IMG/VR virus record: IMGVR_UViG_3300034025_000053
Span: 1 to 64,000 of that record
Length of the DNA stretch: 64,000 nucleotides
Strand: one strand, 5' to 3'
Source: a virus
Shown: piece by piece, positions 1-64,000 of the stretch
Position numbering within the stretch: position 1 is the first letter of the stretch
How the letters are laid out: every line of letters begins with the position of its first letter
Notes under the pieces: model-generated
The model's database searches: none
What the model saw: the letters and a program-made list of their open reading frames with translations, nothing else
What the model was told of the DNA's origin: nothing
Translations under genes and position numbers: made by a program

Positions 1-333
1 CCGGTGCGCGGCATGTTCAAGGACGGCAAGTGGCTCGGCTACGATGACCGCCATACTAAGCACGGCGAAACCCTTGACCGTCTGCAGGGCCTCAACGAGT
101 CGCCCGCCGAATACCAGTGGCGCGGCGTCCGCCGCTGGGTGCTGCAGGGTCCAGTCGCCAACATGCTGAGCCTGATCGCTCGCGAGACCGTCTACATCTA
201 CCTTGAAGACGCTCGCCCGCGCAGCGCAAAGTGGAACAGCCTGGCCAAGGCACGCCCGTTCCTTACCGAAGCCGCCGCCCAGCGCTTCGCCACCCGTTAC
301 CCTCGACTCGGCCTCACCGCCGTCCTGCCATGA
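1..333 (+). CDS. hypothetical protein, possibly 5'-truncated by the window edge
   Basis: Frame is open from nt 1 (track ORF 4..333). The stop overlaps the next start (ATGA at 330-333). Confidence 0.5.
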   Translation, partial: PVRGMFKDGKWLGYDDRHTKHGETLDRLQGLNESPAEYQWRGVRRWVLQGPVANMLSLIARETVYIYLEDARPRSAKWNSLAKARPFLTEAAAQRFATRYPRLGLTAVLP

Positions 334-644
334 GCACACCCAACCACAACGGCGGCACCGCCTTCCCGAGCACGCTCAGCATCGCTGGCCCGGCCTTCGA
401 CCCCGTCAAGGGCGGCCACGTTCCTGCCGGCACGACCCAGCACTACCACCACCTGGGCATGTCCCTGCGCGATCACTTCGCCGGGCAGTGCTGCGCGGCC
501 ATGGTGTCGACCATCCGCAATGATGCGGACTATACCCGTCTGCGCGAGATCGCCGCCGGCCACGACCTCGACAGCGTCAGCCAGTTCTTTGCCCGGGAAG
601 CCTACAAGCAGGCCGACGCCATGCTCGCGGAGCGTGCCAAGTGA
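330..644 (+). CDS. hypothetical protein (104 aa)
   Basis: Internal ATG of track ORF 231..644 chosen because it forms an ATGA overlap with the upstream stop. Ordinary amino-acid composition from MSTPNHNGG onward. Confidence 0.55.
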   Translation: MSTPNHNGGTAFPSTLSIAGPAFDPVKGGHVPAGTTQHYHHLGMSLRDHFAGQCCAAMVSTIRNDADYTRLREIAAGHDLDSVSQFFAREAYKQADAMLAERAK

Positions 645-892
645 GCACCGCCGCCACCAGCGCCTGGTTCGACGGCGACAAGTTCCACCCCGCCCTGCCC
701 GGCAACTACAAGGTCCGCAACCGCGTCCGGCTCAATCATCGCAACCCGAATGCCCTGATCGGCGCCAAGCGCTTCTGGGACGGCCAGCGCTGGCTCTGCT
801 GGGAAGGCGGCTTGCAGTCCGTGTTCGGCGATCACTCCAGCCACCAGTGGTGCGGCCTCGCATCCGATCCTGCCGAGGCTGCGCCATGCTGA
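641..892 (+). CDS. hypothetical protein (83 aa)
   Basis: GTG start in a GTGA overlap with the upstream stop. Trp/Cys-containing, non-repetitive sequence. Confidence 0.5.
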   Translation: MSTAATSAWFDGDKFHPALPGNYKVRNRVRLNHRNPNALIGAKRFWDGQRWLCWEGGLQSVFGDHSSHQWCGLASDPAEAAPC

Positions 893-999
893 CGCCAGCT
901 CACCGCCGGCGCATGCGCCTCGCCGCCATCGGTGCCCTGATCACCTTCGGCGCGCTGATCGCTATGCCCGTTGTCGCCTTCCTGATGGTGCAATCATGA
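886..999 (+). CDS. small membrane protein (37 aa)
   Basis: ATG at 886 in the frame of track ORF 520..999. Hydrophobic stretch LAAIGALITFGALIAMPVVAFLMV. Confidence 0.4.
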   Translation: MLTPAHRRRMRLAAIGALITFGALIAMPVVAFLMVQS

Positions 1000-1172
1000 T
1001 GGCGGTCGGCTTCGCAATCGCCTTCCTCGCCATGGCGGTGGTGTACCTCACCGGCGGCAAGCCTGATCCGGATCGCTGGTGCTGGCGCACATGGGTCGGC
1101 CTCGCGCTCGTTGTCGGCATCCTGCTGGTCGTCGCCAGCGTGGTTACGTGGCTGTGGCAGGTGATGCCATGA
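996..1172 (+). CDS. small membrane protein (58 aa, two hydrophobic segments)
   Basis: ORF translated by hand (below the track cutoff). ATGA overlap at both ends. Sequence MMAVGFAIAFLAMAVVYL...LALVVGILLVVASVVTWLW. Confidence 0.45.
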   Translation: MMAVGFAIAFLAMAVVYLTGGKPDPDRWCWRTWVGLALVVGILLVVASVVTWLWQVMP

Positions 1173-1468
1173 TGTCCGGCATGGCGTCATTCGTCCGCGA
1201 GTTCATGGCGACCGAGGCAAACTTCGATGCCCCGATCTGCTCGGCATGCAAAGGCTGCTTCTTCCAAGGCTTCGAGCCGCGCACGATGTGCGGCCCGTGC
1301 GAGCGTGCCATTCCGAAGGCCAACGCCCGCATCCTGGTGGCGCGCAACAAGCGCGAGGGCGGCTACATGGGCAAGTTCGTGCGCGACGTTCGCCCTGGCC
1401 ACGTCCGCACCGGGCAGGACGAGATGGCAACCTCGCTCAAGGCCGATGCGAAGTGGAGGCGTGCATGA
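1169..1468 (+). CDS. Cys-rich (CxxC...CxxC) zinc-ribbon-like protein (99 aa)
   Basis: ATG at 1169 overlaps the upstream stop. Motifs CSACKGC and CGPCE. Confidence 0.5.
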   Translation: MMSGMASFVREFMATEANFDAPICSACKGCFFQGFEPRTMCGPCERAIPKANARILVARNKREGGYMGKFVRDVRPGHVRTGQDEMATSLKADAKWRRA

Positions 1469-1596
1469 GCGCCTTGCTGATCGCCATCGCCATCTACTTC
1501 GGCGCGCTCGCTATTGCTGACGCGCTGCGTGGCCCACGCCGCCGGCCGCCGCAAACCCCGGGCGAGCTGCGCGCGTCGCGGAGGAACGAGCCATGA
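1465..1596 (+). CDS. small membrane protein (43 aa)
   Basis: ATGA overlap at 1465. Hydrophobic N-terminus MSALLIAIAIYFGALAIA followed by a basic tail. Confidence 0.4.
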   Translation: MSALLIAIAIYFGALAIADALRGPRRRPPQTPGELRASRRNEP

Positions 1597-1844
1597 GCGG
1601 CCCGCGCGACCTGTGCATCATGGCGTGCGTCTTCTGCCGCGACGTCACCTTCCACAACTGGCTTGCCGAGCTGGCGCCGGATGCTGGCCGCTTCGACGAG
1701 GAGGAGGCCAAGGACTTCGTGACCGGCATCTGCGGGATCGAGTCCCGCTCGCAGCTCGACAAGGAGCCGGCTGCTGCTGCCCGCTTCCACGAGCTGGTGC
1801 GCGCGCCGTACCTCGCCTGGAAGGAGGCTCAGCATGTCGGCTGA
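1593..1844 (+). CDS. hypothetical protein (83 aa)
   Basis: Track ORF with an ATGA overlap with the upstream gene. Confidence 0.5.
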   Translation: MSGPRDLCIMACVFCRDVTFHNWLAELAPDAGRFDEEEAKDFVTGICGIESRSQLDKEPAAAARFHELVRAPYLAWKEAQHVG

Positions 1845-2190
1845 TCGCGAACTACTGCTGCTGGCGGCAAAGGCTGCGGGGATTGCCCTTTGGCCTGTCG
1901 GAACCCCGTGGCGGGATAACTCGATGGGGACCGGCCTGCTGCTGTTCAACGGGCAATTGGTATGGAACCCGCTGGCCGACGACGGCGAGGCGCTGCGCCT
2001 GGCGGTCGACCTGCAAATTCAGTTCAACGTCGTGCTTGAAGATTCTCGTGGATGGGTCGAATCGCCATCACACGTAAAGCAGAATTACTACATGGAATTT
2101 CAATGGGAGATTCCCGGGGACCGGTACACGGCCACGCGTCGCGCCATCGTCCGCGCTGCCGCCGCGATCGGGAGGGCAATGCCATGCTGA
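1834..2190 (+). CDS. hypothetical phage protein (118 aa)
   Basis: Track ORF. Segment LLLLAAKAAGI...WNPLADDGEALRLAV resembles a common phage ORFan family, recalled from memory and unverified. Confidence 0.55.
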   Translation: MSADRELLLLAAKAAGIALWPVGTPWRDNSMGTGLLLFNGQLVWNPLADDGEALRLAVDLQIQFNVVLEDSRGWVESPSHVKQNYYMEFQWEIPGDRYTATRRAIVRAAAAIGRAMPC

Positions 2191-2549
2191 CCGCTGACCT
2201 GACCGGCGATCTGCTGGCGCTGTGGGTGGCGCGCGCGGAAGGCATGGAGCCGCGTGCCAATCATTTTGGCTACTGGGTGGTGAACCCATCGGAGAAAAAC
2301 CAGTTCGAAGGCTACATCGGCGACAAGGCCGGCGATCTCTCCCCAAAATACGCGCCGCACGAGAACTGGGCGCAGGGCGGTCCGATCATCGAACGCGAGA
2401 AGATTGGCCTTGTGATGCGGCCGGACGGTTGGCTCGCAGGCTATGCCCATCATGCTATCGGCACAGGCGGACTCGCCCCCACGCCGCTGATCGCCGCCAT
2501 GCGCGCCTTCGTCGCCAGCAAGTTCTGCGTGTGCGAGGTGACGCCATGA
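2184..2549 (+). CDS. DUF2591/NinX-like phage protein (121 aa)
   Basis: Internal ATG at 2184. N-terminus LTGDLLALWVARAEGME matches the pattern I associate with DUF2591 phage proteins. Confidence 0.55.
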   Translation: MLTADLTGDLLALWVARAEGMEPRANHFGYWVVNPSEKNQFEGYIGDKAGDLSPKYAPHENWAQGGPIIEREKIGLVMRPDGWLAGYAHHAIGTGGLAPTPLIAAMRAFVASKFCVCEVTP

Positions 2550-2746
2550 TGCGCTTCCTGTGGCGCGCCATCGTGCCCGGCTCTACCTTCAACGTCTGGT
2601 GGTGGCTCGTCTGGCTTGGTTTCGCCGTCTTCATGGACTGGCCCCGCGAGATGATCATCTACGGCATCATCTTCCTCCTCAACCTCTACTCGTGGGATTA
2701 CCAGCGCCGGCGTGCGGCTGGCCTGCCGAAGGATCCGCAATGCTGA
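2546..2746 (+). CDS. small membrane protein (66 aa)
   Basis: ATGA overlap at 2546. Trp-rich hydrophobic segments WWWLVWLGFAVF and IIYGIIFLLNLY. Confidence 0.5.
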   Translation: MMRFLWRAIVPGSTFNVWWWLVWLGFAVFMDWPREMIIYGIIFLLNLYSWDYQRRRAAGLPKDPQC

Positions 2747-3192
2747 TGACAACTGAGCAAGCCTCCGCCACCTGGTGCCCCATGGTGCGCATCGCCCGGC
2801 GTGAGCCTGTAGTCCCGCAACCGCGCAGCATTGCGGATGCTGAAAACGTCGTGGTCGTCGCCGGCTGCAATACCGATGCGCTCTACGGCCTGCGCGTGCC
2901 AGCCTCCTGCCGCTGCATCGCCGCGGACTGCGCGATGTGGCGCTTCGCAGACACGACGCCAGAGCACCGCAATCCGAAGCTGTGGTGGGCGGAGGAGGAT
3001 GAGCCGGCGACTGAGCCGCCGCGCCCGGAGAGAGTTCCAGCCAGCGCGGAATGGGTGCCCTACGAAGCTGTCGACGATGGTTTCGACGGCGGCTACTGGC
3101 TGGAGTCGGCCGAGGCACTGTCCGCCGAGATCGCCAAGGCAGCTGCTGCCCGTCGCGGCTTCTGCGGTCTGGCCGGGAAGCCGGTCGTATGA
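2740..3192 (+). CDS. hypothetical protein (150 aa)
   Basis: Internal ATG at 2740 in track ORF 2560..3192. It overlaps the end of the upstream gene. Confidence 0.5.
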   Translation: MLMTTEQASATWCPMVRIARREPVVPQPRSIADAENVVVVAGCNTDALYGLRVPASCRCIAADCAMWRFADTTPEHRNPKLWWAEEDEPATEPPRPERVPASAEWVPYEAVDDGFDGGYWLESAEALSAEIAKAAAARRGFCGLAGKPVV

Positions 3193-3497
3193 GCCGGGCC
3201 GTCACCGAGCGCGACTTCCGTGCCCCAGAGTTCCGCAATGCTGATCCGGCCGACTACGAGTTCCGCAGTGACGGCAAGATCGTGCGCAAGGACCGCTGGG
3301 AGAAAGCTATTTTCCGCATCGCGTTCGGGCTGGATTTTTGCACACGCGAGGGCTTCGAGATCGATGATGTGGTCGCGGCCGCGCGCGAGCTGGTCGACTC
3401 GTCGGTCGATATGGCCAAGCAGCTGGCCGCCGATGAAATCTGGTGGACGATCAAAAATAGCGCGGTCCCATTCCTGTTCGATAACCCGTTTGACTGA
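3189..3497 (+). CDS. hypothetical protein (102 aa)
   Basis: ATGA overlap at 3189, internal start of track ORF 3051..3497. Confidence 0.5.
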   Translation: MSRAVTERDFRAPEFRNADPADYEFRSDGKIVRKDRWEKAIFRIAFGLDFCTREGFEIDDVVAAARELVDSSVDMAKQLAADEIWWTIKNSAVPFLFDNPFD

Positions 3498-3506
3498 AAG
3501 CCCACA

Positions 3507-4454
3507 ATGAACGACCAAAAAATCTACCAGTACCTGGCCCGCAAGCCGGACGCGCGCGCGCAAGATATCGCCGATGTCATGGACGTCGAGCTGAGGGATG
3601 CGAGCGAGGCGCTGCGCAGCCTGGTCGATGTCGGCGACGTGTCGCGCTACACCGGTACCGGCCCGAATGGCCTTTCGGTGCAGCTGTACAACCTGAGCGA
3701 CACGTTCAAGAAGTCGCGCGAGTACCAGGTGATCATGTCGCAGATCGAGGCGGCCAAGAAGGCGCCTGAGCCTGCGCCCGCCCCACCACCACCGCCAGCG
3801 CCACCACCGCCCGCGCCGCCGGCGCCGGTAATCCCCCCGGTGTTTGCCAAGGCGGAGGAACTGCCGCGCATGGGCACGCATGCCGATCGCGCGATGGCGG
3901 CGATCAAGAATGGCCCGGTGTCCGACGCCGACATGCGTGTGCACCTGGGCCTGACTGACGGCCAATACCCGTCGGTGTTCCTCAAGAGCGCCGTGAAGAA
4001 CGGGCGCCTGCACCGCGGCGTGCACGGCTGGACTGTCGGGCCAACGCCAACGGCGGGGAAGTTCTCGCCTCCGATCAGCCCGCCGAAGAACGAGGTCAAG
4101 GCGCAGTTCAAGCCGACCGACGAGCCGGCTAACGAGACTGCGCACTTGCTGAGTTCGCCCGCCAACGCGGCTCACCTGGATCAATCGATCAAGCAGCTGC
4201 CGATGGTCGCCGAGGGTGCTCCCTTCGACAAGTTGAAGCTGAGGGTCAGCCCTGTGCAGACGATCGAGGTGGAGCGCCGCGCGCCAGTGCCAGACGGTGA
4301 TGCGCCCGTATTCCGCTGCGGCCTGTGGTCCGACGGCGTGCTCGAGCTTCAGCGCGACGGCGTGACGGTTGCCCGCCTGCAGCGCGGCGAGGTCGAGAGC
4401 ATTCAGCAGTTTATGGGCCGCGTGGTCCAGTGGCCTGGGGAGGTGGCGGCGTGA
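3507..4454 (+). CDS. hypothetical protein with wHTH-like N-terminus and a poly-Pro/Ala linker (315 aa)
   Basis: Track ORF. N-terminus IYQYLARKPDARAQDIADVMDV looks like a winged helix. Linker PEPAPAPPPPPAPPPPAPPAP. Confidence 0.6.
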   Translation: MNDQKIYQYLARKPDARAQDIADVMDVELRDASEALRSLVDVGDVSRYTGTGPNGLSVQLYNLSDTFKKSREYQVIMSQIEAAKKAPEPAPAPPPPPAPPPPAPPAPVIPPVFAKAEELPRMGTHADRAMAAIKNGPVSDADMRVHLGLTDGQYPSVFLKSAVKNGRLHRGVHGWTVGPTPTAGKFSPPISPPKNEVKAQFKPTDEPANETAHLLSSPANAAHLDQSIKQLPMVAEGAPFDKLKLRVSPVQTIEVERRAPVPDGDAPVFRCGLWSDGVLELQRDGVTVARLQRGEVESIQQFMGRVVQWPGEVAA

Positions 4455-4966
4455 GCACCCGGCGCAAACGCACACCGCCGCCGGGCCGCCCGGGCGACAT
4501 GTTCACGCTGATGGACGAGATGCTGGCTTCGCCCACGGAGCCGATGCCGGCCGATGACGCAGCCTCGCGCGTGGCTGCCGCCCTGCACCACCTGGAACGC
4601 CTGGCAACCGAACCCGCCCCGAACGTCATGGAGTGGCGGGTGTGCGCGATGGTCGGCAACTTCATGGAGGTGCTGCTCGAGCTTGGCATCGCACAGGATC
4701 CGGATGGGCTGCTGGTCGACGCGTTCGCCGCGCTGCGTGCGGCCGCTGAGCGCAACCTGCGCGCCGGCAAAACGATCCGCCTGACCGGGCCCGGGCTGGT
4801 GGCGATCCGTGGCTTGATCCGCGATTTCGCCGAGATCCTTGAGCAGGCGCCGCACCGGACGATCATCCGGGCGTTCCGCGAGACGGACAAACGCGTGCGC
4901 TCACTCGATCGTGGCGGGCGCCGGCCGTCGGATTACGTGGCTCAAGTCGGGTTGGCACGGTCATGA
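4451..4966 (+). CDS. hypothetical protein (171 aa; alternative ATG start at 4499)
   Basis: GTGA overlap at 4451 in the frame of track ORF 4325..4966. Confidence 0.5.
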   Translation: MSTRRKRTPPPGRPGDMFTLMDEMLASPTEPMPADDAASRVAAALHHLERLATEPAPNVMEWRVCAMVGNFMEVLLELGIAQDPDGLLVDAFAALRAAAERNLRAGKTIRLTGPGLVAIRGLIRDFAEILEQAPHRTIIRAFRETDKRVRSLDRGGRRPSDYVAQVGLARS

Positions 4967-5253
4967 GGTGCCGCAAAGGCGACATGGCCGTGGTCATCCA
5001 GCCGCTGGGCGGCAACAAGTCGACGATCGGCATGTTCGTCGATGTGCTTCAGGTCGAACCTAATCACCTTTTCCGCGACGGCGGTCGCGCCGACGCCTGC
5101 CTGATCCGGGTGCCGTGCCCGGTGCCAAGCTCCGGCGGGAACATGATCCAGCAGGGATGGGCGATGGACGCGAACCTGCAGCCGATCCGCGGCCGGGGCA
5201 AGACGGAGCCGGCGGGAGTCACCATCAAGCGGTGGGAGCCGGTAAAGCTATGA
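4963..5253 (+). CDS. hypothetical protein (96 aa)
   Basis: Track ORF with an ATGA overlap. Confidence 0.5.
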   Translation: MRCRKGDMAVVIQPLGGNKSTIGMFVDVLQVEPNHLFRDGGRADACLIRVPCPVPSSGGNMIQQGWAMDANLQPIRGRGKTEPAGVTIKRWEPVKL

Positions 5254-5519
5254 ACGAGCGCCCAGTGCATGTGAACTTCGGCACCACCTGGATCGAGCGG
5301 ACGGTAACGCTGGTCGACGGTACCGAGGTGTCGAACTATTCGCAGGAGTGGCGGCACCAGTGCGAGGCGCAGCACATTTTGAACATGCCGAGTAAGCAGG
5401 CGCGCCAGGTGCTGCTGAGCGAGATCGAGAATCGGCGCGGATCGCCGGCGCGGCGCGCACTGGAAAACCTGATTTTGGCGTTGTGGAAGGCGAAGCAGCC
5501 GCCGGCCACCGCCGCATAG
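5250..5519 (+). CDS. hypothetical protein (89 aa)
   Basis: Internal ATG at 5250 (ATGA overlap) in track ORF 5115..5519. Confidence 0.5.
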   Translation: MNERPVHVNFGTTWIERTVTLVDGTEVSNYSQEWRHQCEAQHILNMPSKQARQVLLSEIENRRGSPARRALENLILALWKAKQPPATAA

Positions 5520-5560
5520 ACCGCGCTGGCCGGGTGCCAGTATTTGAAGGGGGGGGATGT

Positions 5561-5959
5561 ATGGATGCAGTAACGTTGGACACGGTGCTTCCGTGGGTGG
5601 TGGGCGCCTTGGTGTTGCTGGCAATCGGGATCTGGGTGTGGATTGCCTTTCGGGCACGGGCCGAGCGGCTGGACGCCGAGCAGCGCCGGCGCGATCTGAA
5701 CGAGCACAATGCGCGTGTCCGGACGAACCGGGAAGCGATCCGCCGCGAACTTAGCAAGCCGAACCCGGCGGGATTGTCGCAGATTTCGACCGCGCCGCCG
5801 ATCGAGCGCCGCAAATACGGCCAGCCCCGCCCGGCCTCGGACGACACCGCGTCGCAGCACGCTCTCTATGCCGTGCCGGCGCCAGACAGCTACGGATCCA
5901 GCTGCAGCGACTCGGCGTCGAGCTCGTCGGACAGCAGCTCGTCCTGCTCATCAGATTGA
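5561..5959 (+). CDS. membrane-anchored protein with a Ser/Cys/Asp-rich C-terminal tail (132 aa)
   Basis: ATG at 5561 preceded by GAAGGGGGGGG. Transmembrane segment VLPWVVGALVLLAIGIWVWIAF. Tail SSCSDSASSSSDSSSSCSSD. Confidence 0.55.
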   Translation: MDAVTLDTVLPWVVGALVLLAIGIWVWIAFRARAERLDAEQRRRDLNEHNARVRTNREAIRRELSKPNPAGLSQISTAPPIERRKYGQPRPASDDTASQHALYAVPAPDSYGSSCSDSASSSSDSSSSCSSD

Positions 5960-6016
5960 ATCCGCCGCCGGCGCGGCCCGCCGGCACTCACGCGCTTCGG
6001 CGCAAAAAGGAAATAT

Positions 6017-6328
6017 ATGCAAGTTGGTTCTTCAGGTCTTTCTCGCTTCGGCGTGTCCGCAGGCGATACTGTCGTTGCTCCATCCGAAATTCAGTCGGGC
6101 ATGAACAACGTCAGCGGTCAGATTAATCTTCTGGTGGATCGCCTTTCGAGCCTGCACGTAGCGCTCGGTTCGGTAATGACGCCGGCCGGCCCGGAGGAGG
6201 ACAGCTCTCTCAAATCGATCCATTCCGGCCCGAGTACTCCCCTGGGGCATGAACTCGAAAACCACAATGACCGCCTTCGCGCGGCGAACAACAGCGTTCA
6301 GGACATCCTGGACCGCATCAAGCTGTAA
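6017..6328 (+). CDS. hypothetical protein (103 aa)
   Basis: Track ORF with RBS AAGGAAA 5 nt upstream. Locally lower GC. Confidence 0.5.
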   Translation: MQVGSSGLSRFGVSAGDTVVAPSEIQSGMNNVSGQINLLVDRLSSLHVALGSVMTPAGPEEDSSLKSIHSGPSTPLGHELENHNDRLRAANNSVQDILDRIKL

Positions 6329-6354
6329 AAACCACCGCCGGCGCAGTCTGGCCG

Positions 6355-6370
6355 GCGTCGTGATGCAACC
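6355..6370 (+). promoter_or_regulatory. CGTCGTGAY motif copy upstream of the 6379 gene
   Basis: gCGTCGTGATgcaacc, directly after hairpin CGCCGGC-N8-GCCGGCG. Confidence 0.4.
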
Positions 6371-6378
6371 CTGCTCCC

Positions 6379-7095
6379 ATGAGTGAAAAATCCCCCGACT
6401 GGCGCGACAAGGCTGGCGGCTACCGCACGCGTGTCGACGCTGATGGAAAGCCGGTAGAGCGTGCGCGCGGCGGTGCCCCGAAGGCTGGTAGTCGTGCTGG
6501 ATTGTTCCAGCCACCTCGCATCGAGGTGAAAGCTGCCGCCCGCGCGCTTTACGAAGGGGTGCCGGGCGCGACGTGCGTGTCGGTCGCGAAGGAGCTGGGC
6601 GAGCCGGAAGGCACGGTTCGGCGGTGGAAGGCGGAAGAAGGTTGGAAACCGGCGAAGCGCTCGATCGCAAACCTGGGTGCGCGGGCAGGTGAACTCGCCA
6701 ATTCGTTCGCCGTGAAAATGACGGACCTGGGAAAACCAATGAGTGATGAAGTCGCCGCGGCCGAGGTCGCAAAAGAATTGTCGGAAACCTTCGCCGTCGA
6801 CGTGCGTGCGCAGCTGCTGGACCGCCACCGCAAGGAATGGGCCGGCCCGCGCAAGATCGCATACGAGGCGATGAAGGGTTCCGACCTGGACAAGGCCAAA
6901 CTGGCGAAGATCTCGGCCGAAACGCTGATGTTGATCCAGACGGGCGAGTGCCGGGCGTACGGCATGGACCAGGCCGCGCGCGGCGCCGACGAACGCCGCA
7001 CGGTGGTGGTCATCGATCGCGAGGGCGCATCCGACGTCGACCAGGATCCGCTGGCCGGCATTTCGAACGGCGTTGACGGGCCGGATTCCTTCTGA
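6379..7095 (+). CDS. putative small terminase-like HTH protein (238 aa)
   Basis: HTH-like segment CVSVAKELGEPEGTVRRWKAEEGW and the overall layout resemble TerS-type proteins. This is a motif-level guess only. Confidence 0.45.
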   Translation: MSEKSPDWRDKAGGYRTRVDADGKPVERARGGAPKAGSRAGLFQPPRIEVKAAARALYEGVPGATCVSVAKELGEPEGTVRRWKAEEGWKPAKRSIANLGARAGELANSFAVKMTDLGKPMSDEVAAAEVAKELSETFAVDVRAQLLDRHRKEWAGPRKIAYEAMKGSDLDKAKLAKISAETLMLIQTGECRAYGMDQAARGADERRTVVVIDREGASDVDQDPLAGISNGVDGPDSF

Positions 7096-8573
7096 TGGGC
7101 AAGCTACGCGTGGTCGGCCCCGACGACAGCGGCATCTTCATGCCCACCGAGATCGTCATGCGCCTGGTGGCCGAGCTGCTGCCGTATGCGCAGAACTCGC
7201 GCACCCATACCCCGGCAAGCACGGCCAGCCTGGTCAGCATGATCAAAAAATTCGGCTGGACCAACCCGGTGCTGATCGCTGATGGCGGGATCCTGGCGGG
7301 CCACGGTCGCATCATGGCCGCCGGCAAGCTGGGTCTGGTCAAGGTGCCGTGCATCGACCTGTCCCACTTGGATGCAGACGCGCGCCGCGCGCTGGTGATC
7401 GCCGACAACCGCTCGAGCGAGCTGTCCACCTGGTCGCTCGAGGAGCTGAAGGGCGAGACGGATTACCTGCGCGATGTCGGTTTCGACATGGAGGCGGACC
7501 TGGGCTTCGCCGAGGACGACCTCGCCAGCATGTTCGAGGGGATGGTCGGCGCGCCGGATACTGGCGATGGCGATCCGGACGAGGTGCCCGAGGTGCCGGT
7601 CGAGCCGGTGTCGCGGGTGGGTGACGTGTGGATCTGCGGCGCCCACCGGGTGATGTGCGGCAGCGCGCTCGAGCTGTCCCACTGGGACGCCCTGATGGGT
7701 GGCGAGCTGGCGGACGTCGTCTGGACGGATCCGCCGTACAACGTCGATATCGGCGGCAAAAACGAATCGCTCGATCGAGCCGACGGCGGCAGCCGGGCCA
7801 AGACCGGCAAACTCCAGAACGACAAGCTCGCCGCGGGCGAATTCCGCGAGTTCCTGCTCGGGATGTACCGTGCCGTTTTCGAGGTGATGAAGCCGGGCGC
7901 GCCGATCTACGTGGCGCACGCCGACAAGGAGGCGCTGGCCTTCCGCGCCGCGTTCGAGGAGGCTGAGTTCAAGTTCTCGTCCATGGTGATCTGGAAGAAG
8001 AACGTGATGGTGCTGGGCATGTCGGACTTTCAGCCCATCCACGAGCCGATCATCTACGGGTGGAAACCCGGCTCGAAGCACCGGTGGTACGGCGGCCGCA
8101 AGAACACCAGCGTCATCGACTTCGGCGAGGCCGGGCCCTTCACCCAGCTGCCCGACGGGCGCTGGCAGATCAAAATTGGCGATTCGATCATGGTGGTGTC
8201 TGGCGACGCGACCGTGCAGGAAAGCCCGGCCAGCGTGATCCACGAGGCCAAGCCGTCGAAATCGGGCCTGCACCCAACGCAGAAGCCGGTGGCTCTGGTC
8301 GAGCGCCTGCTCAAGCAGTCGGCGCGCGCCGGCGACATCGTGGTCGACGCGTTCGGCGGGTCCGGCACAACGCTGGTCGCGGCAGATCGCATGGGCATGT
8401 GCGCCAGGCTGATGGAGCTGGATCCCGCATTCGCCGACGTGATCGTGGTGCGCTGGCAGCAGCTGACCGGCCGGCGCGCGGCGCTGGCCAGCACCGGCGA
8501 GCTGTTCCCTGCAGGCGATGAGGTGCGCGCGCCGGCGCCGGACGAGCTGCCAGGCGCCGAGGGGCTGTTTTGA
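7095..8573 (+). CDS. ParB-like nuclease domain fused to a beta-class N6A/N4C DNA methyltransferase (492 aa)
   Basis: N-terminal ParB-like segment (GWTNPVLIADGGILAGHGR). DPPY motif VVWTDPPYNV comes before the SAM motif VVDAFGGSGTT, which is the beta-class order. Confidence 0.85.
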   Translation: MGKLRVVGPDDSGIFMPTEIVMRLVAELLPYAQNSRTHTPASTASLVSMIKKFGWTNPVLIADGGILAGHGRIMAAGKLGLVKVPCIDLSHLDADARRALVIADNRSSELSTWSLEELKGETDYLRDVGFDMEADLGFAEDDLASMFEGMVGAPDTGDGDPDEVPEVPVEPVSRVGDVWICGAHRVMCGSALELSHWDALMGGELADVVWTDPPYNVDIGGKNESLDRADGGSRAKTGKLQNDKLAAGEFREFLLGMYRAVFEVMKPGAPIYVAHADKEALAFRAAFEEAEFKFSSMVIWKKNVMVLGMSDFQPIHEPIIYGWKPGSKHRWYGGRKNTSVIDFGEAGPFTQLPDGRWQIKIGDSIMVVSGDATVQESPASVIHEAKPSKSGLHPTQKPVALVERLLKQSARAGDIVVDAFGGSGTTLVAADRMGMCARLMELDPAFADVIVVRWQQLTGRRAALASTGELFPAGDEVRAPAPDELPGAEGLF

Positions 8574-8803
8574 AATCCGCTCTCGATGTCCTGGGCGACC
8601 TGTCCGGCCTGAGCAAGCCGGCGCTCAACGAGATCCTTGAGCAGGTCAGGGCGAACCAGGCGCTGCTGAACGCGTGCGCCCGGCATGAATTCGAGCAGGT
8701 GCTGCCGGTGGTGCCCTTGCGCCAGAAGTATCGCTGCAAGCGGTGCGGCGGCGAGGTCGACCATCACGCCTGGTATTGGCACCAACAGGGCCGCCGGCAG
8801 TAG
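8570..8803 (+). CDS. hypothetical protein (77 aa), TTG start
   Basis: Track ORF. The only in-frame start is a TTG overlapping the upstream TGA. CxxC near the C-terminus. Confidence 0.4.
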   Translation: MKSALDVLGDLSGLSKPALNEILEQVRANQALLNACARHEFEQVLPVVPLRQKYRCKRCGGEVDHHAWYWHQQGRRQ

Positions 8804-8921
8804 TATTCGCGGCCTGGAATACCACGAAGGACATTGAAATACATCAAATTAATTACACGCGGCATCAATAATGCATTAAAATTGCTGCACGTTCTTAATT
8901 TCAACTGTCCTACGGAAACCC
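8804..8921 (+). promoter_or_regulatory. AT-rich intergenic region, probable promoter/operator for the HD-hydrolase operon
   Basis: Sharp GC drop. Hairpin GTATTC-N8-GAATAC (8803-8822). Two CATCAA(A)T(A)A motifs (8843, 8863). TAAAAT at 8877. No convincing -35 found. Confidence 0.3.
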
Positions 8922-9443
8922 ATGAACAACCAAGAAAATATCGCCTTCAGGGCGATGCTGTTCGCGCGCCGCGTGCACAGCCGCCAGCAGCGCAAATACA
9001 CCGGCAATCCATACACTGATCACCTGGCTGAAGTAGCCGGCATCGCCATGACGATGGGTTGGCATACGCCAGCCATTCACCCCGACAAGTTCATTGCCGT
9101 CTGCTGGCTGCACGACACCGTCGAGGACCAAGGCGTCACCAAGGAAGAACTGTTCGACAACTTCGGCGCCATCGTCATGGACGGGGTGATGCTGCTGTCC
9201 GATGTGGAAAGTGGCAACCGCGCCGAGCGCAAAGCTGCCGCCCGCGCCCGCCTCGCCAACGCCCCGGGCTGGGTCCAGTCCATCAAGTGCGCTGACCTGA
9301 TCAGCAATACCTCGTCGATCGTCATGCACGATCCGAAGTTTGCGGTCACCTACCTCGAAGAAAAACGCCTGCTGCTCGACGTCATGACCAAGGCCGATCC
9401 TCGCTTGCTCCAGTTGGCGCGTGCGCAGGCGGAGCGGGTATGA
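8922..9443 (+). CDS. SpoT/Mesh1-type HD-domain hydrolase (small alarmone hydrolase-like, 173 aa)
   Basis: RVHSRQQRKYTGNPYTDHLAEVA ... WLHDTVEDQGVTKEELFDNFG fits the (p)ppGpp-hydrolase HD signature (H..HD..ED). Confidence 0.8.
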   Translation: MNNQENIAFRAMLFARRVHSRQQRKYTGNPYTDHLAEVAGIAMTMGWHTPAIHPDKFIAVCWLHDTVEDQGVTKEELFDNFGAIVMDGVMLLSDVESGNRAERKAAARARLANAPGWVQSIKCADLISNTSSIVMHDPKFAVTYLEEKRLLLDVMTKADPRLLQLARAQAERV

Positions 9444-11071
9444 AGCGCGACGCCTTCACCCTACAGCTCGACTTGGGTAACGAGCTCGTCGTTGACAACT
9501 TTGCCGGCGGCGGCGGCGCCTCCGAGGGGATCGAGCAGGCGATCGGCCGCAGCATCGACATCGCGATCAACCACAACGGCGAAGCGCTGGCGATGCACGC
9601 TGTCAACCACCCTGGAACCATGCACTACGTCGAGGACGTGTTTGCCATGCACCCGGGGTTCGTCACCGGCAACCGCCCGATCGGGCTGGCGTGGTTCAGC
9701 CCCGACTGCAAGCACCACAGCAAGGCAAAGGGCGGCAAGCCGCGCGAGAAGAAGATCCGCGGACTGGCCTGGGTCACCCTGAAGTGGGCGACGTTCCAGA
9801 TGCCGCGCTGCATCGCGCTGGAGAACGTCGAAGAATTCCAGGACTGGGGGCCTCTCGACGCCGATGGCAAGCCGATCAAGGCTGAGCGCGGCCGCACCTT
9901 CCGCGCCTTCATCGACGCGCTGTCCACCGGCCTTGAGCTTGGGCATCCGGACACCGAAGAAATTTTCGAAGCACTCGGCGCCGACTTCCCGATGGAGCGG
10001 CTGCACGTAGGCTTGGGCTACAAGGTCGAATGCCGCATCCTGCGGGCCTGCGACTACGGTACGCCGACGATCCGCAAGCGCCTGTTCGTGTTCGCCCGCT
10101 GCGACGGCCGTCCGATCGTCTGGCCAAAGCCGACCCACGGCAACCCGAAGCTGAAGACGTTCGCCGCCTCGGGCCTGGCGCCGTGGCGCACGGCCGCCGA
10201 TTGCATCGACTGGTCTATCCCATGCCCTTCCATCTTCGATCGCAAGAAGCCGCTGGCCGAGAAGACGTTGGCGCGCATCGCCAAGGGGGTGATGAAGTAC
10301 ATCGTCAACAGCGATGATCCGTTCATCATCAAGTTCAGCGAAAACAGCGTTGGCCAGGGCCTGGATGAGCCGCTGCACACGGTCATGGCGGGCGCGCCGC
10401 GCTTCGGGGTGATCCAGCCGACCCTGGTGCCGTTCGTCACCGAATGCGCCAACGGGTCGACCCAGCGCAATTTCAGCGCCGAGGAGCCGCTGCGCACCCA
10501 ATGCGCCGAGGTGAAGGGTGGCCACTTCGCACTGGTTTCCGCGATGTTGGCCAAGCACTACACCGGCGTCGTTGGCACCGATGTGCGTGTCCCGTTTGGC
10601 ACCGTCACCACCGCCGACCATCATTCTGTGGTGGCGACCACGCTGGTCAAGCTGCGCAACAACCAGTTCGGCCAGGACGTGCGCGATCCGATCCCGACGC
10701 TCACCGCCGGCGGCGGCCACGTGGGCGAGGTGCGCGCCTTCCTCGTCAAGTATTACAGCGAGGGCGGCCAGGACCAGTCGCTCACCGACCCGATGCACAC
10801 CATCCCGACCAAGGATCGCATTGGCCTGGTGACGATCCATGGCCAGGACTACGCCATCATTGATATCGGGATGCGCATGCTCACGCCGCGCGAGCTGGCC
10901 CGGGCGCAAGGCTTCCCGGAAACGTACATTCTGGACCTGACGTACAACGGCAAGAAACTGTCGAAAGAGGCCCAAGTCCGGATGATTGGCAACAGCGTCT
11001 GCCCGCCCCTGGCGCGCGCGCTGATCGAAGCGAACTTTACGCATGAGCATGCGATGGCGAGGGCAGCATGA
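9440..11071 (+). CDS. DNA (cytosine-5)-methyltransferase (543 aa)
   Basis: Motif I FAGGGGASEGI. Motif IV-like FSPDCKHHS. Motif VI ALENVEEF. RELARAQGFPETY. Motif X GNSVCPP. Confidence 0.9.
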   Translation: MKRDAFTLQLDLGNELVVDNFAGGGGASEGIEQAIGRSIDIAINHNGEALAMHAVNHPGTMHYVEDVFAMHPGFVTGNRPIGLAWFSPDCKHHSKAKGGKPREKKIRGLAWVTLKWATFQMPRCIALENVEEFQDWGPLDADGKPIKAERGRTFRAFIDALSTGLELGHPDTEEIFEALGADFPMERLHVGLGYKVECRILRACDYGTPTIRKRLFVFARCDGRPIVWPKPTHGNPKLKTFAASGLAPWRTAADCIDWSIPCPSIFDRKKPLAEKTLARIAKGVMKYIVNSDDPFIIKFSENSVGQGLDEPLHTVMAGAPRFGVIQPTLVPFVTECANGSTQRNFSAEEPLRTQCAEVKGGHFALVSAMLAKHYTGVVGTDVRVPFGTVTTADHHSVVATTLVKLRNNQFGQDVRDPIPTLTAGGGHVGEVRAFLVKYYSEGGQDQSLTDPMHTIPTKDRIGLVTIHGQDYAIIDIGMRMLTPRELARAQGFPETYILDLTYNGKKLSKEAQVRMIGNSVCPPLARALIEANFTHEHAMARAA

Positions 11072-11448
11072 AGCGCCTCTACATCGCCGGGCCGATGAGC
11101 GGCCTGCCAGACCTGAATTTCCCGGCCTTCAACGCCGAAGCGGCCCGCCTGCGTGCGCTTGGCTACGATATCGTCAACCCGGCCGAGATCAACGTGGGCA
11201 CGCCGCACCCGGGCTGGGCTGCTTGCATGAAGTTGGACATCAAGCAGCTGGTCGACTGCGACGGCGTTGCGCTGCTGCCGGACTGGTTCCGCTCCAAAGG
11301 TGCATCGATCGAGCACCGCCTCGCGCACGATCTTGGCATGCCGATCTATCACGCAGCCGCGATCGTCAGCTCTGTGTTGCCGACGCCGGTCAACATGGCC
11401 GGGCCAACCGCACCGGCCGCGCGCACCACCGACTGGGCGGCCGCATGA
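11068..11448 (+). CDS. DUF4406 / nucleoside 2-deoxyribosyltransferase-like protein (126 aa)
   Basis: N-terminus MKRLYIAGPMSGLPDLNFPAFN matches the DUF4406 pattern. ATGA overlaps on both sides. Confidence 0.65.
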   Translation: MKRLYIAGPMSGLPDLNFPAFNAEAARLRALGYDIVNPAEINVGTPHPGWAACMKLDIKQLVDCDGVALLPDWFRSKGASIEHRLAHDLGMPIYHAAAIVSSVLPTPVNMAGPTAPAARTTDWAAA

Positions 11449-12563
11449 ACGCGCCTATCCGGTTTTTCGGTTCCATGGCCAGCGGCGGGAAACCCGCCAG
11501 CGTGTCCGTTCACCCTGATGTTGAGCAGCTGCTCGCCCGCAATGCCGTGGTGGCGGTTGGCGTCTCTGGTGGAAAGGATAGTCAGGCCTGTGCCCTGGCC
11601 GTGGCCAGTCACCTTGACGCCATCGGCCACACTGGCCCGCGCATTCTCGTGCACGCTGATCTCGGCAGGGTCGAGTGGAAGGACAGTCTACCGACTTGCC
11701 AGCGCCTGGCCGATCATCTCGGCTGGGAGCTGCTGGTGGTCCAGCGCAAGGCCGGCGACATGCTCTCCCGGTGGCAAGGACGCTGGAAAAATAATGTCGC
11801 GCGCTACGTCGATTTGGAATGCGTAAAATTGATCCTGCCGTGGTCGACGCCATCGATGCGGTTCTGCACGTCCGAACTCAAGGTAGCCGTGATTGAAAGC
11901 GCCTTGAAAAAGCGTTTTGCAGGGCAGGACGTCATCAACGTCACCGGTGTGCGCCGTGAGGAAAGTGCCAACCGAGCAAAGGCCCCGGTCGCGAAGTCCA
12001 ACCCAGATGTTGTCAAGGAGGGCGGGACGGGCTTCACCTGGAACGCAATCATCGACCTGTCGATCGGGCAAGTCTTCAGTACCATCGAGGCCTCTGGGCT
12101 GGCCCTTCACGAGGGTTACACAGTCCACAATATGAGCCGCATCAGCTGCGTGTTTTGCATCATGTCCAACCTGGACGACATGCAAAACTCAGCGGCCTGC
12201 GAGGACAACGTGCCGGTTTATCTCGACATGGTTGAGATCGAGGCAGTGTCGACCTTTGCGTTCCAGGGTTCGCGCTGGCTCGCCGATGTCGCCCCTCATC
12301 TTGTCGGCGAAGAACTCGGCGCCAGGGTCGCCCATGCCAAGGAAATGGCCCGGGTCCGCGTTGCGGCCGAGTCCAGGCTGCCTAAGCATCTGCTGTACAC
12401 GAAAGGCTGGCCTACGGCAGTTCCGACCATGGCCGAGGCTGAGTTGCTGGCTGATGTCCGCCGCATCGTCTCCGAGTCTGTTGGCCTGCGGGTCAACTAT
12501 CTCGATCCAGCCGACATCATCAGCCGCTACCAGCAGCTCCTGTCGCTGAAGGCGGCAGCATGA
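11445..12563 (+). CDS. PAPS-reductase-family PP-loop protein (372 aa)
   Basis: PP-loop VGVSGGKDS. Downstream motifs CTSELK and TGVRREES are typical of the PAPS reductase / DndC-like superfamily. Start is the internal ATG at 11445. Confidence 0.8.
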   Translation: MNAPIRFFGSMASGGKPASVSVHPDVEQLLARNAVVAVGVSGGKDSQACALAVASHLDAIGHTGPRILVHADLGRVEWKDSLPTCQRLADHLGWELLVVQRKAGDMLSRWQGRWKNNVARYVDLECVKLILPWSTPSMRFCTSELKVAVIESALKKRFAGQDVINVTGVRREESANRAKAPVAKSNPDVVKEGGTGFTWNAIIDLSIGQVFSTIEASGLALHEGYTVHNMSRISCVFCIMSNLDDMQNSAACEDNVPVYLDMVEIEAVSTFAFQGSRWLADVAPHLVGEELGARVAHAKEMARVRVAAESRLPKHLLYTKGWPTAVPTMAEAELLADVRRIVSESVGLRVNYLDPADIISRYQQLLSLKAAA

Positions 12564-12808
12564 AGGCCACCGCTTTCACTATCGATGGAAAGACCATCGG
12601 CTTCATCGCGCGTGAGGTAGCGCGAACGGACAACGTCGAGGAGCAGTGCAACGGCTGCTTGTTTGAGGGGAGATCGTCTGAAACCTGCTACGCCGCATGC
12701 AAGCTCGCCACCGAGGCTGGGCAGCCCGACTGCGACGATCACGGCAGCATCTACATCTACGTGGTGGCGGATCCGCGCCAGCTGGTGTTGCCGGTGGAGG
12801 GTGTATGA
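12560..12808 (+). CDS. hypothetical Cys-rich protein (82 aa)
   Basis: Track ORF with ATGA overlaps on both sides. Confidence 0.5.
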   Translation: MKATAFTIDGKTIGFIAREVARTDNVEEQCNGCLFEGRSSETCYAACKLATEAGQPDCDDHGSIYIYVVADPRQLVLPVEGV

Positions 12809-14130
12809 ACGCGCCCTACACCTTGATCCACGGCGACTGCATCACCGAGATGAGCAAGCTGCCGGCCAACAGCGTGGACGCGATCGTTACTGACCCACCG
12901 TACGGGATCCGCTTCATGGGCAAGGCCTGGGATGGCGCCGATATCGACGCGCGCGCGGCTCGGCGGCGCAGCTTCGCTTCGCAGGCTCCGGACGCTGGCC
13001 CAAATGGTGGCCACAAGTCCATCGCCGCCGAGGCCGGCAAGTATAACCTCGCGCCAGGCGCGATGCGCGCCTTCCAAGAATTTAGCGAGGAGTGGGCGCG
13101 CGAGGCGTTCCGCGTGCTCAAGCCAGGCGGGCATCTGCTGTCGTTCTCGTCGGCGCGAACCTATCACCGGATGGTGTCGGGAATCGAGGACGCCGGCTTC
13201 GAGATCCGCGACCAGCTGCTATGGCTTTACGGTTCGGGCTTCCCGAAGTCGCGCAACCTCGATGGCGTACACGAAGGCTGGGGCACGGCGCTGAAGCCCG
13301 CACACGAGCCAATTTGCATGGCGCGCAAGCCGCTAATCGGCACCGTGTCTGCCAACGTGCTGGCGCACGGCACCGGGGCTATCAACATCGATGCTTGCCG
13401 CGTGGGTGCCGAAAGCACCGCCCGCGACACGCTGAAAGAATTGTCCTCTCGCGGCGCGACCGGCGGCAGCTTCGCCAATCAGGATCACCGCTACGCCGAT
13501 CGCACATCGAAGTACCCGACAGGCAGCGACGCCGGCCGCTGGCCCGCCAACTTGATTCACGACGGCAGCGCCGCGGTTGTGGCGCTATTCCCGGCTGAAG
13601 CTGGCGCCCAGGCGCCCGTGCACCGCCGCAACGGCGACAAGTTCCGCAATTTGTTCGGCAAGTTCGAGGGCAACGTCGATGAGGCCGGCAGCACGTTTCA
13701 GGGAGACACCGGCAGCGCCGCCCGCTTCTTCTACTGCGCCAAGGCCAGCCGCACCGACCGCAATGAGGGCCTGCCGAGCGGCGATGCGCCAGCGGTCGAA
13801 ACTGACGCCACCATGCGCGACTGTGAGAACGCCGACTGGATCGCGCGCAATGGCAACCACCACCCGACCGTAAAGCCAACCGACCTGATGGCTTACCTGG
13901 TGCGCCTGGTCACGCCGCCGGGCGGTACCGTCCTCGATCCATTCATGGGCAGCGGGTCGACCGGCAAGGCCTGCATGCGCGAGGAATTCCATTTCATCGG
14001 TATCGAACTCGCCGCCAGCTATATCGAGATCAGCCAGGCGCGCATCTCGCACGAGCTGGCGCGCGTGATCGCCGCGAACACCCCGCCACCGCCATCGCCG
14101 CAAATGGACCTGTTCGGGGCAATGGCATGA
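12805..14130 (+). CDS. beta-class N6A/N4C DNA methyltransferase (441 aa)
   Basis: IHGDCITEM...AIVTDPPYG near the N-terminus and HPTVKP...LDPFMGSGSTGKA near the C-terminus. Start is the internal ATG at 12805. Confidence 0.85.
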   Translation: MNAPYTLIHGDCITEMSKLPANSVDAIVTDPPYGIRFMGKAWDGADIDARAARRRSFASQAPDAGPNGGHKSIAAEAGKYNLAPGAMRAFQEFSEEWAREAFRVLKPGGHLLSFSSARTYHRMVSGIEDAGFEIRDQLLWLYGSGFPKSRNLDGVHEGWGTALKPAHEPICMARKPLIGTVSANVLAHGTGAINIDACRVGAESTARDTLKELSSRGATGGSFANQDHRYADRTSKYPTGSDAGRWPANLIHDGSAAVVALFPAEAGAQAPVHRRNGDKFRNLFGKFEGNVDEAGSTFQGDTGSAARFFYCAKASRTDRNEGLPSGDAPAVETDATMRDCENADWIARNGNHHPTVKPTDLMAYLVRLVTPPGGTVLDPFMGSGSTGKACMREEFHFIGIELAASYIEISQARISHELARVIAANTPPPPSPQMDLFGAMA

Positions 14131-14918
14131 CGGCGGCACCGAAGCGCGGCGCGCTGAAGTCGACCTGTGCCGTGTGCGCAAAGGTGTTCACGGTGTCGCC
14201 GTCAAAGGCGGCACGCGGCGGCGGGGTGACCTGCTCGGCGGCGTGTCGCAAGGATATAGCTGGATTCGGGCGCCTGGTGCGTGCGGCGCTGCCCGGCACC
14301 GCGCGCCAGGTCGCCGATCGGAGTGGTGTGATGTTGGCGAGCCTGCGCGCCATGCTCACCAAGATGCTTCGGGCCGGCACCTGCCACGTGGCAGGCTTCG
14401 AGCGAAACGATCAGGGTAAGCTGCAAGGCGCGCCGAAGTTTATGCCGGTGCTGGCGCTGGGCCCGTCGCCGGATCCCGACATGCCCGCCGACATGCGCGC
14501 GGCCGTGACCTACCACACCCGCAAGATCACGTTGGCGGCCATGCCGAACTCGGTTCCGGCGATCGCTGTGGACACTGGCATGCCGCAGACGTCGACCCTG
14601 CGTATCGTCAAGCAGCTGCACGACGAGGGGCTATGCCGCGTTGGGGACTGGCAGCGATCGATCCGCGGGCTGCCGTCTGCGATCTACCACGCTGGCGCCG
14701 GCGAGGATGTGCCGTGCCGCCTGAAGAAGTTCACGCCGGCGCAGAAGACGGCACGCTACCTGCGCAACGTGAAGAACAACCCGGACCTGGGCGTCAAGCG
14801 CGACCTCACCGTTGCCCGCGATCGCAACCGCTACTGGGAAAAGGTGGCGACCGAGCGTCGTGACCCAATGATTGCAGCACTGTTCGGCCCGGCGCGTGCG
14901 CCAATGGAGAGTTCTTGA
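14127..14918 (+). CDS. zinc-ribbon plus tandem wHTH-like protein, candidate transcription regulator (263 aa)
   Basis: CAVCAKVF...CSAACR ribbon. Two wHTH-like segments: TARQVADRSGVMLASLRAMLTKM and TGMPQTSTLRIVKQLHDEGL. Confidence 0.55.
   Translation: MTAAPKRGALKSTCAVCAKVFTVSPSKAARGGGVTCSAACRKDIAGFGRLVRAALPGTARQVADRSGVMLASLRAMLTKMLRAGTCHVAGFERNDQGKLQGAPKFMPVLALGPSPDPDMPADMRAAVTYHTRKITLAAMPNSVPAIAVDTGMPQTSTLRIVKQLHDEGLCRVGDWQRSIRGLPSAIYHAGAGEDVPCRLKKFTPAQKTARYLRNVKNNPDLGVKRDLTVARDRNRYWEKVATERRDPMIAALFGPARAPMESS
14853..14870 (+). promoter_or_regulatory. CGTCGTGAC motif copy (inside the 3' end of the 14127 gene)
   Basis: gagCGTCGTGACccaatg, about 50 nt upstream of the 14918 start. Confidence 0.3.
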
Positions 14919-15022
14919 TGTATCAGCAATCCGCCCGCAAGCGCCCCCTTCTGGGGCTGGGTATCATCGTCGGTGTGTGCGGCCCGTTCTGGGCGTTCGT
15001 CGGCTGGCTGGCGTTCGCGTGA
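14918..15022 (+). CDS. small membrane protein (34 aa)
   Basis: Hand-translated as MYQQSARKRPLLGLGIIVGVCGPFWAFVGWLAFA. Start overlaps the upstream TGA, and its stop overlaps the next GTG start. Confidence 0.35.
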   Translation: MYQQSARKRPLLGLGIIVGVCGPFWAFVGWLAFA

Positions 15023-15330
15023 GCGAGCCGTCGATCGTAGCGGAGCTGGACGCCGCCCAGAAGAAGGAGCGGGCCCAGCGCAAGCGCACCATGATCACGG
15101 TGGCCATCCCGGGCTGGCCGCCGCAGGAGCCTGGCCGGGTCATGATCTGGGAGACGCGATCGTCGCCCATCAAGGCGGCCCGGGAGATCAAGAAGCTGCA
15201 GGAGAAGATGCCCGAGTACATCTGGTCCAAGGAATTGCTGACGTACACCGAGGCCAGGACGGTGAAGCTCCGCCCGTTCAACGCCCGGGCCCTTTACCGT
15301 AGCCAGCGGACGCAGCGCCCCGGATCGTGA
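15019..15330 (+). CDS. hypothetical protein (103 aa), GTG start
   Basis: GTGA overlap at 15019 in the frame of track ORF 14872..15330. Confidence 0.45.
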   Translation: MSEPSIVAELDAAQKKERAQRKRTMITVAIPGWPPQEPGRVMIWETRSSPIKAAREIKKLQEKMPEYIWSKELLTYTEARTVKLRPFNARALYRSQRTQRPGS

Positions 15331-15338
15331 CGGTAGCC
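15322..15338 (+). promoter_or_regulatory. TCGTGAC motif copy upstream of the WGR-kinase-ART gene
   Basis: ggaTCGTGACggtagcc, 8 nt before ATG 15346. Confidence 0.35.
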
Positions 15339-15345
15339 TTCTGGC

Positions 15346-18300
15346 ATGGATATCCTTGCCAGCGCCCCGCGCCTCTACCTTATCAAAGCTGATGTCAAGA
15401 TCGCGCACCAGGCGGGCTACGCCCTGTGGGGTGGGCGTTGGCATAAAGTCCACCAGAACAAGCCTGCGCCCAAGGGCGCGCCGCTCAGCGCGCATCCGCA
15501 CGCGGCTGGCCAGCACCAGCCCGTCAAGCACTTCACCGACGAGCAGTGGGAAGGCCTGAAGCTGCCGGCGGAGAATTCCAACGCCGGCACGTACAACAAG
15601 CAGCTCAAGCAGCTCCAGGAGTGGTCGGACGCCGGCGACGTGACTGCGATCGTGGGCGCCGGCTACGGCGTCAACACCTATGGCAAAAAGGCCGCGGCGA
15701 TCGCCAATCACCTGCTGGGCCTGCACGGATCCCCGCACAAGGTCGCCGCCGGCCAGAAGCCTGGCTGGCATGCTGCTGTGGAGCATGCGCCGGCCGAGCC
15801 GGTTGAGGCGCCGGAGCCGGCACCAGAACCCGAGCCAACGCCAGCCGCTGAGCCGCCAGCTGCTGAGCCTGCGCCGGTACCGGCGGCGCCCGAACCGGCC
15901 ACGGTCCCGAAGTCAGTCTCATCCCCTGCAATTCAGTCGATCGCTGATCCCGATTTCCCGGCTGGCTACAAGACGTCGAAATTCTTCACCAAGGTAGCCG
16001 TCGGCCTCAAGATGATGGCGCACGAGGGCAAGCTCGGCGAACTACAGGCGGCGTTCAAACCCGACGAGGCTGCTTGGCAGGGAAAGAGCCCGAACAGCAA
16101 GACGCTGCTCGCCTACCACGGCGCGCTTGTCAGCGCGCTGAAGGGCCCGCCTGCCCCTGCGGAAGATCCTGTTGTGGTGATACAGCCAGACATAAAAGCC
16201 TGGGTGGATGACTGTGTGGCTGCCGGGGATTGGTCCAATCTGAAAGACGTCCACAAACAATTCAAAGGGTCGAGCGTCCCGGAAAACGCCGTCATCGCGG
16301 AGTACATACAGGACGCGTTGGATAAGAAAGCGGCCGCGAAGAAAAAGGCGCCCAAAGCCGCACCCGCGCAGGAACAGGCCCCGGCGCTCGTTGCGCCAGC
16401 TCCGACGTCACCAGTCGCCTCGATGCCCTGGGACAAGTTCGTCCTGCCGGCCGAGAACACGAACGCCCCGAGTCACAACAAGAAGGTCGCGCAGATCAAG
16501 GCGCTGGCCGAGGCCGGCGACGTGGCCGGACTGGAAGCACTGAAGCTGGGCACCAACACGTACGGGAAGAAGCAGGCGCTGATCGCGCAGGCGGCGATCG
16601 CCGCGCTGAAGCAGGCTGCGCCAGTGGCCGCCGTGCCCGCGCCAGCGCCAGTCGCGCCGCCGCCAGAACCGAAGGCACCTGTTGCAGAGACGGGCCCCAA
16701 GGACGGCGACACCAAGCCTGGCGCCAACGGCACCACGCTGGTCTTCAAGGACGGGCGCTGGCATGCGCAGAAGCAGGCCCCGGCAACGGCGCCGGTCGCT
16801 GTGACGTCCGACGTTTATGTCAACCAGCAAGATGGCCACAACAAGTACTGGTCGGTGTCCGTGCACGGTAACGTTATGAAAACGGTGTACGGCAAGGTCG
16901 GTTCGCAGGGGCAAACCACTGACAAAGTATTCGATTCGCCATCGGAAGCTACGCACGCATCTCTAAAATTGAAGGCGCAAAAACTTAAGAGTGGATACGC
17001 ATTCAAAGGCCACGGCCAGCATACCCATTCCAGCACCACGCCAGCGCCTGCCCCGGCGCCAGCACCAGCGCCAGCACCAGCGCCAAAGAAATCGGCAGCT
17101 GCTGCCTCGACGAGTGCCGCCTACCCGTCGATGGACACCTGGCAGCAGATCGGCCCACAGGGCGGGTCCAACCCGGGCGGCAAGTTTAAGGCGCCCGACG
17201 GCACCGAGTACTACTGCAAATTCCCTGCGGACGAGAACATCGCCAAGTCGGAGGTGCTGGCGGCGAAACTGTACGCGGCCGCGGGCCTGGCCGGCCAGGA
17301 CGCGCAGCTGATAACCAAAAACGGCAAGATTGGCATCGCCAGCAAATGGGTGGAGGTCAAGAAGGGCAAAACCGCCACGGCGCTGGCCAAGGCGCCAGAC
17401 GCTCAGGGCGGCTTCGCGGTCGATGCCTGGCTGGCAAACCATGATGTGGTCGGCCTGGGCTACGACAACCTGCAGATCGGCGCTGACGGCAAGGCCGTTC
17501 GCGTCGATGCGGGCGGGTCGCTGGAGTATCGCGCCCAGGGTGCCAAGAAGGAATTCGGCCACCACGTCGTCGAGATCGATACGCTGCGCGACGCAGCGAA
17601 GAACCCCCAAGCTGCCACCATCTTCGGGAAGATGACGCAGGCCGATATCGCCGCCTCGGTGGCGAAGGTTGCGGCCGTCAGCGATGCCGAGATCAAGAGC
17701 CTGGTCGAACAGTTCGGCCCGGGCGACGCCGCCGCGAAGAAGGCCATGGCAGCCACGCTGATCGCGCGCAAGGCTGATCTGCTGGCCAAATACCCAAAGG
17801 CCGCCATGGCAGTGGCCAAAGGCTCGTCGTGGGTTCGCCTGAAGCCTGGTGAGCGCATCGTCGAGGCCGGGGAAAAGTTCGGCGTCCACTGGGCGAAGAT
17901 CAAAGTTCCGCCAAAGGGCTTCCACTCGGACGCGATCGCCACCCCGCCCAACTTCTTCATGAACGGCAACCAGGGTCCTACCAACACCTGGAAATCGTCC
18001 GTGCAGCACGTGAACGAGGCCAACAATCTGGCTGGCCAGCGCGTGTTCGACACGGCAATCCAGCAGAAGACCTTCGCCGCGGTCCAGGGCCTCACGTTCG
18101 AGCAGATCGACAAGGCCACGGGCAACAAGACCGGCGTGAAGCTGCCGTACGCCCAGCACCCCGCCGGCGAGATCAAGGAGTACTACAAGCAGGTCGCGGC
18201 CGAGCTCGAGGCGCAGACGCAAGCCACTTACAAGACCGTCCAGAACGGATCGTTCACGCAGAGCTATTCCACTGCAGCGCTCAGCATGGCGGCCGACTTC

Positions 18301-18987
18301 ACGCCGGTCGACTATGCGGGCTTCAAGAAGCACGCCACCAAAGCTGCTGATTACCTGGTGCTGAGCAAGTCGGCCGCCGCCGGTCTGCCAGTGCCCGACA
18401 CAGGCATTTTCGAGGAACAGTGGGAAGACGTCAGCCCGAAGCTCATCGCGTACAAAAAGGCCTGTAACGATAAATTCGCGACGCTCACAGCGGCCGAGAA
18501 GACCGCCTGCAAGGCTTACACGGGCAGTTCCTACGCCAACTGGAACCAGGCACTGCGGTCGGGCGACACAAGCTCGAGCGCCTACCAGAGCGCGCAGCCG
18601 ATGGTGAAGGCCTTCGAAAAGGCTTCGATGGACATTCCCGAGGGCACGGTCCTGTGGCGCGGCATCGGCGTCGGTGAGGATACCTACAAGTCGGTGACCG
18701 GTGCGGTGATCCAGGACGGCTCCTTCCAGTCCTCGTCCTTCGGCTCAACCCCGGCATTTGGCGGGTACAAGACCTGGCTCAAGATTCACGTCGGAAAGGG
18801 CGTGAAGGGGCTACATGCAACAACATTTTCGAACTTTGGCAGTGGCGAGCGGGAAATTATCATCAAAAATAATGTAAGATACGCCGTATTGAACGTGACC
18901 CATCACGCCAATTTTGTGGACAGCAAAGGCAAAAGCCACGGCGCAAAAACGATCGTCGATCTGTTGGCGCTCCCGCACGAAGGATGA
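15346..18987 (+). CDS. multidomain (polyvalent-type) protein: helical repeats + WGR domain + protein-kinase-like domain + C3/VIP2/Alt-type ADP-ribosyltransferase (1213 aa)
   Basis: WGR about 16813-17010 (DGHNKYWSVSVHG...GKVGSQGQ). Kinase-like about 17110-17640 (GGSNPGGKF..YYCKF, ANHDVVGLGYDN, VDAGGS). ART about 18460-18900 (YTGSSYANWNQALR, LWRG, SSS 18730-38, ExE 18847-55). Confidence 0.85.
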   Translation: MDILASAPRLYLIKADVKIAHQAGYALWGGRWHKVHQNKPAPKGAPLSAHPHAAGQHQPVKHFTDEQWEGLKLPAENSNAGTYNKQLKQLQEWSDAGDVTAIVGAGYGVNTYGKKAAAIANHLLGLHGSPHKVAAGQKPGWHAAVEHAPAEPVEAPEPAPEPEPTPAAEPPAAEPAPVPAAPEPATVPKSVSSPAIQSIADPDFPAGYKTSKFFTKVAVGLKMMAHEGKLGELQAAFKPDEAAWQGKSPNSKTLLAYHGALVSALKGPPAPAEDPVVVIQPDIKAWVDDCVAAGDWSNLKDVHKQFKGSSVPENAVIAEYIQDALDKKAAAKKKAPKAAPAQEQAPALVAPAPTSPVASMPWDKFVLPAENTNAPSHNKKVAQIKALAEAGDVAGLEALKLGTNTYGKKQALIAQAAIAALKQAAPVAAVPAPAPVAPPPEPKAPVAETGPKDGDTKPGANGTTLVFKDGRWHAQKQAPATAPVAVTSDVYVNQQDGHNKYWSVSVHGNVMKTVYGKVGSQGQTTDKVFDSPSEATHASLKLKAQKLKSGYAFKGHGQHTHSSTTPAPAPAPAPAPAPAPKKSAAAASTSAAYPSMDTWQQIGPQGGSNPGGKFKAPDGTEYYCKFPADENIAKSEVLAAKLYAAAGLAGQDAQLITKNGKIGIASKWVEVKKGKTATALAKAPDAQGGFAVDAWLANHDVVGLGYDNLQIGADGKAVRVDAGGSLEYRAQGAKKEFGHHVVEIDTLRDAAKNPQAATIFGKMTQADIAASVAKVAAVSDAEIKSLVEQFGPGDAAAKKAMAATLIARKADLLAKYPKAAMAVAKGSSWVRLKPGERIVEAGEKFGVHWAKIKVPPKGFHSDAIATPPNFFMNGNQGPTNTWKSSVQHVNEANNLAGQRVFDTAIQQKTFAAVQGLTFEQIDKATGNKTGVKLPYAQHPAGEIKEYYKQVAAELEAQTQATYKTVQNGSFTQSYSTAALSMAADFTPVDYAGFKKHATKAADYLVLSKSAAAGLPVPDTGIFEEQWEDVSPKLIAYKKACNDKFATLTAAEKTACKAYTGSSYANWNQALRSGDTSSSAYQSAQPMVKAFEKASMDIPEGTVLWRGIGVGEDTYKSVTGAVIQDGSFQSSSFGSTPAFGGYKTWLKIHVGKGVKGLHATTFSNFGSGEREIIIKNNVRYAVLNVTHHANFVDSKGKSHGAKTIVDLLALPHEG

Positions 18988-19484
18988 CCATGAGCAACGA
19001 AGAAGAAAAAAACCACGAGCGCATAGCAACGGACGACTCCGGGATCCCGGGGCCGACCGCTGAGAACTCGCCGCCATGGCTGAATTCTACCGAGTCCGTC
19101 GACAACATCGTTCGCCAGTTCGCCGCCTCGGTGATCCGGCGCTACGGCACCGCCAAGCATCAGGACTTCATGAGCTGGCTCTCCAACGAGTGCTTCCGCA
19201 TGAACGAGCTGTTTATCGGCGCTGGCCTGGAGACGATGCCCTTCAGCCGCGGCCCCTGGAACACGCCTGACCAGCTCGGCCAGCACCTGGTGCTGGCGCT
19301 GCGCATCGATGGCGAATTGCGCCTGGCCGTTCGTGACGCCTTCATGATCTTCGCGGCCCGGGTCGGCGCCCTGATGCGTGAGCACCAGACCGAGGAGTCG
19401 CTGCCGGCGCTCCAGAAGGCGCTGGACTCGGCCGTGGTCGAGTTCACCCAGCAGCTGCTGGGCCTGGATGAGGTGAAGGCCTGA
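18984..19484 (+). CDS. hypothetical protein (166 aa), translationally coupled to the ART gene
   Basis: Track ORF. ATGA overlap with the upstream stop. Its own stop overlaps the next start. Confidence 0.6.
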   Translation: MTMSNEEEKNHERIATDDSGIPGPTAENSPPWLNSTESVDNIVRQFAASVIRRYGTAKHQDFMSWLSNECFRMNELFIGAGLETMPFSRGPWNTPDQLGQHLVLALRIDGELRLAVRDAFMIFAARVGALMREHQTEESLPALQKALDSAVVEFTQQLLGLDEVKA

Positions 19485-20419
19485 TGGGCGCGCGCGAGAT
19501 CCCGGATGCTGGCGATCGCATCGAGTTCCGCAGCGATCGCCACACGGACAAAGGCCCGGCCACGGGCGTGGTCCAGGGCGTCAAGATGACGGTCGACGGG
19601 CACGTCGTTACCGTGAAGTTCTCCGATGCTCAGGAAACGTTCTCGTGGGATGACATCTGCGAGGGCGCCGAGCTGGCCGACGATCTGTGGATGATCAAGG
19701 CGCATGTGAAAGGCCACGTCCGCGCCGACGGCGTCTACGTGCGGCCGTACGAGCGCGGCGACGTCAGCCTGCCGGGCGCGAAGCACCACCCCCGCAAGGG
19801 CGACACAGGAAAGCCGGTTCTCGTGCAGCTGCCGCATCACGCCTCCGCCCAGTCGACATGGACCTCGCCCGATGCCGTGGCCACGTTCCTGCCAGATGGC
19901 GATACGCCGCTGTCCCTGAACAAGGTGGCGCTGCGCAGCTGGAAGGATCACCCGACCACCGCCGAAGGCTGGGATTACGTCGACGGCGTCATGGACGACC
20001 TGGTCGAGCCGCGCTTCCACGTGCCCCCCGGGAAGAAGGCCAGCTCCGGCGTCATCATCGAGGAGCGCGACGGCCGGGTCTGGCTGACCGCCCCCACCAA
20101 CGGATTCGGCGGCTACGACGCGACCTTCCCCAAAGGCGGCGCCGAGCCGGAACTGTCGCTCCAGGCGAACGCGATCAAGGAGGCGTACGAGGAAACCGGC
20201 CTGCGCGTGCGCATCGTCGGCTTTCTGGGCGACTTCGACCGCACCACCTCGGTGGCGCGCATGTACCGCGCTGTGCGCGTGGGCGGCACGCCGGCGGACA
20301 TGGGCTGGGAGGCGCAGGCAGTTCATCTGGTGCCGAAAGGTAGTCTTTACGAACACCTGAACGGTCCCGCCGATCATCCGATAGCTGAACTGATCGGCGC
20401 CGGGCCTGCCCCCAAATAA
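19484..20419 (+). CDS. Nudix hydrolase with an unknown ~170-aa N-terminal domain (311 aa)
   Basis: Nudix box GGAEPELSLQANAIKEAYEETGL (about 20134-20205). Confidence 0.8.
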   Translation: MGAREIPDAGDRIEFRSDRHTDKGPATGVVQGVKMTVDGHVVTVKFSDAQETFSWDDICEGAELADDLWMIKAHVKGHVRADGVYVRPYERGDVSLPGAKHHPRKGDTGKPVLVQLPHHASAQSTWTSPDAVATFLPDGDTPLSLNKVALRSWKDHPTTAEGWDYVDGVMDDLVEPRFHVPPGKKASSGVIIEERDGRVWLTAPTNGFGGYDATFPKGGAEPELSLQANAIKEAYEETGLRVRIVGFLGDFDRTTSVARMYRAVRVGGTPADMGWEAQAVHLVPKGSLYEHLNGPADHPIAELIGAGPAPK

Positions 20420-20420
20420 A

Positions 20421-20451
20421 TCGACATACATCAATAATTTTGATGTATGAT
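20421..20451 (+). promoter_or_regulatory. sigma70-like promoter candidate with an embedded 9-bp inverted repeat
   Basis: TCGACA (20421-26), 19-nt spacer, TATGAT (20446-51). The inverted repeat CATACATCA/TGATGTATG (20425-20449) lies in the spacer. Confidence 0.35.
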
Positions 20452-20482
20452 GGTGTCATTCCAACGAAACAAGGATGACATC

Positions 20483-20833
20483 ATGTGGCTCTGCCTCAAT
20501 AACGCTTTTTTGTCGATCGTCGAACCAGGCAAGCCAACACTGGCCAGCGGCGATTTTCTGCTGGTCCGCGCGCGCCGGAAGGGCGATATCGAGGCCGTTT
20601 TCGCCTCCGCGAAAGTAGAACGCAAGCCTGAGCGCGACTATCTCTTCCGCGCGTTGATCCCACGCGCCGAAGTTGCTGCTGCTGTAGCCGAGCAGGTCAA
20701 GGCCATTTCTTATCCGAACTTCAAGAATTCTGTAAGAAACAACAAGCTGCACGATGCATACGCACGCATCTGGGGCATCATGGCGGCGCTGCAGCCGAAG
20801 AAGCCGTACTCCGGCCGAGACGTTCCGTACTAA
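20483..20833 (+). CDS. hypothetical protein (116 aa)
   Basis: ATG at 20483 (MWLCLNNAF...) preceded by AAGGA. Lower-GC moron-like segment. Confidence 0.5.
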   Translation: MWLCLNNAFLSIVEPGKPTLASGDFLLVRARRKGDIEAVFASAKVERKPERDYLFRALIPRAEVAAAVAEQVKAISYPNFKNSVRNNKLHDAYARIWGIMAALQPKKPYSGRDVPY

Positions 20834-20851
20834 CCCCAACCTAAGAAAACT

Positions 20852-21592
20852 ATGAAAATCGAAAACGATGTACTCGCCGTGCTCAGCCGCGCGGATGTGG
20901 GTGGCAATGCCGTGTCCCTGATCGGTCAACTGGATCGCAAACTGTACGAGCGGACTAACAAGGTGCTGGAAGCCGCTGGCGGAAAGTGGAACCGCAGCGC
21001 CAAGGCGCACCTGTTCGACGGCGACGCCTCGGCGCGCATCGAACAAATCATCCTGACTGGCGATATCGTCATCCCGAAGGATGAGTTCGAGTTCTTCCCG
21101 ACGCCACCAGCTGTTGTGGATCTCTTGCTCAAGCGGGCCGAACTCTCGCCTGGAATGCGGGTGCTGGAGCCTAGCGCAGGCCAGGGCAATATTGCCGTGC
21201 CCTGTGCCAACGCAGGCGGTTTGGTCGACTGCTATGAGCTGATGCCTCTGAATTTCGCAATCCTGTCCAAGGATGATCGCCTCGGTGTCGTTCACTACGG
21301 CGACTTTCTTCAGGCAGAGCCGCGCGCTGAATACGACCGCATCCTCATGAATCCGCCGTTCGGCCGTCAGGCCGACATCAAGCACGTGCTGCACGCCTTG
21401 AAGTTCTTGAAACCGGGCGGGCGACTGGTGTCGGTGATGGCGGCCAGCGTGGCATTCAGGGAGAATAAGCTGACGACCGATTTCCGGGCGGTGGTCTCTG
21501 CCCGGGGCGGCACGATCGATCCGCTGCCCGACGGGGCGTTCAAAACGTCCGGCACCATGGTCAGTACGGTGCTTGTGACGATACCGATGTAA
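20852..21592 (+). CDS. gamma-class N6-adenine DNA methyltransferase-like protein (246 aa)
   Basis: SAM motif VLEPSAGQGNI comes before the catalytic motif LMNPPFG. FFPTPP segment upstream. Confidence 0.75.
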   Translation: MKIENDVLAVLSRADVGGNAVSLIGQLDRKLYERTNKVLEAAGGKWNRSAKAHLFDGDASARIEQIILTGDIVIPKDEFEFFPTPPAVVDLLLKRAELSPGMRVLEPSAGQGNIAVPCANAGGLVDCYELMPLNFAILSKDDRLGVVHYGDFLQAEPRAEYDRILMNPPFGRQADIKHVLHALKFLKPGGRLVSVMAASVAFRENKLTTDFRAVVSARGGTIDPLPDGAFKTSGTMVSTVLVTIPM

Positions 21593-21597
21593 CTTAA

Positions 21598-21618
21598 GCC
21601 CCGCACGCGGGGCTTTTT
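21598..21618 (+). terminator. rho-independent terminator
   Basis: GCCCCG-CACG-CGGGGC stem-loop followed by TTTTT, immediately after the stop of the 20852 gene. Confidence 0.75.
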
Positions 21619-21623
21619 GCTGT

Positions 21624-21639
21624 GTGTCGTGAGTGCAGC
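21624..21639 (+). promoter_or_regulatory. TCGTGA motif copy upstream of terL
   Basis: gtgTCGTGAGtgcagc, 6 nt after the terminator U tract. Confidence 0.35.
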
Positions 21640-21647
21640 ATGGGAGC

Positions 21648-24275
21648 ATGGCAAAAATTACCGTCAAGCTCCCCCGGCTGCATGCCGCGCAACTGGCCTG
21701 CATCGCCGGCGCGAAGCGGTTCAACATCGTCGCGGCCGGCGAGGACGCTGGAAAAACCACGCTCGGCATCGACGTGCTGCTGGCCAGCGCGCGCGGCGCC
21801 CTGAACAGCAAAATCCCTGTCGCCTGGTTCTCGCCCACAGACGAGGATCTGAAAGAGGTCCGCCGCGCCGTCGTGAACGCCCTGGGCGATCTCGTGAAGC
21901 GCCGGCATAGCTCCCGCCGCATCGAGCTGGTTTCGGGCTGCCTGATCGATTTCTATTCGTTCACCGACCACTACGACGTCATGGACCAGTTCGGCCTGAT
22001 CGTGGTCGATGGCGCGCGCCACGTCGACGGCCTGCTCGATCGCTGGGAAGACATGGTTCGGCCCATGCTCCAGCAGCACAAGGGCCAGGCCTGGATCCTC
22101 TCCGACGCCTACGGCAAGAAAAACGACTTCTACCGCCTCTGGCGCACGGCCGAGCGGGATCCCGACTGGTCGCGGTCCCACTTCGACTCGTTTGCCAACC
22201 CGCACCTGCCGGCCGAGACGGCGGCCGAGTCGACCACGGTCAGCGAACCGGAATACTTGCAGCGCTACGCTGCAGAATTCCTCGAGGTGGCGATCGAGCT
22301 GACCGCCGAGCAGCGCGTCGTGCGCCCGGGTGAGACGTTCCTCGAGTGGTGCGAGCGCCTGGAGGAAGGTGGCCTCAAGGTCGACAACACCGCCTTCACC
22401 CTGTCCGACCGGCCGGCCATGCGGTTCCTGTACGAGCTGATCCCGTCCACGCGCGAGGACGCGTACGATCGGATCGACATCATCATGAAGTGCACGCAGG
22501 TGGGCTTCACGGTCATGGAGATGCTGGCCATGATCTACCTAGCCCTGCGGTTCTCCCCGGCCAAGGTGGGCATGTTCATGCCGTCGACGATGACCGCCGG
22601 CGGCAAGTCACGCGGCCGCTTTATGCCGATCGTGCGCACGATCCCGGACGTCTACCGCCTGATGGTCGACGAGAAGGCGGCGGCGCGCCGCGGCGCCAAC
22701 GAGGGCAACGTGCTGGTCCGCGAGCTGGGCCAGTCAAAGTTCCACTTCCTCTGGACAAGCGGCAAGACCGCCACCGAATCGAACCCGATGGATATCCTGT
22801 CCTTCGACGAGGTGCAGGAGATGAAAATCGCCGACATGGAAAAGACCATGGAGCGTATCTCCGGCTCGAAGCTGCGCTACACGCTCATGGGATCCACTGC
22901 GAACTGGCCGGATAGCGACATCCACTTCTGGTACAAAAAAGGCACCCAGCACCAATTCCACACGCGCTGCCCGTGCTGCGACGCGCTGCAGGTGCTCGAC
23001 GAGCACTTCCCGGAATGCATCGGCTACGACGCAGAGGCGCCGAAGAATGACCCGCGCGCGCCGGCCGGCGCCTTGGGCGAGTACCGGTACCGGTGCTTCG
23101 AGTGCCAGGGCTGGATCGATGACCCCCAGGAGGGCGAATGGATCGCCAAGGTGCCAGACGCGCCGCTGCGATCGGTCCACTTCCCCCAGTTCCTCAGCCC
23201 GACCATCAGCCCGCGGCAGATCATCGAGGCCTACCACAGCGCCGACGACATGAAGAACTTCTTCAACCGGAAGCTGGGCAAGCCGTACACCGACCCGTCA
23301 CAGGTGCCGGTGAACCTGGAGATGTTGAACGCGTGCGCCGCCGCCGGCATGGCCGCTGGCCTGGTCTGGAAGCGCAACGGGAAAGGCACCTTCATGGGCC
23401 TCGATCAGATGGGCAGCTTCATCGTGGCCGTGCTCAAGGAGCGCATGCCAGACGGGCGCCAGGCGACCATCCACCTGGAGTACATCTACATCAAGCCGAC
23501 GAAGGAGAACCCGGACGCGTCGCCCTGGGATCGTTGCGACGAGCTCATGGAGGCCTACGGCGTCCAGTGCTGCGTGGTGGAGACCTTGCCGAACTACGAC
23601 AGCGCCAAGAGCTTCGCGCGGCGCCACGACGGCAAGGTGTTCCTGGCCGGCTACGGGAACATGGACGGCGACATGCTGGCCTGGGGCGACGCCATGGGCC
23701 TGAACGTGTCCGAGCGCCGCACCGACGAGGAACTGCGCGACCGGTTCACAGTGCGCCTGGACCAGTACAAGTGCATGCAGGTGTCGATGGCGCGGTTCCA
23801 GAAACGCATGTGCCTGTTCCCGGATCCAGACGGCTTGGTCCAGGAGGTGCTGGTGAAGGGCAAAAAGGTGCTGTCGGCCGTCTGCAAGGAACAGGCCTTC
23901 TTCCACTTCACGCGCACGGCACTGATCGCGGAGAAGGACGAGGAGGAGAAGAAGTTCAAGCGCAGGGTGGTAAAGGTCGGCATCGACCCGCACACCAGCT
24001 ACGCCAACATGCTCTGCGACGTGGCCTGGGCGCGCGCGCACGGCACGAGCATGTTCATCCTGCCAGGTGATGAGAACGGGGCCGTGCTGCCCGTGAATGA
24101 GCACGTACAGGGCCTGCCAGGGATGAGTTCTGCGCTGCAGGCTGCTCAGGCGTCGCTGTCGGACACCTGCGGCCAGTGCAGCAACCGCGATGAGGTCAGC
24201 GGTATCTGCACTGAGAATTTCTTGCGGGTGAAGGAGTCCTCGCCCGGGTGTATCGCTTTTATGCGGCGGGCTTAG
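21648..24275 (+). CDS. terL: large terminase, lambda GpA type, with an additional N-terminal P-loop ATPase-like domain (875 aa from ATG 21648; GTG 21633 also possible)
   Basis: GpA-type deviant Walker A KCTQVGFT (about 22486), Zn motifs CPCC and CFEC. The N-terminal ~215 aa carry AAGEDAGKTT and LIVVDGA. Confidence 0.85.
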   Translation: MAKITVKLPRLHAAQLACIAGAKRFNIVAAGEDAGKTTLGIDVLLASARGALNSKIPVAWFSPTDEDLKEVRRAVVNALGDLVKRRHSSRRIELVSGCLIDFYSFTDHYDVMDQFGLIVVDGARHVDGLLDRWEDMVRPMLQQHKGQAWILSDAYGKKNDFYRLWRTAERDPDWSRSHFDSFANPHLPAETAAESTTVSEPEYLQRYAAEFLEVAIELTAEQRVVRPGETFLEWCERLEEGGLKVDNTAFTLSDRPAMRFLYELIPSTREDAYDRIDIIMKCTQVGFTVMEMLAMIYLALRFSPAKVGMFMPSTMTAGGKSRGRFMPIVRTIPDVYRLMVDEKAAARRGANEGNVLVRELGQSKFHFLWTSGKTATESNPMDILSFDEVQEMKIADMEKTMERISGSKLRYTLMGSTANWPDSDIHFWYKKGTQHQFHTRCPCCDALQVLDEHFPECIGYDAEAPKNDPRAPAGALGEYRYRCFECQGWIDDPQEGEWIAKVPDAPLRSVHFPQFLSPTISPRQIIEAYHSADDMKNFFNRKLGKPYTDPSQVPVNLEMLNACAAAGMAAGLVWKRNGKGTFMGLDQMGSFIVAVLKERMPDGRQATIHLEYIYIKPTKENPDASPWDRCDELMEAYGVQCCVVETLPNYDSAKSFARRHDGKVFLAGYGNMDGDMLAWGDAMGLNVSERRTDEELRDRFTVRLDQYKCMQVSMARFQKRMCLFPDPDGLVQEVLVKGKKVLSAVCKEQAFFHFTRTALIAEKDEEEKKFKRRVVKVGIDPHTSYANMLCDVAWARAHGTSMFILPGDENGAVLPVNEHVQGLPGMSSALQAAQASLSDTCGQCSNRDEVSGICTENFLRVKESSPGCIAFMRRA

Positions 24276-24435
24276 CCGGCGGCGCGAACGCGAAGTGCGC
24301 CAGGATGCCCAGCAGGATGATCGGCACCAAACTACTGTCCTGGAACTGGTGCTGGATCCGGTAGTACTCGTACAGGTCCGCCGCCATCAGGATCAGGCCG
24401 ACGAAGAAGAAAACGAGGCAAATAATACGGTTCAT
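24259..24435 (-). CDS. small membrane protein (58 aa)
   Basis: Hand-translated as MNRIICLVFFFVGLILMAADLYEYY...ILLGILAHFAF. RBS AGGAGAG. 3' end overlaps the terL stop by 17 nt (convergent). Confidence 0.5.
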   Translation of the reverse strand: MNRIICLVFFFVGLILMAADLYEYYRIQHQFQDSSLVPIILLGILAHFAFAPPAKPAA

Positions 24436-24502
24436 GGTGCTCTCCTGGTGACGTCCATACCGCAGACCAGCTGCGGAGTGGACGTTTAAAGCTTGACATG
24501 CT

Positions 24503-25435
24503 TTACGATTTGATCCCGGCGATAACGGCGACGAGGTCTATCCTTCCAAGAGCACTAGCCATTTGCCGGGAGCCGCCGATCGGCGCGACCGCCCTGACGC
24601 ACGCATCGCGCACTTCTACAGCGATCGCCATCTCGCGCGACTTGAGCTTCGCGATGTCAGGCGAAATCCACACCTCGCCTGAACTACGCCAGCCCAGCGA
24701 CTCGAGCAGGCGCTCAGCATTGCCAAGCGCACGCGAGCACTGGTCGTAGGCTTCCTTGGTCGGAGCGTCCGCGTACAACGGCTCGTCAGGATGGCGGATC
24801 AGCACGCCCATTGGATCGCAGTCGATGTCGATCCAGTTGCGGCGGCGCCCGGTGTAAGGGTCGTATGGGCGGAGGAACGGCTGAGCCGGTCCAGTCTCGA
24901 CGACCTGGCCGGCGTCGATGGCGTGGCGCAGTGCGGCGTTGGCGATGGATAACGCAACGTCTTTAGGTCCGTACGGCGCGCCGGCATTGGATACGCCGAT
25001 GCTGAACTGGCATGGCACTGCCTTTCGGATTTCTTCCCAGATCTCGTCGTAGCTCATCCGCGTCTCCGGATACACCGGCGCGGGCGCTGGCCAGGTGCAG
25101 CATTCAATCTCAGGGGAGGTATTGCATGGACAGGCGCGGACCTTCGCGCCATCCAGAATAAGCTCATCGCCCACGAACACCGGCTTGCCGTCGACCATGC
25201 CGAGCGGGGTCATGACGAGGTCGTAGGTAGTTTCGTTCTCCTGATCGCCGAATCGCCCGGACGCGTGCCACGCGGCAATCACATCGAGCGGGCCAGCGAT
25301 GCCAGCCAGGCGCTTTTCATCGTGACGGCAGTCCCACTTGAAGACAGTCGCTTCGCGGCCGTCGCGGCAGCAATACGGCGCGCCGGCCTTGGCATGCTCC
25401 AGGTTGAAGGGACGGGTGTGTTCAGGTTTGTTCAT
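24503..25435 (-). CDS. hypothetical protein (310 aa)
   Basis: Track ORF with normal composition. No motif recognised. Confidence 0.6.
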   Translation of the reverse strand: MNKPEHTRPFNLEHAKAGAPYCCRDGREATVFKWDCRHDEKRLAGIAGPLDVIAAWHASGRFGDQENETTYDLVMTPLGMVDGKPVFVGDELILDGAKVRACPCNTSPEIECCTWPAPAPVYPETRMSYDEIWEEIRKAVPCQFSIGVSNAGAPYGPKDVALSIANAALRHAIDAGQVVETGPAQPFLRPYDPYTGRRRNWIDIDCDPMGVLIRHPDEPLYADAPTKEAYDQCSRALGNAERLLESLGWRSSGEVWISPDIAKLKSREMAIAVEVRDACVRAVAPIGGSRQMASALGRIDLVAVIAGIKS

Positions 25436-25464
25436 GGATTTGCGCCTCTGGGGCGTCCGTAAAG

Positions 25465-25704
25465 TTATGGATTGTCGTCGCTATACCAGCCGCGCGCGGT
25501 GCCCCGGGCGCTGTGCTCGATGAAGGCGGCTGTCTGGCGCGCCTTCGCCTCGTTGTTGAGCCGGCGCGCCTCGGAATGTGCTATCTCCCAGCTGGGGCAG
25601 CCGCCGACGATGGCGACGAACTCGTTGGTCCTCGACGGCCGGTAGTAGCCGGCGGCGTAATCTTGGTGGGGAGGCAGCGGCCCGGCCGGGATGTACTTGA
25701 GCAT
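25465..25704 (-). CDS. hypothetical protein (79 aa)
   Basis: Track ORF, same strand and tightly spaced with its neighbours. Confidence 0.5.
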   Translation of the reverse strand: MLKYIPAGPLPPHQDYAAGYYRPSRTNEFVAIVGGCPSWEIAHSEARRLNNEAKARQTAAFIEHSARGTARGWYSDDNP

Positions 25705-25722
25705 GGCCGGGCGCGAAGATGG

Positions 25723-25971
25723 TTAGGCTACTTCGCCGCGCAACACCGCGCGCTTCAGCTTCTGGTACGCGCCGCGCCCGCAGGACGGCTGGAGGTAGCG
25801 CCGGCCGAGGAAGTGGGCGCCAGGGCCGCCGGGCTGCGGCTGGCCGCCAGCGAAGTTGATCAGCGGCGCGGGGATGAACTCGGGCTTAGTAGGGATGAGT
25901 TCGATCGCGCGCGGGTGCATTCCGGCGTTGTGTACCGCTTTGCGGAGGGATTTTGCTTTCTTGGCGTTCAT
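25723..25971 (-). CDS. hypothetical basic protein (82 aa)
   Basis: Track ORF. Confidence 0.5.
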   Translation of the reverse strand: MNAKKAKSLRKAVHNAGMHPRAIELIPTKPEFIPAPLINFAGGQPQPGGPGAHFLGRRYLQPSCGRGAYQKLKRAVLRGEVA

Positions 25972-26033
25972 GGTGTTCCTATGGTTATGGTGGGTGCTGC
26001 ACCGTAAAAGCCGCGTCGTGCGCGGCTGTGTGG

Positions 26034-33060: not shown

Positions 33061-33069
33061 AATGAGGGC

Positions 33070-36000
33070 ATGAAATCTCCACGCCTCCTGCTGCTCAAAG
33101 CCGCCACGATCCCAGAGAACGCCCACTGGATTACGGTCCACCCGAACGGCGCAGGCAAGGGCCAGGCCGTACTGATCCAGCCCCAGCAGGACGGATCGGC
33201 GGTCGTCATCGGCGGCGCCGGCGGCAGCCTGAACCACCTGCGCTTGCGCGGCGTCAAATCCCATTCGGACTACAAGGCCGAGGCGGGCGCCAAGGCGGAC
33301 GAGCGCCGGGAAGCTAAGAAAGCCCAGACAAAGGCCGACAAGGCGTCTGGCGCCCACGAAGCGAAGAAGGAGGCCCGGGAGAGCATCCAGGCGCAGCGCA
33401 AGGCCGCTGAGCGCTCCGTAATCGATTCCGTGGCCAAGAAGGCGGGGTGGAAGGACTCCGATTTGGCGTTTCCCGAGGCCGATTACGCCCACCTGTCCGA
33501 AAAAGCGCTCGGCAAGGTCAAGGACAGCCACCACGCCCAGCTGCTTAAGCGCGCCAAGGAAGTGATCAAGCAGAGCCGGGAAAAGCTGGTCAACGATGCC
33601 TCGGCCCGCGCCGACGCCGGAATCGGCGAGTTGCCGCTGTTCTCCGATGATCCGGATCACCTGGCCGTTTCCGACCTCGACCCGGTGAAGGCGCACGGCG
33701 CCGGCCTGGGCTTCCAGGCGGACTACAAGGGCCGATCGACCGAAGCCGGGCTCAGCCAGGAGGCGCTGGCGGCCGAGGCACAGCAGGTCAAGCTGGCCGG
33801 GATGACGGAGGAGCAGCGCAAGGCAGCTTTTGCCCGCGGCGAGGCCGCCAACCTGATCAAGCAGGAACTGGCCGGCATCAAGGAGCCCGCGGCGCCCAAG
33901 GCGGACGCCTCGCTGCTGAGCGCCCAAGAGGCGCTGGAGCTGGTCAAGGAGGGCAAGAAGCTGGCCGACATCGAGCGCCAGGCCCGGGATGCGCATGCTG
34001 ACGTGGACCGCGCCGTCGGCGAGCCCAAGGCTTTCGTGCTGGAAGTGAGCGGCGACGTCGACGCGGCCGTCAAGGAAGACCTGGCGAACGATCTGCGCAC
34101 ACTGCAGACCTCGGCATTCCTGTCGGAAGTCGGCAAGATCGCCGGCGGCAACCCGACCGAGAGCCTGGGCGGGCATATCGGAGTTGGCGCCTACAACAGC
34201 ATCAACGCCCTGGCGCTGGCCGTGGGCGGGGACGCGCTGGTCGATCGCTCGGTGGTCGACGTCCTGGGCATCGCCGGCGCTGCGCAGGTGCTGGCGCGCC
34301 GCGTGCACGCTGATCTGTCGCCGGAGGAAGTCGAGCACGTCGCCAACGGGATCCAGGACTGGCACGTCAACCACTACACCGCCACCACCACCAACGCGCT
34401 GAAGAAGGCGCGCGACCTGCAGGAGGCGGCCAGCGCGATCGAGCTGTCTCCAGACGCAAAGAACGGCGCTGACCTGGCGGTTGCCCAGGAACTGAACGCC
34501 AGGCGCCGGGCCGCGATCGGCGACGCGCAGCGGATCCTCGGCCAGGCCATGGGGGAAATGGAGGCCAATGCCGCCCTGGTGGTGGCCATAAAGGGCCCGG
34601 GCACCGGCGCGTTCCAGGTCTCCCTGGGCAAGACGGCGCCCGAGCAGGCCATCCAGCAGGTGCGCGCGATCGGCCTCCAGACGGGCGACTATTCGCTCGA
34701 GAAGGTCGCCGGCGACACCTTCCTCACCGTCACGCCAGCCGGCATGGACCGTCTGGCCAAGCCGGTGAACCGGGAAGACGTGCAGCAGGTGCGCCGCAAC
34801 CTGGCGATCATCCGCGGGGATGACGACGAGGATGGCTGGCTGCCGCTGGGCGTGGCCAACCGGCCCGACCTGGCCATGGACGTCAAACCAGGGATCGCCG
34901 AGCGCCTGGCGCAGCCGATCGAGCCTGGCCCTGATCTGCAAGCATCGCTTCGCACGTATATCGGCGCTCGCACCGCTGACGGCGATGCTGTCGCAGATAT
35001 CCTCTCCGATGTGCAGTCGGCCGACTTCTTCCAGAAGATGGGCGCCGGCCGCGCCGAGGAGTACCGCCAGGCGCTGGACGCGGTGGCGCCGCTCAAGGAT
35101 GCCGACGGCGCCCAGCAGCGCGCGGAGGCCCTGGGCGAGACGTTCGAGAAATACGCGGACGACCACGTTGCCCAGCTGGGCGGCGACCGCAGCACCCTGA
35201 ACAGCCAGAAGTTCAAGGTCGACCAGAAATCCGTGGATGCGCTGCACCGGGCCCTGGCCGAGACGCCCGAGGGCACGGCCGCCTACAAGCAGATCGGCGA
35301 GCTCACGAACAAGGACCAGAGCGCGCTGCGTGACTTTTTCTACAAGAACATCGCCAAGGAATCGCCCGAAGCCGGCAAGATGCGCGCCGAGCTGGAGCAG
35401 CTGCACGCGTCCGAGCCGCAGCGGGAAACGAACGACATGTTCGGCGATGCGGTGCCCAACCCGGAATGGAAGGACTGGCGCGCGACCCGCGACAACCTTA
35501 CCGAGAAGCTGAACTCCAGCTCCCTCACCTGGGGCAAGTACTTGAAATCGATGCGCGGCAACGAGAAGGCCTACGAGGCGGTGCAGGATGCGATCAAGTC
35601 CAAGGTGGCCGCCACCTTCGTGGACGCACACAACAAGCTGAACCCGGGCGCACCGATCAAGCTGGGCAAGCGGGTCATCCGGAACAACTTGGACCACCTG
35701 GACGCGGTCGACCCGGCCGCTCGCGATTCCCGAATGGCGAAGGAAAAGGCCATGATCGATGGGCTGCGGAACCGTTCCGAGGGAAAATATGCCGCCGGCG
35801 GCGTATCCGAGAAGATCGGAGCCGCGAAAGAGCATACGGCGGCGCTGGACCACGCCCAGATGGGGTTTTTCTCGGCCGAGGAAGCGCCTGCGGCTACTTC
35901 GGCCGGCGCCACGGCCGGGCTGGGCAGCGACGAGCGCCACACCCTGGGGCATGCGGCCGAGCGCCAAATCGCCGGGATGATGGGTCACGTGGGCGCGAAC

Positions 36001-37608
36001 TTCAAACCCGGGCAGCCGACCAAGCTGTGGGGCGTCTCGATGTCCGGCAAGTACGCCGCCCAGCAGCGCGCGATCAAGCTGCTGGCCGCCAACAAGCGCA
36101 TGGCGCTGGCCGCCGGCGCCGGCAGCGGCAAGACCAACATGATGCTGGGCGCGCACGCGCACCTGGCGGGCCTTGGCAAGGTCAAACGGTCCATCATGAT
36201 GGTTCCATCCATCGTGCAGGGCCAGTTCAATGGAGAGGCGCTGCGCCTGCTGGAGGCGGGGAAGTTCAAGGCGCACATCCAGCCCGGGGCGTCGCAGGCC
36301 GAGCGGATCGCCGCCTACAAGGATCCGGATACGCATATTTGCGTCATGACGCACCAGTCGTTCCGCGACGACATGATCCACCTGGGAGCGCAGCACGCCG
36401 GCGTGGACGAGGCGGCGCTGACAGCGAAGGTCGCCTCGATGACTGGTCCGGAGCGCAAGCAGTGGGCCGCCGATGTCATGGCGCACCACGGCATCAAATT
36501 CGATGCATCGTTCGTCGATGAGGCGCACGACACCCTGAACCGCGCCGGCAAGGAGAATTCCAGCCTGTCGAACGTGTCGGATGCCGTCACCGAGAACACG
36601 CCGTATTACACCTACGCCAGCGGCGACCCGGTAAAGAACGACGCCAGCGAGATCCACTCCATGCTCCAGAAGATGGATCCGGAGCGCTACGCCGATCGCG
36701 CAGCCTTCATGCGCCGGTATGGCGCCGACACGATCTCCAGCAAGCAGGCGCTCCAGCGCGAGATGGCGCGGTACGTGTTCCCCACCTCGATCACTCCGGA
36801 CGTCGCCGTCAGCCGCAAGGAAGAAAAGGTTGCCCTCTCCGGTGGCCAGAAGGCGGCGCTTGGCCAGCTGGACAAGCACCTGGCGCGCGCCCGGATGGCG
36901 CACCGCGCCGGCAAGGTCGACGTCGACGCGGCGCGGGGCATCTCGCCCAACTCGTTCGCCGGGGTGCCAGAGTCTGAGCACGAGAAGGTGGCGGCCGCGC
37001 TGCAAAAGTCGATCGGGATCCTGAAATCGTCGGCCATGAACCGGATCATCAACTCGCACGCCGACAACGCCAAGGTCGACCACGCCGTCAAGATGGTGGC
37101 CGACCGCCCGGGTAAGCAGGGGGTGATCTTCGCGCGCAACCGCGAGAGCGTCGAGCAGTACAAAAATGCTATGGAAAAGGCCGGCAAGCGGGTGGTGGTG
37201 ATCACCGGCTCGGACAGCGCCAAGGAAAAGGACCGTAAGCGCCGCCTGTTCAATCCGGAGAGCGGCGAGGCCCAGGCGGACATCCTGATCGCCTCGGACG
37301 CCGGCGCCGTCGGCATGAACCTGCAATCGGGCCAATACCTGATCCAGCACGATGTGAGCCAGACCGCCAAGACGCACAGCCAGCGCAACGCCAGGATCCA
37401 CCGCCTGGGCCAGAAGAACGGCGTCGAGCTGATCGACCTGGTGGCCGACCATGCCGAGGAAAAGCGCTCGCGCGATCGGCTGGAGAAGAAATACGCACTG
37501 AAGGACCTGATGGCCTCGCCGCTGGACGGTATTGACGACACGGGCGTGGCCGGAGCCATCAAGGCGCGCCGCGTCGAGGCGCAAGCCGCACAAGGGGGGA
37601 TGTTCTGA
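33070..37608 (+). CDS. large polyvalent-type virion-associated protein with a C-terminal SNF2-family helicase (1512 aa)
   Basis: N-terminal HWITVHPNG..VLI..GGAGG motif. Long charged helical region. Walker A AAGAGSGKT (about 36112), DEAH-type FVDEAHD (about 36511). Helicase-C motifs ASDAGAVGMNLQ and QRNARIHRLGQ. Confidence 0.85.
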   Translation: MKSPRLLLLKAATIPENAHWITVHPNGAGKGQAVLIQPQQDGSAVVIGGAGGSLNHLRLRGVKSHSDYKAEAGAKADERREAKKAQTKADKASGAHEAKKEARESIQAQRKAAERSVIDSVAKKAGWKDSDLAFPEADYAHLSEKALGKVKDSHHAQLLKRAKEVIKQSREKLVNDASARADAGIGELPLFSDDPDHLAVSDLDPVKAHGAGLGFQADYKGRSTEAGLSQEALAAEAQQVKLAGMTEEQRKAAFARGEAANLIKQELAGIKEPAAPKADASLLSAQEALELVKEGKKLADIERQARDAHADVDRAVGEPKAFVLEVSGDVDAAVKEDLANDLRTLQTSAFLSEVGKIAGGNPTESLGGHIGVGAYNSINALALAVGGDALVDRSVVDVLGIAGAAQVLARRVHADLSPEEVEHVANGIQDWHVNHYTATTTNALKKARDLQEAASAIELSPDAKNGADLAVAQELNARRRAAIGDAQRILGQAMGEMEANAALVVAIKGPGTGAFQVSLGKTAPEQAIQQVRAIGLQTGDYSLEKVAGDTFLTVTPAGMDRLAKPVNREDVQQVRRNLAIIRGDDDEDGWLPLGVANRPDLAMDVKPGIAERLAQPIEPGPDLQASLRTYIGARTADGDAVADILSDVQSADFFQKMGAGRAEEYRQALDAVAPLKDADGAQQRAEALGETFEKYADDHVAQLGGDRSTLNSQKFKVDQKSVDALHRALAETPEGTAAYKQIGELTNKDQSALRDFFYKNIAKESPEAGKMRAELEQLHASEPQRETNDMFGDAVPNPEWKDWRATRDNLTEKLNSSSLTWGKYLKSMRGNEKAYEAVQDAIKSKVAATFVDAHNKLNPGAPIKLGKRVIRNNLDHLDAVDPAARDSRMAKEKAMIDGLRNRSEGKYAAGGVSEKIGAAKEHTAALDHAQMGFFSAEEAPAATSAGATAGLGSDERHTLGHAAERQIAGMMGHVGANFKPGQPTKLWGVSMSGKYAAQQRAIKLLAANKRMALAAGAGSGKTNMMLGAHAHLAGLGKVKRSIMMVPSIVQGQFNGEALRLLEAGKFKAHIQPGASQAERIAAYKDPDTHICVMTHQSFRDDMIHLGAQHAGVDEAALTAKVASMTGPERKQWAADVMAHHGIKFDASFVDEAHDTLNRAGKENSSLSNVSDAVTENTPYYTYASGDPVKNDASEIHSMLQKMDPERYADRAAFMRRYGADTISSKQALQREMARYVFPTSITPDVAVSRKEEKVALSGGQKAALGQLDKHLARARMAHRAGKVDVDAARGISPNSFAGVPESEHEKVAAALQKSIGILKSSAMNRIINSHADNAKVDHAVKMVADRPGKQGVIFARNRESVEQYKNAMEKAGKRVVVITGSDSAKEKDRKRRLFNPESGEAQADILIASDAGAVGMNLQSGQYLIQHDVSQTAKTHSQRNARIHRLGQKNGVELIDLVADHAEEKRSRDRLEKKYALKDLMASPLDGIDDTGVAGAIKARRVEAQAAQGGMF

Positions 37609-37865
37609 TGAAGAAGCACATGGAAAAGGTACGCGGCAGCCTGGGCGATCTCGCCGGCCTGGCGGGCAAGACGGAGGCTGCTGAGCGGAACATCTTCAAG
37701 GCGGCCACACGGCGGCTCGATACGGTGCTTGCCGAGATCGAGCGCGCGCACACCGGCATCGAGGCGGCCACTGATGCATCGCAGGATCGCTATCTGGCCC
37801 TGCTCGAGGAGCGCGGCCAGCTTCAGATTGTGATCGCAAAGGCACGCAAGGAACTTGGCATCTAA
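37608..37865 (+). CDS. coiled-coil protein (85 aa)
   Basis: Track ORF with an ATGA overlap with the upstream stop. Confidence 0.55.
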   Translation: MKKHMEKVRGSLGDLAGLAGKTEAAERNIFKAATRRLDTVLAEIERAHTGIEAATDASQDRYLALLEERGQLQIVIAKARKELGI

Positions 37866-37874
37866 CACCGAGGG

Positions 37875-37893
37875 TCTGTCGTGACGCCAACAT
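37875..37893 (+). promoter_or_regulatory. TCGTGACGCCAACAT motif copy at the 37881 gene start
   Basis: tctgTCGTGACGCCAACAT. The GTG start candidate lies inside the motif. Confidence 0.4.
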
Positions 37894-38807
37894 GGCGTCA
37901 AATGAACACTGACGCTCACATCAATTCCGGCATGGCCGACCTCCTCAGCATCGAAATGATGTTGAAGGCGACGCCGTCCGAAGAGCGCGGCAAACGCTTC
38001 ATATACCTGGAGGCGTCCCGCGAGGAGCGTGATCAGCACAACGAAGTCGTCCTGGCGAAAGCGCTGGAGGATTCGGCAGACCACTACCTCAAGTTCGGCA
38101 ACATCGATCTGGACCACAAGACTATGCCGGCGGTTGCAAAGCTGCACGGTATCACGCGCCCAGATCTCTGGGAGATTGGCGCGCCAGTCGAGGTCCGAGT
38201 CGACGGCATCTCCACCTTCGTGAAAGCCGAGCTGTTCACCGGCGCCACCGACCTGGCTGAGAAAGCCAACATGGTCTGGGACAGCATGACGAAGCTGCAA
38301 CCGGCCCGAAAATGGTATCCGTCCGTCGGCGGCAAGATCATGAAGAAGTCGATGACGCTCGACGAGAAGAGCGGCGACAAGATTGCCGTTGTCAGCGGGG
38401 TCCGTTGGACCAACATCGCGCTCAGCCAGCATCCAGTGAACCAGCACGTCGGTGGCATCGCCACGATCCCGTTCGGCGTTCTTGCGAAGTCCTGGAGCGC
38501 AGATGGCCTGGATATCGCCAAGGCGCTCGAGGCCAGTTACGCGACCGACGCTGGGTCCAAGACCGGTGGCGCTGCCTTCGGTCAGCAATCACTCGATACG
38601 GGCCGCCACGCGCCTGCATCGTATTTCGAATTCCGCGAGGGGTTGGCGGGGGCGCTGCGTAGCGGTGCCGCCAAAGATCAATCTGCGAATGGCCTGGTGC
38701 AGTACGCGACCGGGAATTTCTCGCTGTCTCATGACGAGGCCGCGGACTGGGTAGATCGCTTTTTGAGTGATTTGAAATCGGGTCGTACCAAACAAACCAA
38801 GAGGTAA
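37881..38807 (+). CDS. putative prohead protease or head-maturation protein (308 aa; GTG 37881 or ATG 37902)
   Basis: Function inferred mostly from position, upstream of scaffold and capsid. RBS GAGGG lies before the GTG. Confidence 0.4.
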   Translation: MTPTWRQMNTDAHINSGMADLLSIEMMLKATPSEERGKRFIYLEASREERDQHNEVVLAKALEDSADHYLKFGNIDLDHKTMPAVAKLHGITRPDLWEIGAPVEVRVDGISTFVKAELFTGATDLAEKANMVWDSMTKLQPARKWYPSVGGKIMKKSMTLDEKSGDKIAVVSGVRWTNIALSQHPVNQHVGGIATIPFGVLAKSWSADGLDIAKALEASYATDAGSKTGGAAFGQQSLDTGRHAPASYFEFREGLAGALRSGAAKDQSANGLVQYATGNFSLSHDEAADWVDRFLSDLKSGRTKQTKR

Positions 38808-38811
38808 TTCT

Positions 38812-39453
38812 ATGAGCACCAAAGAAGCAACGAGCAATTACGACGAGCTGCTGAAGGCGATCGCCGATGTTGGCGACGAAGCAGACACCCTGGCCAAGGC
38901 CGAAGCGCCAGCCAAGACCGCACCTGCGCCAGATGACGCAGCGATCGCGTCCGCCGCCAAAGAAGGCGAAGGCGACGACGACAAGGTCGACGAGGAAGTC
39001 GTGTTCAGCAAGGCCCTGTCCGTGGTCGATGCTGAAGGCAACCCGGTCGATGCGATCGACGCCACCGACATGATCAAGTCGCTCCAGGATAAGGTTGGCG
39101 AGCAGGATAACGTACTGGCCAAGGCGCTGGGCGGCATCGGCACCATCCTGAAAAAGCAGAATGACCTGATCAAGTCGCTGCAGGACGGCATGAGCAAACT
39201 GGCCAACCAGGGCACCGGCCGCAAGGCAGTGTTCATGGCGGTTGAGAAGCCTGGTGTTGGCGGCGGCGACCTGGCCAAGTCGGGCGCTGCAACCGAAGGC
39301 GCCTTGTCGCTCGACGAGTTCTTCGTCAAGGCCGAGACCGCTTTCGCTGCCAAAAAGCTCACCGGCCAAGAGTTCAACACGATCGACGTCTGCCGGCGCA
39401 TGAATTCGCCGATCGACCCGGCGTTGATCCGCAAAGTCGCGCTCTCGGCGTAA
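38812..39453 (+). CDS. putative scaffolding protein (213 aa)
   Basis: Acidic, Ala/Lys-rich, helical protein immediately upstream of the capsid gene. Confidence 0.55.
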   Translation: MSTKEATSNYDELLKAIADVGDEADTLAKAEAPAKTAPAPDDAAIASAAKEGEGDDDKVDEEVVFSKALSVVDAEGNPVDAIDATDMIKSLQDKVGEQDNVLAKALGGIGTILKKQNDLIKSLQDGMSKLANQGTGRKAVFMAVEKPGVGGGDLAKSGAATEGALSLDEFFVKAETAFAAKKLTGQEFNTIDVCRRMNSPIDPALIRKVALSA

Positions 39454-39513
39454 CCAATTCTGACCGGCAACGACTCAGACTTTTTGAAACAAGCATCCTA
39501 AAAAGGAAAAGTT

Positions 39514-41022
39514 ATGGACGCTAATACCCTCGCAGCACAATTTGCCGGTCTGAATCCTGGCGGCGCACCGGTTCTCGGTGGTTCCACCGGCGGTGGCCTG
39601 GACATGATCGGTGATCTGACCAAGGCACTCGAAGCCAGCAACTATACGACCAACGTGGCCGACCTGACCGGCGGCGGCGCACTGGGCATCCAGTCGCTGG
39701 ACACCGCGATGAAGACGACCATTCAGGAGAATGAACACTTCACCCTGATGAACCGCCTGCAGTCCACCAGCGCCACCAACATCGTCGACGAATACAGCCG
39801 TCAGACGAACGTGGGCGGCTTCCTGGGCGGCTCGACCAACTCCCAAATGGGTGTGGTCCGCTCCGCGCAGGGCGAGTACTCGCGTGAAGTAGGCTTGGTC
39901 AAGTTCCTCATGACCCTGCGTCAGGTCGGTTACGTCCTGACCATCGGTAAGAACCTGGCCGAGCCGATCTCCCTGGAAGAGCGCAACGGCGCCCTCCAGC
40001 TGCTGACCGACGCCAACTACCTGCTGTACCACGGCAACGCAGCTGCTTGCCCGGTCCAGTTCGATGGCGTTTTCGCGCAGATCGACGCCGAAATCGCTGC
40101 CGGCCAGATGAGCGGCGACAACGTGGTCGACCTGCAAGGCGTCAAGATCGACAGCATCGACGCGATCTCGCAGATCAACGTAGCGGTTAGCCGGTACGGT
40201 TCGTGGGGCCGCAGCACCGATATCTTCCTGCCGAACTCGGTGCAGAACGACCTCAACAAGTACCTGGACCCATCGTTCCGCTGGACCCCGGCCGGCAGCA
40301 ACACGCCAGTCGTCGGCGGTCACGTCGAAGGTATCCGCCTGACCAACGGCGTCCTGAAGACCAACATGGACACCTTCATCCACGATGAAGAGAATCCGAT
40401 GGTCTACCCGTTCGAAGTGAACAACGCCGCGCTGGCTGCTGCAAACGTGTTGTTCAAGCCGCAGTCGGTCACCGTCGCCGCTGCCACCTCGGATGCTGAG
40501 TCGCAGTTCACCGCTGGCCGCGCTGGTAACTACTACTACGCGGTCGCCTCGATCAGCGCCAAGGGCGAAGGCCTGACCGCCGTGGTCCTGAGCACCCAGA
40601 CCGCAGTGGCAGCTGGCAAGAAGGCCGTGCTGACGATCACCGGCTCGGCATCGAACCTGGAGAGCGGCTACGCGATCTACCGTTCGCGCCAGGACGGCAC
40701 CAACGCGGTGAACGACTTCCGTCTGGTCAAAGTCATCAAGCGCACCGGTGCTACCACCACGTTCACCGACCTGAACCGCGACATCCCTGGCACCGTTTCG
40801 GCTCCCCTGCTGAACATGGCGCCTGGCGCTGACGCGATCGGCTGGCGCCAGTTCCAGCCGATGACCAAGATCCCGCTGCCTTTCGGCATCGGCGGTATGG
40901 CGCAGTACTCGTGGTTCCAGTTCCTGTTCGGCTACCTGCGCATCACCAAGCCGAAGCACCACGGCTACATCAAGAACATTTTGCCGAGCAACGCAAAATG
41001 GCGTCCGCACACCGGCGAGTAA
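39514..41022 (+). CDS. major capsid protein (502 aa)
   Basis: Position after the scaffold. Strong RBS AAAAGGAAAAG. Followed by small decoration-like genes and a strong terminator. Confidence 0.7.
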   Translation: MDANTLAAQFAGLNPGGAPVLGGSTGGGLDMIGDLTKALEASNYTTNVADLTGGGALGIQSLDTAMKTTIQENEHFTLMNRLQSTSATNIVDEYSRQTNVGGFLGGSTNSQMGVVRSAQGEYSREVGLVKFLMTLRQVGYVLTIGKNLAEPISLEERNGALQLLTDANYLLYHGNAAACPVQFDGVFAQIDAEIAAGQMSGDNVVDLQGVKIDSIDAISQINVAVSRYGSWGRSTDIFLPNSVQNDLNKYLDPSFRWTPAGSNTPVVGGHVEGIRLTNGVLKTNMDTFIHDEENPMVYPFEVNNAALAAANVLFKPQSVTVAAATSDAESQFTAGRAGNYYYAVASISAKGEGLTAVVLSTQTAVAAGKKAVLTITGSASNLESGYAIYRSRQDGTNAVNDFRLVKVIKRTGATTTFTDLNRDIPGTVSAPLLNMAPGADAIGWRQFQPMTKIPLPFGIGGMAQYSWFQFLFGYLRITKPKHHGYIKNILPSNAKWRPHTGE

Positions 41023-41086
41023 TCCTGCCGGGCTGAAGTGAACAGTGGGGCACCGAAAGGTGCCCTGCTCATTCAAGGAAAATGAC

Positions 41087-41521
41087 ATGAAAGTTATTTG
41101 CACACTGCCTAACGCCAGCGAGCTGATCAGCGGCGTCAAGTTCAAGAACGTGAAAGACGTCGGTATGGTCTCCGAGGATATCGACGACGAGACGGCGGAG
41201 CTGTTCCTCTCGATCGACGGCTATCTGCCGGCCGACGAGGAAGATGCGCCGAAGGCCAAGCCGGTAGCTGCTGCCAAAGCGCCGGCCGCTGCGCCAGCGC
41301 CGAAGGCGCCGACCAAAGCCGACAAGGCCGCTGCCGAAAAAGCCGCTGCCGAGAAGGCCGCTGCTGACAAGGCTGCTGCCGAGGCCGAGGAAGCTGAGTT
41401 CCAGAAGGCTGAAGCTGAGGCGAAAGCTGCCGAGGAAAAAGAGGCTGCCGCGCTGGCAGCCGCCCAAAAAACCGCTTCGGATACCGATACCAAAGGTTCG
41501 GGCACCGAAGAAACCTTTTAA
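41087..41521 (+). CDS. Ala/Lys/Glu-rich head-associated protein (144 aa)
   Basis: ATG at 41087 preceded by AAGGAAA. Low-complexity AEKAAAEKAAADKAAAEAEEAE region. Confidence 0.55.
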   Translation: MKVICTLPNASELISGVKFKNVKDVGMVSEDIDDETAELFLSIDGYLPADEEDAPKAKPVAAAKAPAAAPAPKAPTKADKAAAEKAAAEKAAADKAAAEAEEAEFQKAEAEAKAAEEKEAAALAAAQKTASDTDTKGSGTEETF

Positions 41522-41530
41522 GGAATTGCC

Positions 41531-41719
41531 ATGCCAGCCCTGACCGCCGCAGAAAAGAAGCTGCTGAACAACGCCACCCCTGGCACCAAGAAAGTCAAGC
41601 TGGGTGACCGCTTGTCGCCTGGTGCTGCTGTAGTGAACGCTACCGACGCAGCTACCGCCATCACGCAGCTCAACGCGTTGCTGGCGGTTCTGCGCACGAA
41701 GGGCATCATCGCACCCTAA
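41531..41719 (+). CDS. small head-module protein (62 aa)
   Basis: Track ORF with RBS AAGGAA. Confidence 0.5.
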   Translation: MPALTAAEKKLLNNATPGTKKVKLGDRLSPGAAVVNATDAATAITQLNALLAVLRTKGIIAP

Positions 41720-41744
41720 CTCGGTTCGCTCAGCACAGAAAAAA

Positions 41745-41770
41745 GGGTCGCTTCTTGCGGCCCTTTTTTT
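41745..41770 (+). terminator. rho-independent terminator
   Basis: GGGTCGC-TTCTT-GCGGCCC followed by TTTTTTT. Confidence 0.8.
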
Positions 41771-41784
41771 CGTCGTGACCGCAG
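41769..41784 (+). promoter_or_regulatory. CGTCGTGAC motif copy after the capsid-operon terminator
   Basis: ttCGTCGTGACcgcag starts within the terminator U tract. Confidence 0.45.
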
Positions 41785-41826
41785 TATTGAAGCTTAAGCG
41801 AACCCTTAATTTCTTGGAGAAATAGA

Positions 41827-42210
41827 ATGCCTAAATTTGCTCACGGTGACGTACTCGACGGTGGCTTGAGCGCCATCAAGTCCGCGGCGACCAAAATGAT
41901 TCTGGTGTCGGCCTACAGTGCCGGCGATTCCTACGCGACGGTACAGGCCAACAAACTGGCCGAGGCCACCATGGTCAACGCGGACTTCACCCTGTCCTCG
42001 AGCGGCAGCAACCGCGTGCTGACCACCGCCGCCGGCAAGAGCGCCATCGCGTCGGCCAGTGCCAGCGGCACGCCTGACCTGCATATCGCCTTCACCGACG
42101 GCTCGGCAAAGGTCTTGTGGGTCACCGACGAGACCAGCAACCAGGCGATCACGAACGGCAACACGGTCAACTTCCCGCAGCTGACCTACACCTCGAACCA
42201 GCCGCAGTAA
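41827..42210 (+). CDS. hypothetical structural protein (127 aa)
   Basis: Track ORF with RBS GGAGAAA. Confidence 0.55.
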   Translation: MPKFAHGDVLDGGLSAIKSAATKMILVSAYSAGDSYATVQANKLAEATMVNADFTLSSSGSNRVLTTAAGKSAIASASASGTPDLHIAFTDGSAKVLWVTDETSNQAITNGNTVNFPQLTYTSNQPQ

Positions 42211-42216
42211 AAGACC

Positions 42217-42246
42217 AGTCCGCCAGCTCACCCTGGCTGGCGGACT
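42217..42246 (+). terminator. 11-bp stem-loop with a weak U tract (attenuator or terminator candidate)
   Basis: AGTCCGCCAGC-N8-GCTGGCGGACT followed by TTAAGG. Confidence 0.4.
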
Positions 42247-42271
42247 TAAGGCAACACGTTCGGAGTAATTT

Positions 42272-44842
42272 ATGATTGCAGTCGGTTCGGCGCTTACCAC
42301 CATCACCCTGAAAAACACCACGACGAGCGCGCTCACGAACGAGCCGGTCACGTTTGGCCAGGTTTTCACGGAGGGTGATTTCCCAGCGACGGGTGCCGCG
42401 GTCGAGTTGCGTGCACCGGATAACTCGATCATCGCGTGCCAGCTCGACGCGAAGAACACCCATGCCGACGGCTCGCTGCGTCACGCCATACTGTCGGCCA
42501 TCATTCCATCCCTCGCGGCGTCGGCGTCGGTCACCTATTCGATCCTGCGCAAAACCGCTGGTGCAGCTGGTACACCAGTCTTACCAGCCGATTTTACCGG
42601 CCTGAATGCGACAGTGCTGCTGAGCGACAACGGCGCTGATGTCTCAGGCCCGAACGCGGGTACCGCCTACACTGCGGACGCGGCTGCGCTTCTAACCGCC
42701 GGCACGTACGAGACGTGGCTCTCTGGCCCGATTGTCAGTGAGTGGCTGTTGCGCGTGCCGTTCAAGACGGCCGTTGGCCAGGAGCACCCCGACCTGCACG
42801 CTCGGATCAACATCCGCGCCTACGCTGGCCAGTCGCGCGCCAAGATTGACTACGTCATCGAAAACTGCTGGGCAAAAGAGCGAACCACCCCCCTCGGAAA
42901 CAATCCGTGGGAAGCAGTATCCGTCTCGCACAAGGTTTATTCCTTTAGCCTCAAGGCTGGGAACACCACCGTCTACGATCGCAGCGAGCAAGGGTATGTT
43001 CGCACGAAGCTGACGTTCAATAACAACGGCGTCTACGACGGCAACCAGACTGGCATCCCGAACACATCAACCGTGTACACGGCAACCATCACCGTCGACG
43101 GCGTTCCCAAAGCTATTTCTATCGTCGGATCTTCCGCCCAGACGTTCCTGCAGCTGCGCAACCAGATCAACACGCAGCTGGGCGGCGCGGCGACCGTCAC
43201 CGGCGACACCACGATGTTGGGCCTGATTTTCCGGTCTGCTACCTTCGGCGCCGGATCCAGCGTGTCGATCGACTATGGAACCCTGTTCCCTGCGCTGTCG
43301 CACTCTACGCTGTACCGCCCTATTCGTGGCGATGAGGTGATCCACTACGCCGGCACGCGCTGGAAAAAAACGTTCTGGTGGGGCGCAGAATCGAAGCTGC
43401 ATGTCGCGCACAACAAGACGTACTTGATGGCGTCGAAGGCAGTTCCGAACTACAAGGCGGACCTCGTCGGGAACGCGGCAAAGATCGCCACCAACCTGGC
43501 CAACATCACCCTAAATGGCGATATCGGGTCCTCCGGTATCACCAAGGCGAACATGGCCGATGTCGGATACGCGCCAGGCATCGGCATTCTGCCTGAGTGG
43601 GCGGCAATGTACCTGGTCAATCAGGATCAGGCCGCCAAGACGACCATGCTCAAGCAGGCAGACCTGCAAGGATCGTGGCCTATCCACATCCGCGATTTCG
43701 TGACCGATAAGCCGATCAGCTTTGAGAAGTGGCCGTACGCGACGTTTTCTCCAAACGGGGGCGACAGCTACAACCCGGCCAAAGGGGTCCAGGAGAAGTT
43801 GCCATCGGGCGCAGCCAATACCGCGATCCCGCTTAACACCAACTTGCCCGACACGTCGCACCACCCTGATTTCTGCTTCTTGCCTTACCTGGTTACAGGA
43901 GACCATTTTTACCTGGACGGCCTGCTGTTCTACCATCGTTTTCTTGGGCTGAACAGCAACCCGGCCACGACGTTCCGCGAAAACAAAAAGTGCCTCTGGC
44001 GGAGCGACCAGCCACGCGGTCAGGCTTGGTATATGCGCTCGACCGTCCACGCCGCGTACATTATCCCGACGAGCCACCCGCTGCGCGCCGAGATTCTCTA
44101 CTGCCTCGACTCGAACGTGGCCTGGTACGGCACCAACTACGTGGCCTCCAACGGCATCTATCACAACGTGTTCGGATTCATCTACCACGGAAGCACGGGC
44201 CTTCCGTACACGATGGGAGGCGCAGCCAGCACCGGCGGCGCGCCATGGATGGACGATTTCTTCACGTCCGCAGCCGGCCGCGGTGTCGAACTGGGCTTTT
44301 CCACCCTGCTGCCGCTGCTGCAGTTCAAGGCCAGGTGTGTGGCAGGCCGCTTGACATCTGGTGCTGCATTCTGCTGGCAGATGGCCACCGCCTACACGTT
44401 GCGGTTCCGCGCAGTCAACGGGGGCGCTTTGTATAGCAGCTGGGCCGAAGTCTTCCAGGTTTCCGTTGCCGCCAGCATCGTCGCCGCAACCTGCGGCACG
44501 CAGGAGATGGCGACGGCGATCAGCGGGCAGCTCGGTTATACGATCTCCCAGAACGCGATGAGCGGCTACCCGAATGAGATGAGCGGCTACCCGGCAAACA
44601 TGCAGCCAGCCGTCGCGTACTGCGCGACCTACGACACCGTGAGCGGCGACGACGCCTGGACGGTCTTCGACGCGCGCACCATGCAGCCGGATTACAACCT
44701 CGGGCCGCAGTTCGCGATCGTGCCGCGCACCGCAGAAACCACGGAAGAGCCACCGGACGAGCCAGCCCCTGAGCAAACGTCTCCGGCCGACGTCTACGCT
44801 GTTGCCTCTGGTATGCCGATCTACGGCGGCCGTGCTGCTTAA
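42272..44842 (+). CDS. large hypothetical virion/surface protein (856 aa), possible polysaccharide-degrading enzyme
   Basis: Track ORF. No catalytic motif recognised by eye. The enzyme idea comes from size and neighbourhood only. Confidence 0.6.
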   Translation: MIAVGSALTTITLKNTTTSALTNEPVTFGQVFTEGDFPATGAAVELRAPDNSIIACQLDAKNTHADGSLRHAILSAIIPSLAASASVTYSILRKTAGAAGTPVLPADFTGLNATVLLSDNGADVSGPNAGTAYTADAAALLTAGTYETWLSGPIVSEWLLRVPFKTAVGQEHPDLHARINIRAYAGQSRAKIDYVIENCWAKERTTPLGNNPWEAVSVSHKVYSFSLKAGNTTVYDRSEQGYVRTKLTFNNNGVYDGNQTGIPNTSTVYTATITVDGVPKAISIVGSSAQTFLQLRNQINTQLGGAATVTGDTTMLGLIFRSATFGAGSSVSIDYGTLFPALSHSTLYRPIRGDEVIHYAGTRWKKTFWWGAESKLHVAHNKTYLMASKAVPNYKADLVGNAAKIATNLANITLNGDIGSSGITKANMADVGYAPGIGILPEWAAMYLVNQDQAAKTTMLKQADLQGSWPIHIRDFVTDKPISFEKWPYATFSPNGGDSYNPAKGVQEKLPSGAANTAIPLNTNLPDTSHHPDFCFLPYLVTGDHFYLDGLLFYHRFLGLNSNPATTFRENKKCLWRSDQPRGQAWYMRSTVHAAYIIPTSHPLRAEILYCLDSNVAWYGTNYVASNGIYHNVFGFIYHGSTGLPYTMGGAASTGGAPWMDDFFTSAAGRGVELGFSTLLPLLQFKARCVAGRLTSGAAFCWQMATAYTLRFRAVNGGALYSSWAEVFQVSVAASIVAATCGTQEMATAISGQLGYTISQNAMSGYPNEMSGYPANMQPAVAYCATYDTVSGDDAWTVFDARTMQPDYNLGPQFAIVPRTAETTEEPPDEPAPEQTSPADVYAVASGMPIYGGRAA

Positions 44843-44869
44843 ATAATTCTACAAAAAGGGGTCTGCAAC

Positions 44870-47251
44870 ATGGCTGTCAATCGTAACGAACGAACTTACC
44901 CGCTTGTCCTCAAGAGCGACCCGATCAATGTAGGCCTTGCTTCGGCCTTCGATTGGGCGGCAGAGGACGGCAGCACCACCACGTCTCACGGCAAAGACCA
45001 TAGCGGCTTTGGCCGCCACCTGACCGCCGCGCCGGCAACGCCAACGATTGTTCAGACTTCTGTCGGCAAGGGGCGCGACACAACCATCGGGCGCACCACC
45101 ACGTTCAATGCATATACCGGTGCTGGTGTCGCGACGATTGGCCTGGATGTGGGCACGGGTGACTACACGATTTGGCATCGCCTGCGCACACCTAGTGTTG
45201 CGGCTACGACAAACCAGCAGTATCGGATTCTGCGGCTGACAGACAGCGCGGGCGACAAGATCCTCATCTACATGTACGAGGTCTCCACTACTGGTGCTTG
45301 GCATTGGTACGTAGTGATCGGCGGAACGGTAGTTCTTAACTGGTCCAGCACTGGCAATCCATTGCTGGCAGCGAATACAATCACCGATCTGCATATCACA
45401 AGTATCGCTGGTACGGTTCGTTGCAGCGTCAACGGAGTGCTGCTCACGACGACGGCCAAAGCGATTAGTCTGCTGACGACAACGGGTGGCTCTCAGCTTG
45501 CAATCGGCAACTTCGAAAATCTGTCAAAAGCTGACGTCGTGCACATCGACTCGGGCTTCTGGACCCGCGGGTTCAGCCCCAGTGAAGTTACGGCGCACCA
45601 GGCGAACCCGTATTCATACTACAACTACGCATCAACGCCTGATACCATCACCGTAGCGGCACCGGTCGCAAGTTCGTCTGTTAGCGGAGTTGGCTTCACC
45701 GTTTCTGGAACCTATGCCGGCGGCACATCCGTTACCTCTGTTGAGGCGTCATTCAACGGCGGCGCATACGTCACTATTGCGAGTGGCGCCGGTTCGTTCT
45801 CGGGCCAGATGACAGGCCAGGCTGGTGGCACTGGCCCGCTGATCGTGCGTACGAAAAACGGCGCAGCTGTCGTCGCCAGTACCACCGTTAATAACGTGAC
45901 AGTCGTAACCGATAGCATCGCATTTAGCTGGGTTGGCGACACCAAATTTGGCGCGCAACCTTGGCGCATGTTCCAGCGGGACGCGAACGGCCAATCGGCT
46001 GTACGCATCACCGGAACATATACCGGCACGCCAACATCGATCGAGTATCGCTGGGGTACTGGCGCCTGGACCACTCTGATTGCATCGCCAACTGGCGGCG
46101 TGTTCGACCAAGCTGTGATGCTCCAGGGCCCCGGCCAGAAGACACTCTCGGTTCGGTTCGGGAATAGCACGGGCATTACCGCTGATATGCCTTACGTCGG
46201 CGTGGGCCGGGTTTTCATTGCGGCCGGACAGTCCAACAACGTTGGCTCATCGCCGATCTTTGTGCAGCCAGTTGCACCTTCGGCTCACCCGGAATGGTTG
46301 CCACCCAAGCTTGCTAAAGACGGCGTGTGGAAGCAGCACAAGGAGCAGGCCGACGATCCCTTCGACAACCGGACGAACGCAACTTACCCTGTGCAGGGTT
46401 CAGGTACTCCAACCGGCTCGTACTTCGGCGTCCTGGCGACGAAGATCATGGAGGCGGGCTGGCCTGTTGCCTTCGTGCCTTGTGCTCTTGGATCGACCGG
46501 CATTGCCGCGTGGGCTGTAAGCGCATCTACATCATCGTTGTACGGCGCGATGCTGGCGCGCGCGCAGCAGATCGGCGCGCACGAGCGTGTGATTTGGTGG
46601 CAGGGCGAGGCCGAGGCCGATGCCGGCAACAACATGTCGCAGGCAGCATACGAGACCAACCTCAATGCGCTGATCGACCACTATCACGGTGTGACGGGCG
46701 TTAAGTGGTTCATCTGTGCGATCAACACCTCAGCGGCCGGCACAAACGCGGCAGCAATCAACGCTGCCGCGCTCAATGTGGCCGCGACGAACCCGCGCGT
46801 TAGTGGTTCCTGCAACATGGCTGGCGCCTTCACTGGTGACATCCACTACGACACATCGACCGATATCAACGAGGTAGCAACGCGGGTTTTCACCGCGCTT
46901 CAGAGTAGCGATGGCGTACAGCCTCATACTCTGGTGGGAGCCGCTTGTGTTCAGGCAAACGCGTCGTCTGGTGGCGCAGTGGCGATGGGCTTCTCCTTCA
47001 CGACCGCTCAGCTCGGCAACAACACGTCAACCGGCTGGCCACCTGGCACTCCACTGCACTGGCAATGGCATCAAGGTGGGCGCATCGGCCAGGCATCGAC
47101 CAGCGTGACGTACGGTACCGGCACGCTGAATGCCGAAGGTCGACTCGTTGCGCCTGGCCTTCCAGCCGGCGCTGGGTACCTGCTGGCTGCTATTCGAGGG
47201 GCAAACTACACCCTCGACGACCCGTATTACGAACCCGGAACGGCGGCATAA
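44870..47251 (+). CDS. LamG-like + Ig-like + SASA/SGNH-type carbohydrate O-acetylesterase protein (793 aa)
   Basis: Esterase block VFIAAGQSNNVGS (GQSN at 46225-36), CALGSTGIAAW, IWWQGEAEA. The N-terminal third has a LamG-like pattern. The middle has Ig-like beta repeats. Confidence 0.75.
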   Translation: MAVNRNERTYPLVLKSDPINVGLASAFDWAAEDGSTTTSHGKDHSGFGRHLTAAPATPTIVQTSVGKGRDTTIGRTTTFNAYTGAGVATIGLDVGTGDYTIWHRLRTPSVAATTNQQYRILRLTDSAGDKILIYMYEVSTTGAWHWYVVIGGTVVLNWSSTGNPLLAANTITDLHITSIAGTVRCSVNGVLLTTTAKAISLLTTTGGSQLAIGNFENLSKADVVHIDSGFWTRGFSPSEVTAHQANPYSYYNYASTPDTITVAAPVASSSVSGVGFTVSGTYAGGTSVTSVEASFNGGAYVTIASGAGSFSGQMTGQAGGTGPLIVRTKNGAAVVASTTVNNVTVVTDSIAFSWVGDTKFGAQPWRMFQRDANGQSAVRITGTYTGTPTSIEYRWGTGAWTTLIASPTGGVFDQAVMLQGPGQKTLSVRFGNSTGITADMPYVGVGRVFIAAGQSNNVGSSPIFVQPVAPSAHPEWLPPKLAKDGVWKQHKEQADDPFDNRTNATYPVQGSGTPTGSYFGVLATKIMEAGWPVAFVPCALGSTGIAAWAVSASTSSLYGAMLARAQQIGAHERVIWWQGEAEADAGNNMSQAAYETNLNALIDHYHGVTGVKWFICAINTSAAGTNAAAINAAALNVAATNPRVSGSCNMAGAFTGDIHYDTSTDINEVATRVFTALQSSDGVQPHTLVGAACVQANASSGGAVAMGFSFTTAQLGNNTSTGWPPGTPLHWQWHQGGRIGQASTSVTYGTGTLNAEGRLVAPGLPAGAGYLLAAIRGANYTLDDPYYEPGTAA

Positions 47252-47252
47252 T

Positions 47253-48584
47253 ATGCTACGAAATCTCAGGAAAAAATCCGGCAGCATGGGTATTTGCGGC
47301 ACCTACCGGGTCGGGGTGCTGGCTGCGGCGCTGCCGACGGGATTTCCCCTGGCCGGGCTTATCAACAATGACGTGAGCGGCGCGGACCCGGTCGGGTGTC
47401 TCTACCGCGTCGAGGTCCTGCAGAAACCGACCGCGGGCGTGCTCACGATTGCGGAGAACGGCGCGTTCAGTTTCACCGGCGCACCAGACGGTGTCTATAC
47501 CGGCCCGCTGATCAACTATAAAAATGATGTTCCGGAAGATGGTTCATATAGCTTCACCATCGGTGGAGCCGCAACGTACACCCTCTTGGGGGCCGGCAGT
47601 TCCGTTACCAACCTTTCGTCCACTGGTGCAGCATCGCAGGTTCACGGCCTAACTGGTGCGCCTGGCGTTCAGGCAAACGGATCGCCAGGCAGCGCAGTAT
47701 CGCAAGGGAATATGTTGGTCGGCGCGGCGAGCTCGGTGGCTAACACGTCACCTGCTGCTGTGGTCACGCAAACCCAGGTGCTGGTTGGGACGGCGAGCAC
47801 GGGCAACAACACGTCGCCACCTTTCGCGGTCACGCAAGGGCATGCCCTGATAGGCACAGCGAGCACCAGTTCGAATACATCTCCGGCGGCCGCAGTGACG
47901 CAGACCCAGCAGCTGGCCCAGGCCGCGGCGGTCCAGTCGAATGCGAGTGCTGCAGGCGCTGTGGCGCAAGTCCAGACTCTGGCTGGCAGCAACGTCTCCC
48001 AGTCGAACTTCGCGATTGTTGGCGCGCTGAACTCAGGCGTTCAGATCATGGCGGCGGCGCCGGCTTCGCAGTCGAATCTGGTGGGATCGGGTTCTGTGGG
48101 GCAGATCCATGCCCTCCAACAGGACGGGAGCGCAGGAACAGCGGTGTCCGCTCCGGGCGCCATCAGCCAGGCCTACGAGCTGAAAGGCTCCTCCGTGTCC
48201 GGAGGGCATCAGTCAGCGTCTGCTGGCGTAAGCCTGGTGCAGGTTTTGTCCTCCAGCCCCACTGTCCAGGGCAACAGCGCCTCGCCAGGCTACGTGGATA
48301 TCGGGTTCAACTTCCGCACAACGCCGAGCGACCAGATCAATCTGAGCGAGGCCGGGCCAATTATCGTCACGCACACGCTCGTGACATCAGGATCAAGCCA
48401 GTCGAATCCGTCTATGGGATCCGCAGTGATGCAGGTTCACGGCCTGAGCGGGTTGGATCTGGTCCAGAAAAACGAGGTTCCTACGGTCGACCTGACGGGC
48501 CGCGTGACGATCTATATGCCCCCTCCAGGGCAGGTCTTCAAATTCTCGTCAGGTGGAAATGGTTCGTCGTCAGAGTATTGGTAA
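47253..48584 (+). CDS. repeat protein with about 12 tandem 22-aa (66-nt) units (443 aa; alternative start 47286)
   Basis: Period confirmed at nucleotide level (CAG/CAA at 47637, 47703, 47769). Unit consensus is G-x-S-S-V-x-N-x-S-x-x-G-A-V-S-Q-x-x-x-L-x. Confidence 0.6.
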   Translation: MLRNLRKKSGSMGICGTYRVGVLAAALPTGFPLAGLINNDVSGADPVGCLYRVEVLQKPTAGVLTIAENGAFSFTGAPDGVYTGPLINYKNDVPEDGSYSFTIGGAATYTLLGAGSSVTNLSSTGAASQVHGLTGAPGVQANGSPGSAVSQGNMLVGAASSVANTSPAAVVTQTQVLVGTASTGNNTSPPFAVTQGHALIGTASTSSNTSPAAAVTQTQQLAQAAAVQSNASAAGAVAQVQTLAGSNVSQSNFAIVGALNSGVQIMAAAPASQSNLVGSGSVGQIHALQQDGSAGTAVSAPGAISQAYELKGSSVSGGHQSASAGVSLVQVLSSSPTVQGNSASPGYVDIGFNFRTTPSDQINLSEAGPIIVTHTLVTSGSSQSNPSMGSAVMQVHGLSGLDLVQKNEVPTVDLTGRVTIYMPPPGQVFKFSSGGNGSSSEYW

Positions 48585-48605
48585 CCGAAAAGATTTGGAG
48601 TTTTA

Positions 48606-49715
48606 ATGGCAATCACCCTCGAACCAGGTCAAAGCGTCGTTCTTGTCGAGCAGGACAAGGACGCAACGAAGCCGTATCGCTTCCAGCTGGGGTCGTTTCT
48701 TTCGCCCGGGGATCCTCTCGTGGCGGCCACCTGGACGTCCGATAGCCCTATCCAAATCTCAAATTCCACGCACGACGCTACCGACGTGGTGGCGTTCTTC
48801 GCTTGTCTCGGCGCCCTTCCCAAGACCTGGTATGCGTGCACCCTGACCTGGACGGCCCAGTCGGGCGCCAGCGATCAGATCGTGGTTCGCATCTTCATCA
48901 AGGAGGACGCCGAGCTTGCCGAGGTGCTTGGCTCAGCCTTGTTCCCGAACAAATTCACGGCCGTTGCGCAGATGCGCCGCGACCGCCTGATGGTCGCAGC
49001 CCAGAACCATTTTGCCGGCATCAAACTGGAAAGTGCATACATCTGGGAAAAACTTCGCGCGGCCGAGGCGCAAGTATCGCGCACGCTACGGGTCAAGTTT
49101 CAGCCAACCATCTTTTTCCCGCTGGAGCCAACGCAGGAGCAGATCAACGCGCTGAACGGTATGCCGTGGGAGGTCGACCCGGGCTACGACTACGACCCGG
49201 CCATGTACCGCGCCGATCGCTGGGGCTTCTTCCAGACGCACCACCTTCCGATCCAGTCGGTCGAGAGCCTACGATTTGCCTACCCATCGACCGGCGGCAC
49301 CGTGTTTGACATCCCCGACGAGTGGCTGCAGCTGCACAAGAAGTATGGGCACGTCCAGATCGTGCCGATTTCGCCTACAGCTGCTGCGATGCTGAACCCG
49401 TCGATGCTGAGCATCATCAGTTCGGGCAAGGTGATCCCGAACATGATCCAGATCACGTACACGGCCGGCCTGAAGAACGCGGCGGAGGATTATCCCGAGC
49501 TGGTCGACGTCGTGAAGAAGCTGGCCGTTCTCAAGGCGATCGAGGACGGCTTCCTGCCGCAGACCGGATCCATCAGCGCCGACGGCCTGTCCCAGTCGAT
49601 GAGCATGGACATGGGCAAGTACGAGGACGCGATCGACGCGGTCCTGAACGGTGGCGCCGGCACCAACGGCGGCCTGAAAGCAGCGATCCACGGCATCCGT
49701 CTGGCGGTGATGTAA
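48606..49715 (+). CDS. hypothetical virion protein (369 aa)
   Basis: Track ORF with RBS TGGAG. Confidence 0.6.
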   Translation: MAITLEPGQSVVLVEQDKDATKPYRFQLGSFLSPGDPLVAATWTSDSPIQISNSTHDATDVVAFFACLGALPKTWYACTLTWTAQSGASDQIVVRIFIKEDAELAEVLGSALFPNKFTAVAQMRRDRLMVAAQNHFAGIKLESAYIWEKLRAAEAQVSRTLRVKFQPTIFFPLEPTQEQINALNGMPWEVDPGYDYDPAMYRADRWGFFQTHHLPIQSVESLRFAYPSTGGTVFDIPDEWLQLHKKYGHVQIVPISPTAAAMLNPSMLSIISSGKVIPNMIQITYTAGLKNAAEDYPELVDVVKKLAVLKAIEDGFLPQTGSISADGLSQSMSMDMGKYEDAIDAVLNGGAGTNGGLKAAIHGIRLAVM

Positions 49716-50356
49716 TGTTCCTCAACGCGGCGGCCTTTAACAAGCACCTCGAGCACATGGGCCAGAAAGTCTCGTGGCGGAAGGCTTTTGCTTGCCCGTG
49801 CCGTAACCCCACATCAGAGGCATCGGACCCAAAGTGCCCACATTGCTCCGGAAAGGGCTACCTGTGGGATCCAGCGCACGACAGTGTCGTCGGCATCGCC
49901 GGGTCCAACATTCAGCGACAGTGGGCGCAATTCGGCCTCTACCAGTCTGGCGACTCCGTGGTCTCCATCCCAGAGAACTCGCCCCTGTACGAGATGGGCC
50001 AGAACGACCGCGTCGTTATGTTGAACGCGACCGAGCACTTCTCGCAGACGCTGATCCATGGCCATCCCACAGAGCGGCTGACCGGGACTGTCGAATCGAT
50101 CATCAGGGTGTTCTGGCTCGATGCGCAGAAAAAACTGATCCAGGGCGGGATCCCGACAGTGGCCGACAACGGCCGGCTGACGTGGGATTCGCTCGAGCCG
50201 CCCGCGGGAACGCAGTACGGTGTGAGCGGCGTGAAGTTCTCGGAATTCTACTGCTGGGGCAACTACCCGTCGAACCGCAACGAGCACCAGGGCGCCAGGC
50301 TGCCAAAACGGGTCGTGCTGCGCAAATTCGACCTCTGGGGTAGGAACGTCGACTAA
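49715..50356 (+). CDS. hypothetical virion protein with a CxC...CxxC motif (213 aa)
   Basis: ATG at 49715 overlaps the upstream TAA. Internal start of track ORF 49322..50356. Confidence 0.6.
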   Translation: MFLNAAAFNKHLEHMGQKVSWRKAFACPCRNPTSEASDPKCPHCSGKGYLWDPAHDSVVGIAGSNIQRQWAQFGLYQSGDSVVSIPENSPLYEMGQNDRVVMLNATEHFSQTLIHGHPTERLTGTVESIIRVFWLDAQKKLIQGGIPTVADNGRLTWDSLEPPAGTQYGVSGVKFSEFYCWGNYPSNRNEHQGARLPKRVVLRKFDLWGRNVD

Positions 50357-51198
50357 CCCTTCAGCGTGAGCTTGACGGCCTCGCTGAAGGCTGCCTCGGC
50401 CTTCGGCTGCATGGCGTCCGACACCTTCTTTGCAATGAACTGCCCGGGCTGAGCCGGTATGATCCACCCCTGGCTACCCTCCATCATGATCCTGAACGTC
50501 ATGTAAGCGCTCGACTTGGCGCCGCCTGGCGTGCTGGTGTTCATCCGGACCATGCCGGCCATGCGCTTGCTGGTGGCCGCGTCCGCGCCACCCTTCTTCA
50601 GCGCGGCACCGGTCAGGCGGCTGCCCCACTGGTAGGACCGGCTCGCCACCATGGCGTGGCTTTTGGTGACAGGGTTCGACAGGTAGGCGCTCTGCTTCTT
50701 CGAGGCGTGCATACCCGATTTCGGGGAAAGGTTGGTGATCTCGCCGGCCGGGCGCTGGCTCTCGGCCATGACGCGAGACATGCTCATCTTGGTCGCCTGG
50801 GACCGCACGCCGGCGGGCATGCTGCCGACCGTGTGTCGGAACGGGATAACGAGGAATCGCTTTCCACTCTTCGTGCGCCGCACCTTTTCGCTCGTGTCGA
50901 GCATCTTTTTCAGGTCGCGCGCCGGGCGCCCGGTTTCGATCTCCTCGGCGTGCTTGTACTCGGTCGATACCTCCGCCGAGAATGGCCCAGTCATCTTCCA
51001 GCTGATGGACGCGGCGTACGGGTCCTTTTCCCCGCTCCAGAGCTTCGAGCGCAGGACGGCCTCTTGCCAGCTCGACTGGGTTTCCTGGGCGACGGCGCGC
51101 ACCGCCTGGTTGAGAAGCGGCATGACCTGGGCGTTGATGATGTCGCCAGCGCCCTGCATGAGGCCGGTTAGGTTCACGGCGATTTTAAATTGAGCCAT
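50353..51198 (-). CDS. hypothetical protein (281 aa) on the minus strand inside the structural module
   Basis: Track ORF 50353..51255, started at MAQFKIAVNL (51198). Convergent, with a 4-nt overlap with the + gene ending at 50356. Confidence 0.55.
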   Translation of the reverse strand: MAQFKIAVNLTGLMQGAGDIINAQVMPLLNQAVRAVAQETQSSWQEAVLRSKLWSGEKDPYAASISWKMTGPFSAEVSTEYKHAEEIETGRPARDLKKMLDTSEKVRRTKSGKRFLVIPFRHTVGSMPAGVRSQATKMSMSRVMAESQRPAGEITNLSPKSGMHASKKQSAYLSNPVTKSHAMVASRSYQWGSRLTGAALKKGGADAATSKRMAGMVRMNTSTPGGAKSSAYMTFRIMMEGSQGWIIPAQPGQFIAKKVSDAMQPKAEAAFSEAVKLTLKG

Positions 51199-51207
51199 GA
51201 GGCCAAG

Positions 51208-51224
51208 TTTAGCGTCACGCCACC
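51208..51224 (-). promoter_or_regulatory. GGCGTGACGCTA motif copy in inverse orientation, upstream of the minus-strand 51198 gene
   Basis: The minus strand reads ggtGGCGTGACGCTAaa. It forms an inverted pair with the + copy at 51231. Confidence 0.4.
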
Positions 51225-51230
51225 TGCGGG

Positions 51231-51250
51231 CATCGTCGTGACGCCAACAT
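51231..51250 (+). promoter_or_regulatory. CGTCGTGACGCCAACAT motif copy at the 51249 gene start
   Basis: atCGTCGTGACGCCAACAT, ending in the ATG. Confidence 0.45.
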
Positions 51251-52076
51251 GCCATTCATGATTTCGTTCATCCAATCGGTCGCCGCTGGAAATGCGCTCA
51301 GGGTTTTCCTTGAGCCGTTGGCCGGCGCGCGCCGGTGGCGCCTGCTGCGGAAGATCTCGGATACGTTCTCCGGAGCCGCGGACGTGGACGCCTTGCTGGT
51401 CTACGAGGGCGACGACCGGCCGATCCTTGACATTCAAGGCCTGGTGAACGGCACGCTGTACCACTACCGACCCTACTACCTGATCGGACCCGACTGGACT
51501 GCGGGCGCGACGGTAACCGGCACGCCGGCCACCACTTTCGAAGATATGGCCGTCGACGTGCTGTCCCTGGTGCGAGAACGGCTCGACCTCGGGCTGCAAG
51601 TTGAGGTGGCGCGGGGCAGCCTGCTGCACGACGAGGGGCACATCAAGGTGCTCACGGCGCCGCCGACCTCCGACTCCACCGTCTGGCCCATCGTCACCGT
51701 ACACCTGCAGGACGAGTCGCAGGCCGAGCGCGCGATCGGAGAAATGATCGGCGCCGATGATTTCAGCGACGATCTCTGGACCGAGAAAGAGGGTTGGCTG
51801 GCCCGTACCCAGTTGTCCATCATGGGCTGGTCGCTGAACCCTGACGAGCGGATCGAACTGCGCAAAGCGCTGCGCCGCATCGTCCAGGCGAACCTGTCGA
51901 TCTTCGATTTCGCAGGCCTGGTCCAGGTCGAATTTTCCCAACAAGACACGGAAGACTTCAGCTCGTTCGGCGCGCCGGTCTACCAGGTGCTTTGCACACT
52001 CTCATGCCTCGCACCGTCGCAGGTTGGCGCGAAGGTACGGGCAATTGAAGAAGTTATTACAACAATCACGGAGTGA
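51249..52076 (+). CDS. hypothetical virion protein (275 aa)
   Basis: Track ORF. Confidence 0.6.
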   Translation: MPFMISFIQSVAAGNALRVFLEPLAGARRWRLLRKISDTFSGAADVDALLVYEGDDRPILDIQGLVNGTLYHYRPYYLIGPDWTAGATVTGTPATTFEDMAVDVLSLVRERLDLGLQVEVARGSLLHDEGHIKVLTAPPTSDSTVWPIVTVHLQDESQAERAIGEMIGADDFSDDLWTEKEGWLARTQLSIMGWSLNPDERIELRKALRRIVQANLSIFDFAGLVQVEFSQQDTEDFSSFGAPVYQVLCTLSCLAPSQVGAKVRAIEEVITTITE

Positions 52077-52279
52077 CCATGAGTAAAGAAGAAATCCAGG
52101 CGCCTGCCACGGTCGAGCACATCACGCTCGAGGAATTTTGCACGCGTCTGTCGATGTCCGACAAGCGCGTCGAACTGATCGGTGGCTTCAACTACACCGA
52201 GACCGCCGCAGGCCGCATCAAAGACGCGGAGAGCGACTTCCAAGCGCGCTTCACCGCATTCACCACCAAACCGGTCTAA
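52073..52279 (+). CDS. hypothetical protein (68 aa)
   Basis: Track ORF with an ATGA overlap. Confidence 0.5.
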   Translation: MTMSKEEIQAPATVEHITLEEFCTRLSMSDKRVELIGGFNYTETAAGRIKDAESDFQARFTAFTTKPV

Positions 52280-52288
52280 GGGGCTGCT

Positions 52289-54004
52289 ATGTCGGTATTT
52301 TTCAACGGCCGTAAGTGGGTTTCGCCAGCCACCATGTCGGTAGTCGACGACAGTGCGATGAACAACAAGAATCTGTCCGTGGGCAACGTCGTCGCCCTGA
52401 TCGGACGTTCTGCCGGCGGCGCGCCGAACAAGGCACTGCGGTTCGGTTCGCCGACTGAAGCGGTGGCGATGCTGCGTGAAGGCGAGCTGCTGACCGCGGT
52501 GCTGAAAGCATTCGACCCGAGCGCCCAGACCAATGGCCCGTCCGAGGTCGTCGCTGTCCGCGTGAACCCCGCTGTGCGGGCTGCGCTCGGCCTGGTCGAC
52601 TCGGTCAGCGCTCCTTCGATCAACCTGCTGTCGACCGACTACGGTCTGTACACCAACCAAATCAAGGTCAAGGTTGAAGCGGGCACGAACGTCGGCGCCA
52701 AGCTTACCAGCCAGTTCGGCAACGACTACTACTCCGAGGACAACGTCGCACGAAACGCGTTCAGCGTCCTGTACAACGGCAACGCGATCACCGCGACGAT
52801 GACCATTGGCGGCACCGTCCTGACGCTCCAGGCGCCATCGGGCACCAACGTTGCCACGCTCGACCTGAACATCTACCAAACCGTTCAGCAGGTCGTCGAC
52901 AAGATCAATTCCACTGCCGGCTTCGTAGCGGCCGTGCTGGATGGCAACGCGACCAAGCCGACCCTGAACGGACTGGACTACGTCACCGCCGTCGATGTGA
53001 AGACCGCGGCCTACACGGCAACGGCGCACCTCCAAGCGGCTGTCGACTGGTTCAACAGCACCGGCGAGGGTTTCATCACCGCTGAGCGCGCGACCAACGC
53101 CGGCAAGGTGCCGGTGGCGATCGGCTTCACCTACCTGTCCGGCGGTTCCGACGGCAGCGTCACCAACTCCGAGTGGAGCGCGGCTTACACCACGCTTCAG
53201 TCCGAGGACGTGCAGTGGGTGGTGCCAGTCAGCTCCGACCCGGCGCTGCACGCGATGAACGACTCGCATTGCGCCTTCATGTCGAACGTGGCCCGTATGG
53301 AACGCCGCGGCATCGTCGGTATGCCGACCGGCTCGACGGACGCACAGGCAATCGCGGCCGCGAAGGCGCTCAACAGCGACCGCACCTCCCTGGTACACAT
53401 CGGCTTCTACGACTACAACGCGGCAGGCACGCTGACGCTGTATCCGCCGTACATCCTGGCCGCCCTGCTGGCGGGCGCGTTCTCGGGCGTCAACCCGGGC
53501 ACTGCCTTGACCAACAAGGCGATCAAGGTTCGCGGCCTGGAGCGCAACGTGCGCAACCCGACCGATACCGACCAGCTGATCAACGGCGGCGTGCTGTGCG
53601 TCGAGAACACCAGCACCGGCTACAAGGTTGTGCAGTCGATCAGCACCTGGCTGGTCAACGACAACTACAACCGCGTGGAAGTGTCCTGCGGCGCCGCGCT
53701 CGACTTCGTGGCCCGCAACGTCCGCAACGCTCTGGACGTGCTGCGTGGCGAGAAGGGCAGCCCCATCGCGCTCTCGCGCGCAGTCAGCATTGCCGACTCG
53801 ACGCTGCGCGAGCTGGCACGCCCAGAGCCGCAGGGCCCGGGCGTAATCGTCGGCGACAAGGTGAACCCGGCCTACAAGAACATCACGGCATCCCTGGAGG
53901 GCGACGTTCTGCGCGTCGAGTTCCAGTGCTCGCCAGTGATCCCTATCAACTTCATCCCGGTAACGATCTTCGCTGTCCCGTACAGCGGTTCGGCATCGAT
54001 CTAA
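52289..54004 (+). CDS. tail sheath protein (571 aa)
   Basis: Size and position immediately upstream of the tube, chaperone and tape-measure genes. RBS AAGGGG. Confidence 0.75.
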   Translation: MSVFFNGRKWVSPATMSVVDDSAMNNKNLSVGNVVALIGRSAGGAPNKALRFGSPTEAVAMLREGELLTAVLKAFDPSAQTNGPSEVVAVRVNPAVRAALGLVDSVSAPSINLLSTDYGLYTNQIKVKVEAGTNVGAKLTSQFGNDYYSEDNVARNAFSVLYNGNAITATMTIGGTVLTLQAPSGTNVATLDLNIYQTVQQVVDKINSTAGFVAAVLDGNATKPTLNGLDYVTAVDVKTAAYTATAHLQAAVDWFNSTGEGFITAERATNAGKVPVAIGFTYLSGGSDGSVTNSEWSAAYTTLQSEDVQWVVPVSSDPALHAMNDSHCAFMSNVARMERRGIVGMPTGSTDAQAIAAAKALNSDRTSLVHIGFYDYNAAGTLTLYPPYILAALLAGAFSGVNPGTALTNKAIKVRGLERNVRNPTDTDQLINGGVLCVENTSTGYKVVQSISTWLVNDNYNRVEVSCGAALDFVARNVRNALDVLRGEKGSPIALSRAVSIADSTLRELARPEPQGPGVIVGDKVNPAYKNITASLEGDVLRVEFQCSPVIPINFIPVTIFAVPYSGSASI

Positions 54005-54015
54005 GGAGCGCCTAA

Positions 54016-54441
54016 ATGGCAACTATCAATCAAAACGTCCGCTCCGGTAACCGGATCATCGTGCTGCTGGACGGCAAGCAGGTCGGGCTGATGCAGTCGG
54101 TCCGCTCGAGCGACGACTACGCGCCTGACGCGGCGTCGGGCATCGGCGACATCCACGTGCAAGAGCACGTGCCAACCATCGCCCGCCACGTCGTTTCCGT
54201 CAGCTCGATGGTGATCAAGCGCAAGAGCATGCGCGAACTCGGCATCTCGGTAGAGAATGGCGACGACGCCCTGGTCGGCCGCGTGTTCGATATCGAGCAG
54301 TACGATAAGGACACCGGCGAGCTGATGCGCAAGTACATGGGCTGTACCTACGCCTCGGGCGACTTCGAAGTGAGCAAACACGCCATCATTATGGCGTCGG
54401 CAACATTCATGGCGCTCGACGTGTCGGGCACCAAGGGCTAA
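54016..54441 (+). CDS. tail tube protein (141 aa)
   Basis: Size and position between the sheath gene and the chaperone/tape-measure genes. Confidence 0.7.
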   Translation: MATINQNVRSGNRIIVLLDGKQVGLMQSVRSSDDYAPDAASGIGDIHVQEHVPTIARHVVSVSSMVIKRKSMRELGISVENGDDALVGRVFDIEQYDKDTGELMRKYMGCTYASGDFEVSKHAIIMASATFMALDVSGTKG

Positions 54442-54458
54442 CCGGCCCTGCTCCAGAA

Positions 54459-54484
54459 AGCCCGCCTCGAGCGGGCTTTTTTTT
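54459..54484 (+). terminator. rho-independent terminator
   Basis: AGCCCGC-CTCGA-GCGGGCT followed by TTTTTTTT. Confidence 0.8.
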
Positions 54485-54498
54485 CGTCGTGACCATAC
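54483..54498 (+). promoter_or_regulatory. CGTCGTGAC motif copy after the sheath/tube terminator
   Basis: ttCGTCGTGACcatac starts within the terminator U tract. Confidence 0.45.
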
Positions 54499-54536
54499 CC
54501 TCGAACGCATCCATTCACACACCTCCAAGGTCAATC

Positions 54537-54941
54537 ATGTCCCGTCCAGCTGCTGCTACAGATTTCTTTGTCGACGTCCCGAATGTCGGCACATTCTCCT
54601 TTGCCAAGCGCATGATGCGCGACGAGCTGCGCATCGGCGCCGAGTACTCGCGCCTGACGGAGGGCGTGGACACTCCCACCAGCGGCCTGGAGCTTCTGGC
54701 CGGCTGGATTGCTGCCCTGACGGTTCTCACCGTAACGGCACCGGCTGGCTGGGATATCGAGCTGATGGATCCGCTGGAAGACGAAACCTACGACAAGCTG
54801 CGCGTGGTGCACCAGGCGCTGCGCGACAAGGAGTACTCTTTTCGTAAAAAACCGAGCCAAGGAGGCGAAGCGCCACGGACGGGAGATCGCGAAGAGCCTG
54901 GAGTTCTGGTTCCGCCGCCGGTTCAACTTGGCGCCGACTGA
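54537..54941 (+). CDS. tail assembly chaperone (gpG-like, zero-frame product, 134 aa)
   Basis: Position just upstream of the tape measure. ATG at 54537 with AAGG upstream. The zero-frame tail after ..YSFRKK looks like junk. Confidence 0.6.
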   Translation: MSRPAAATDFFVDVPNVGTFSFAKRMMRDELRIGAEYSRLTEGVDTPTSGLELLAGWIAALTVLTVTAPAGWDIELMDPLEDETYDKLRVVHQALRDKEYSFRKKPSQGGEAPRTGDREEPGVLVPPPVQLGAD

Positions 54942-55119
54942 TCCGCGATTTCTTGACGCTACGCTGGAGCAGATCGAGACCGAGTTCTGGGCGCATACCT
55001 ACTTCGAGAAGCCGCCCGGCGACGAGATCGAGGACGATGGCTTCGACCTGGATGAGGTTCTGAAGGAAATAGAAGACGAGGATAAGGACCCGGGCGACTG
55101 GGGCGAGCCGATACCATGA
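54846..55119 (+). CDS. frameshift extension of the tail chaperone (gpGT-like), +1/-2 frame relative to 54537
   Basis: A6 run at 54846-54851. The +1 frame is open from 54736 and encodes a protein-like sequence (RAKEAKRHGREIAKSLEFWFRRRFNLAPTDPRFLDATLEQ...) that ends overlapping the TMP start. Confidence 0.45.
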
Positions 55120-57986
55120 CAGGCATCAAAATACCCGTAAGTGCCGAGTTCGACGCCGGCGACGTCCAGAAGGCTGTTGCTCAGATCAGCGAGCAGATGA
55201 CCAAGCTCGGGCAGGTGGTCGCAGCTGCAAACAAGATCAAGTTCAACCCGGTAACGCCAGGTGCTGTTGCCGAGCTGAAGCAGATGCAGAATCAGTTCAA
55301 CGAACTGAAGCGGGTATCTGGAAGCCTGCGCGAGCGCCTGAAAGCAACTGGCCAGTCGGACACCTCGTTCGGTGACATCGACTGGAACCGGATGTACCAC
55401 GACAAGGCGATGGCCCAGCGGAAGATGTCGCAGGCCTACAACCACGTCACGGCGGGTACCCGCTACGCGCTGCCGCTGGGCACGCCCGGGCTGAACCAGG
55501 GCGGCCGCGGCGCGCCTGATCACCCTCCGCAGCACCAAGGCGGTGGCGGTGGCGGTGGCTTCCAGTCCATGGCTGGACAGGTCGCTGGAGCGGGCCTGCG
55601 CGCCGCTGGACCAGTCGGCGGCGTTGTGGCTAATGCCGCCGGCGCTGGCATGTCCGGAGGCCTTGGCGCGGGCTTGTTTGGCCTTCTTGGCGGGCTGGCC
55701 GCCCTGGGCATCGGCAAGGGCGTGGGAGCGATCAAGAACAAGGTCGACGCCGCCGGTCAGGAAGGCATCGGCTACGACACGCTCAAGCGCACCCTCGGGG
55801 ACGTGAACGTCGGCTTCAACGCGCTGCGCGCCTCCCTGCGCGCCGCGTCGAACAATATCGACGTCACCTTTGAGGAATCGCAGAAGCTCGGTTCGGAATT
55901 CGCCAAGATCTCAGGGATCAGCAAGATCACGCCGAAGGAGCTGGGCGACGAGGTTTCAGTCGGCGGCGGCTTCGGTCGCAGCTTCGGCATGGATCCGTCC
56001 GAGTCGAACCAGTTCTTTGCGCAGATGCGCGCCTTCAAGGTCACGGAGTCGACAGGCGACAGCAAGCGCCTGGCCGTCATGATCGGCGAGGCGGTGGGGA
56101 AATCCGGCTCATTCAGCAAAGCCGACGAGGTACTGCAGGCCATCAGCTCGTTCACGGCCAGCCAATCGCGCAGCGGCCTCGCTGGCGCCAATGCTGTGGG
56201 CTACGCAGGCACGTTCTCGGGCCTGCTAGGGTCCGGCGTGCCCGGGCTGGATCCGCAGGGCGCTGCGGCGCTGCTGAGCCGCGTCAACAGCTCGATCGCC
56301 AGTGGCGGTGCGGCGGGCGAGGCAGGCCAGAACTACCTGTTCAGCGCTCTGGGGCGCAAGAACGGCCTCGATCCGATCCAGACCGCCATGCTCCAGCAGC
56401 AGGGTGCGTTCGGTACCGGCCGCATGGCTTTCGGCAAGGGTTCGCTTTACTCGCAGTTTTCCAAGAAGTTCGGTGGCGGCGTATCTGGCGCGGCCGCGTC
56501 GTCCGACGAAACCAACCTGTCGGCGATCCTGGCCAAAACGCAGAAGGACTACGCCAGCAATCCAAGCCTGATGCTCAACGCGACGGCGCGCTTGCTGGGA
56601 GTGAACGAGAACCAGGCGATGGCGCTGCATACCATCGCGCCGCACAAGCTCAACAGCATGACGGGCCGCATGGGACGCCTGGGCCTCGACATGAACGGCC
56701 TGTCGTCGACCGGCATCTCGGCGCTGTCCAACATCGAAAGCGGCGGCAAGGAAACGCTCGCGGCCCAGGTGGACGCCCTGCGCCAGCACAAGAAGTCGCT
56801 GACCAACGATGAGCGCCAGCGCCTGGACGGCGCCCTGGCCGGCGGCGACCCGGAAAAGCTGAAGGACATCCTCACCGAGCTGACCTACTCGCGCGAGCAG
56901 GAACAGACCGAGGGCAGCAAGACGCGTGAATCCATCCAGCAGGTCGACAAGACCTTCCAGGAGTACGCCACTAAACTGGTCCCGCTGGCCAACGACATGC
57001 GCAATGCGCTGGTGTTCATGGCCGGCGGCGGCAAGATGGGCGCCGGCGGCATCAACGCGGCCATGAAGAAGATCGACCAGGACGAGATCACCAACGCCGG
57101 CGCGGCGCAGGAATCGGAAATCAACAGCCGATACGGCAACCAGATCGCAGCTGTGCGCGGCCGCGCAGAGACGCTGAAAGCCAAGCTGGATTCGCGCGCC
57201 GCCACGCAGGCGCAGCGCACGGCCAACATGACGCCAGATCAGATCGAAGCGGACAATGCCGAGATCCGGTCCATGGAAGAGGAACTGAAAAATGTCAGGA
57301 AAAACGCCCCTGGCATGATCCAAGACCTGGAGAAGAAGCGCGCAGACGAGCTTGGCAAGGTGCGGTCTGAAACCAGTGGCAAGCTGAACACTTTGAACGC
57401 CTCGTACGGCCCTCCACCTGGCGCGGCGACGTCTCCCAATGTCAATGCCGACCTGATGGCCGAACTCGCCAAGACGGACAAGCAGCTGGGCATGGCGCCT
57501 GGCACGTCGGCCGCCCAGCTCAACAAGGAAAGCCGCTTCAATCCAAGCGCCTTCAACAGGAAGAGCGGCGCGATGGGTATGGCTCAGGTCATGCCAAAGA
57601 CCCTGTCGGCCCTGGAAAAGCGGATGGGGCGCAAGCTCGACCCGTACAATGCCCAGGATGCCATCCTGATCCACCGCGAGGTCATGCGCGAGAACAAGGC
57701 GCGGTTCAAGACCGACGCCGGCGCGCTGGCGGCCTACAACAGCGGATGGGATCCCAGTAAGTGGGGTAATTCGGAAACGACGGACTACCTGGCCACAATC
57801 GACGGCACGCGCGGCCGGTTCGCCACGCCAATGCCAGCTGGCGCGCCTGCGCGCGCCGGTGGCAATGAGCCTCAGAAAATTCACTTCGAGAACACCGTCA
57901 CACTGAATTACCCGAACGGATCCCGCGCGGCCGAGCCGGTCACAGTCAAGAAAACAGTCAGCGCGCCGCGCGCGTCGGGGGTCTGA
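55116..57986 (+). CDS. tape measure protein with a C-terminal SLT lytic transglycosylase domain (956 aa)
   Basis: Gly-rich/transmembrane-like segment, long helical region. SLT motifs about 57500-57770: KESRFNP, GAMGMAQVMP, AAYNSGW. Confidence 0.85.
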   Translation: MTGIKIPVSAEFDAGDVQKAVAQISEQMTKLGQVVAAANKIKFNPVTPGAVAELKQMQNQFNELKRVSGSLRERLKATGQSDTSFGDIDWNRMYHDKAMAQRKMSQAYNHVTAGTRYALPLGTPGLNQGGRGAPDHPPQHQGGGGGGGFQSMAGQVAGAGLRAAGPVGGVVANAAGAGMSGGLGAGLFGLLGGLAALGIGKGVGAIKNKVDAAGQEGIGYDTLKRTLGDVNVGFNALRASLRAASNNIDVTFEESQKLGSEFAKISGISKITPKELGDEVSVGGGFGRSFGMDPSESNQFFAQMRAFKVTESTGDSKRLAVMIGEAVGKSGSFSKADEVLQAISSFTASQSRSGLAGANAVGYAGTFSGLLGSGVPGLDPQGAAALLSRVNSSIASGGAAGEAGQNYLFSALGRKNGLDPIQTAMLQQQGAFGTGRMAFGKGSLYSQFSKKFGGGVSGAAASSDETNLSAILAKTQKDYASNPSLMLNATARLLGVNENQAMALHTIAPHKLNSMTGRMGRLGLDMNGLSSTGISALSNIESGGKETLAAQVDALRQHKKSLTNDERQRLDGALAGGDPEKLKDILTELTYSREQEQTEGSKTRESIQQVDKTFQEYATKLVPLANDMRNALVFMAGGGKMGAGGINAAMKKIDQDEITNAGAAQESEINSRYGNQIAAVRGRAETLKAKLDSRAATQAQRTANMTPDQIEADNAEIRSMEEELKNVRKNAPGMIQDLEKKRADELGKVRSETSGKLNTLNASYGPPPGAATSPNVNADLMAELAKTDKQLGMAPGTSAAQLNKESRFNPSAFNRKSGAMGMAQVMPKTLSALEKRMGRKLDPYNAQDAILIHREVMRENKARFKTDAGALAAYNSGWDPSKWGNSETTDYLATIDGTRGRFATPMPAGAPARAGGNEPQKIHFENTVTLNYPNGSRAAEPVTVKKTVSAPRASGV

Positions 57987-59488
57987 TGTCCAGCTTTAAT
58001 GTTCCGGTCTACGGGCCCCAGCTCAAGGTAACGCTGTTCAAGACGGTCCGGCGCGAAACAATCGACGGCGAGGAAAAGGTATCGGTGCGCTACGGTAGCA
58101 CCGCCAAGACCATCGACCTGACGCCGTTCCTGACCGACCTGTCGTCCGTCACCACGTCGAAGTCAGTACGCGAGCCTGCAGGCGCATTCGCGATCACGGT
58201 GTCTGATCAGCCCTACACGGTCGCGGCCGGCACCGACACCCTGGCCGGTATCGTCGAACCAATGGACATGATCGAGATCCGGTTCCGTCACTTCCCGAAC
58301 GGTTCCGCCCTGCCACCAGTCATCATGCGGGGCTTCGTGTCCGATGTGCGCCGGTCCGAGTCCATGGGCCCAGACGGCACGCCCATGCGCGGCGTCACCA
58401 TCACCGGGCAGGATTACGGTAAGCTTTGGCAGATGCTGCAAATATTCTACGGCCCGGGCTACGTCATCGGGCAGGACATCATCTCGGCATACGGCATGTT
58501 CGAGCGCTTCGGTTCAGGCGCCAAGATCGGGCAGAGCGGCGCAGATTTTCTCAAGGAGACCTTCGACAAGGTACTGAACCCGTACGTCAAGGGCATCGTC
58601 GAGGGTAACTCTACCAATCCGAGCACGATCGAGCTGAAGGCGCTCCAGAAACATGGCGTCACCTCGATCGCGGGGACGCAGAATCAGGAGGGCGCGCTGT
58701 TTGACCTCCTGAATCGATTCCTCGATGTCGGCGTCTGGAACGAGCTCTACATCACCGAAGACGACGAAAAGGTCTACTGCATCTACCGGCCGAACCCGGC
58801 GCTGGACGTGCACGGCAAGCCGATCGACCCGGATGTCAAGGCCCCCGTCGCCTGGAGCGCGAGCGCCGACCCGACCACGCTGGTCTACTATGACGTGCCG
58901 GCCGAGGACATCGTCAGCTTCGACCTGTCCCGGACCGACGCAAACGTGGCCAACTACTACTGGGTGCGCGCGCCGCGGTTCGAGATGGTCAGCGATATCT
59001 ATTCGAAGCAGGCCGGCGCCACGTCGGGCGACAAGAAGACGATCGATCTGACCGAGTACGTCAATACCAAAGGCAAGTTGTACGGTATCCGCAAGCTCGA
59101 GGTGTACACCGAGATGGGCGGCGACGACATTAGCAACACCTCCAGCGGTCTGACCGAAAGCGAGAAAACGAAGCGCGACACAAGCATGATGAACTGGATC
59201 GCGAACCGCCGGCAGATCCTGGTGGAGCAGAACCGCGACAACGTCCTACTGGAGCATGGCACGATCGCCATCAAGGGTAACGAAAACATCCGGATGGGGA
59301 ATTACATCAAGGTGCGGCGCGGCTCCTTCAGCGCGCTCTACTACATCGTGCAGGTAGAGCACCAGTACTCGCCGTTCAACCGGTTCATCACCGTCCTGCA
59401 GCTGGACCGCGGTCTCGGCTTCGTCGAGCGCATGCGCAAGAACGGCGGGCCAGAATCACCCTACTACGCTGAAATGGCGAGCAAATAA
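57986..59488 (+). CDS. tail/baseplate hub-associated protein (500 aa)
   Basis: Position directly after the TMP (ATGA overlap), comparable to Mu gp43 / P2 gpD-type proteins. Call is positional. Confidence 0.55.
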   Translation: MSSFNVPVYGPQLKVTLFKTVRRETIDGEEKVSVRYGSTAKTIDLTPFLTDLSSVTTSKSVREPAGAFAITVSDQPYTVAAGTDTLAGIVEPMDMIEIRFRHFPNGSALPPVIMRGFVSDVRRSESMGPDGTPMRGVTITGQDYGKLWQMLQIFYGPGYVIGQDIISAYGMFERFGSGAKIGQSGADFLKETFDKVLNPYVKGIVEGNSTNPSTIELKALQKHGVTSIAGTQNQEGALFDLLNRFLDVGVWNELYITEDDEKVYCIYRPNPALDVHGKPIDPDVKAPVAWSASADPTTLVYYDVPAEDIVSFDLSRTDANVANYYWVRAPRFEMVSDIYSKQAGATSGDKKTIDLTEYVNTKGKLYGIRKLEVYTEMGGDDISNTSSGLTESEKTKRDTSMMNWIANRRQILVEQNRDNVLLEHGTIAIKGNENIRMGNYIKVRRGSFSALYYIVQVEHQYSPFNRFITVLQLDRGLGFVERMRKNGGPESPYYAEMASK

Positions 59489-60318
59489 TGCGCTACGGTA
59501 TCGTTGTTGCAACACACCCGCAGGACCACTCCGTCGACCTGGTGATGACGGACGATTACTCGCGCCTGGCCGGCGTGCAGGTCCTCACCCAAGGCGGGAA
59601 CGGCTCATCCGGGTCGAACGACCTGTACGCGCCGGAGGAGAAGACCGGCGCCGACAAGTGGGATATCACCAAGGCCACTACCGACAACCCCGTAGCGGCC
59701 GTGGATTTCTCCGGCCGCATGCCGGTGGTGGTCGGCTTCCGGTACCCGCAGATCGGGCAGATGACGTTCGCGGAGAAGAACCTACGGGTACAGCGCCACC
59801 CCTCGGACGTCTATTCGACCCTGAACGCCGCCGGCGACTACGAGATGCATTTCCCGAACGGCACCTTCATCCGGATCGGTGCCTCGCCGGACCACGTCGA
59901 CCTGGCCGGCAAGGACGTGGACGGCAAGTGGGCGATCGGGAAGAACACGGGCGCTGCGTCGCACCTGCGCCTGGTGCTGGGCAACGGCGGGGCCGTGAAG
60001 GCGGATCTACACATCAACCCTGACGGCAACGTCGTAGGCACCTTCCAGGGCACCGGAGAGCTTACCTTCGTGGGGGACGTGGTGGTGAACGCCCCGAACG
60101 TCACCATCAACACCCAGGTGGCCACGGTGAATGCCTCCTCGAGCGTGCAGTTGGCCACCCCGTTGACACACATGACGGGCGCCGTGCAGATCGACGGCGG
60201 GCTGAGTGTCAATGGCGCAAGCACCCTGAAAAACGTCACTTCCAACGGCAAAAACGTCGGCAGCACCCATACGCACATCAATTCTGGCGGATCGGGCACC
60301 GGCGGCGTTCCATCCTGA
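59488..60318 (+). CDS. baseplate spike / gpV-like protein (276 aa)
   Basis: N-terminus MRYGIVVATHPQDHSVDLVM..AGVQVL resembles gpV-type OB-fold spikes. C-terminal beta-helix-like repeats. Confidence 0.6.
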   Translation: MRYGIVVATHPQDHSVDLVMTDDYSRLAGVQVLTQGGNGSSGSNDLYAPEEKTGADKWDITKATTDNPVAAVDFSGRMPVVVGFRYPQIGQMTFAEKNLRVQRHPSDVYSTLNAAGDYEMHFPNGTFIRIGASPDHVDLAGKDVDGKWAIGKNTGAASHLRLVLGNGGAVKADLHINPDGNVVGTFQGTGELTFVGDVVVNAPNVTINTQVATVNASSSVQLATPLTHMTGAVQIDGGLSVNGASTLKNVTSNGKNVGSTHTHINSGGSGTGGVPS

Positions 60319-60322
60319 TCGC

Positions 60323-60340
60323 CCTCGTCGTGACCGTACC
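60323..60340 (+). promoter_or_regulatory. CGTCGTGAC motif copy upstream of the 60349 gene
   Basis: cctCGTCGTGACcgtacc, 9 nt before ATG 60349. Confidence 0.4.
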
Positions 60341-60348
60341 ATGAGGCC

Positions 60349-61491
60349 ATGAACCTCACCCCGGCCCAAAGTCAGAAGGCAGCCGATTGCCCGATCAGTT
60401 TCGTCCTCGATGCGCGAGGCGGAGCTGCGGACGAGGTCGCCCTGTTCATCCGTCCGGAGGACCTGACGCGGTCTACGCCGTCGCGCATGTCGATCAACCA
60501 GACGCTAGGCGGTGCCTGGGTCGACTCGTTCGGCGAGGGCCTGGAGGCTTTCTCCATCAGCGGCACGCTTGGCTGGCGCACGGGCCCGAATGGAGAAGAT
60601 GGCGCGGCGCGCCTGAAAACCATGCGGGATAAGACGTTCGCCAAGTGGCACAGCATGCGCCAGCGCGCCGTGGACATCGGCGATGACCCGAACGGCGTGA
60701 AGCTGCGCTTCGTCGACACGCTGAACAACTACACCAGCGTGATCGCGCCCCAGATGTTCGAGATCCGCCGCAGCAAAAGCCGTCCGCTGCTGGCATCGTA
60801 CCGCATCACCTTCATCGCCCTCGGCAAGGGCGGAGAGTCGGGGATCCCGCTGTTTGGCCTAAACTTTGGCGGCCTCGGTATCGATGTTTCAGGCTTCGGC
60901 CTCGACAGCCTCTTCAGCTCCCTGAACGAGATCAATGGCTTCATCAACACCGCACGCAACTTTGTCGACCGCACCATCCTGGCACCGGTTCAGAACTTCA
61001 TGCGCCTGAGCGGCCGCGTGTTCTCGGCCGTGCACGGCACCATCCAGAACGGTCTCAGCCTGGGCGATCCACTCATCAACGTGGCGCGCTCGATCGCACA
61101 GACGGGCCTGAACGTGTTCCGGACGATGGCTGCGGTGGCGAACATCCCGATTTCGGCCAAGGCGATGCTGATGCAGGTCGCTGGCGCTTACAGCAACATT
61201 TTTTGCGTTCTCAAGAATGCGTTGAAGAATTTGCAGACGTACGAAAATTACAACCCGCTCTACGGTTCCTCGAATTGCTCGTCGACCGGCGGTGGCCTGC
61301 CGCCGTCCCAGTATGCTGGCCAGAACCCGTTCTTCGCGGTGGCGCCGCAGTCCTCCGGCGCTGTAGGTGTGTCACCGCGTGCGGCCACCGCGCTGGGCCT
61401 GCTTACGCATACTGACATCGTCATCGCGCCGCTTCCACTGCCAACCATCGCATCGACCCTTGAGGATGTGACAAGCGGAGTCACGTTCTAA
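60349..61491 (+). CDS. baseplate protein (380 aa)
   Basis: Track ORF. Positional call. Confidence 0.55.
   Translation: MNLTPAQSQKAADCPISFVLDARGGAADEVALFIRPEDLTRSTPSRMSINQTLGGAWVDSFGEGLEAFSISGTLGWRTGPNGEDGAARLKTMRDKTFAKWHSMRQRAVDIGDDPNGVKLRFVDTLNNYTSVIAPQMFEIRRSKSRPLLASYRITFIALGKGGESGIPLFGLNFGGLGIDVSGFGLDSLFSSLNEINGFINTARNFVDRTILAPVQNFMRLSGRVFSAVHGTIQNGLSLGDPLINVARSIAQTGLNVFRTMAAVANIPISAKAMLMQVAGAYSNIFCVLKNALKNLQTYENYNPLYGSSNCSSTGGGLPPSQYAGQNPFFAVAPQSSGAVGVSPRAATALGLLTHTDIVIAPLPLPTIASTLEDVTSGVTF

Positions 61492-64000: not shown

Follow-up and report, generated by a model that had tools for sequence, protein, structure and literature searches.

A candidate mosaic DNA-protection operon carrying a solitary DndC-like PP-loop protein in a relative of Pseudomonas phage Dolphis

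The DNA-modification genes of this tailed phage of ~97 kb, a relative of Pseudomonas phage Dolphis, form a single co-directional run on the + strand at 7095-14918 of the window (the whole stretch of 64,000 nucleotides analysed). Our preferred reading, to which we assign a probability of about one half, is that this island, with its continuation to ~21.6 kb, is a co-transcribed mosaic operon for DNA protection and counter-defence that includes a stand-alone DndC-like sulfur or adenylyl transferase, and is not a single biosynthetic pathway. The initial annotation had described a dense DNA-modification island, and all the genes it named are present on the + strand where it had placed them. The features, in order, are as follows.

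6379..7095, + strand: upstream border, 238-aa DNA-binding, small-terminase-like protein (Pfam Phage_terminase E 2e-4, under the cut-off; phrog_1889/756)
7095..8573, + strand: ParB-like domain fused to an orphan beta-class N6/N4 DNA methylase, 492 aa (phrog_498 1e-133; N6_N4_Mtase 100 bits; PADLOC MTase_II 4e-110)
8570..8803, + strand: 77-aa protein with a CxxC zinc-ribbon-like motif at its C-terminus and a TTGA overlap with the methylase upstream (phrog_9844 7e-15, annotated as function unknown)
8922..9443, + strand: 173-aa HD_4 (RelA/SpoT-type HD) phosphohydrolase (Pfam HD_4 6e-9; phrog_990 2.5e-35; TIGR00691 spoT_relA 3e-9, N-terminal HD region only)
9440..11071, + strand: orphan cytosine-5 DNA methylase (Dcm), 543 aa (Pfam DNA_methylase 72.6 bits; phrog_116 1e-97)
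11068..11448, + strand: 126-aa DUF4406 protein, nucleoside 2-deoxyribosyltransferase-like (PF14359 2.5e-26, 92 bits; phrog_355 2e-34)
11445..12563, + strand: PAPS-reductase-superfamily PP-loop ATP pyrophosphatase (PAPSr), long form, 372 aa (Pfam PAPS_reduct 26 bits; SGGKDS)
12560..12808, + strand: 82-aa Cys-rich protein (5 Cys) between PAPSr and methylase
12805..14130, + strand: second orphan beta-class N6/N4 DNA methylase, 441 aa (N6_N4_Mtase 117 bits; phrog_67 1e-78)
14127..14918, + strand: 263-aa zinc-ribbon and winged-HTH protein, possibly a regulator, with an ATGA overlap with the preceding methylase (HTH_IclR 1e-4, at the cut-off; weak treble-clef match)
15346..21592, + strand: accessory continuation beyond the island proper, ending directly ahead of the large terminase
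in 15346..21592, + strand: 1213-aa WGR and ADP-ribosyltransferase protein (Pfam ADPrib_exo_Tox 1e-13; WGR 1e-11)
in 15346..21592, + strand: 166-aa protein
in 15346..21592, + strand: 311-aa NUDIX protein (Pfam NUDIX 1e-10)
in 15346..21592, + strand: 128-aa protein
in 15346..21592, + strand: 246-aa MTS/N6_Mtase-like methyltransferase, the fourth methylase-like gene (MTS 2e-6; N6_Mtase 8e-5)
21633-24275: large terminase (GpA_ATPase match)

The HD_4 gene (8922-9443), the small ORFs (8570-8803 and 12560-12808) and the zinc-ribbon/HTH gene (14127-14918) were missing from the earlier list, and the accessory block extends to ~21.6 kb, immediately upstream of the large terminase. Eight of the nine gene junctions between 7095 and 14127 are 1- or 4-base overlaps (ATGA, TTGA or ATGG), as against 18 of the 60 same-strand junctions in the whole window by our own gene calls; the block is thus more densely packed than the phage average (binomial ~4e-4). 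ATGA coupling is nevertheless a sign of co-expression, not of common chemistry, because nearly all genes of the block are so joined and overlaps are frequent phage-wide.

The three orphan methylases have complete catalytic motifs, bearing out the two DPPY amino-methyltransferases, one with a ParB fusion, and the cytosine-5 enzyme proposed initially. In the ParB-fused protein DPPY (aa 212-215, nt 7728-7739) lies ahead of FGGSG (aa 420-424, nt 8352-8366), which places it in the beta class; its ParB-like N-terminus matches PHROG ParB families at E 1e-34 to 1e-31, and Pfam ParB_N at merely E 0.11. The cytosine-5 methylase carries FAGGGG, SPDC, ENV, RKR and GNSV, and the second beta-class enzyme DPPY (aa 30-33, nt 12892-12903) and FMGSG (aa 380-384, nt 13942-13956). 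In Dolphis, gp99 is 61% identical to the methylase domain of the ParB fusion and is preceded by a counterpart (37% identical) of the upstream border protein, while gp104, 59% identical to the second beta-class methylase, likewise stands immediately after a PAPS reductase.

PAPSr opens at the ATG at 11445, within an ATGA, although its longest ORF begins at 11043. The PP-loop SGGKDS occupies aa 41-46 (nt 11565-11582), followed by RFCTSELK (nt 11859-11882) and CVFC (nt 12147-12158), in a catalytic domain of aa ~20-240; a family-specific helical domain (aa ~243-372), which has no Pfam match, completes the protein. Its PAPS_reduct score lies slightly over the 22.5-bit cut-off. The AF2 model (pLDDT 88) is closest among PDB folds to the Fe-S APS reductase 2goy, the [4Fe-4S] thiolase NcsA and TilS, and there are weak sequence matches to NcsA and TtuA. 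PADLOC returned SspD (9e-8), BrxP (1e-7) and DndC (7e-7), at levels far under family membership (TIGR03183 18 bits, cut-off 290), and the NCBIfam models listed at E<=0.01 included none for CysH or APS reductase. Three cysteines, C141, C235 and C238, are invariant, with a spacing similar to the one that [4Fe-4S] ligands have in APS reductase and tRNA thiolases. PP-loop, cysteines and catalytic Arg/Glu/His are unchanged across 76 viral homologues of short and long form, and likewise across 22 long-form proteins. E. coli CysH aligns (hhalign) only with aa 46-231, has SSSFG in place of the canonical ATP PP-loop, and ends in an ECGLH catalytic tail with no counterpart in the phage protein; judged by its sequence, PAPSr is not CysH. 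This part of the initial annotation is supported: SspD, BrxP and DndC are nearer than CysH, the PP-loop and three cysteines are kept, and flanking methylases are significantly enriched. The literature still differs on the role of such proteins: one report handles PAPSr as a sulfur gene (bioRxiv 10.64898/2026.02.18.706556), whereas another predicts an anti-defence role and finds PAPS reductases in Aca-regulated anti-defence operons (PMC13551039).

The PAPSr family (2920 matches among 8000 candidates scored; 315 clusters at E<=1e-30) is carried by phages, conjugative elements and megaplasmids, with 218 plasmids including Pseudomonas megaplasmids. The gene usually sits alone amid small hypothetical genes, and is solitary on megaplasmids. 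Immediate neighbours at viral loci include C5 methylase (8/150) and MT-A70 (5/150), also ArdA, GemA and GapR; two positions out, a single methylase appears among the families listed. By position, methylases occupy 10/150 sites at +-1 versus 5/569 further out (p=1.4e-4, for loci that are not phylogenetically independent). Neighbours at bacterial-genome loci include MT-A70 (5), N6_Mtase (3), C5 (2), ParB_N (4) and ArdC (3), the methylase enrichment being significant at position -1 only, a post hoc observation. Only ~7-17% of loci have an adjacent methylase, and cys genes are never among the neighbours listed at viral or genome loci. Methylases of differing classes flank PAPSr on both sides in locus L085 and in plasmid pNY5530-NR1. 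In L052 the domain lies within a 2205-aa polyvalent ORF beside an inorganic pyrophosphatase, an arrangement consistent with a PPi-releasing, active enzyme delivered early.

The initial annotation had further proposed that Dcm, DUF4406 and PAPSr act together, perhaps in a non-methyl DNA modification pathway; acting in sequence, they would build a non-methyl hypermodified base. Translational coupling links the three both in the window and in the 89%-identical relative L084, but overlaps join unrelated genes across the block as well, and the trio does not behave as a conserved unit. Co-occurrence statistics, which that annotation had called for, found the full trio once more, in L166, within 5 kb and with altered order and another PAPSr subfamily. 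DUF4406 is adjacent in 0/77 viral loci of PAPSr homologues; conversely, 2/80 viral DUF4406 loci have a PAPS reductase within 2.5 kb and 5/80 within 6 kb, the latter by our estimate above chance for a rare gene, and PAPSr and DUF4406 are direct neighbours in L141, as they are in L114 judging by tblastn offset. L085, whose PAPSr is 77% identical, has the order Dcm-PAPSr-Dam and lacks DUF4406. In Dolphis, AraC-MazEF replaces HD-Dcm-DUF4406 and the PAPS reductase to beta-methylase order is retained, so that the synteny breakpoint separates DUF4406 from PAPS reductase; the Dolphis protein belongs to the short subfamily, 30% identical to ours. We consider a joint pathway very improbable. A physical partnership of PAPSr with the adjacent methylase (12805-14130), which the 82-aa Cys-rich protein might also join, seems rather unlikely. 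The methylase would provide sequence recognition, replacing DndE, SspB or BrxC, and the chemistry would be delivered at or near its motif. The confinement of methylase enrichment to +-1, the order shared with Dolphis despite the subfamily swap, the flanked loci of L085 and pNY5530-NR1, and a Vibrio phage PAPS-Dam fusion tied to anti-Dnd activity all favour it. The partner methylases, however, come from no fewer than five unrelated classes (C5, beta N6/N4, gamma N6_Mtase, D12, MT-A70), a diversity that speaks against a specific interface; over 80% of loci lack an adjoining methylase, the megaplasmid gene being solitary, and the ten longest family representatives include no long-form methylase fusion. 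The 82-aa gene has no family match in Pfam or PHROG searches; it is retained in L084 as an 80-aa gene and was not seen 3' of the other PAPSr homologues.

PAPSr might instead thiolate or otherwise modify tRNA or other RNA, like TtcA, TtuA, NcsA and TilS, and so could guard translation against anticodon nucleases of the host, or serve the tRNAs that the phage itself carries (tRNA-Glu and two with CAT anticodons). The NcsA and TilS folds, the NcsA and TtuA matches, and a three-cysteine pattern that is presumably that of [4Fe-4S] tRNA thiolases point this way, as does the solitary state of the gene, tRNA thiolases needing no NTPase partner. Yet such fold likeness is generic among PP-loop enzymes, profile similarity is highest for the DNA-directed SspD, BrxP and DndC, and the enriched neighbours are DNA methylases, ParB and ArdA/ArdC, not RNA genes; we regard an RNA target as unlikely. 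A non-catalytic decoy, mimicking DndC or SspD and poisoning host phosphorothioation or sensing complexes, would explain the homology without partner genes and has an anti-Dnd precedent in the Vibrio phage; the strict invariance of the catalytic residues in 76 diverged homologues indicates retained catalysis, however, and with the pyrophosphatase beside the domain in the polyvalent ORF makes a decoy very unlikely. That PAPSr is an auxiliary metabolic gene, a CysH-type PAPS/APS reductase boosting host sulfate assimilation, is the usual database annotation and agrees with the PAPS_reduct match and the APS-reductase top fold, but the missing ECGLH tail, the canonical PP-loop, the lack of CysH/APS-reductase models at E<=0.01, and neighbours concerned with DNA modification and plasmid establishment, never cys genes, leave this reading next to no weight.

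On the preferred reading, a mosaic protection operon, the orphan methylases would pre-empt host restriction at several motifs, the established role of such phage enzymes. PAPSr, with predicted Fe-S binding and ATP use, may adenylate a nucleic-acid substrate and transfer sulfur, which a cysteine desulfurase of the host would supply by way of the Fe-S cluster of PAPSr. The putative target is the element's own DNA, which would acquire a phosphorothioate-like or other thio modification; alternatively, PAPSr may neutralise phosphorothioate-based defences (Dnd, Ssp, BREX type 4). It would be a self-contained gene, often recruited beside a DNA methylase and elsewhere fused to one. DUF4406, of which a literature search gave only passing mention, has a predicted dNMP or nucleoside N-glycosyl hydrolase/transferase fold; it and the HD_4 hydrolase, which is absent near other PAPSr or DUF4406 homologues save one locus each, are probably separate nucleotide-pool or signal-nucleotide enzymes, filling a swappable slot of the island.

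Every known phosphorothioation system requires an NTPase partner (PMC12914056), and in all four characterised systems the PAPS-domain protein depends on two partners, one an NTPase (DndD, SspC or BrxC) and the other a protein that binds DNA (PMC12914056, PMC12707154). No DndD/SspC/BrxC-type partner was found in the Pfam listing for +-10 kb of PAPSr or among the large window proteins scanned, and elsewhere, too, the family is solitary. The Vibrio phage locus that allows escape from Dnd encodes a PAPS-domain-Dam fusion, and that study did not separate the PAPS domain genetically from the fused methylase and a second gene (bioRxiv 10.1101/2021.05.05.442762); its PAPS domain is of another subfamily than ours, and no Vibrio phage came up when 50,697 phage records were searched by tblastn at 1e-5.

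Genes on the + strand of the window run unbroken from 6379 to 14918 in the gene calls, and families were assigned to them with Pfam, PHROGs, NCBIfam and PADLOC:

6379-7095, +, small-terminase-like DNA-binding protein
7095-8573, +, ParB-like domain fused to a beta-class methylase (Pfam, PHROG, PADLOC)
8570-8803, +, 77-aa protein
8922-9443, +, HD_4 hydrolase of 173 aa, a stand-alone RelA/SpoT-type HD domain
9440-11071, +, C5 methylase, here Dcm (Pfam profile and motifs)
11068-11448, +, DUF4406 protein (PF14359)
11445-12563, +, PAPS-reductase-like protein of 372 aa, here PAPSr (PF01507; SGGKDS at aa 41-46)
12560-12808, +, cysteine-rich 82-aa protein
12805-14130, +, second beta-class methylase, here MTaseB (N6_N4_Mtase profile and motifs)
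14127-14918, +, zinc-ribbon/HTH protein

The dense DNA-modification island described in the initial annotation is thus present, all the genes named there being found with their catalytic motifs at the expected places; its list lacked the HD gene and the small ORFs. Neighbouring genes overlap by 1 or 4 bases at 8 of the 9 island junctions, compared with 18 of 60 window-wide. The longest version of the PAPSr reading frame opens at 11043; the true start is the ATG at 11445, within an ATGA. A separate gene prediction made on the source contig, ~97.6 kb long and from a sequencing-run assembly, agrees with it.

The N6_N4_Mtase profile scores 100.6 bits on the ParB fusion (7095-8573) and 116.9 bits on MTaseB (12805-14130), against a cut-off of 26.7, and both proteins show the beta-class order, with DPPY (motif IV) N-terminal of FxGxG (motif I). 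The N-terminal domain of the fusion (7095 to ~7640) reaches only E 0.11 with Pfam ParB_N but 1.7e-34 and 4e-31 with PHROG ParB-like families; the entire fusion is matched by phrog_498 and PADLOC PDLC03229. Dcm scores 72.6 bits with the Pfam C5 methylase profile (cut-off 22) and has all of FAGGGG, SPDC, ENV, RKR and GNSV, with SPDC as motif IV rather than the usual PCQ. The DUF4406 protein scores 92.4 bits with PF14359 (cut-off 22) and stays below the cut-off of Nuc_deoxyrib_tr (17.7 vs 28.8); DUF4406 has next to no characterisation in the literature. Pfam searches at E<=5 gave nothing useful for the C-terminal domain of PAPSr, the small ORFs or the ParB region. The methylase part of the island is ordinary, several orphan methylases carried for evading restriction, and the island is a fresh variant of kinds already known.

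Two of the smaller genes deserve comment. The HD_4 protein (8922-9443) could be a small alarmone hydrolase acting against alarmone-based toxins or defences; its gene has no link to PAPSr or DUF4406 in other loci. The 82-aa protein (12560-12808) has five cysteines, a CxxC plus three, and is translationally coupled on both sides. It is kept in L084, a viral locus whose PAPSr is 89% identical, and no homologue is detectable in the other loci examined; we rejected it as a conserved accessory, the small proteins downstream of other PAPSr homologues being unrelated.

The accessory block extends beyond the island to ~21.6 kb and stops at the large terminase (21633-24275), after which come portal, sheath and tape-measure-like genes. 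It also includes:

15346-18987, +, 1213-aa protein with a central WGR and a C-terminal ADP-ribosyltransferase domain (ADPrib_exo_Tox)
19484-20419, +, 311-aa NUDIX protein
20852-21592, +, 246-aa methyltransferase (MTS/N6_Mtase-like) that may be a fourth DNA methylase, shortly before the large terminase

Counterparts of the WGR and ADP-ribosyltransferase protein are found in L084 (1311 aa) and in the related Pseudomonas phage Dolphis (gp117). Amid the structural genes, 33070-37608 (+) encodes a 1512-aa protein. An SF2 helicase (DEAD, Helicase_C, SNF2-related) occupies its last 520 aa, its first 1000 aa match nothing in Pfam, and the protein is reminiscent of DarB-like proteins delivered with the virion or of polyvalent anti-restriction proteins. 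Three tRNA genes lie at 30035-31011 (+), one for Glu(TTC) and two with a CAT anticodon, of which one could be a lysidine-dependent tRNA-Ile; this stretch has a lower GC content (0.58) and no called protein gene.

The order Dcm, DUF4406, PAPSr had been taken to suggest that the three act together, possibly in a non-methyl DNA modification, and the co-occurrence of the trio was assessed from both ends. Of 80 viral contigs gathered for their PAPSr homologues 77 were usable, and tblastn with every island protein placed DUF4406 in only one of the 77 loci, 8.8 kb away, and Dcm-like genes near PAPSr in a minority. BLAST clustering of the five genes on either side in 78 loci revealed no partner that is conserved; the largest cluster of neighbours, the one containing the window's Dcm, reaches 10 loci. 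In the reverse set of 80 viral DUF4406 loci, 2 have a PAPS reductase no more than 2.5 kb from DUF4406 and 5 have one no more than 6 kb away, and Dcm and beta-methylase genes are each nearby in 5. One viral locus (L166) reads PAPSr, C5 methylase, a 150-aa gene and DUF4406, differing from the window in both order and PAPS-reductase subfamily. The island of L084 is the same as the window's; in the locus with a PAPSr 77% identical (L085) PAPSr stands between Dcm and a D12 Dam, without DUF4406, and on plasmid pNY5530-NR1 it stands between N6_Mtase and Dcm.

The closest cultured relatives, the Pseudomonas putida phages Dolphis and Jeremy, share a patchy nucleotide identity of 75% with the window. 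Dolphis has the same frame: a TerS-like gene, a ParB-methylase whose methylase domain is 61% identical, a variable slot, a PAPS reductase whose gene overlaps directly with that of a beta-methylase 59% identical to MTaseB, and the ADP-ribosyltransferase giant. The slot holds AraC and MazEF in Dolphis, and the 77-aa ORF, HD, Dcm and DUF4406 in the window; synteny therefore breaks between DUF4406 and PAPSr. This breakpoint, the rarity of DUF4406 at PAPSr loci and its absence from L085 all speak against a joint action of the trio, which is not a recurrent unit, and the three-gene pathway now appears very unlikely. The association that does recur is between a PAPS reductase and a DNA methylase beside it, whatever the methylase's class; DUF4406 turns up now and then as cargo in regions of this kind and is not a partner of PAPSr.

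How closely the methylase is tied to PAPSr can be judged from the neighbouring genes, for which the Pfam tables hold the top 25 families, so that single further matches are possible. The 150 immediate neighbours of PAPSr in viral loci include 8 C5 methylases, 5 MT-A70 and 4 Phage_rep_O, the remaining families being singletons, among them ArdA, GemA and GapR; the 148 genes two positions away are mostly HTH, with some ParB and 1 methylase among the families shown. With a uniform local detector, less sensitive than Pfam (10 vs 13 of 150), methylases make up 10/150 genes at ±1 and 5/569 at ±2 to ±5 (odds ratio 8, p=1.4e-4). Bacterial-genome loci replicate this only partly, with 8/70 at position -1 and 0/73 at +1, and the enrichment there is not significant when the ±1 positions are combined (p=0.21). 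Their immediate neighbours (n=143) comprise MT-A70 (5), ParB_N (4), N6_Mtase (3), C5 methylase (2), ArdC-N with a polyvalent metallopeptidase (3), Fic and conjugative coupling ATPases, a neighbourhood of the mobile-element establishment and anti-restriction type. Obligate cooperation between PAPSr and its flanking methylase, to which the viral enrichment lends some colour, we consider doubtful.

PAPSr itself matches PF01507 at 26 bits (cut-off 22.5) and phrog_424 at 1.6e-22, and shares with the PHROG 424 family the residues SGGKDS, RxCTS[DE]xK, RxxES, H, RxSCxxC and D. Over 76 viral homologues, short (~250 aa) and long (~370-410 aa) forms together, the invariant positions are SGGKDS (75/76), R139-x-C141-T-S-[DE]-x-K146, R170, E173-S174, R177, H222, R232-x-S234-C235-x-x-C238 and D245; no cysteine beyond C238 is invariant in either 22 or 76 homologues. 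The C-terminal stretch, residues 243-372, is a helical domain unmatched in Pfam. In Foldseek searches an AF2 model (pLDDT 88) matches Fe-S APS reductase 2goy (top, E 5e-5), 7lhr and 4bwv, the other best PDB neighbours being the [4Fe-4S] tRNA thiolase NcsA and TilS; a fold search of BFVD returned only further "PAPS reductase" annotations. PDB searches by protein and by profile gave only insignificant PP-loop matches and no DndC or SspD structure. The three-cysteine constellation that PAPSr shows is typical of [4Fe-4S] sulfur-inserting enzymes, and the cysteine positions in PAPSr presumably resemble the cluster ligands of APS reductase.

The fold is also that of CysH, and hhalign against E. coli CysH gives a probability of 86%. 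This alignment covers only aa 46-231 of PAPSr and ends at CysH aa 215; where PAPSr has SGGKDS, CysH has SSSFG (its sequence checked against 2o8v and 1sur), and the PAPSr family has an insertion, bearing RFCTSELK, relative to CysH. PAPSr lacks the C-terminal ECGLH nucleophile (ECG[LI]H) of CysH, its P-loop is not degenerate, no NCBIfam CysH or APS-reductase model is listed for it at E<=0.01, and its homologues lie outside any cys-gene context. CysH-type metabolism is accordingly extremely improbable. The PP-loop, the invariant cysteines and the missing CysH tail together suggest a putative ATP-using PP-loop enzyme with a three-cysteine constellation.

The alternative kinship is with the sulfur-inserting PP-loop subunits of the DNA phosphorothioation systems Dnd, Ssp and BREX type 4, namely DndC, SspD and BrxP, with which PAPSr shares the PAPS_reduct superfamily, the canonical SGGKDS PP-loop and conserved cysteines; C141, C235 and C238 are candidate ligands of an Fe-S cluster, as expected for a DndC-type subunit. 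Its best PADLOC defence profiles are SspD (9e-8, over most of the domain), BrxP (1e-7) and DndC (7e-7), at 27-30 bits, all far under membership thresholds (18 bits with TIGR03183 DndC, cut-off 290). PAPSr differs from these subunits as a solitary gene on phages, plasmids and conjugative elements, with a helical C-terminal domain of its own. No DndD/SspC/BrxC NTPase and no DndE/SspB/DUF4007 partner appears in the Pfam results within ±10 kb or among the large proteins of the window, no DndD-type NTPase or DNA-binding partner recurs beside PAPSr in 77 viral and ~73 genome loci, AAA_22 or nSTAND accounts for only 3-4 of the 143 genome-locus neighbours, and no desulfurase is found near PAPSr. Phosphorothioation by Dnd, Ssp, BREX type 4 and Tdp requires a PAPS-domain protein and an NTPase, and isolates with a PAPS reductase and no DndD-like partner have no phosphorothioate (PMC12914056; PMC12707154). 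That all the partners known to be required for phosphorothioation are missing is the chief weakness of a DndC-like reading, so that PAPSr would have to work by another chemistry, borrow components from the host or act on something other than the DNA backbone.

The long-form family, of 370-410-aa proteins, is large. A word-indexed search gave 2920 matches among 8000 candidates scored, and an exhaustive search at E<=1e-30 gave 315 clusters (50% identity), with hosts in Beta-, Alpha- and Gammaproteobacteria and Acidobacteria. Homologues lie on 218 PLSDB plasmids, 141 of them from Pseudomonas and megaplasmids of 300-550 kb included; long forms ~60% identical to the window's are found on large clinical Pseudomonas plasmids, of 190-555 kb among the records listed and with pPABL048 as an example, where they lie within extended runs of small hypothetical genes. 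In bacteria and on plasmids the gene usually stands alone amid small hypothetical genes or beside replication, partition, H-NS and topoisomerase genes. Only twelve GenBank phage records match at 1e-5, only one, uncultured, with the long form. In one viral contig (L052) an unbroken 2205-aa polyvalent ORF (1720-8337, +) holds PAPS_reduct between Peptidase_C39 and an inorganic pyrophosphatase (InPase). Among the ten longest family representatives are some with LAGLIDADG (intein-like) insertions, AAA_34 and UPF0114, and none is a fusion of long-form PAPSr to a methylase. In two representatives (P0123, 705 aa; P0155, 686 aa) LAGLIDADG_3 splits the PAPS-reductase domain in two just past the CxxC region, in what looks like an intein or homing-endonuclease insertion. 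Such splits and the embedding in L052 argue for a domain that is probably catalytically active and important in mobile elements; that PAPSr acts as a decoy, as its solitary carriage might allow, is improbable. Aca-regulated operons include PAPS reductases predicted to be anti-defence (PMC13551039).

On balance we favour, at a probability of about 0.5, an ordinary methylase island in which PAPSr is a stand-alone mobile-element relative of DndC/SspD serving counter-defence. PAPSr would perform an ATP- and Fe-S-dependent transfer of sulfur, or of another nucleophile, onto nucleic acid, and this transfer would serve as the counter-defence. An RNA target, which the tRNA enzymes among the structural neighbours bring to mind and the methylase neighbours do not, is unlikely. 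Rather speculative, too, is the larger proposal that the three-cysteine PP-loop family of phages, megaplasmids and conjugative elements may be a self-sufficient nucleic-acid sulfur/adenylyl transferase, modifying DNA without DndD/SspC/BrxC-type machinery, its product a base bearing a thio or amino substitution, or else phosphorothioate reached along a novel route, and the neighbouring methylase sometimes used for targeting; if this is true, many virome "cysH sulfur AMGs" of the PAPSr type represent a widespread class of anti-restriction DNA-modifying enzymes.

Virome studies routinely tally phage "PAPS reductase/cysH" genes as sulfur auxiliary metabolic genes, and prophage PAPS reductases were still classed as sulfur genes in a 2026 preprint (10.64898/2026.02.18.706556). 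For the PAPSr family this label is likely to be wrong, given the ATP PP-loop, the three cysteines, the lack of the CysH nucleophile, the carriage exclusively on mobile elements and the methylase, ParB and Ard neighbours; the gene more likely belongs in the arms race of defence and counter-defence. The weight of the finding rests on the very wide spread of the family and on this probably mistaken label, and since the family is large and without assigned chemistry, thousands of genes would gain an annotation from one experiment in biochemistry.

The sole experimental tie of a phage PAPS reductase to counter-defence is Vibrio phage 44E38.1, where a locus with a PAPS-domain-Dam fusion (p0018) confers escape from Dnd (Piel et al. 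2022; bioRxiv 10.1101/2021.05.05.442762). There a phage PAPS domain is tied to a DNA adenine methylase, in the window's order of PAPS then methylase; unlike the window, the two are fused rather than separate, the methylase is Dam/D12 rather than beta class, and the PAPS domain belongs to another subfamily, undetected from PAPSr by tblastn at 1e-5. JSS1_004 (anti-Dnd), considered as another PAPS reductase, is a kinase. A further relative is the short-form gp103 of Dolphis, which has identical invariant residues and, in synteny with PAPSr, comes immediately before the orthologous beta-methylase, although such ~250-aa forms share only ~30% identity with PAPSr and lack the 130-aa helical C-terminal domain and Cys85. 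The 2017 survey of polyvalent proteins nowhere names PAPS, DndC or a PAPS-reductase domain (PMC5512222). Orphan-methylase islands for anti-restriction, carried by phages and in the leading regions of plasmids, offer a likeness: the window has orphan methylases, a ParB fusion and large ADP-ribosyltransferase and helicase proteins as they do, and ArdA, ArdC, ParB and polyvalent metallopeptidase genes adjoin PAPSr homologues.

Follow-up and report, generated by a model that had tools for sequence, protein, structure and literature searches.

Within the window, that is, the whole 64,000-nucleotide stretch analyzed here (positions 1 to 64,000 of IMG/VR virus record IMGVR_UViG_3300034025_000053), three ORFs on the plus strand form a compact block: a gene for a 1,213-aa polyvalent protein (15346 to 18987), a gene for a 166-aa small partner protein (18984 to 19484), and a gene for a 311-aa protein with a Pfam PF00293 Nudix domain (19484 to 20419). 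Both the exact ORF coordinates and the tight coupling of the genes agree with the first-pass annotation of this DNA. The large and small ORFs meet in an ATGA overlap (18984 to 18987), and the small ORF and the Nudix gene meet in a TGATG overlap (19482 to 19486), with GAGGTGAAGG located 5' of the overlap. The small ORF has a second possible start, ATG 18990, which lies just 3' of GAAGGA and yields a 164-aa form; gene callers report this shorter form. A perfect AT-rich hairpin with arms of 10 + 10 bp and a 5-nt loop (20425 to 20449), which occurs only once in the window, separates the Nudix gene from the ORF that comes after it. The next ORF encodes 128 aa (20447 to 20833, plus strand) and is conserved, since tblastn detected it at 30 to 64% identity in five of five reference loci; searches of Pfam, PHROG, and PADLOC with this ORF returned no matches. 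In relatives, too, it comes after the Nudix gene, and it may be the fourth gene of the block. None of the four proteins (1,213 aa, 166 aa, Nudix, and 128 aa) matched a PADLOC protein model.

The 1,213-aa protein comprises, in order, an N-terminal module, helical repeats, a WGR domain, a HipA/CtkA-like kinase domain, an alpha/beta domain, and an Alt/VIP2-type ADP-ribosyltransferase (ART) domain, with Pro/Ala-rich linkers between modules (aa 148 to 195, 327 to 347, 422 to 449, and 562 to 592); all feature coordinates in the three proteins refer to the plus strand. The earlier assignment of repeats, WGR, kinase, and ART is borne out by Pfam, PDB, Foldseek, and profile evidence. The N-terminal module, which includes repeat 1 (aa 1 to 140; 15346 to 15765), is present in approximately 108 of 120 homologues, matches neither Pfam nor PHROG, and is a candidate virion incorporation region. 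Three helical repeats had been proposed, and two of them are secure: copy 1 (aa 63 to 129; 15532 to 15732) and copy 3 (aa 357 to 423; 16414 to 16614) match the family repeat profile with E values of 5.8e-32 and 3.7e-32, respectively, and each other with a pairwise z of 24 (0/500 shuffles). The third, a possible divergent copy at aa 196 to 275 (15931 to 16170), was not significant in pairwise comparisons with the other repeats (z of 0.3 to 0.5) and is moderately supported by profile comparison (hhalign probability, 85%; E, 5.8e-6; 31 columns). The WGR domain (aa 489 to 555; 16810 to 17010) was identified by Pfam PF05406 (E, 1.4e-11; 44.8 bits against a cut-off of 22 bits), and its eponymous motif reads Y-G-K in the window copy. 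The first-pass annotation regarded WGR as a key module, but it proved to be an optional insert, found in 40 of 121 close homologues and in about one third (21/61) of viral ORFs that combine kinase and ART.

The kinase-like region (aa 595 to 825; 17128 to 17820) of the window copy had no sequence match in Pfam or the PDB, and its identity comes from structure prediction. Foldseek searches with the AlphaFold model (pLDDT, 84.9) revealed a bilobal protein kinase fold whose best PDB match is Helicobacter pylori CtkA (probability, 1.0; TM score of 0.52 to 0.56 on the target), followed by HipA and other kinases, including eukaryotic-type enzymes. The G-rich loop lies at 17152 to 17187, the catalytic loop, WLANHDVVGLGYDN, at 17428 to 17469, and the DxG motif at 17500 to 17520. 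Residues G603, G607, G611, K625, E636, D700, N708, and D721-x-G723 are invariant in 75 homologues; they supply the ATP-binding Lys and Glu (K625 and E636), the catalytic Asp and Asn (D700 and N708), and the metal-binding Asp (D721), and the spacing of the catalytic loop, D700-x7-N708, is unusual. What had been described as kinase-like is therefore a real kinase fold. The Pfam families HipA_C and HipA_2 gave subthreshold matches to 9 and 7, respectively, of 17 diverse family members and no match to the window copy; because there was no above-threshold match, we call the domain HipA/CtkA-like and have not filed it as a member of these families. Some kinase-fold enzymes catalyze nonkinase reactions, and this domain could instead phosphorylate a small molecule or catalyze such a reaction. 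The family comprises 4,552 representative clusters, and the recognition of a kinase family of about 4,500 clusters that has no Pfam model of its own is new. Its repeated pairing with an ART is also new: giant proteins that are fused to MuF or annotated as portal contain the module as well, again with ADPrib_exo_Tox at the C terminus.

Between the kinase and the ART lies a conserved alpha/beta domain (aa ~835 to 1000; 17848 to 18345), which is modeled with a pLDDT of 85 to 97, is present in 117 of 120 homologues, and has invariant residues S884, N890, N893, G926, H938, and P939; searches of the PDB, Pfam, and PHROG gave no match. The C-terminal domain (aa 1045 to 1196; 18478 to 18933) matches ADPrib_exo_Tox (Pfam PF03496; E, 9.8e-14; 51.6 bits against a cut-off of 23.4 bits), VIP2, ExoS, and C2-I in PDB sequence searches, and PHROG 802 ("Alt-like") over aa 1037 to 1117. 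It carries the motifs YTGSSY..LR (aa 1058 to 1071), LWRG (1103 to 1106), FQSSSF (1127 to 1132), and GEREI (1167 to 1171). The catalytic residues, R1105 in LWRG, S1129 to S1131 in FQSSSF, and E1168-R-E1170 in GEREI, align with the VIP2 motifs and are nearly invariant across the family. From the ExE motif only, the enzyme would be arginine directed. These results uphold the earlier distinction between an R-S-E toxin-type ART and the H-Y-E type, and membership of the PARP family was rejected on the same ground. Eukaryotic-type PARPs, whose catalytic domain is H-Y-E, have only WGR in common with the window protein; in the latter, a kinase and another domain separate WGR from the ART, and two thirds of homologues lack WGR.

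More than 263 homologues of the 1,213-aa protein, with lengths of 1,084 to 2,038 aa, were found, mostly on contigs of ~90 kb; over all homologues examined, the range is 1,084 to 2,146 aa. They vary in ART-PolyVal (PF18760), GNAT, WGR, and the number of repeat copies (one to four) around a fixed kinase-ART core. The conserved core of the family is repeats, kinase, alpha/beta domain, and ART, and the pairing that is invariant is that of kinase and ART, not WGR. Since the longer homologues carry inserted ART-PolyVal or GNAT modules, the 1,213-aa protein is considered a polyvalent protein, and probably an ejected effector, in the sense of Iyer, Burroughs, Anand, de Souza, and Aravind (2017; PMC5512222). 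Like the proteins described there, it is a giant phage protein in which unrelated enzymes are joined, it is encoded beside packaging genes, and the prediction is that it enters the cell together with the DNA. A kinase fold, an ART, and WGR, that is, at least two disparate activities, reside in one polypeptide of 1,213 aa; the gene has a packaging or late-gene setting, with terminase and portal genes farther downstream in the same orientation; and architectures vary by drawing on a shared domain pool (PF18760, GNAT, WGR, one to four repeats, and MuF-fused relatives). There are also differences. The ART is of the Alt/VIP2 R-S-E type, which PMC5512222 sets apart from ARTs typical of polyvalent proteins, and the kinase has, in the model, a complete HipA/CtkA-like fold that includes a helical C-lobe, unlike the C-terminally truncated kinase family reported in the same paper from prophages of Verrucomicrobia, Chlamydia, and Bacteroidetes. 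WGR is absent from the text of that paper. The first-pass annotation could not match the architecture to any described system; a class does exist, namely, these polyvalent proteins and the head-packaged ART and Nudix proteins of PMC9503650, whose genes adjoin those for terminase and portal. The type of system is known, and this combination of modules and partners is without earlier study.

The 166-aa protein, initially taken for an ORFan, in fact has homologues, at least 26 of them, and it was connected by hhalign (probability, 97.4%; E, 1.2e-11) with the proteins that occupy the same position in the cultured phages Jeremy, Mecenats66, and fHe-Yen8-01. It evolves rapidly around a conserved signature, PWLNS...RGPWNTP...AVRDAFM, and its gene lies directly 3' of the kinase-ART ORF in 56 of 57 loci. 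A small, fast-evolving ORF translationally coupled to a large one, the status of HipA-like kinases and ARTs as classic toxin domains (the HipA link here being weak), and the presence of copies in Kaistia and Tardiphaga bacterial genome assemblies would suit a toxin-immunity or exclusion module, in which the small protein is the antitoxin of a kinase/ART toxin that serves a prophage in superinfection exclusion or abortive infection. We regard this explanation as very improbable: PADLOC gave no match, the block is kept in lytic cultured myoviruses and always beside the terminase gene, the bacterial copies sit in phage gene order with terminase and portal genes, and the small protein is itself annotated as particle associated.

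The Nudix identity of the third protein is firm, as is the presence of an additional N-terminal part. The Nudix domain (aa 186 to 288; 20039 to 20347) matches PF00293 (E, 1.3e-10; 41.9 bits against a cut-off of 21.1 bits), and the model (pLDDT, 90.7) shows two additional N-terminal domains: a small beta domain (aa 1 to 71; 19484 to 19696) and, after a low-confidence linker (aa 72 to 99), a second domain (aa 100 to 180; 19781 to 20023). At least 759 homologues were found at 65 to 70% identity. The model has 321 PDB matches at an E of ≤1e-3, and the best 50 of these are all Nudix family enzymes, the nearest among them being ApnA hydrolases, DR1025, RppH, and decapping effectors. The Nudix box is a variant, G218-x5-L224-x7-K232-E-A-Y-E-E-T-G-L240, of the canonical G-x5-E-x7-R-E-U-x-E-E-x-G-U; across the family, the first E is replaced by Leu and the R by Lys, and E233, E236, and E237 are invariant. 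A proline 15 to 16 positions after the Nudix box marks ADP-ribose pyrophosphatases (ADPRases); at these positions, the present family has an invariant T255-S256. Assignment to the ADPRase subfamily was rejected on this basis and because no ADPRase is found among the best 50 of the 321 structural matches.

A second, catalytically intact kinase module is fused to 12 of 60 Nudix proteins; the existence of this fusion in 20% of the Nudix partners is a new finding. No Nudix-ART fusion was found in the loci examined. Because the Nudix domain is nearest to the ApnA and RppH types and is fused to a kinase and not to an ART, chemistry directed at ADP-ribose (ADPR), to which the Nudix gene had first been thought to point, is a guess. 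We consider it improbable that ART and Nudix act sequentially, with an ADP-ribose adduct being trimmed to a phosphoribosyl adduct that resists macrodomains and ARH enzymes, or that the Nudix protein removes NAD caps or breaks down immune signals derived from ADPR. Conversion of protein ADP-ribose to phosphoribose in vitro has been reported for the Nudix enzymes RppH and NUDT16, and RppH is among the nearest structural relatives here; the invariant catalytic glutamates and the near-obligate linkage of the genes (56/57 loci and 8/8 cultured phages) also speak for such a scheme. The features that set the protein apart from the ADPRase subfamily and the choice of fusion partner weigh against it, as does faecal phage scaffold MT835507, which has a Nudix gene without the effector gene nearby.

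The block is a conserved feature of a widespread group of tailed phages of ~90 kb. The co-occurrence of the three genes in relatives, suggested as a check in the first-pass annotation, was found in all but one of 57 informative viral loci (56/57) and in eight of eight cultured phages, which are myoviruses, always upstream of the terminase gene. The block is also found in a Kaistia chromosome and a Tardiphaga-linked contig, where the surrounding genes, terminase and portal included, are arranged as in the phages. In the window, the block lies just upstream of the terminase and portal genes, on the same strand, and the same order is found in Jeremy, Mecenats66, fHe-Yen8-01, Kaistia, the Tardiphaga-linked contig, and many IMG/VR loci. 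Its upstream neighbors are DNA methyltransferase genes and a PAPS-reductase-like gene; the description of the region as an antidefense island is only partly apt, and the block abuts the terminase and portal genes. Since these upstream genes are nonstructural and a strong terminator (21596 to 21615) separates the block from the terminase gene, cotranscription with the head genes cannot be taken as given.

An injected effector, as first proposed, agrees with the annotation of Yersinia phage fHe-Yen8-01, in which all three homologues (g129, g130, and g131) are flagged as particle associated and several adjacent genes are not; this virion link is the GenBank annotation of a single phage, with the method unstated. 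The same record flags the terminase, and proteins that are only loosely bound may therefore be among those listed. We favor, with a probability of roughly 0.6, the view that the block forms a module in the late region of a ~97-kb myovirus related to Mecenats66 and Dolphis and that its products are built into the virion and ejected with the DNA; the Nudix gene of MT835507, with no effector gene nearby, counts against this view. Alternatively, the enzymes may be made after infection and act unpackaged in the cell, like T4 ModA/ModB or T7 Gp0.7, the block being an operon for host takeover or antidefense that merely adjoins the packaging genes. The nonstructural upstream genes, the terminator, and the dependence of the virion link on one annotation are compatible with this, and neither a signal for capsid targeting nor a protease site was recognized. 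It is nevertheless a distinctly less likely view, given the selective flagging of the fHe-Yen8-01 homologues, the recurrence of the kinase-ART pairing in MuF- and portal-fused proteins, and the size, Pro/Ala linkers, and modular variation typical of packaged polyvalent proteins (PMC5512222).

Most likely, then, the giant protein and its partners are packed into the particle and injected to reprogram or disarm the host. We postulate that the N-terminal module and the helical repeats, with their Pro/Ala linkers, serve virion incorporation and passage and that the small protein accompanies the effector as its partner in assembly or incorporation. The invariant effector core would consist of a HipA/CtkA-like Ser/Thr-type kinase, the alpha/beta domain, and an Alt/VIP2-type ExE ART, and after entry, the two enzymes may modify host proteins by phosphorylation and ADP-ribosylation. 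T4 Alt and the T7 kinase suggest, by analogy, that likely targets would be the transcription and translation machinery and nucleic-acid-bound defense proteins. Where present, WGR may act like the DNA-binding domain of the T7 kinase and steer the enzymes to targets associated with nucleic acids. It can be envisioned that the Nudix protein cleaves a nucleotide-pyrophosphate substrate early in infection; the candidates are dinucleoside polyphosphates or alarmones, the cap or triphosphate at the 5' end of an RNA, and molecules that contain ADPR.

The reading of the block as a packaged module is consistent with Iyer et al. (2022; PMC9503650), who predict that, especially in myoviruses, ARTs and Nudix proteins whose genes are close to those for terminase and portal are packaged and used on entry. 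[quoted passage not shown] T4 Alt, a head-packaged, injected arginine ADP-ribosyltransferase (PMC5512222), likewise has a C-terminal R-S-ExE ART within a larger protein, comes from a myovirus, and provides a precedent for the predicted codelivery with DNA, and the window protein matches the Alt-like PHROG 802, but T4 Alt lacks the kinase, WGR, repeats, and dedicated Nudix and small partners, and its similarity to the window protein is confined to the ART domain. CtkA and HipA kinases are the best structural matches of the kinase domain, which shares their conserved K, E, D, N, and D and has weak HipA_C/HipA_2 signals; identity is 14 to 16%, and these kinases are stand-alone toxins or effectors, whereas the window kinase is embedded in a giant protein. 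Paper titles likewise place CtkA in the context of type IV secretion systems and of integrating conjugative elements in H. pylori. T7 Gp0.7 combines a kinase with a nucleic-acid-binding domain, through which phosphorylation is aimed at host proteins that bind nucleic acids and defenses are disarmed (PMC13645617); it may be a functional analogue of WGR plus kinase, with no homology claimed, and it differs in being expressed early from the genome, unpackaged, and without an ART or Nudix partner.

ORF calling reproduced exactly the three plus-strand genes that the first-pass annotation had read as an operon: 15346-18987 (large protein, 1213 aa), 18984-19484 (small protein, 166 aa), and 19484-20419 (Nudix protein, 311 aa), in a phage genome of about 97.6 kb that was assembled from a metagenome and has a G+C content of about 63%. 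The ATGA overlap from which translational coupling of the first two genes had been proposed is present at their junction, where an alternative ATG at 18990, just 3' of GAAGGA, gives the 164-aa form of the small protein, as in databases; the small gene and the Nudix gene share a one-base TGATG overlap with GAGGTGAAGG ahead. The three genes also stay together in related viruses. Using HMMs built in this analysis, we scanned 79 IMG/VR loci with the kinase module, of which 57 were informative in that kinase and ART lay in a single ORF with at least 1.8 kb of downstream sequence. The kinase-ART ORF was followed directly by the small protein and then the Nudix protein in 55 of the 57; one further locus, L047, is intact and was missed by the scoring through ORF boundaries only (56/57), and another, L084, is the sole true exception.

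More than 263 homologues of the large protein were detected, mostly on contigs of about 90 kb. It is carried by eight related cultured myoviruses, namely, Pseudomonas phages Dolphis, Jeremy, and Touem01, Aeromonas phage ST4, Morganella phage Mecenats66, Escherichia phage ECML-606-1, Enterobacter phage phiT5282EW, and Yersinia phage fHe-Yen8-01, and the Nudix protein is present in the same eight (8/8); the tail of Mecenats66 is contractile (PMC9503643). The same gene order up to the terminase is found in a Kaistia chromosome and a Tardiphaga-linked contig, and one unverified faecal scaffold has the Nudix gene with no effector nearby. The Kaistia locus (L004) comprises the whole block and the terminase at 5242404-5261784 of the 5.35-Mb Kaistia sp. 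32K chromosome record AP024269; this phage group, which otherwise looks lytic, may include prophages, or a phage may have been joined to that chromosome during assembly.

The kinase-like domain claimed for the large protein was borne out by a fold match to CtkA in structure comparison and by invariant catalytic residues. An AlphaFold model of aa 585-1040, built from 75 sequences (pLDDT 84.9), had as its best PDB match the Helicobacter pylori Ser/Thr kinase CtkA (probability 1.0; TM 0.52-0.56 on the target), followed by N-acetylhexosamine kinase, Myt1, HPK1, and HipA, and the G-rich loop, K625, E636, D700, N708, and D721-x-G are invariant across the kinase family. This identity came from structure comparison only, not from sequence search: the kinase region of the window copy has no Pfam match, and neither a single query nor a 17-member profile found anything significant by sequence in the PDB. 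Among 17 diverse members of the kinase module, weak Pfam matches were obtained to HipA_C (9/17) and HipA_2 (7/17), and because these matches are weak, the domain is described as HipA/CtkA-like yet is not filed in either family.

A search with the kinase module recovered 4,552 representative clusters at 50% identity, 1,007 of them at an E value of ≤1e-30. Nearly all carriers are giant proteins, of 650 to 7,000 aa, in some of which the kinase is present in two to five copies. In divergent members, it is joined to MuF and to an ADPrib_exo_Tox domain at the C terminus, and the structural relatives include giant proteins annotated as portal, ART, or Nudix from actinophages and uncultured phages. 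This very abundant module (about 4,500 clusters) has no Pfam model of its own, and a large phage-effector family is therefore currently unannotated. A subgroup of kinase-module loci (L051-L053, L061, L065, L068, L070-L074, L077, L080, and L085) encodes phage proteins of 1,000 to 1,500 aa that have a different architecture, lacking both the ART domain and the small-protein and Nudix neighbours.

Two further domain assignments stood above the curated Pfam cut-offs: WGR at aa 489-555 (E = 1.4e-11) and ADPrib_exo_Tox at aa 1045-1196 (E = 9.8e-14), the latter with its catalytic motifs aligned. The ART also matched the PHROGs annotation "Alt-like" and, by sequence, VIP2, ExoS, and C2-I in the PDB, with the catalytic Arg, SSS, and E-x-E in register; the acceptor predicted from an ExE motif in this ART clade is arginine. 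The kinase and the ART are separated by an alpha/beta domain (aa ~835-1000) that is confidently folded in the model and is as conserved as both; a profile of aa 829-1040 had no match in the PDB or PHROGs, and a relationship to the helical repeats was unsupported (hhalign probability, 10%). Two of the three repeats that had been claimed, aa 63-129 and 357-423, match each other clearly (z = 24), and the copy at aa 196-275 has profile-level support only; family members carry one to four copies. The modules are set apart by Pro/Ala-rich linkers. A fixed WGR-kinase unit is ruled out by a spacing that ranges from 29 to 301 aa and by the lack of WGR in two thirds of members. A short N-terminal motif is common to the large protein (GYALWGGRWHK, 15415-15447) and the Nudix protein (GHVRADGVYVR, 19712-19744), and the pattern built from those sites (GYxLxxGRWHK in the large protein, KGHVRADGVYVR in the Nudix protein) has only these two matches in six frames; its interpretation as a common packaging or targeting signal was dropped (profile comparison, E = 0.21).

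Homologues of the large protein range from 1084 to 2146 aa, with a constant N-terminal module and a constant core of kinase, unassigned domain, and ART, between which WGR (40/121), extra repeats, ART-PolyVal (PF18760), and GNAT occur as variable inserts. This variation matches the defining behavior of polyvalent proteins, as given in the 2017 survey (PMC5512222), and the terminase-adjacent position and the Nudix protein fit the head-packaged NAD/ADPr enzymes predicted for myoviruses in a second survey (PMC9503650). The architecture had been thought to fit no described system; its class is in fact known, as polyvalent, probably ejected phage effectors and head-packaged ART/Nudix proteins. According to the 2017 survey, the kinase reported there belongs to a truncated family found in other bacterial lineages, whereas the fold here is complete and HipA/CtkA-like, and Alt/VIP2 ARTs are distinct from the ARTs typical of polyvalent proteins. 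A term search of the text of both surveys, together with the wider literature searched, did not find an invariant core of a complete HipA/CtkA-like kinase and an Alt/VIP2 R-S-E ART, optional WGR in such proteins, dedicated small-protein and ApnA/RppH-like Nudix partners, or Nudix-kinase fusions; it is in these features, which we did not find described, that the family appears new. Likewise, we found no literature linking HipA-like kinases with phage virion ARTs, and the Mecenats66 paper does not discuss ORF50-52.

The small protein had been called an ORFan; 26 homologues are detectable. Profile-profile comparison was needed to reveal its homology to the same-position proteins of Jeremy, Mecenats66, and fHe-Yen8-01 (hhalign probability, 97.4%; E = 1.2e-11), to which its pairwise identity is 15 to 23%, and tblastn against the cultured phages gave no match.

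In the GenBank record of fHe-Yen8-01, the homologues of all three proteins (g129, g130, and g131) are annotated as particle-associated and several neighboring genes are not; the literature searched yielded no paper on this phage and no publication behind the annotation. We favor, with a probability of roughly 60%, incorporation of the three proteins into the virion and their ejection with the DNA, and regard expression of the enzymes without packaging as a doubtful alternative. A toxin-immunity or exclusion module is highly improbable, given that no PADLOC match was obtained, and the reading of the block as a defense system was rejected on the same result. In the virion-delivery model, all three proteins would be built into the particle and leave it with the DNA, and the effector would then phosphorylate and ADP-ribosylate host proteins, by functional analogy with T4 Alt and the T7 kinase. 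The DNA-binding domain of the T7 kinase steers it to nucleic-acid-binding proteins and enables the disarming of defenses (PMC13645617); by analogy, WGR, where present, may bias the effector toward nucleic-acid-associated targets. The small protein would be an incorporation partner, and the Nudix protein an early-acting hydrolase of some nucleotide-pyrophosphate substrate. Ejection of the proteins would mean that a kinase, an arginine ADP-ribosyltransferase, and a Nudix hydrolase reach the cell ahead of any phage gene expression, as a pre-formed kit for host takeover or the disabling of immunity.

Conservation within the block is highest for the Nudix protein, which has at least 759 homologues at 65 to 70% identity over the core. 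In its model (pLDDT 90.7), a small beta domain (aa 1-71), which some of the homologues share, is followed by a low-confidence linker, then by a second domain (aa 100-180), and finally by the Nudix fold; both N-terminal domains, where a single uncharacterized domain had been noted, are without any structural match. Throughout the family, the Nudix box is a variant that reads G-x5-L-x7-K-E-A-x-E-E-x-G-L, with invariant catalytic glutamates. The nearest solved structures are Aquifex Ap4A hydrolase, Deinococcus DR1025, and Mycobacterium tuberculosis Rv2985, with Ndx1, RppH, MutT1, and oomycete decapping effectors also near, and ADP-ribose pyrophosphatase is absent from the top 50 structural matches. 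Sequential ART-then-Nudix chemistry or the destruction of an ADP-ribose signal, as first proposed, is in our judgment unlikely.

A second copy of the kinase module, its catalytic loop intact, is fused to the C terminus of the Nudix protein in 12 of 60 related viral loci, in addition to the copy in the ART protein (L009, 4839-6419; L042, 4125-5675; L062, 9358-11061; L076, 5435-7729; L079, 1028-2482; and L010, L055, L057, L063, L075, L078, and L082). The kinase thus has a physical link to each of the other two enzymes, which hints at enzyme cooperation and does not indicate the target. It is conceivable, at long odds, that kinase, ART, and Nudix form a coordinated virion-delivered set that builds a composite modification on one shared host target or nucleotide. 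The ART might, for instance, attach ADP-ribose, and the resulting adduct might then be trimmed by the Nudix protein, phosphorylated, or both; alternatively, the kinase might prime Nudix chemistry directed at an immune signal. Such a set would explain why the kinase is fused to the ART in every member, why about 20% of phages have a second kinase fusion, to the Nudix protein, and why the three genes are hardly ever separated; we know of no three-enzyme injected pathway of this kind. The near-obligate ART-small protein-Nudix linkage and the Nudix-kinase fusions provide concrete, testable ideas on enzyme cooperation, and the existence of cultured members with tractable hosts (Pseudomonas putida phages Dolphis and Jeremy, Escherichia coli phage ECML-606-1, and Yersinia phage fHe-Yen8-01) makes the block readily testable.

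On its 5' side, the block is preceded by an HTH-like protein gene and a plus-strand run of DNA modification genes (7095-14127) encoding two N6/N4 methylases, one C5 methylase, and a PAPS-reductase-like protein; together with a further methyltransferase gene at 20852-21589, these suggest heavy self-protection against restriction. On the 3' side follow, in order, a conserved 128-aa ORF, that methyltransferase gene, a strong terminator, a gpA-type terminase gene, and a portal gene. The 128-aa ORF (20447-20833, plus strand), directly 3' of the Nudix gene, has no match in Pfam, PHROG, or PADLOC and is kept in Jeremy, fHe-Yen8-01, Mecenats66, Kaistia, and the Tardiphaga-linked contig (30 to 64% identity); it may be a fourth block member, and its fHe-Yen8-01 counterpart carries no particle-associated flag. 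Its start codon is overlapped by a perfect AT-rich hairpin, CATACATCAA-TAATT-TTGATGTATG (20425-20449), which occurs once in the window, in a genome of 63% G+C. The strong hairpin, which resembles an intrinsic terminator (21596-21615, plus strand; a T run after 8 pairs, of which 6 are G-C), lies between the methyltransferase gene and the terminase start, and the terminase may be transcribed separately from the effector block. A second giant ORF (33070-37605, plus strand; 1512 aa) lies 3' of the portal gene (27046-28776). Its C-terminal part is an SNF2/DEAD helicase, it gives a full-length match to PHROG_62 "DNA helicase" (E = 1e-206), and it may be a packaged antirestriction protein like DarB of P1.
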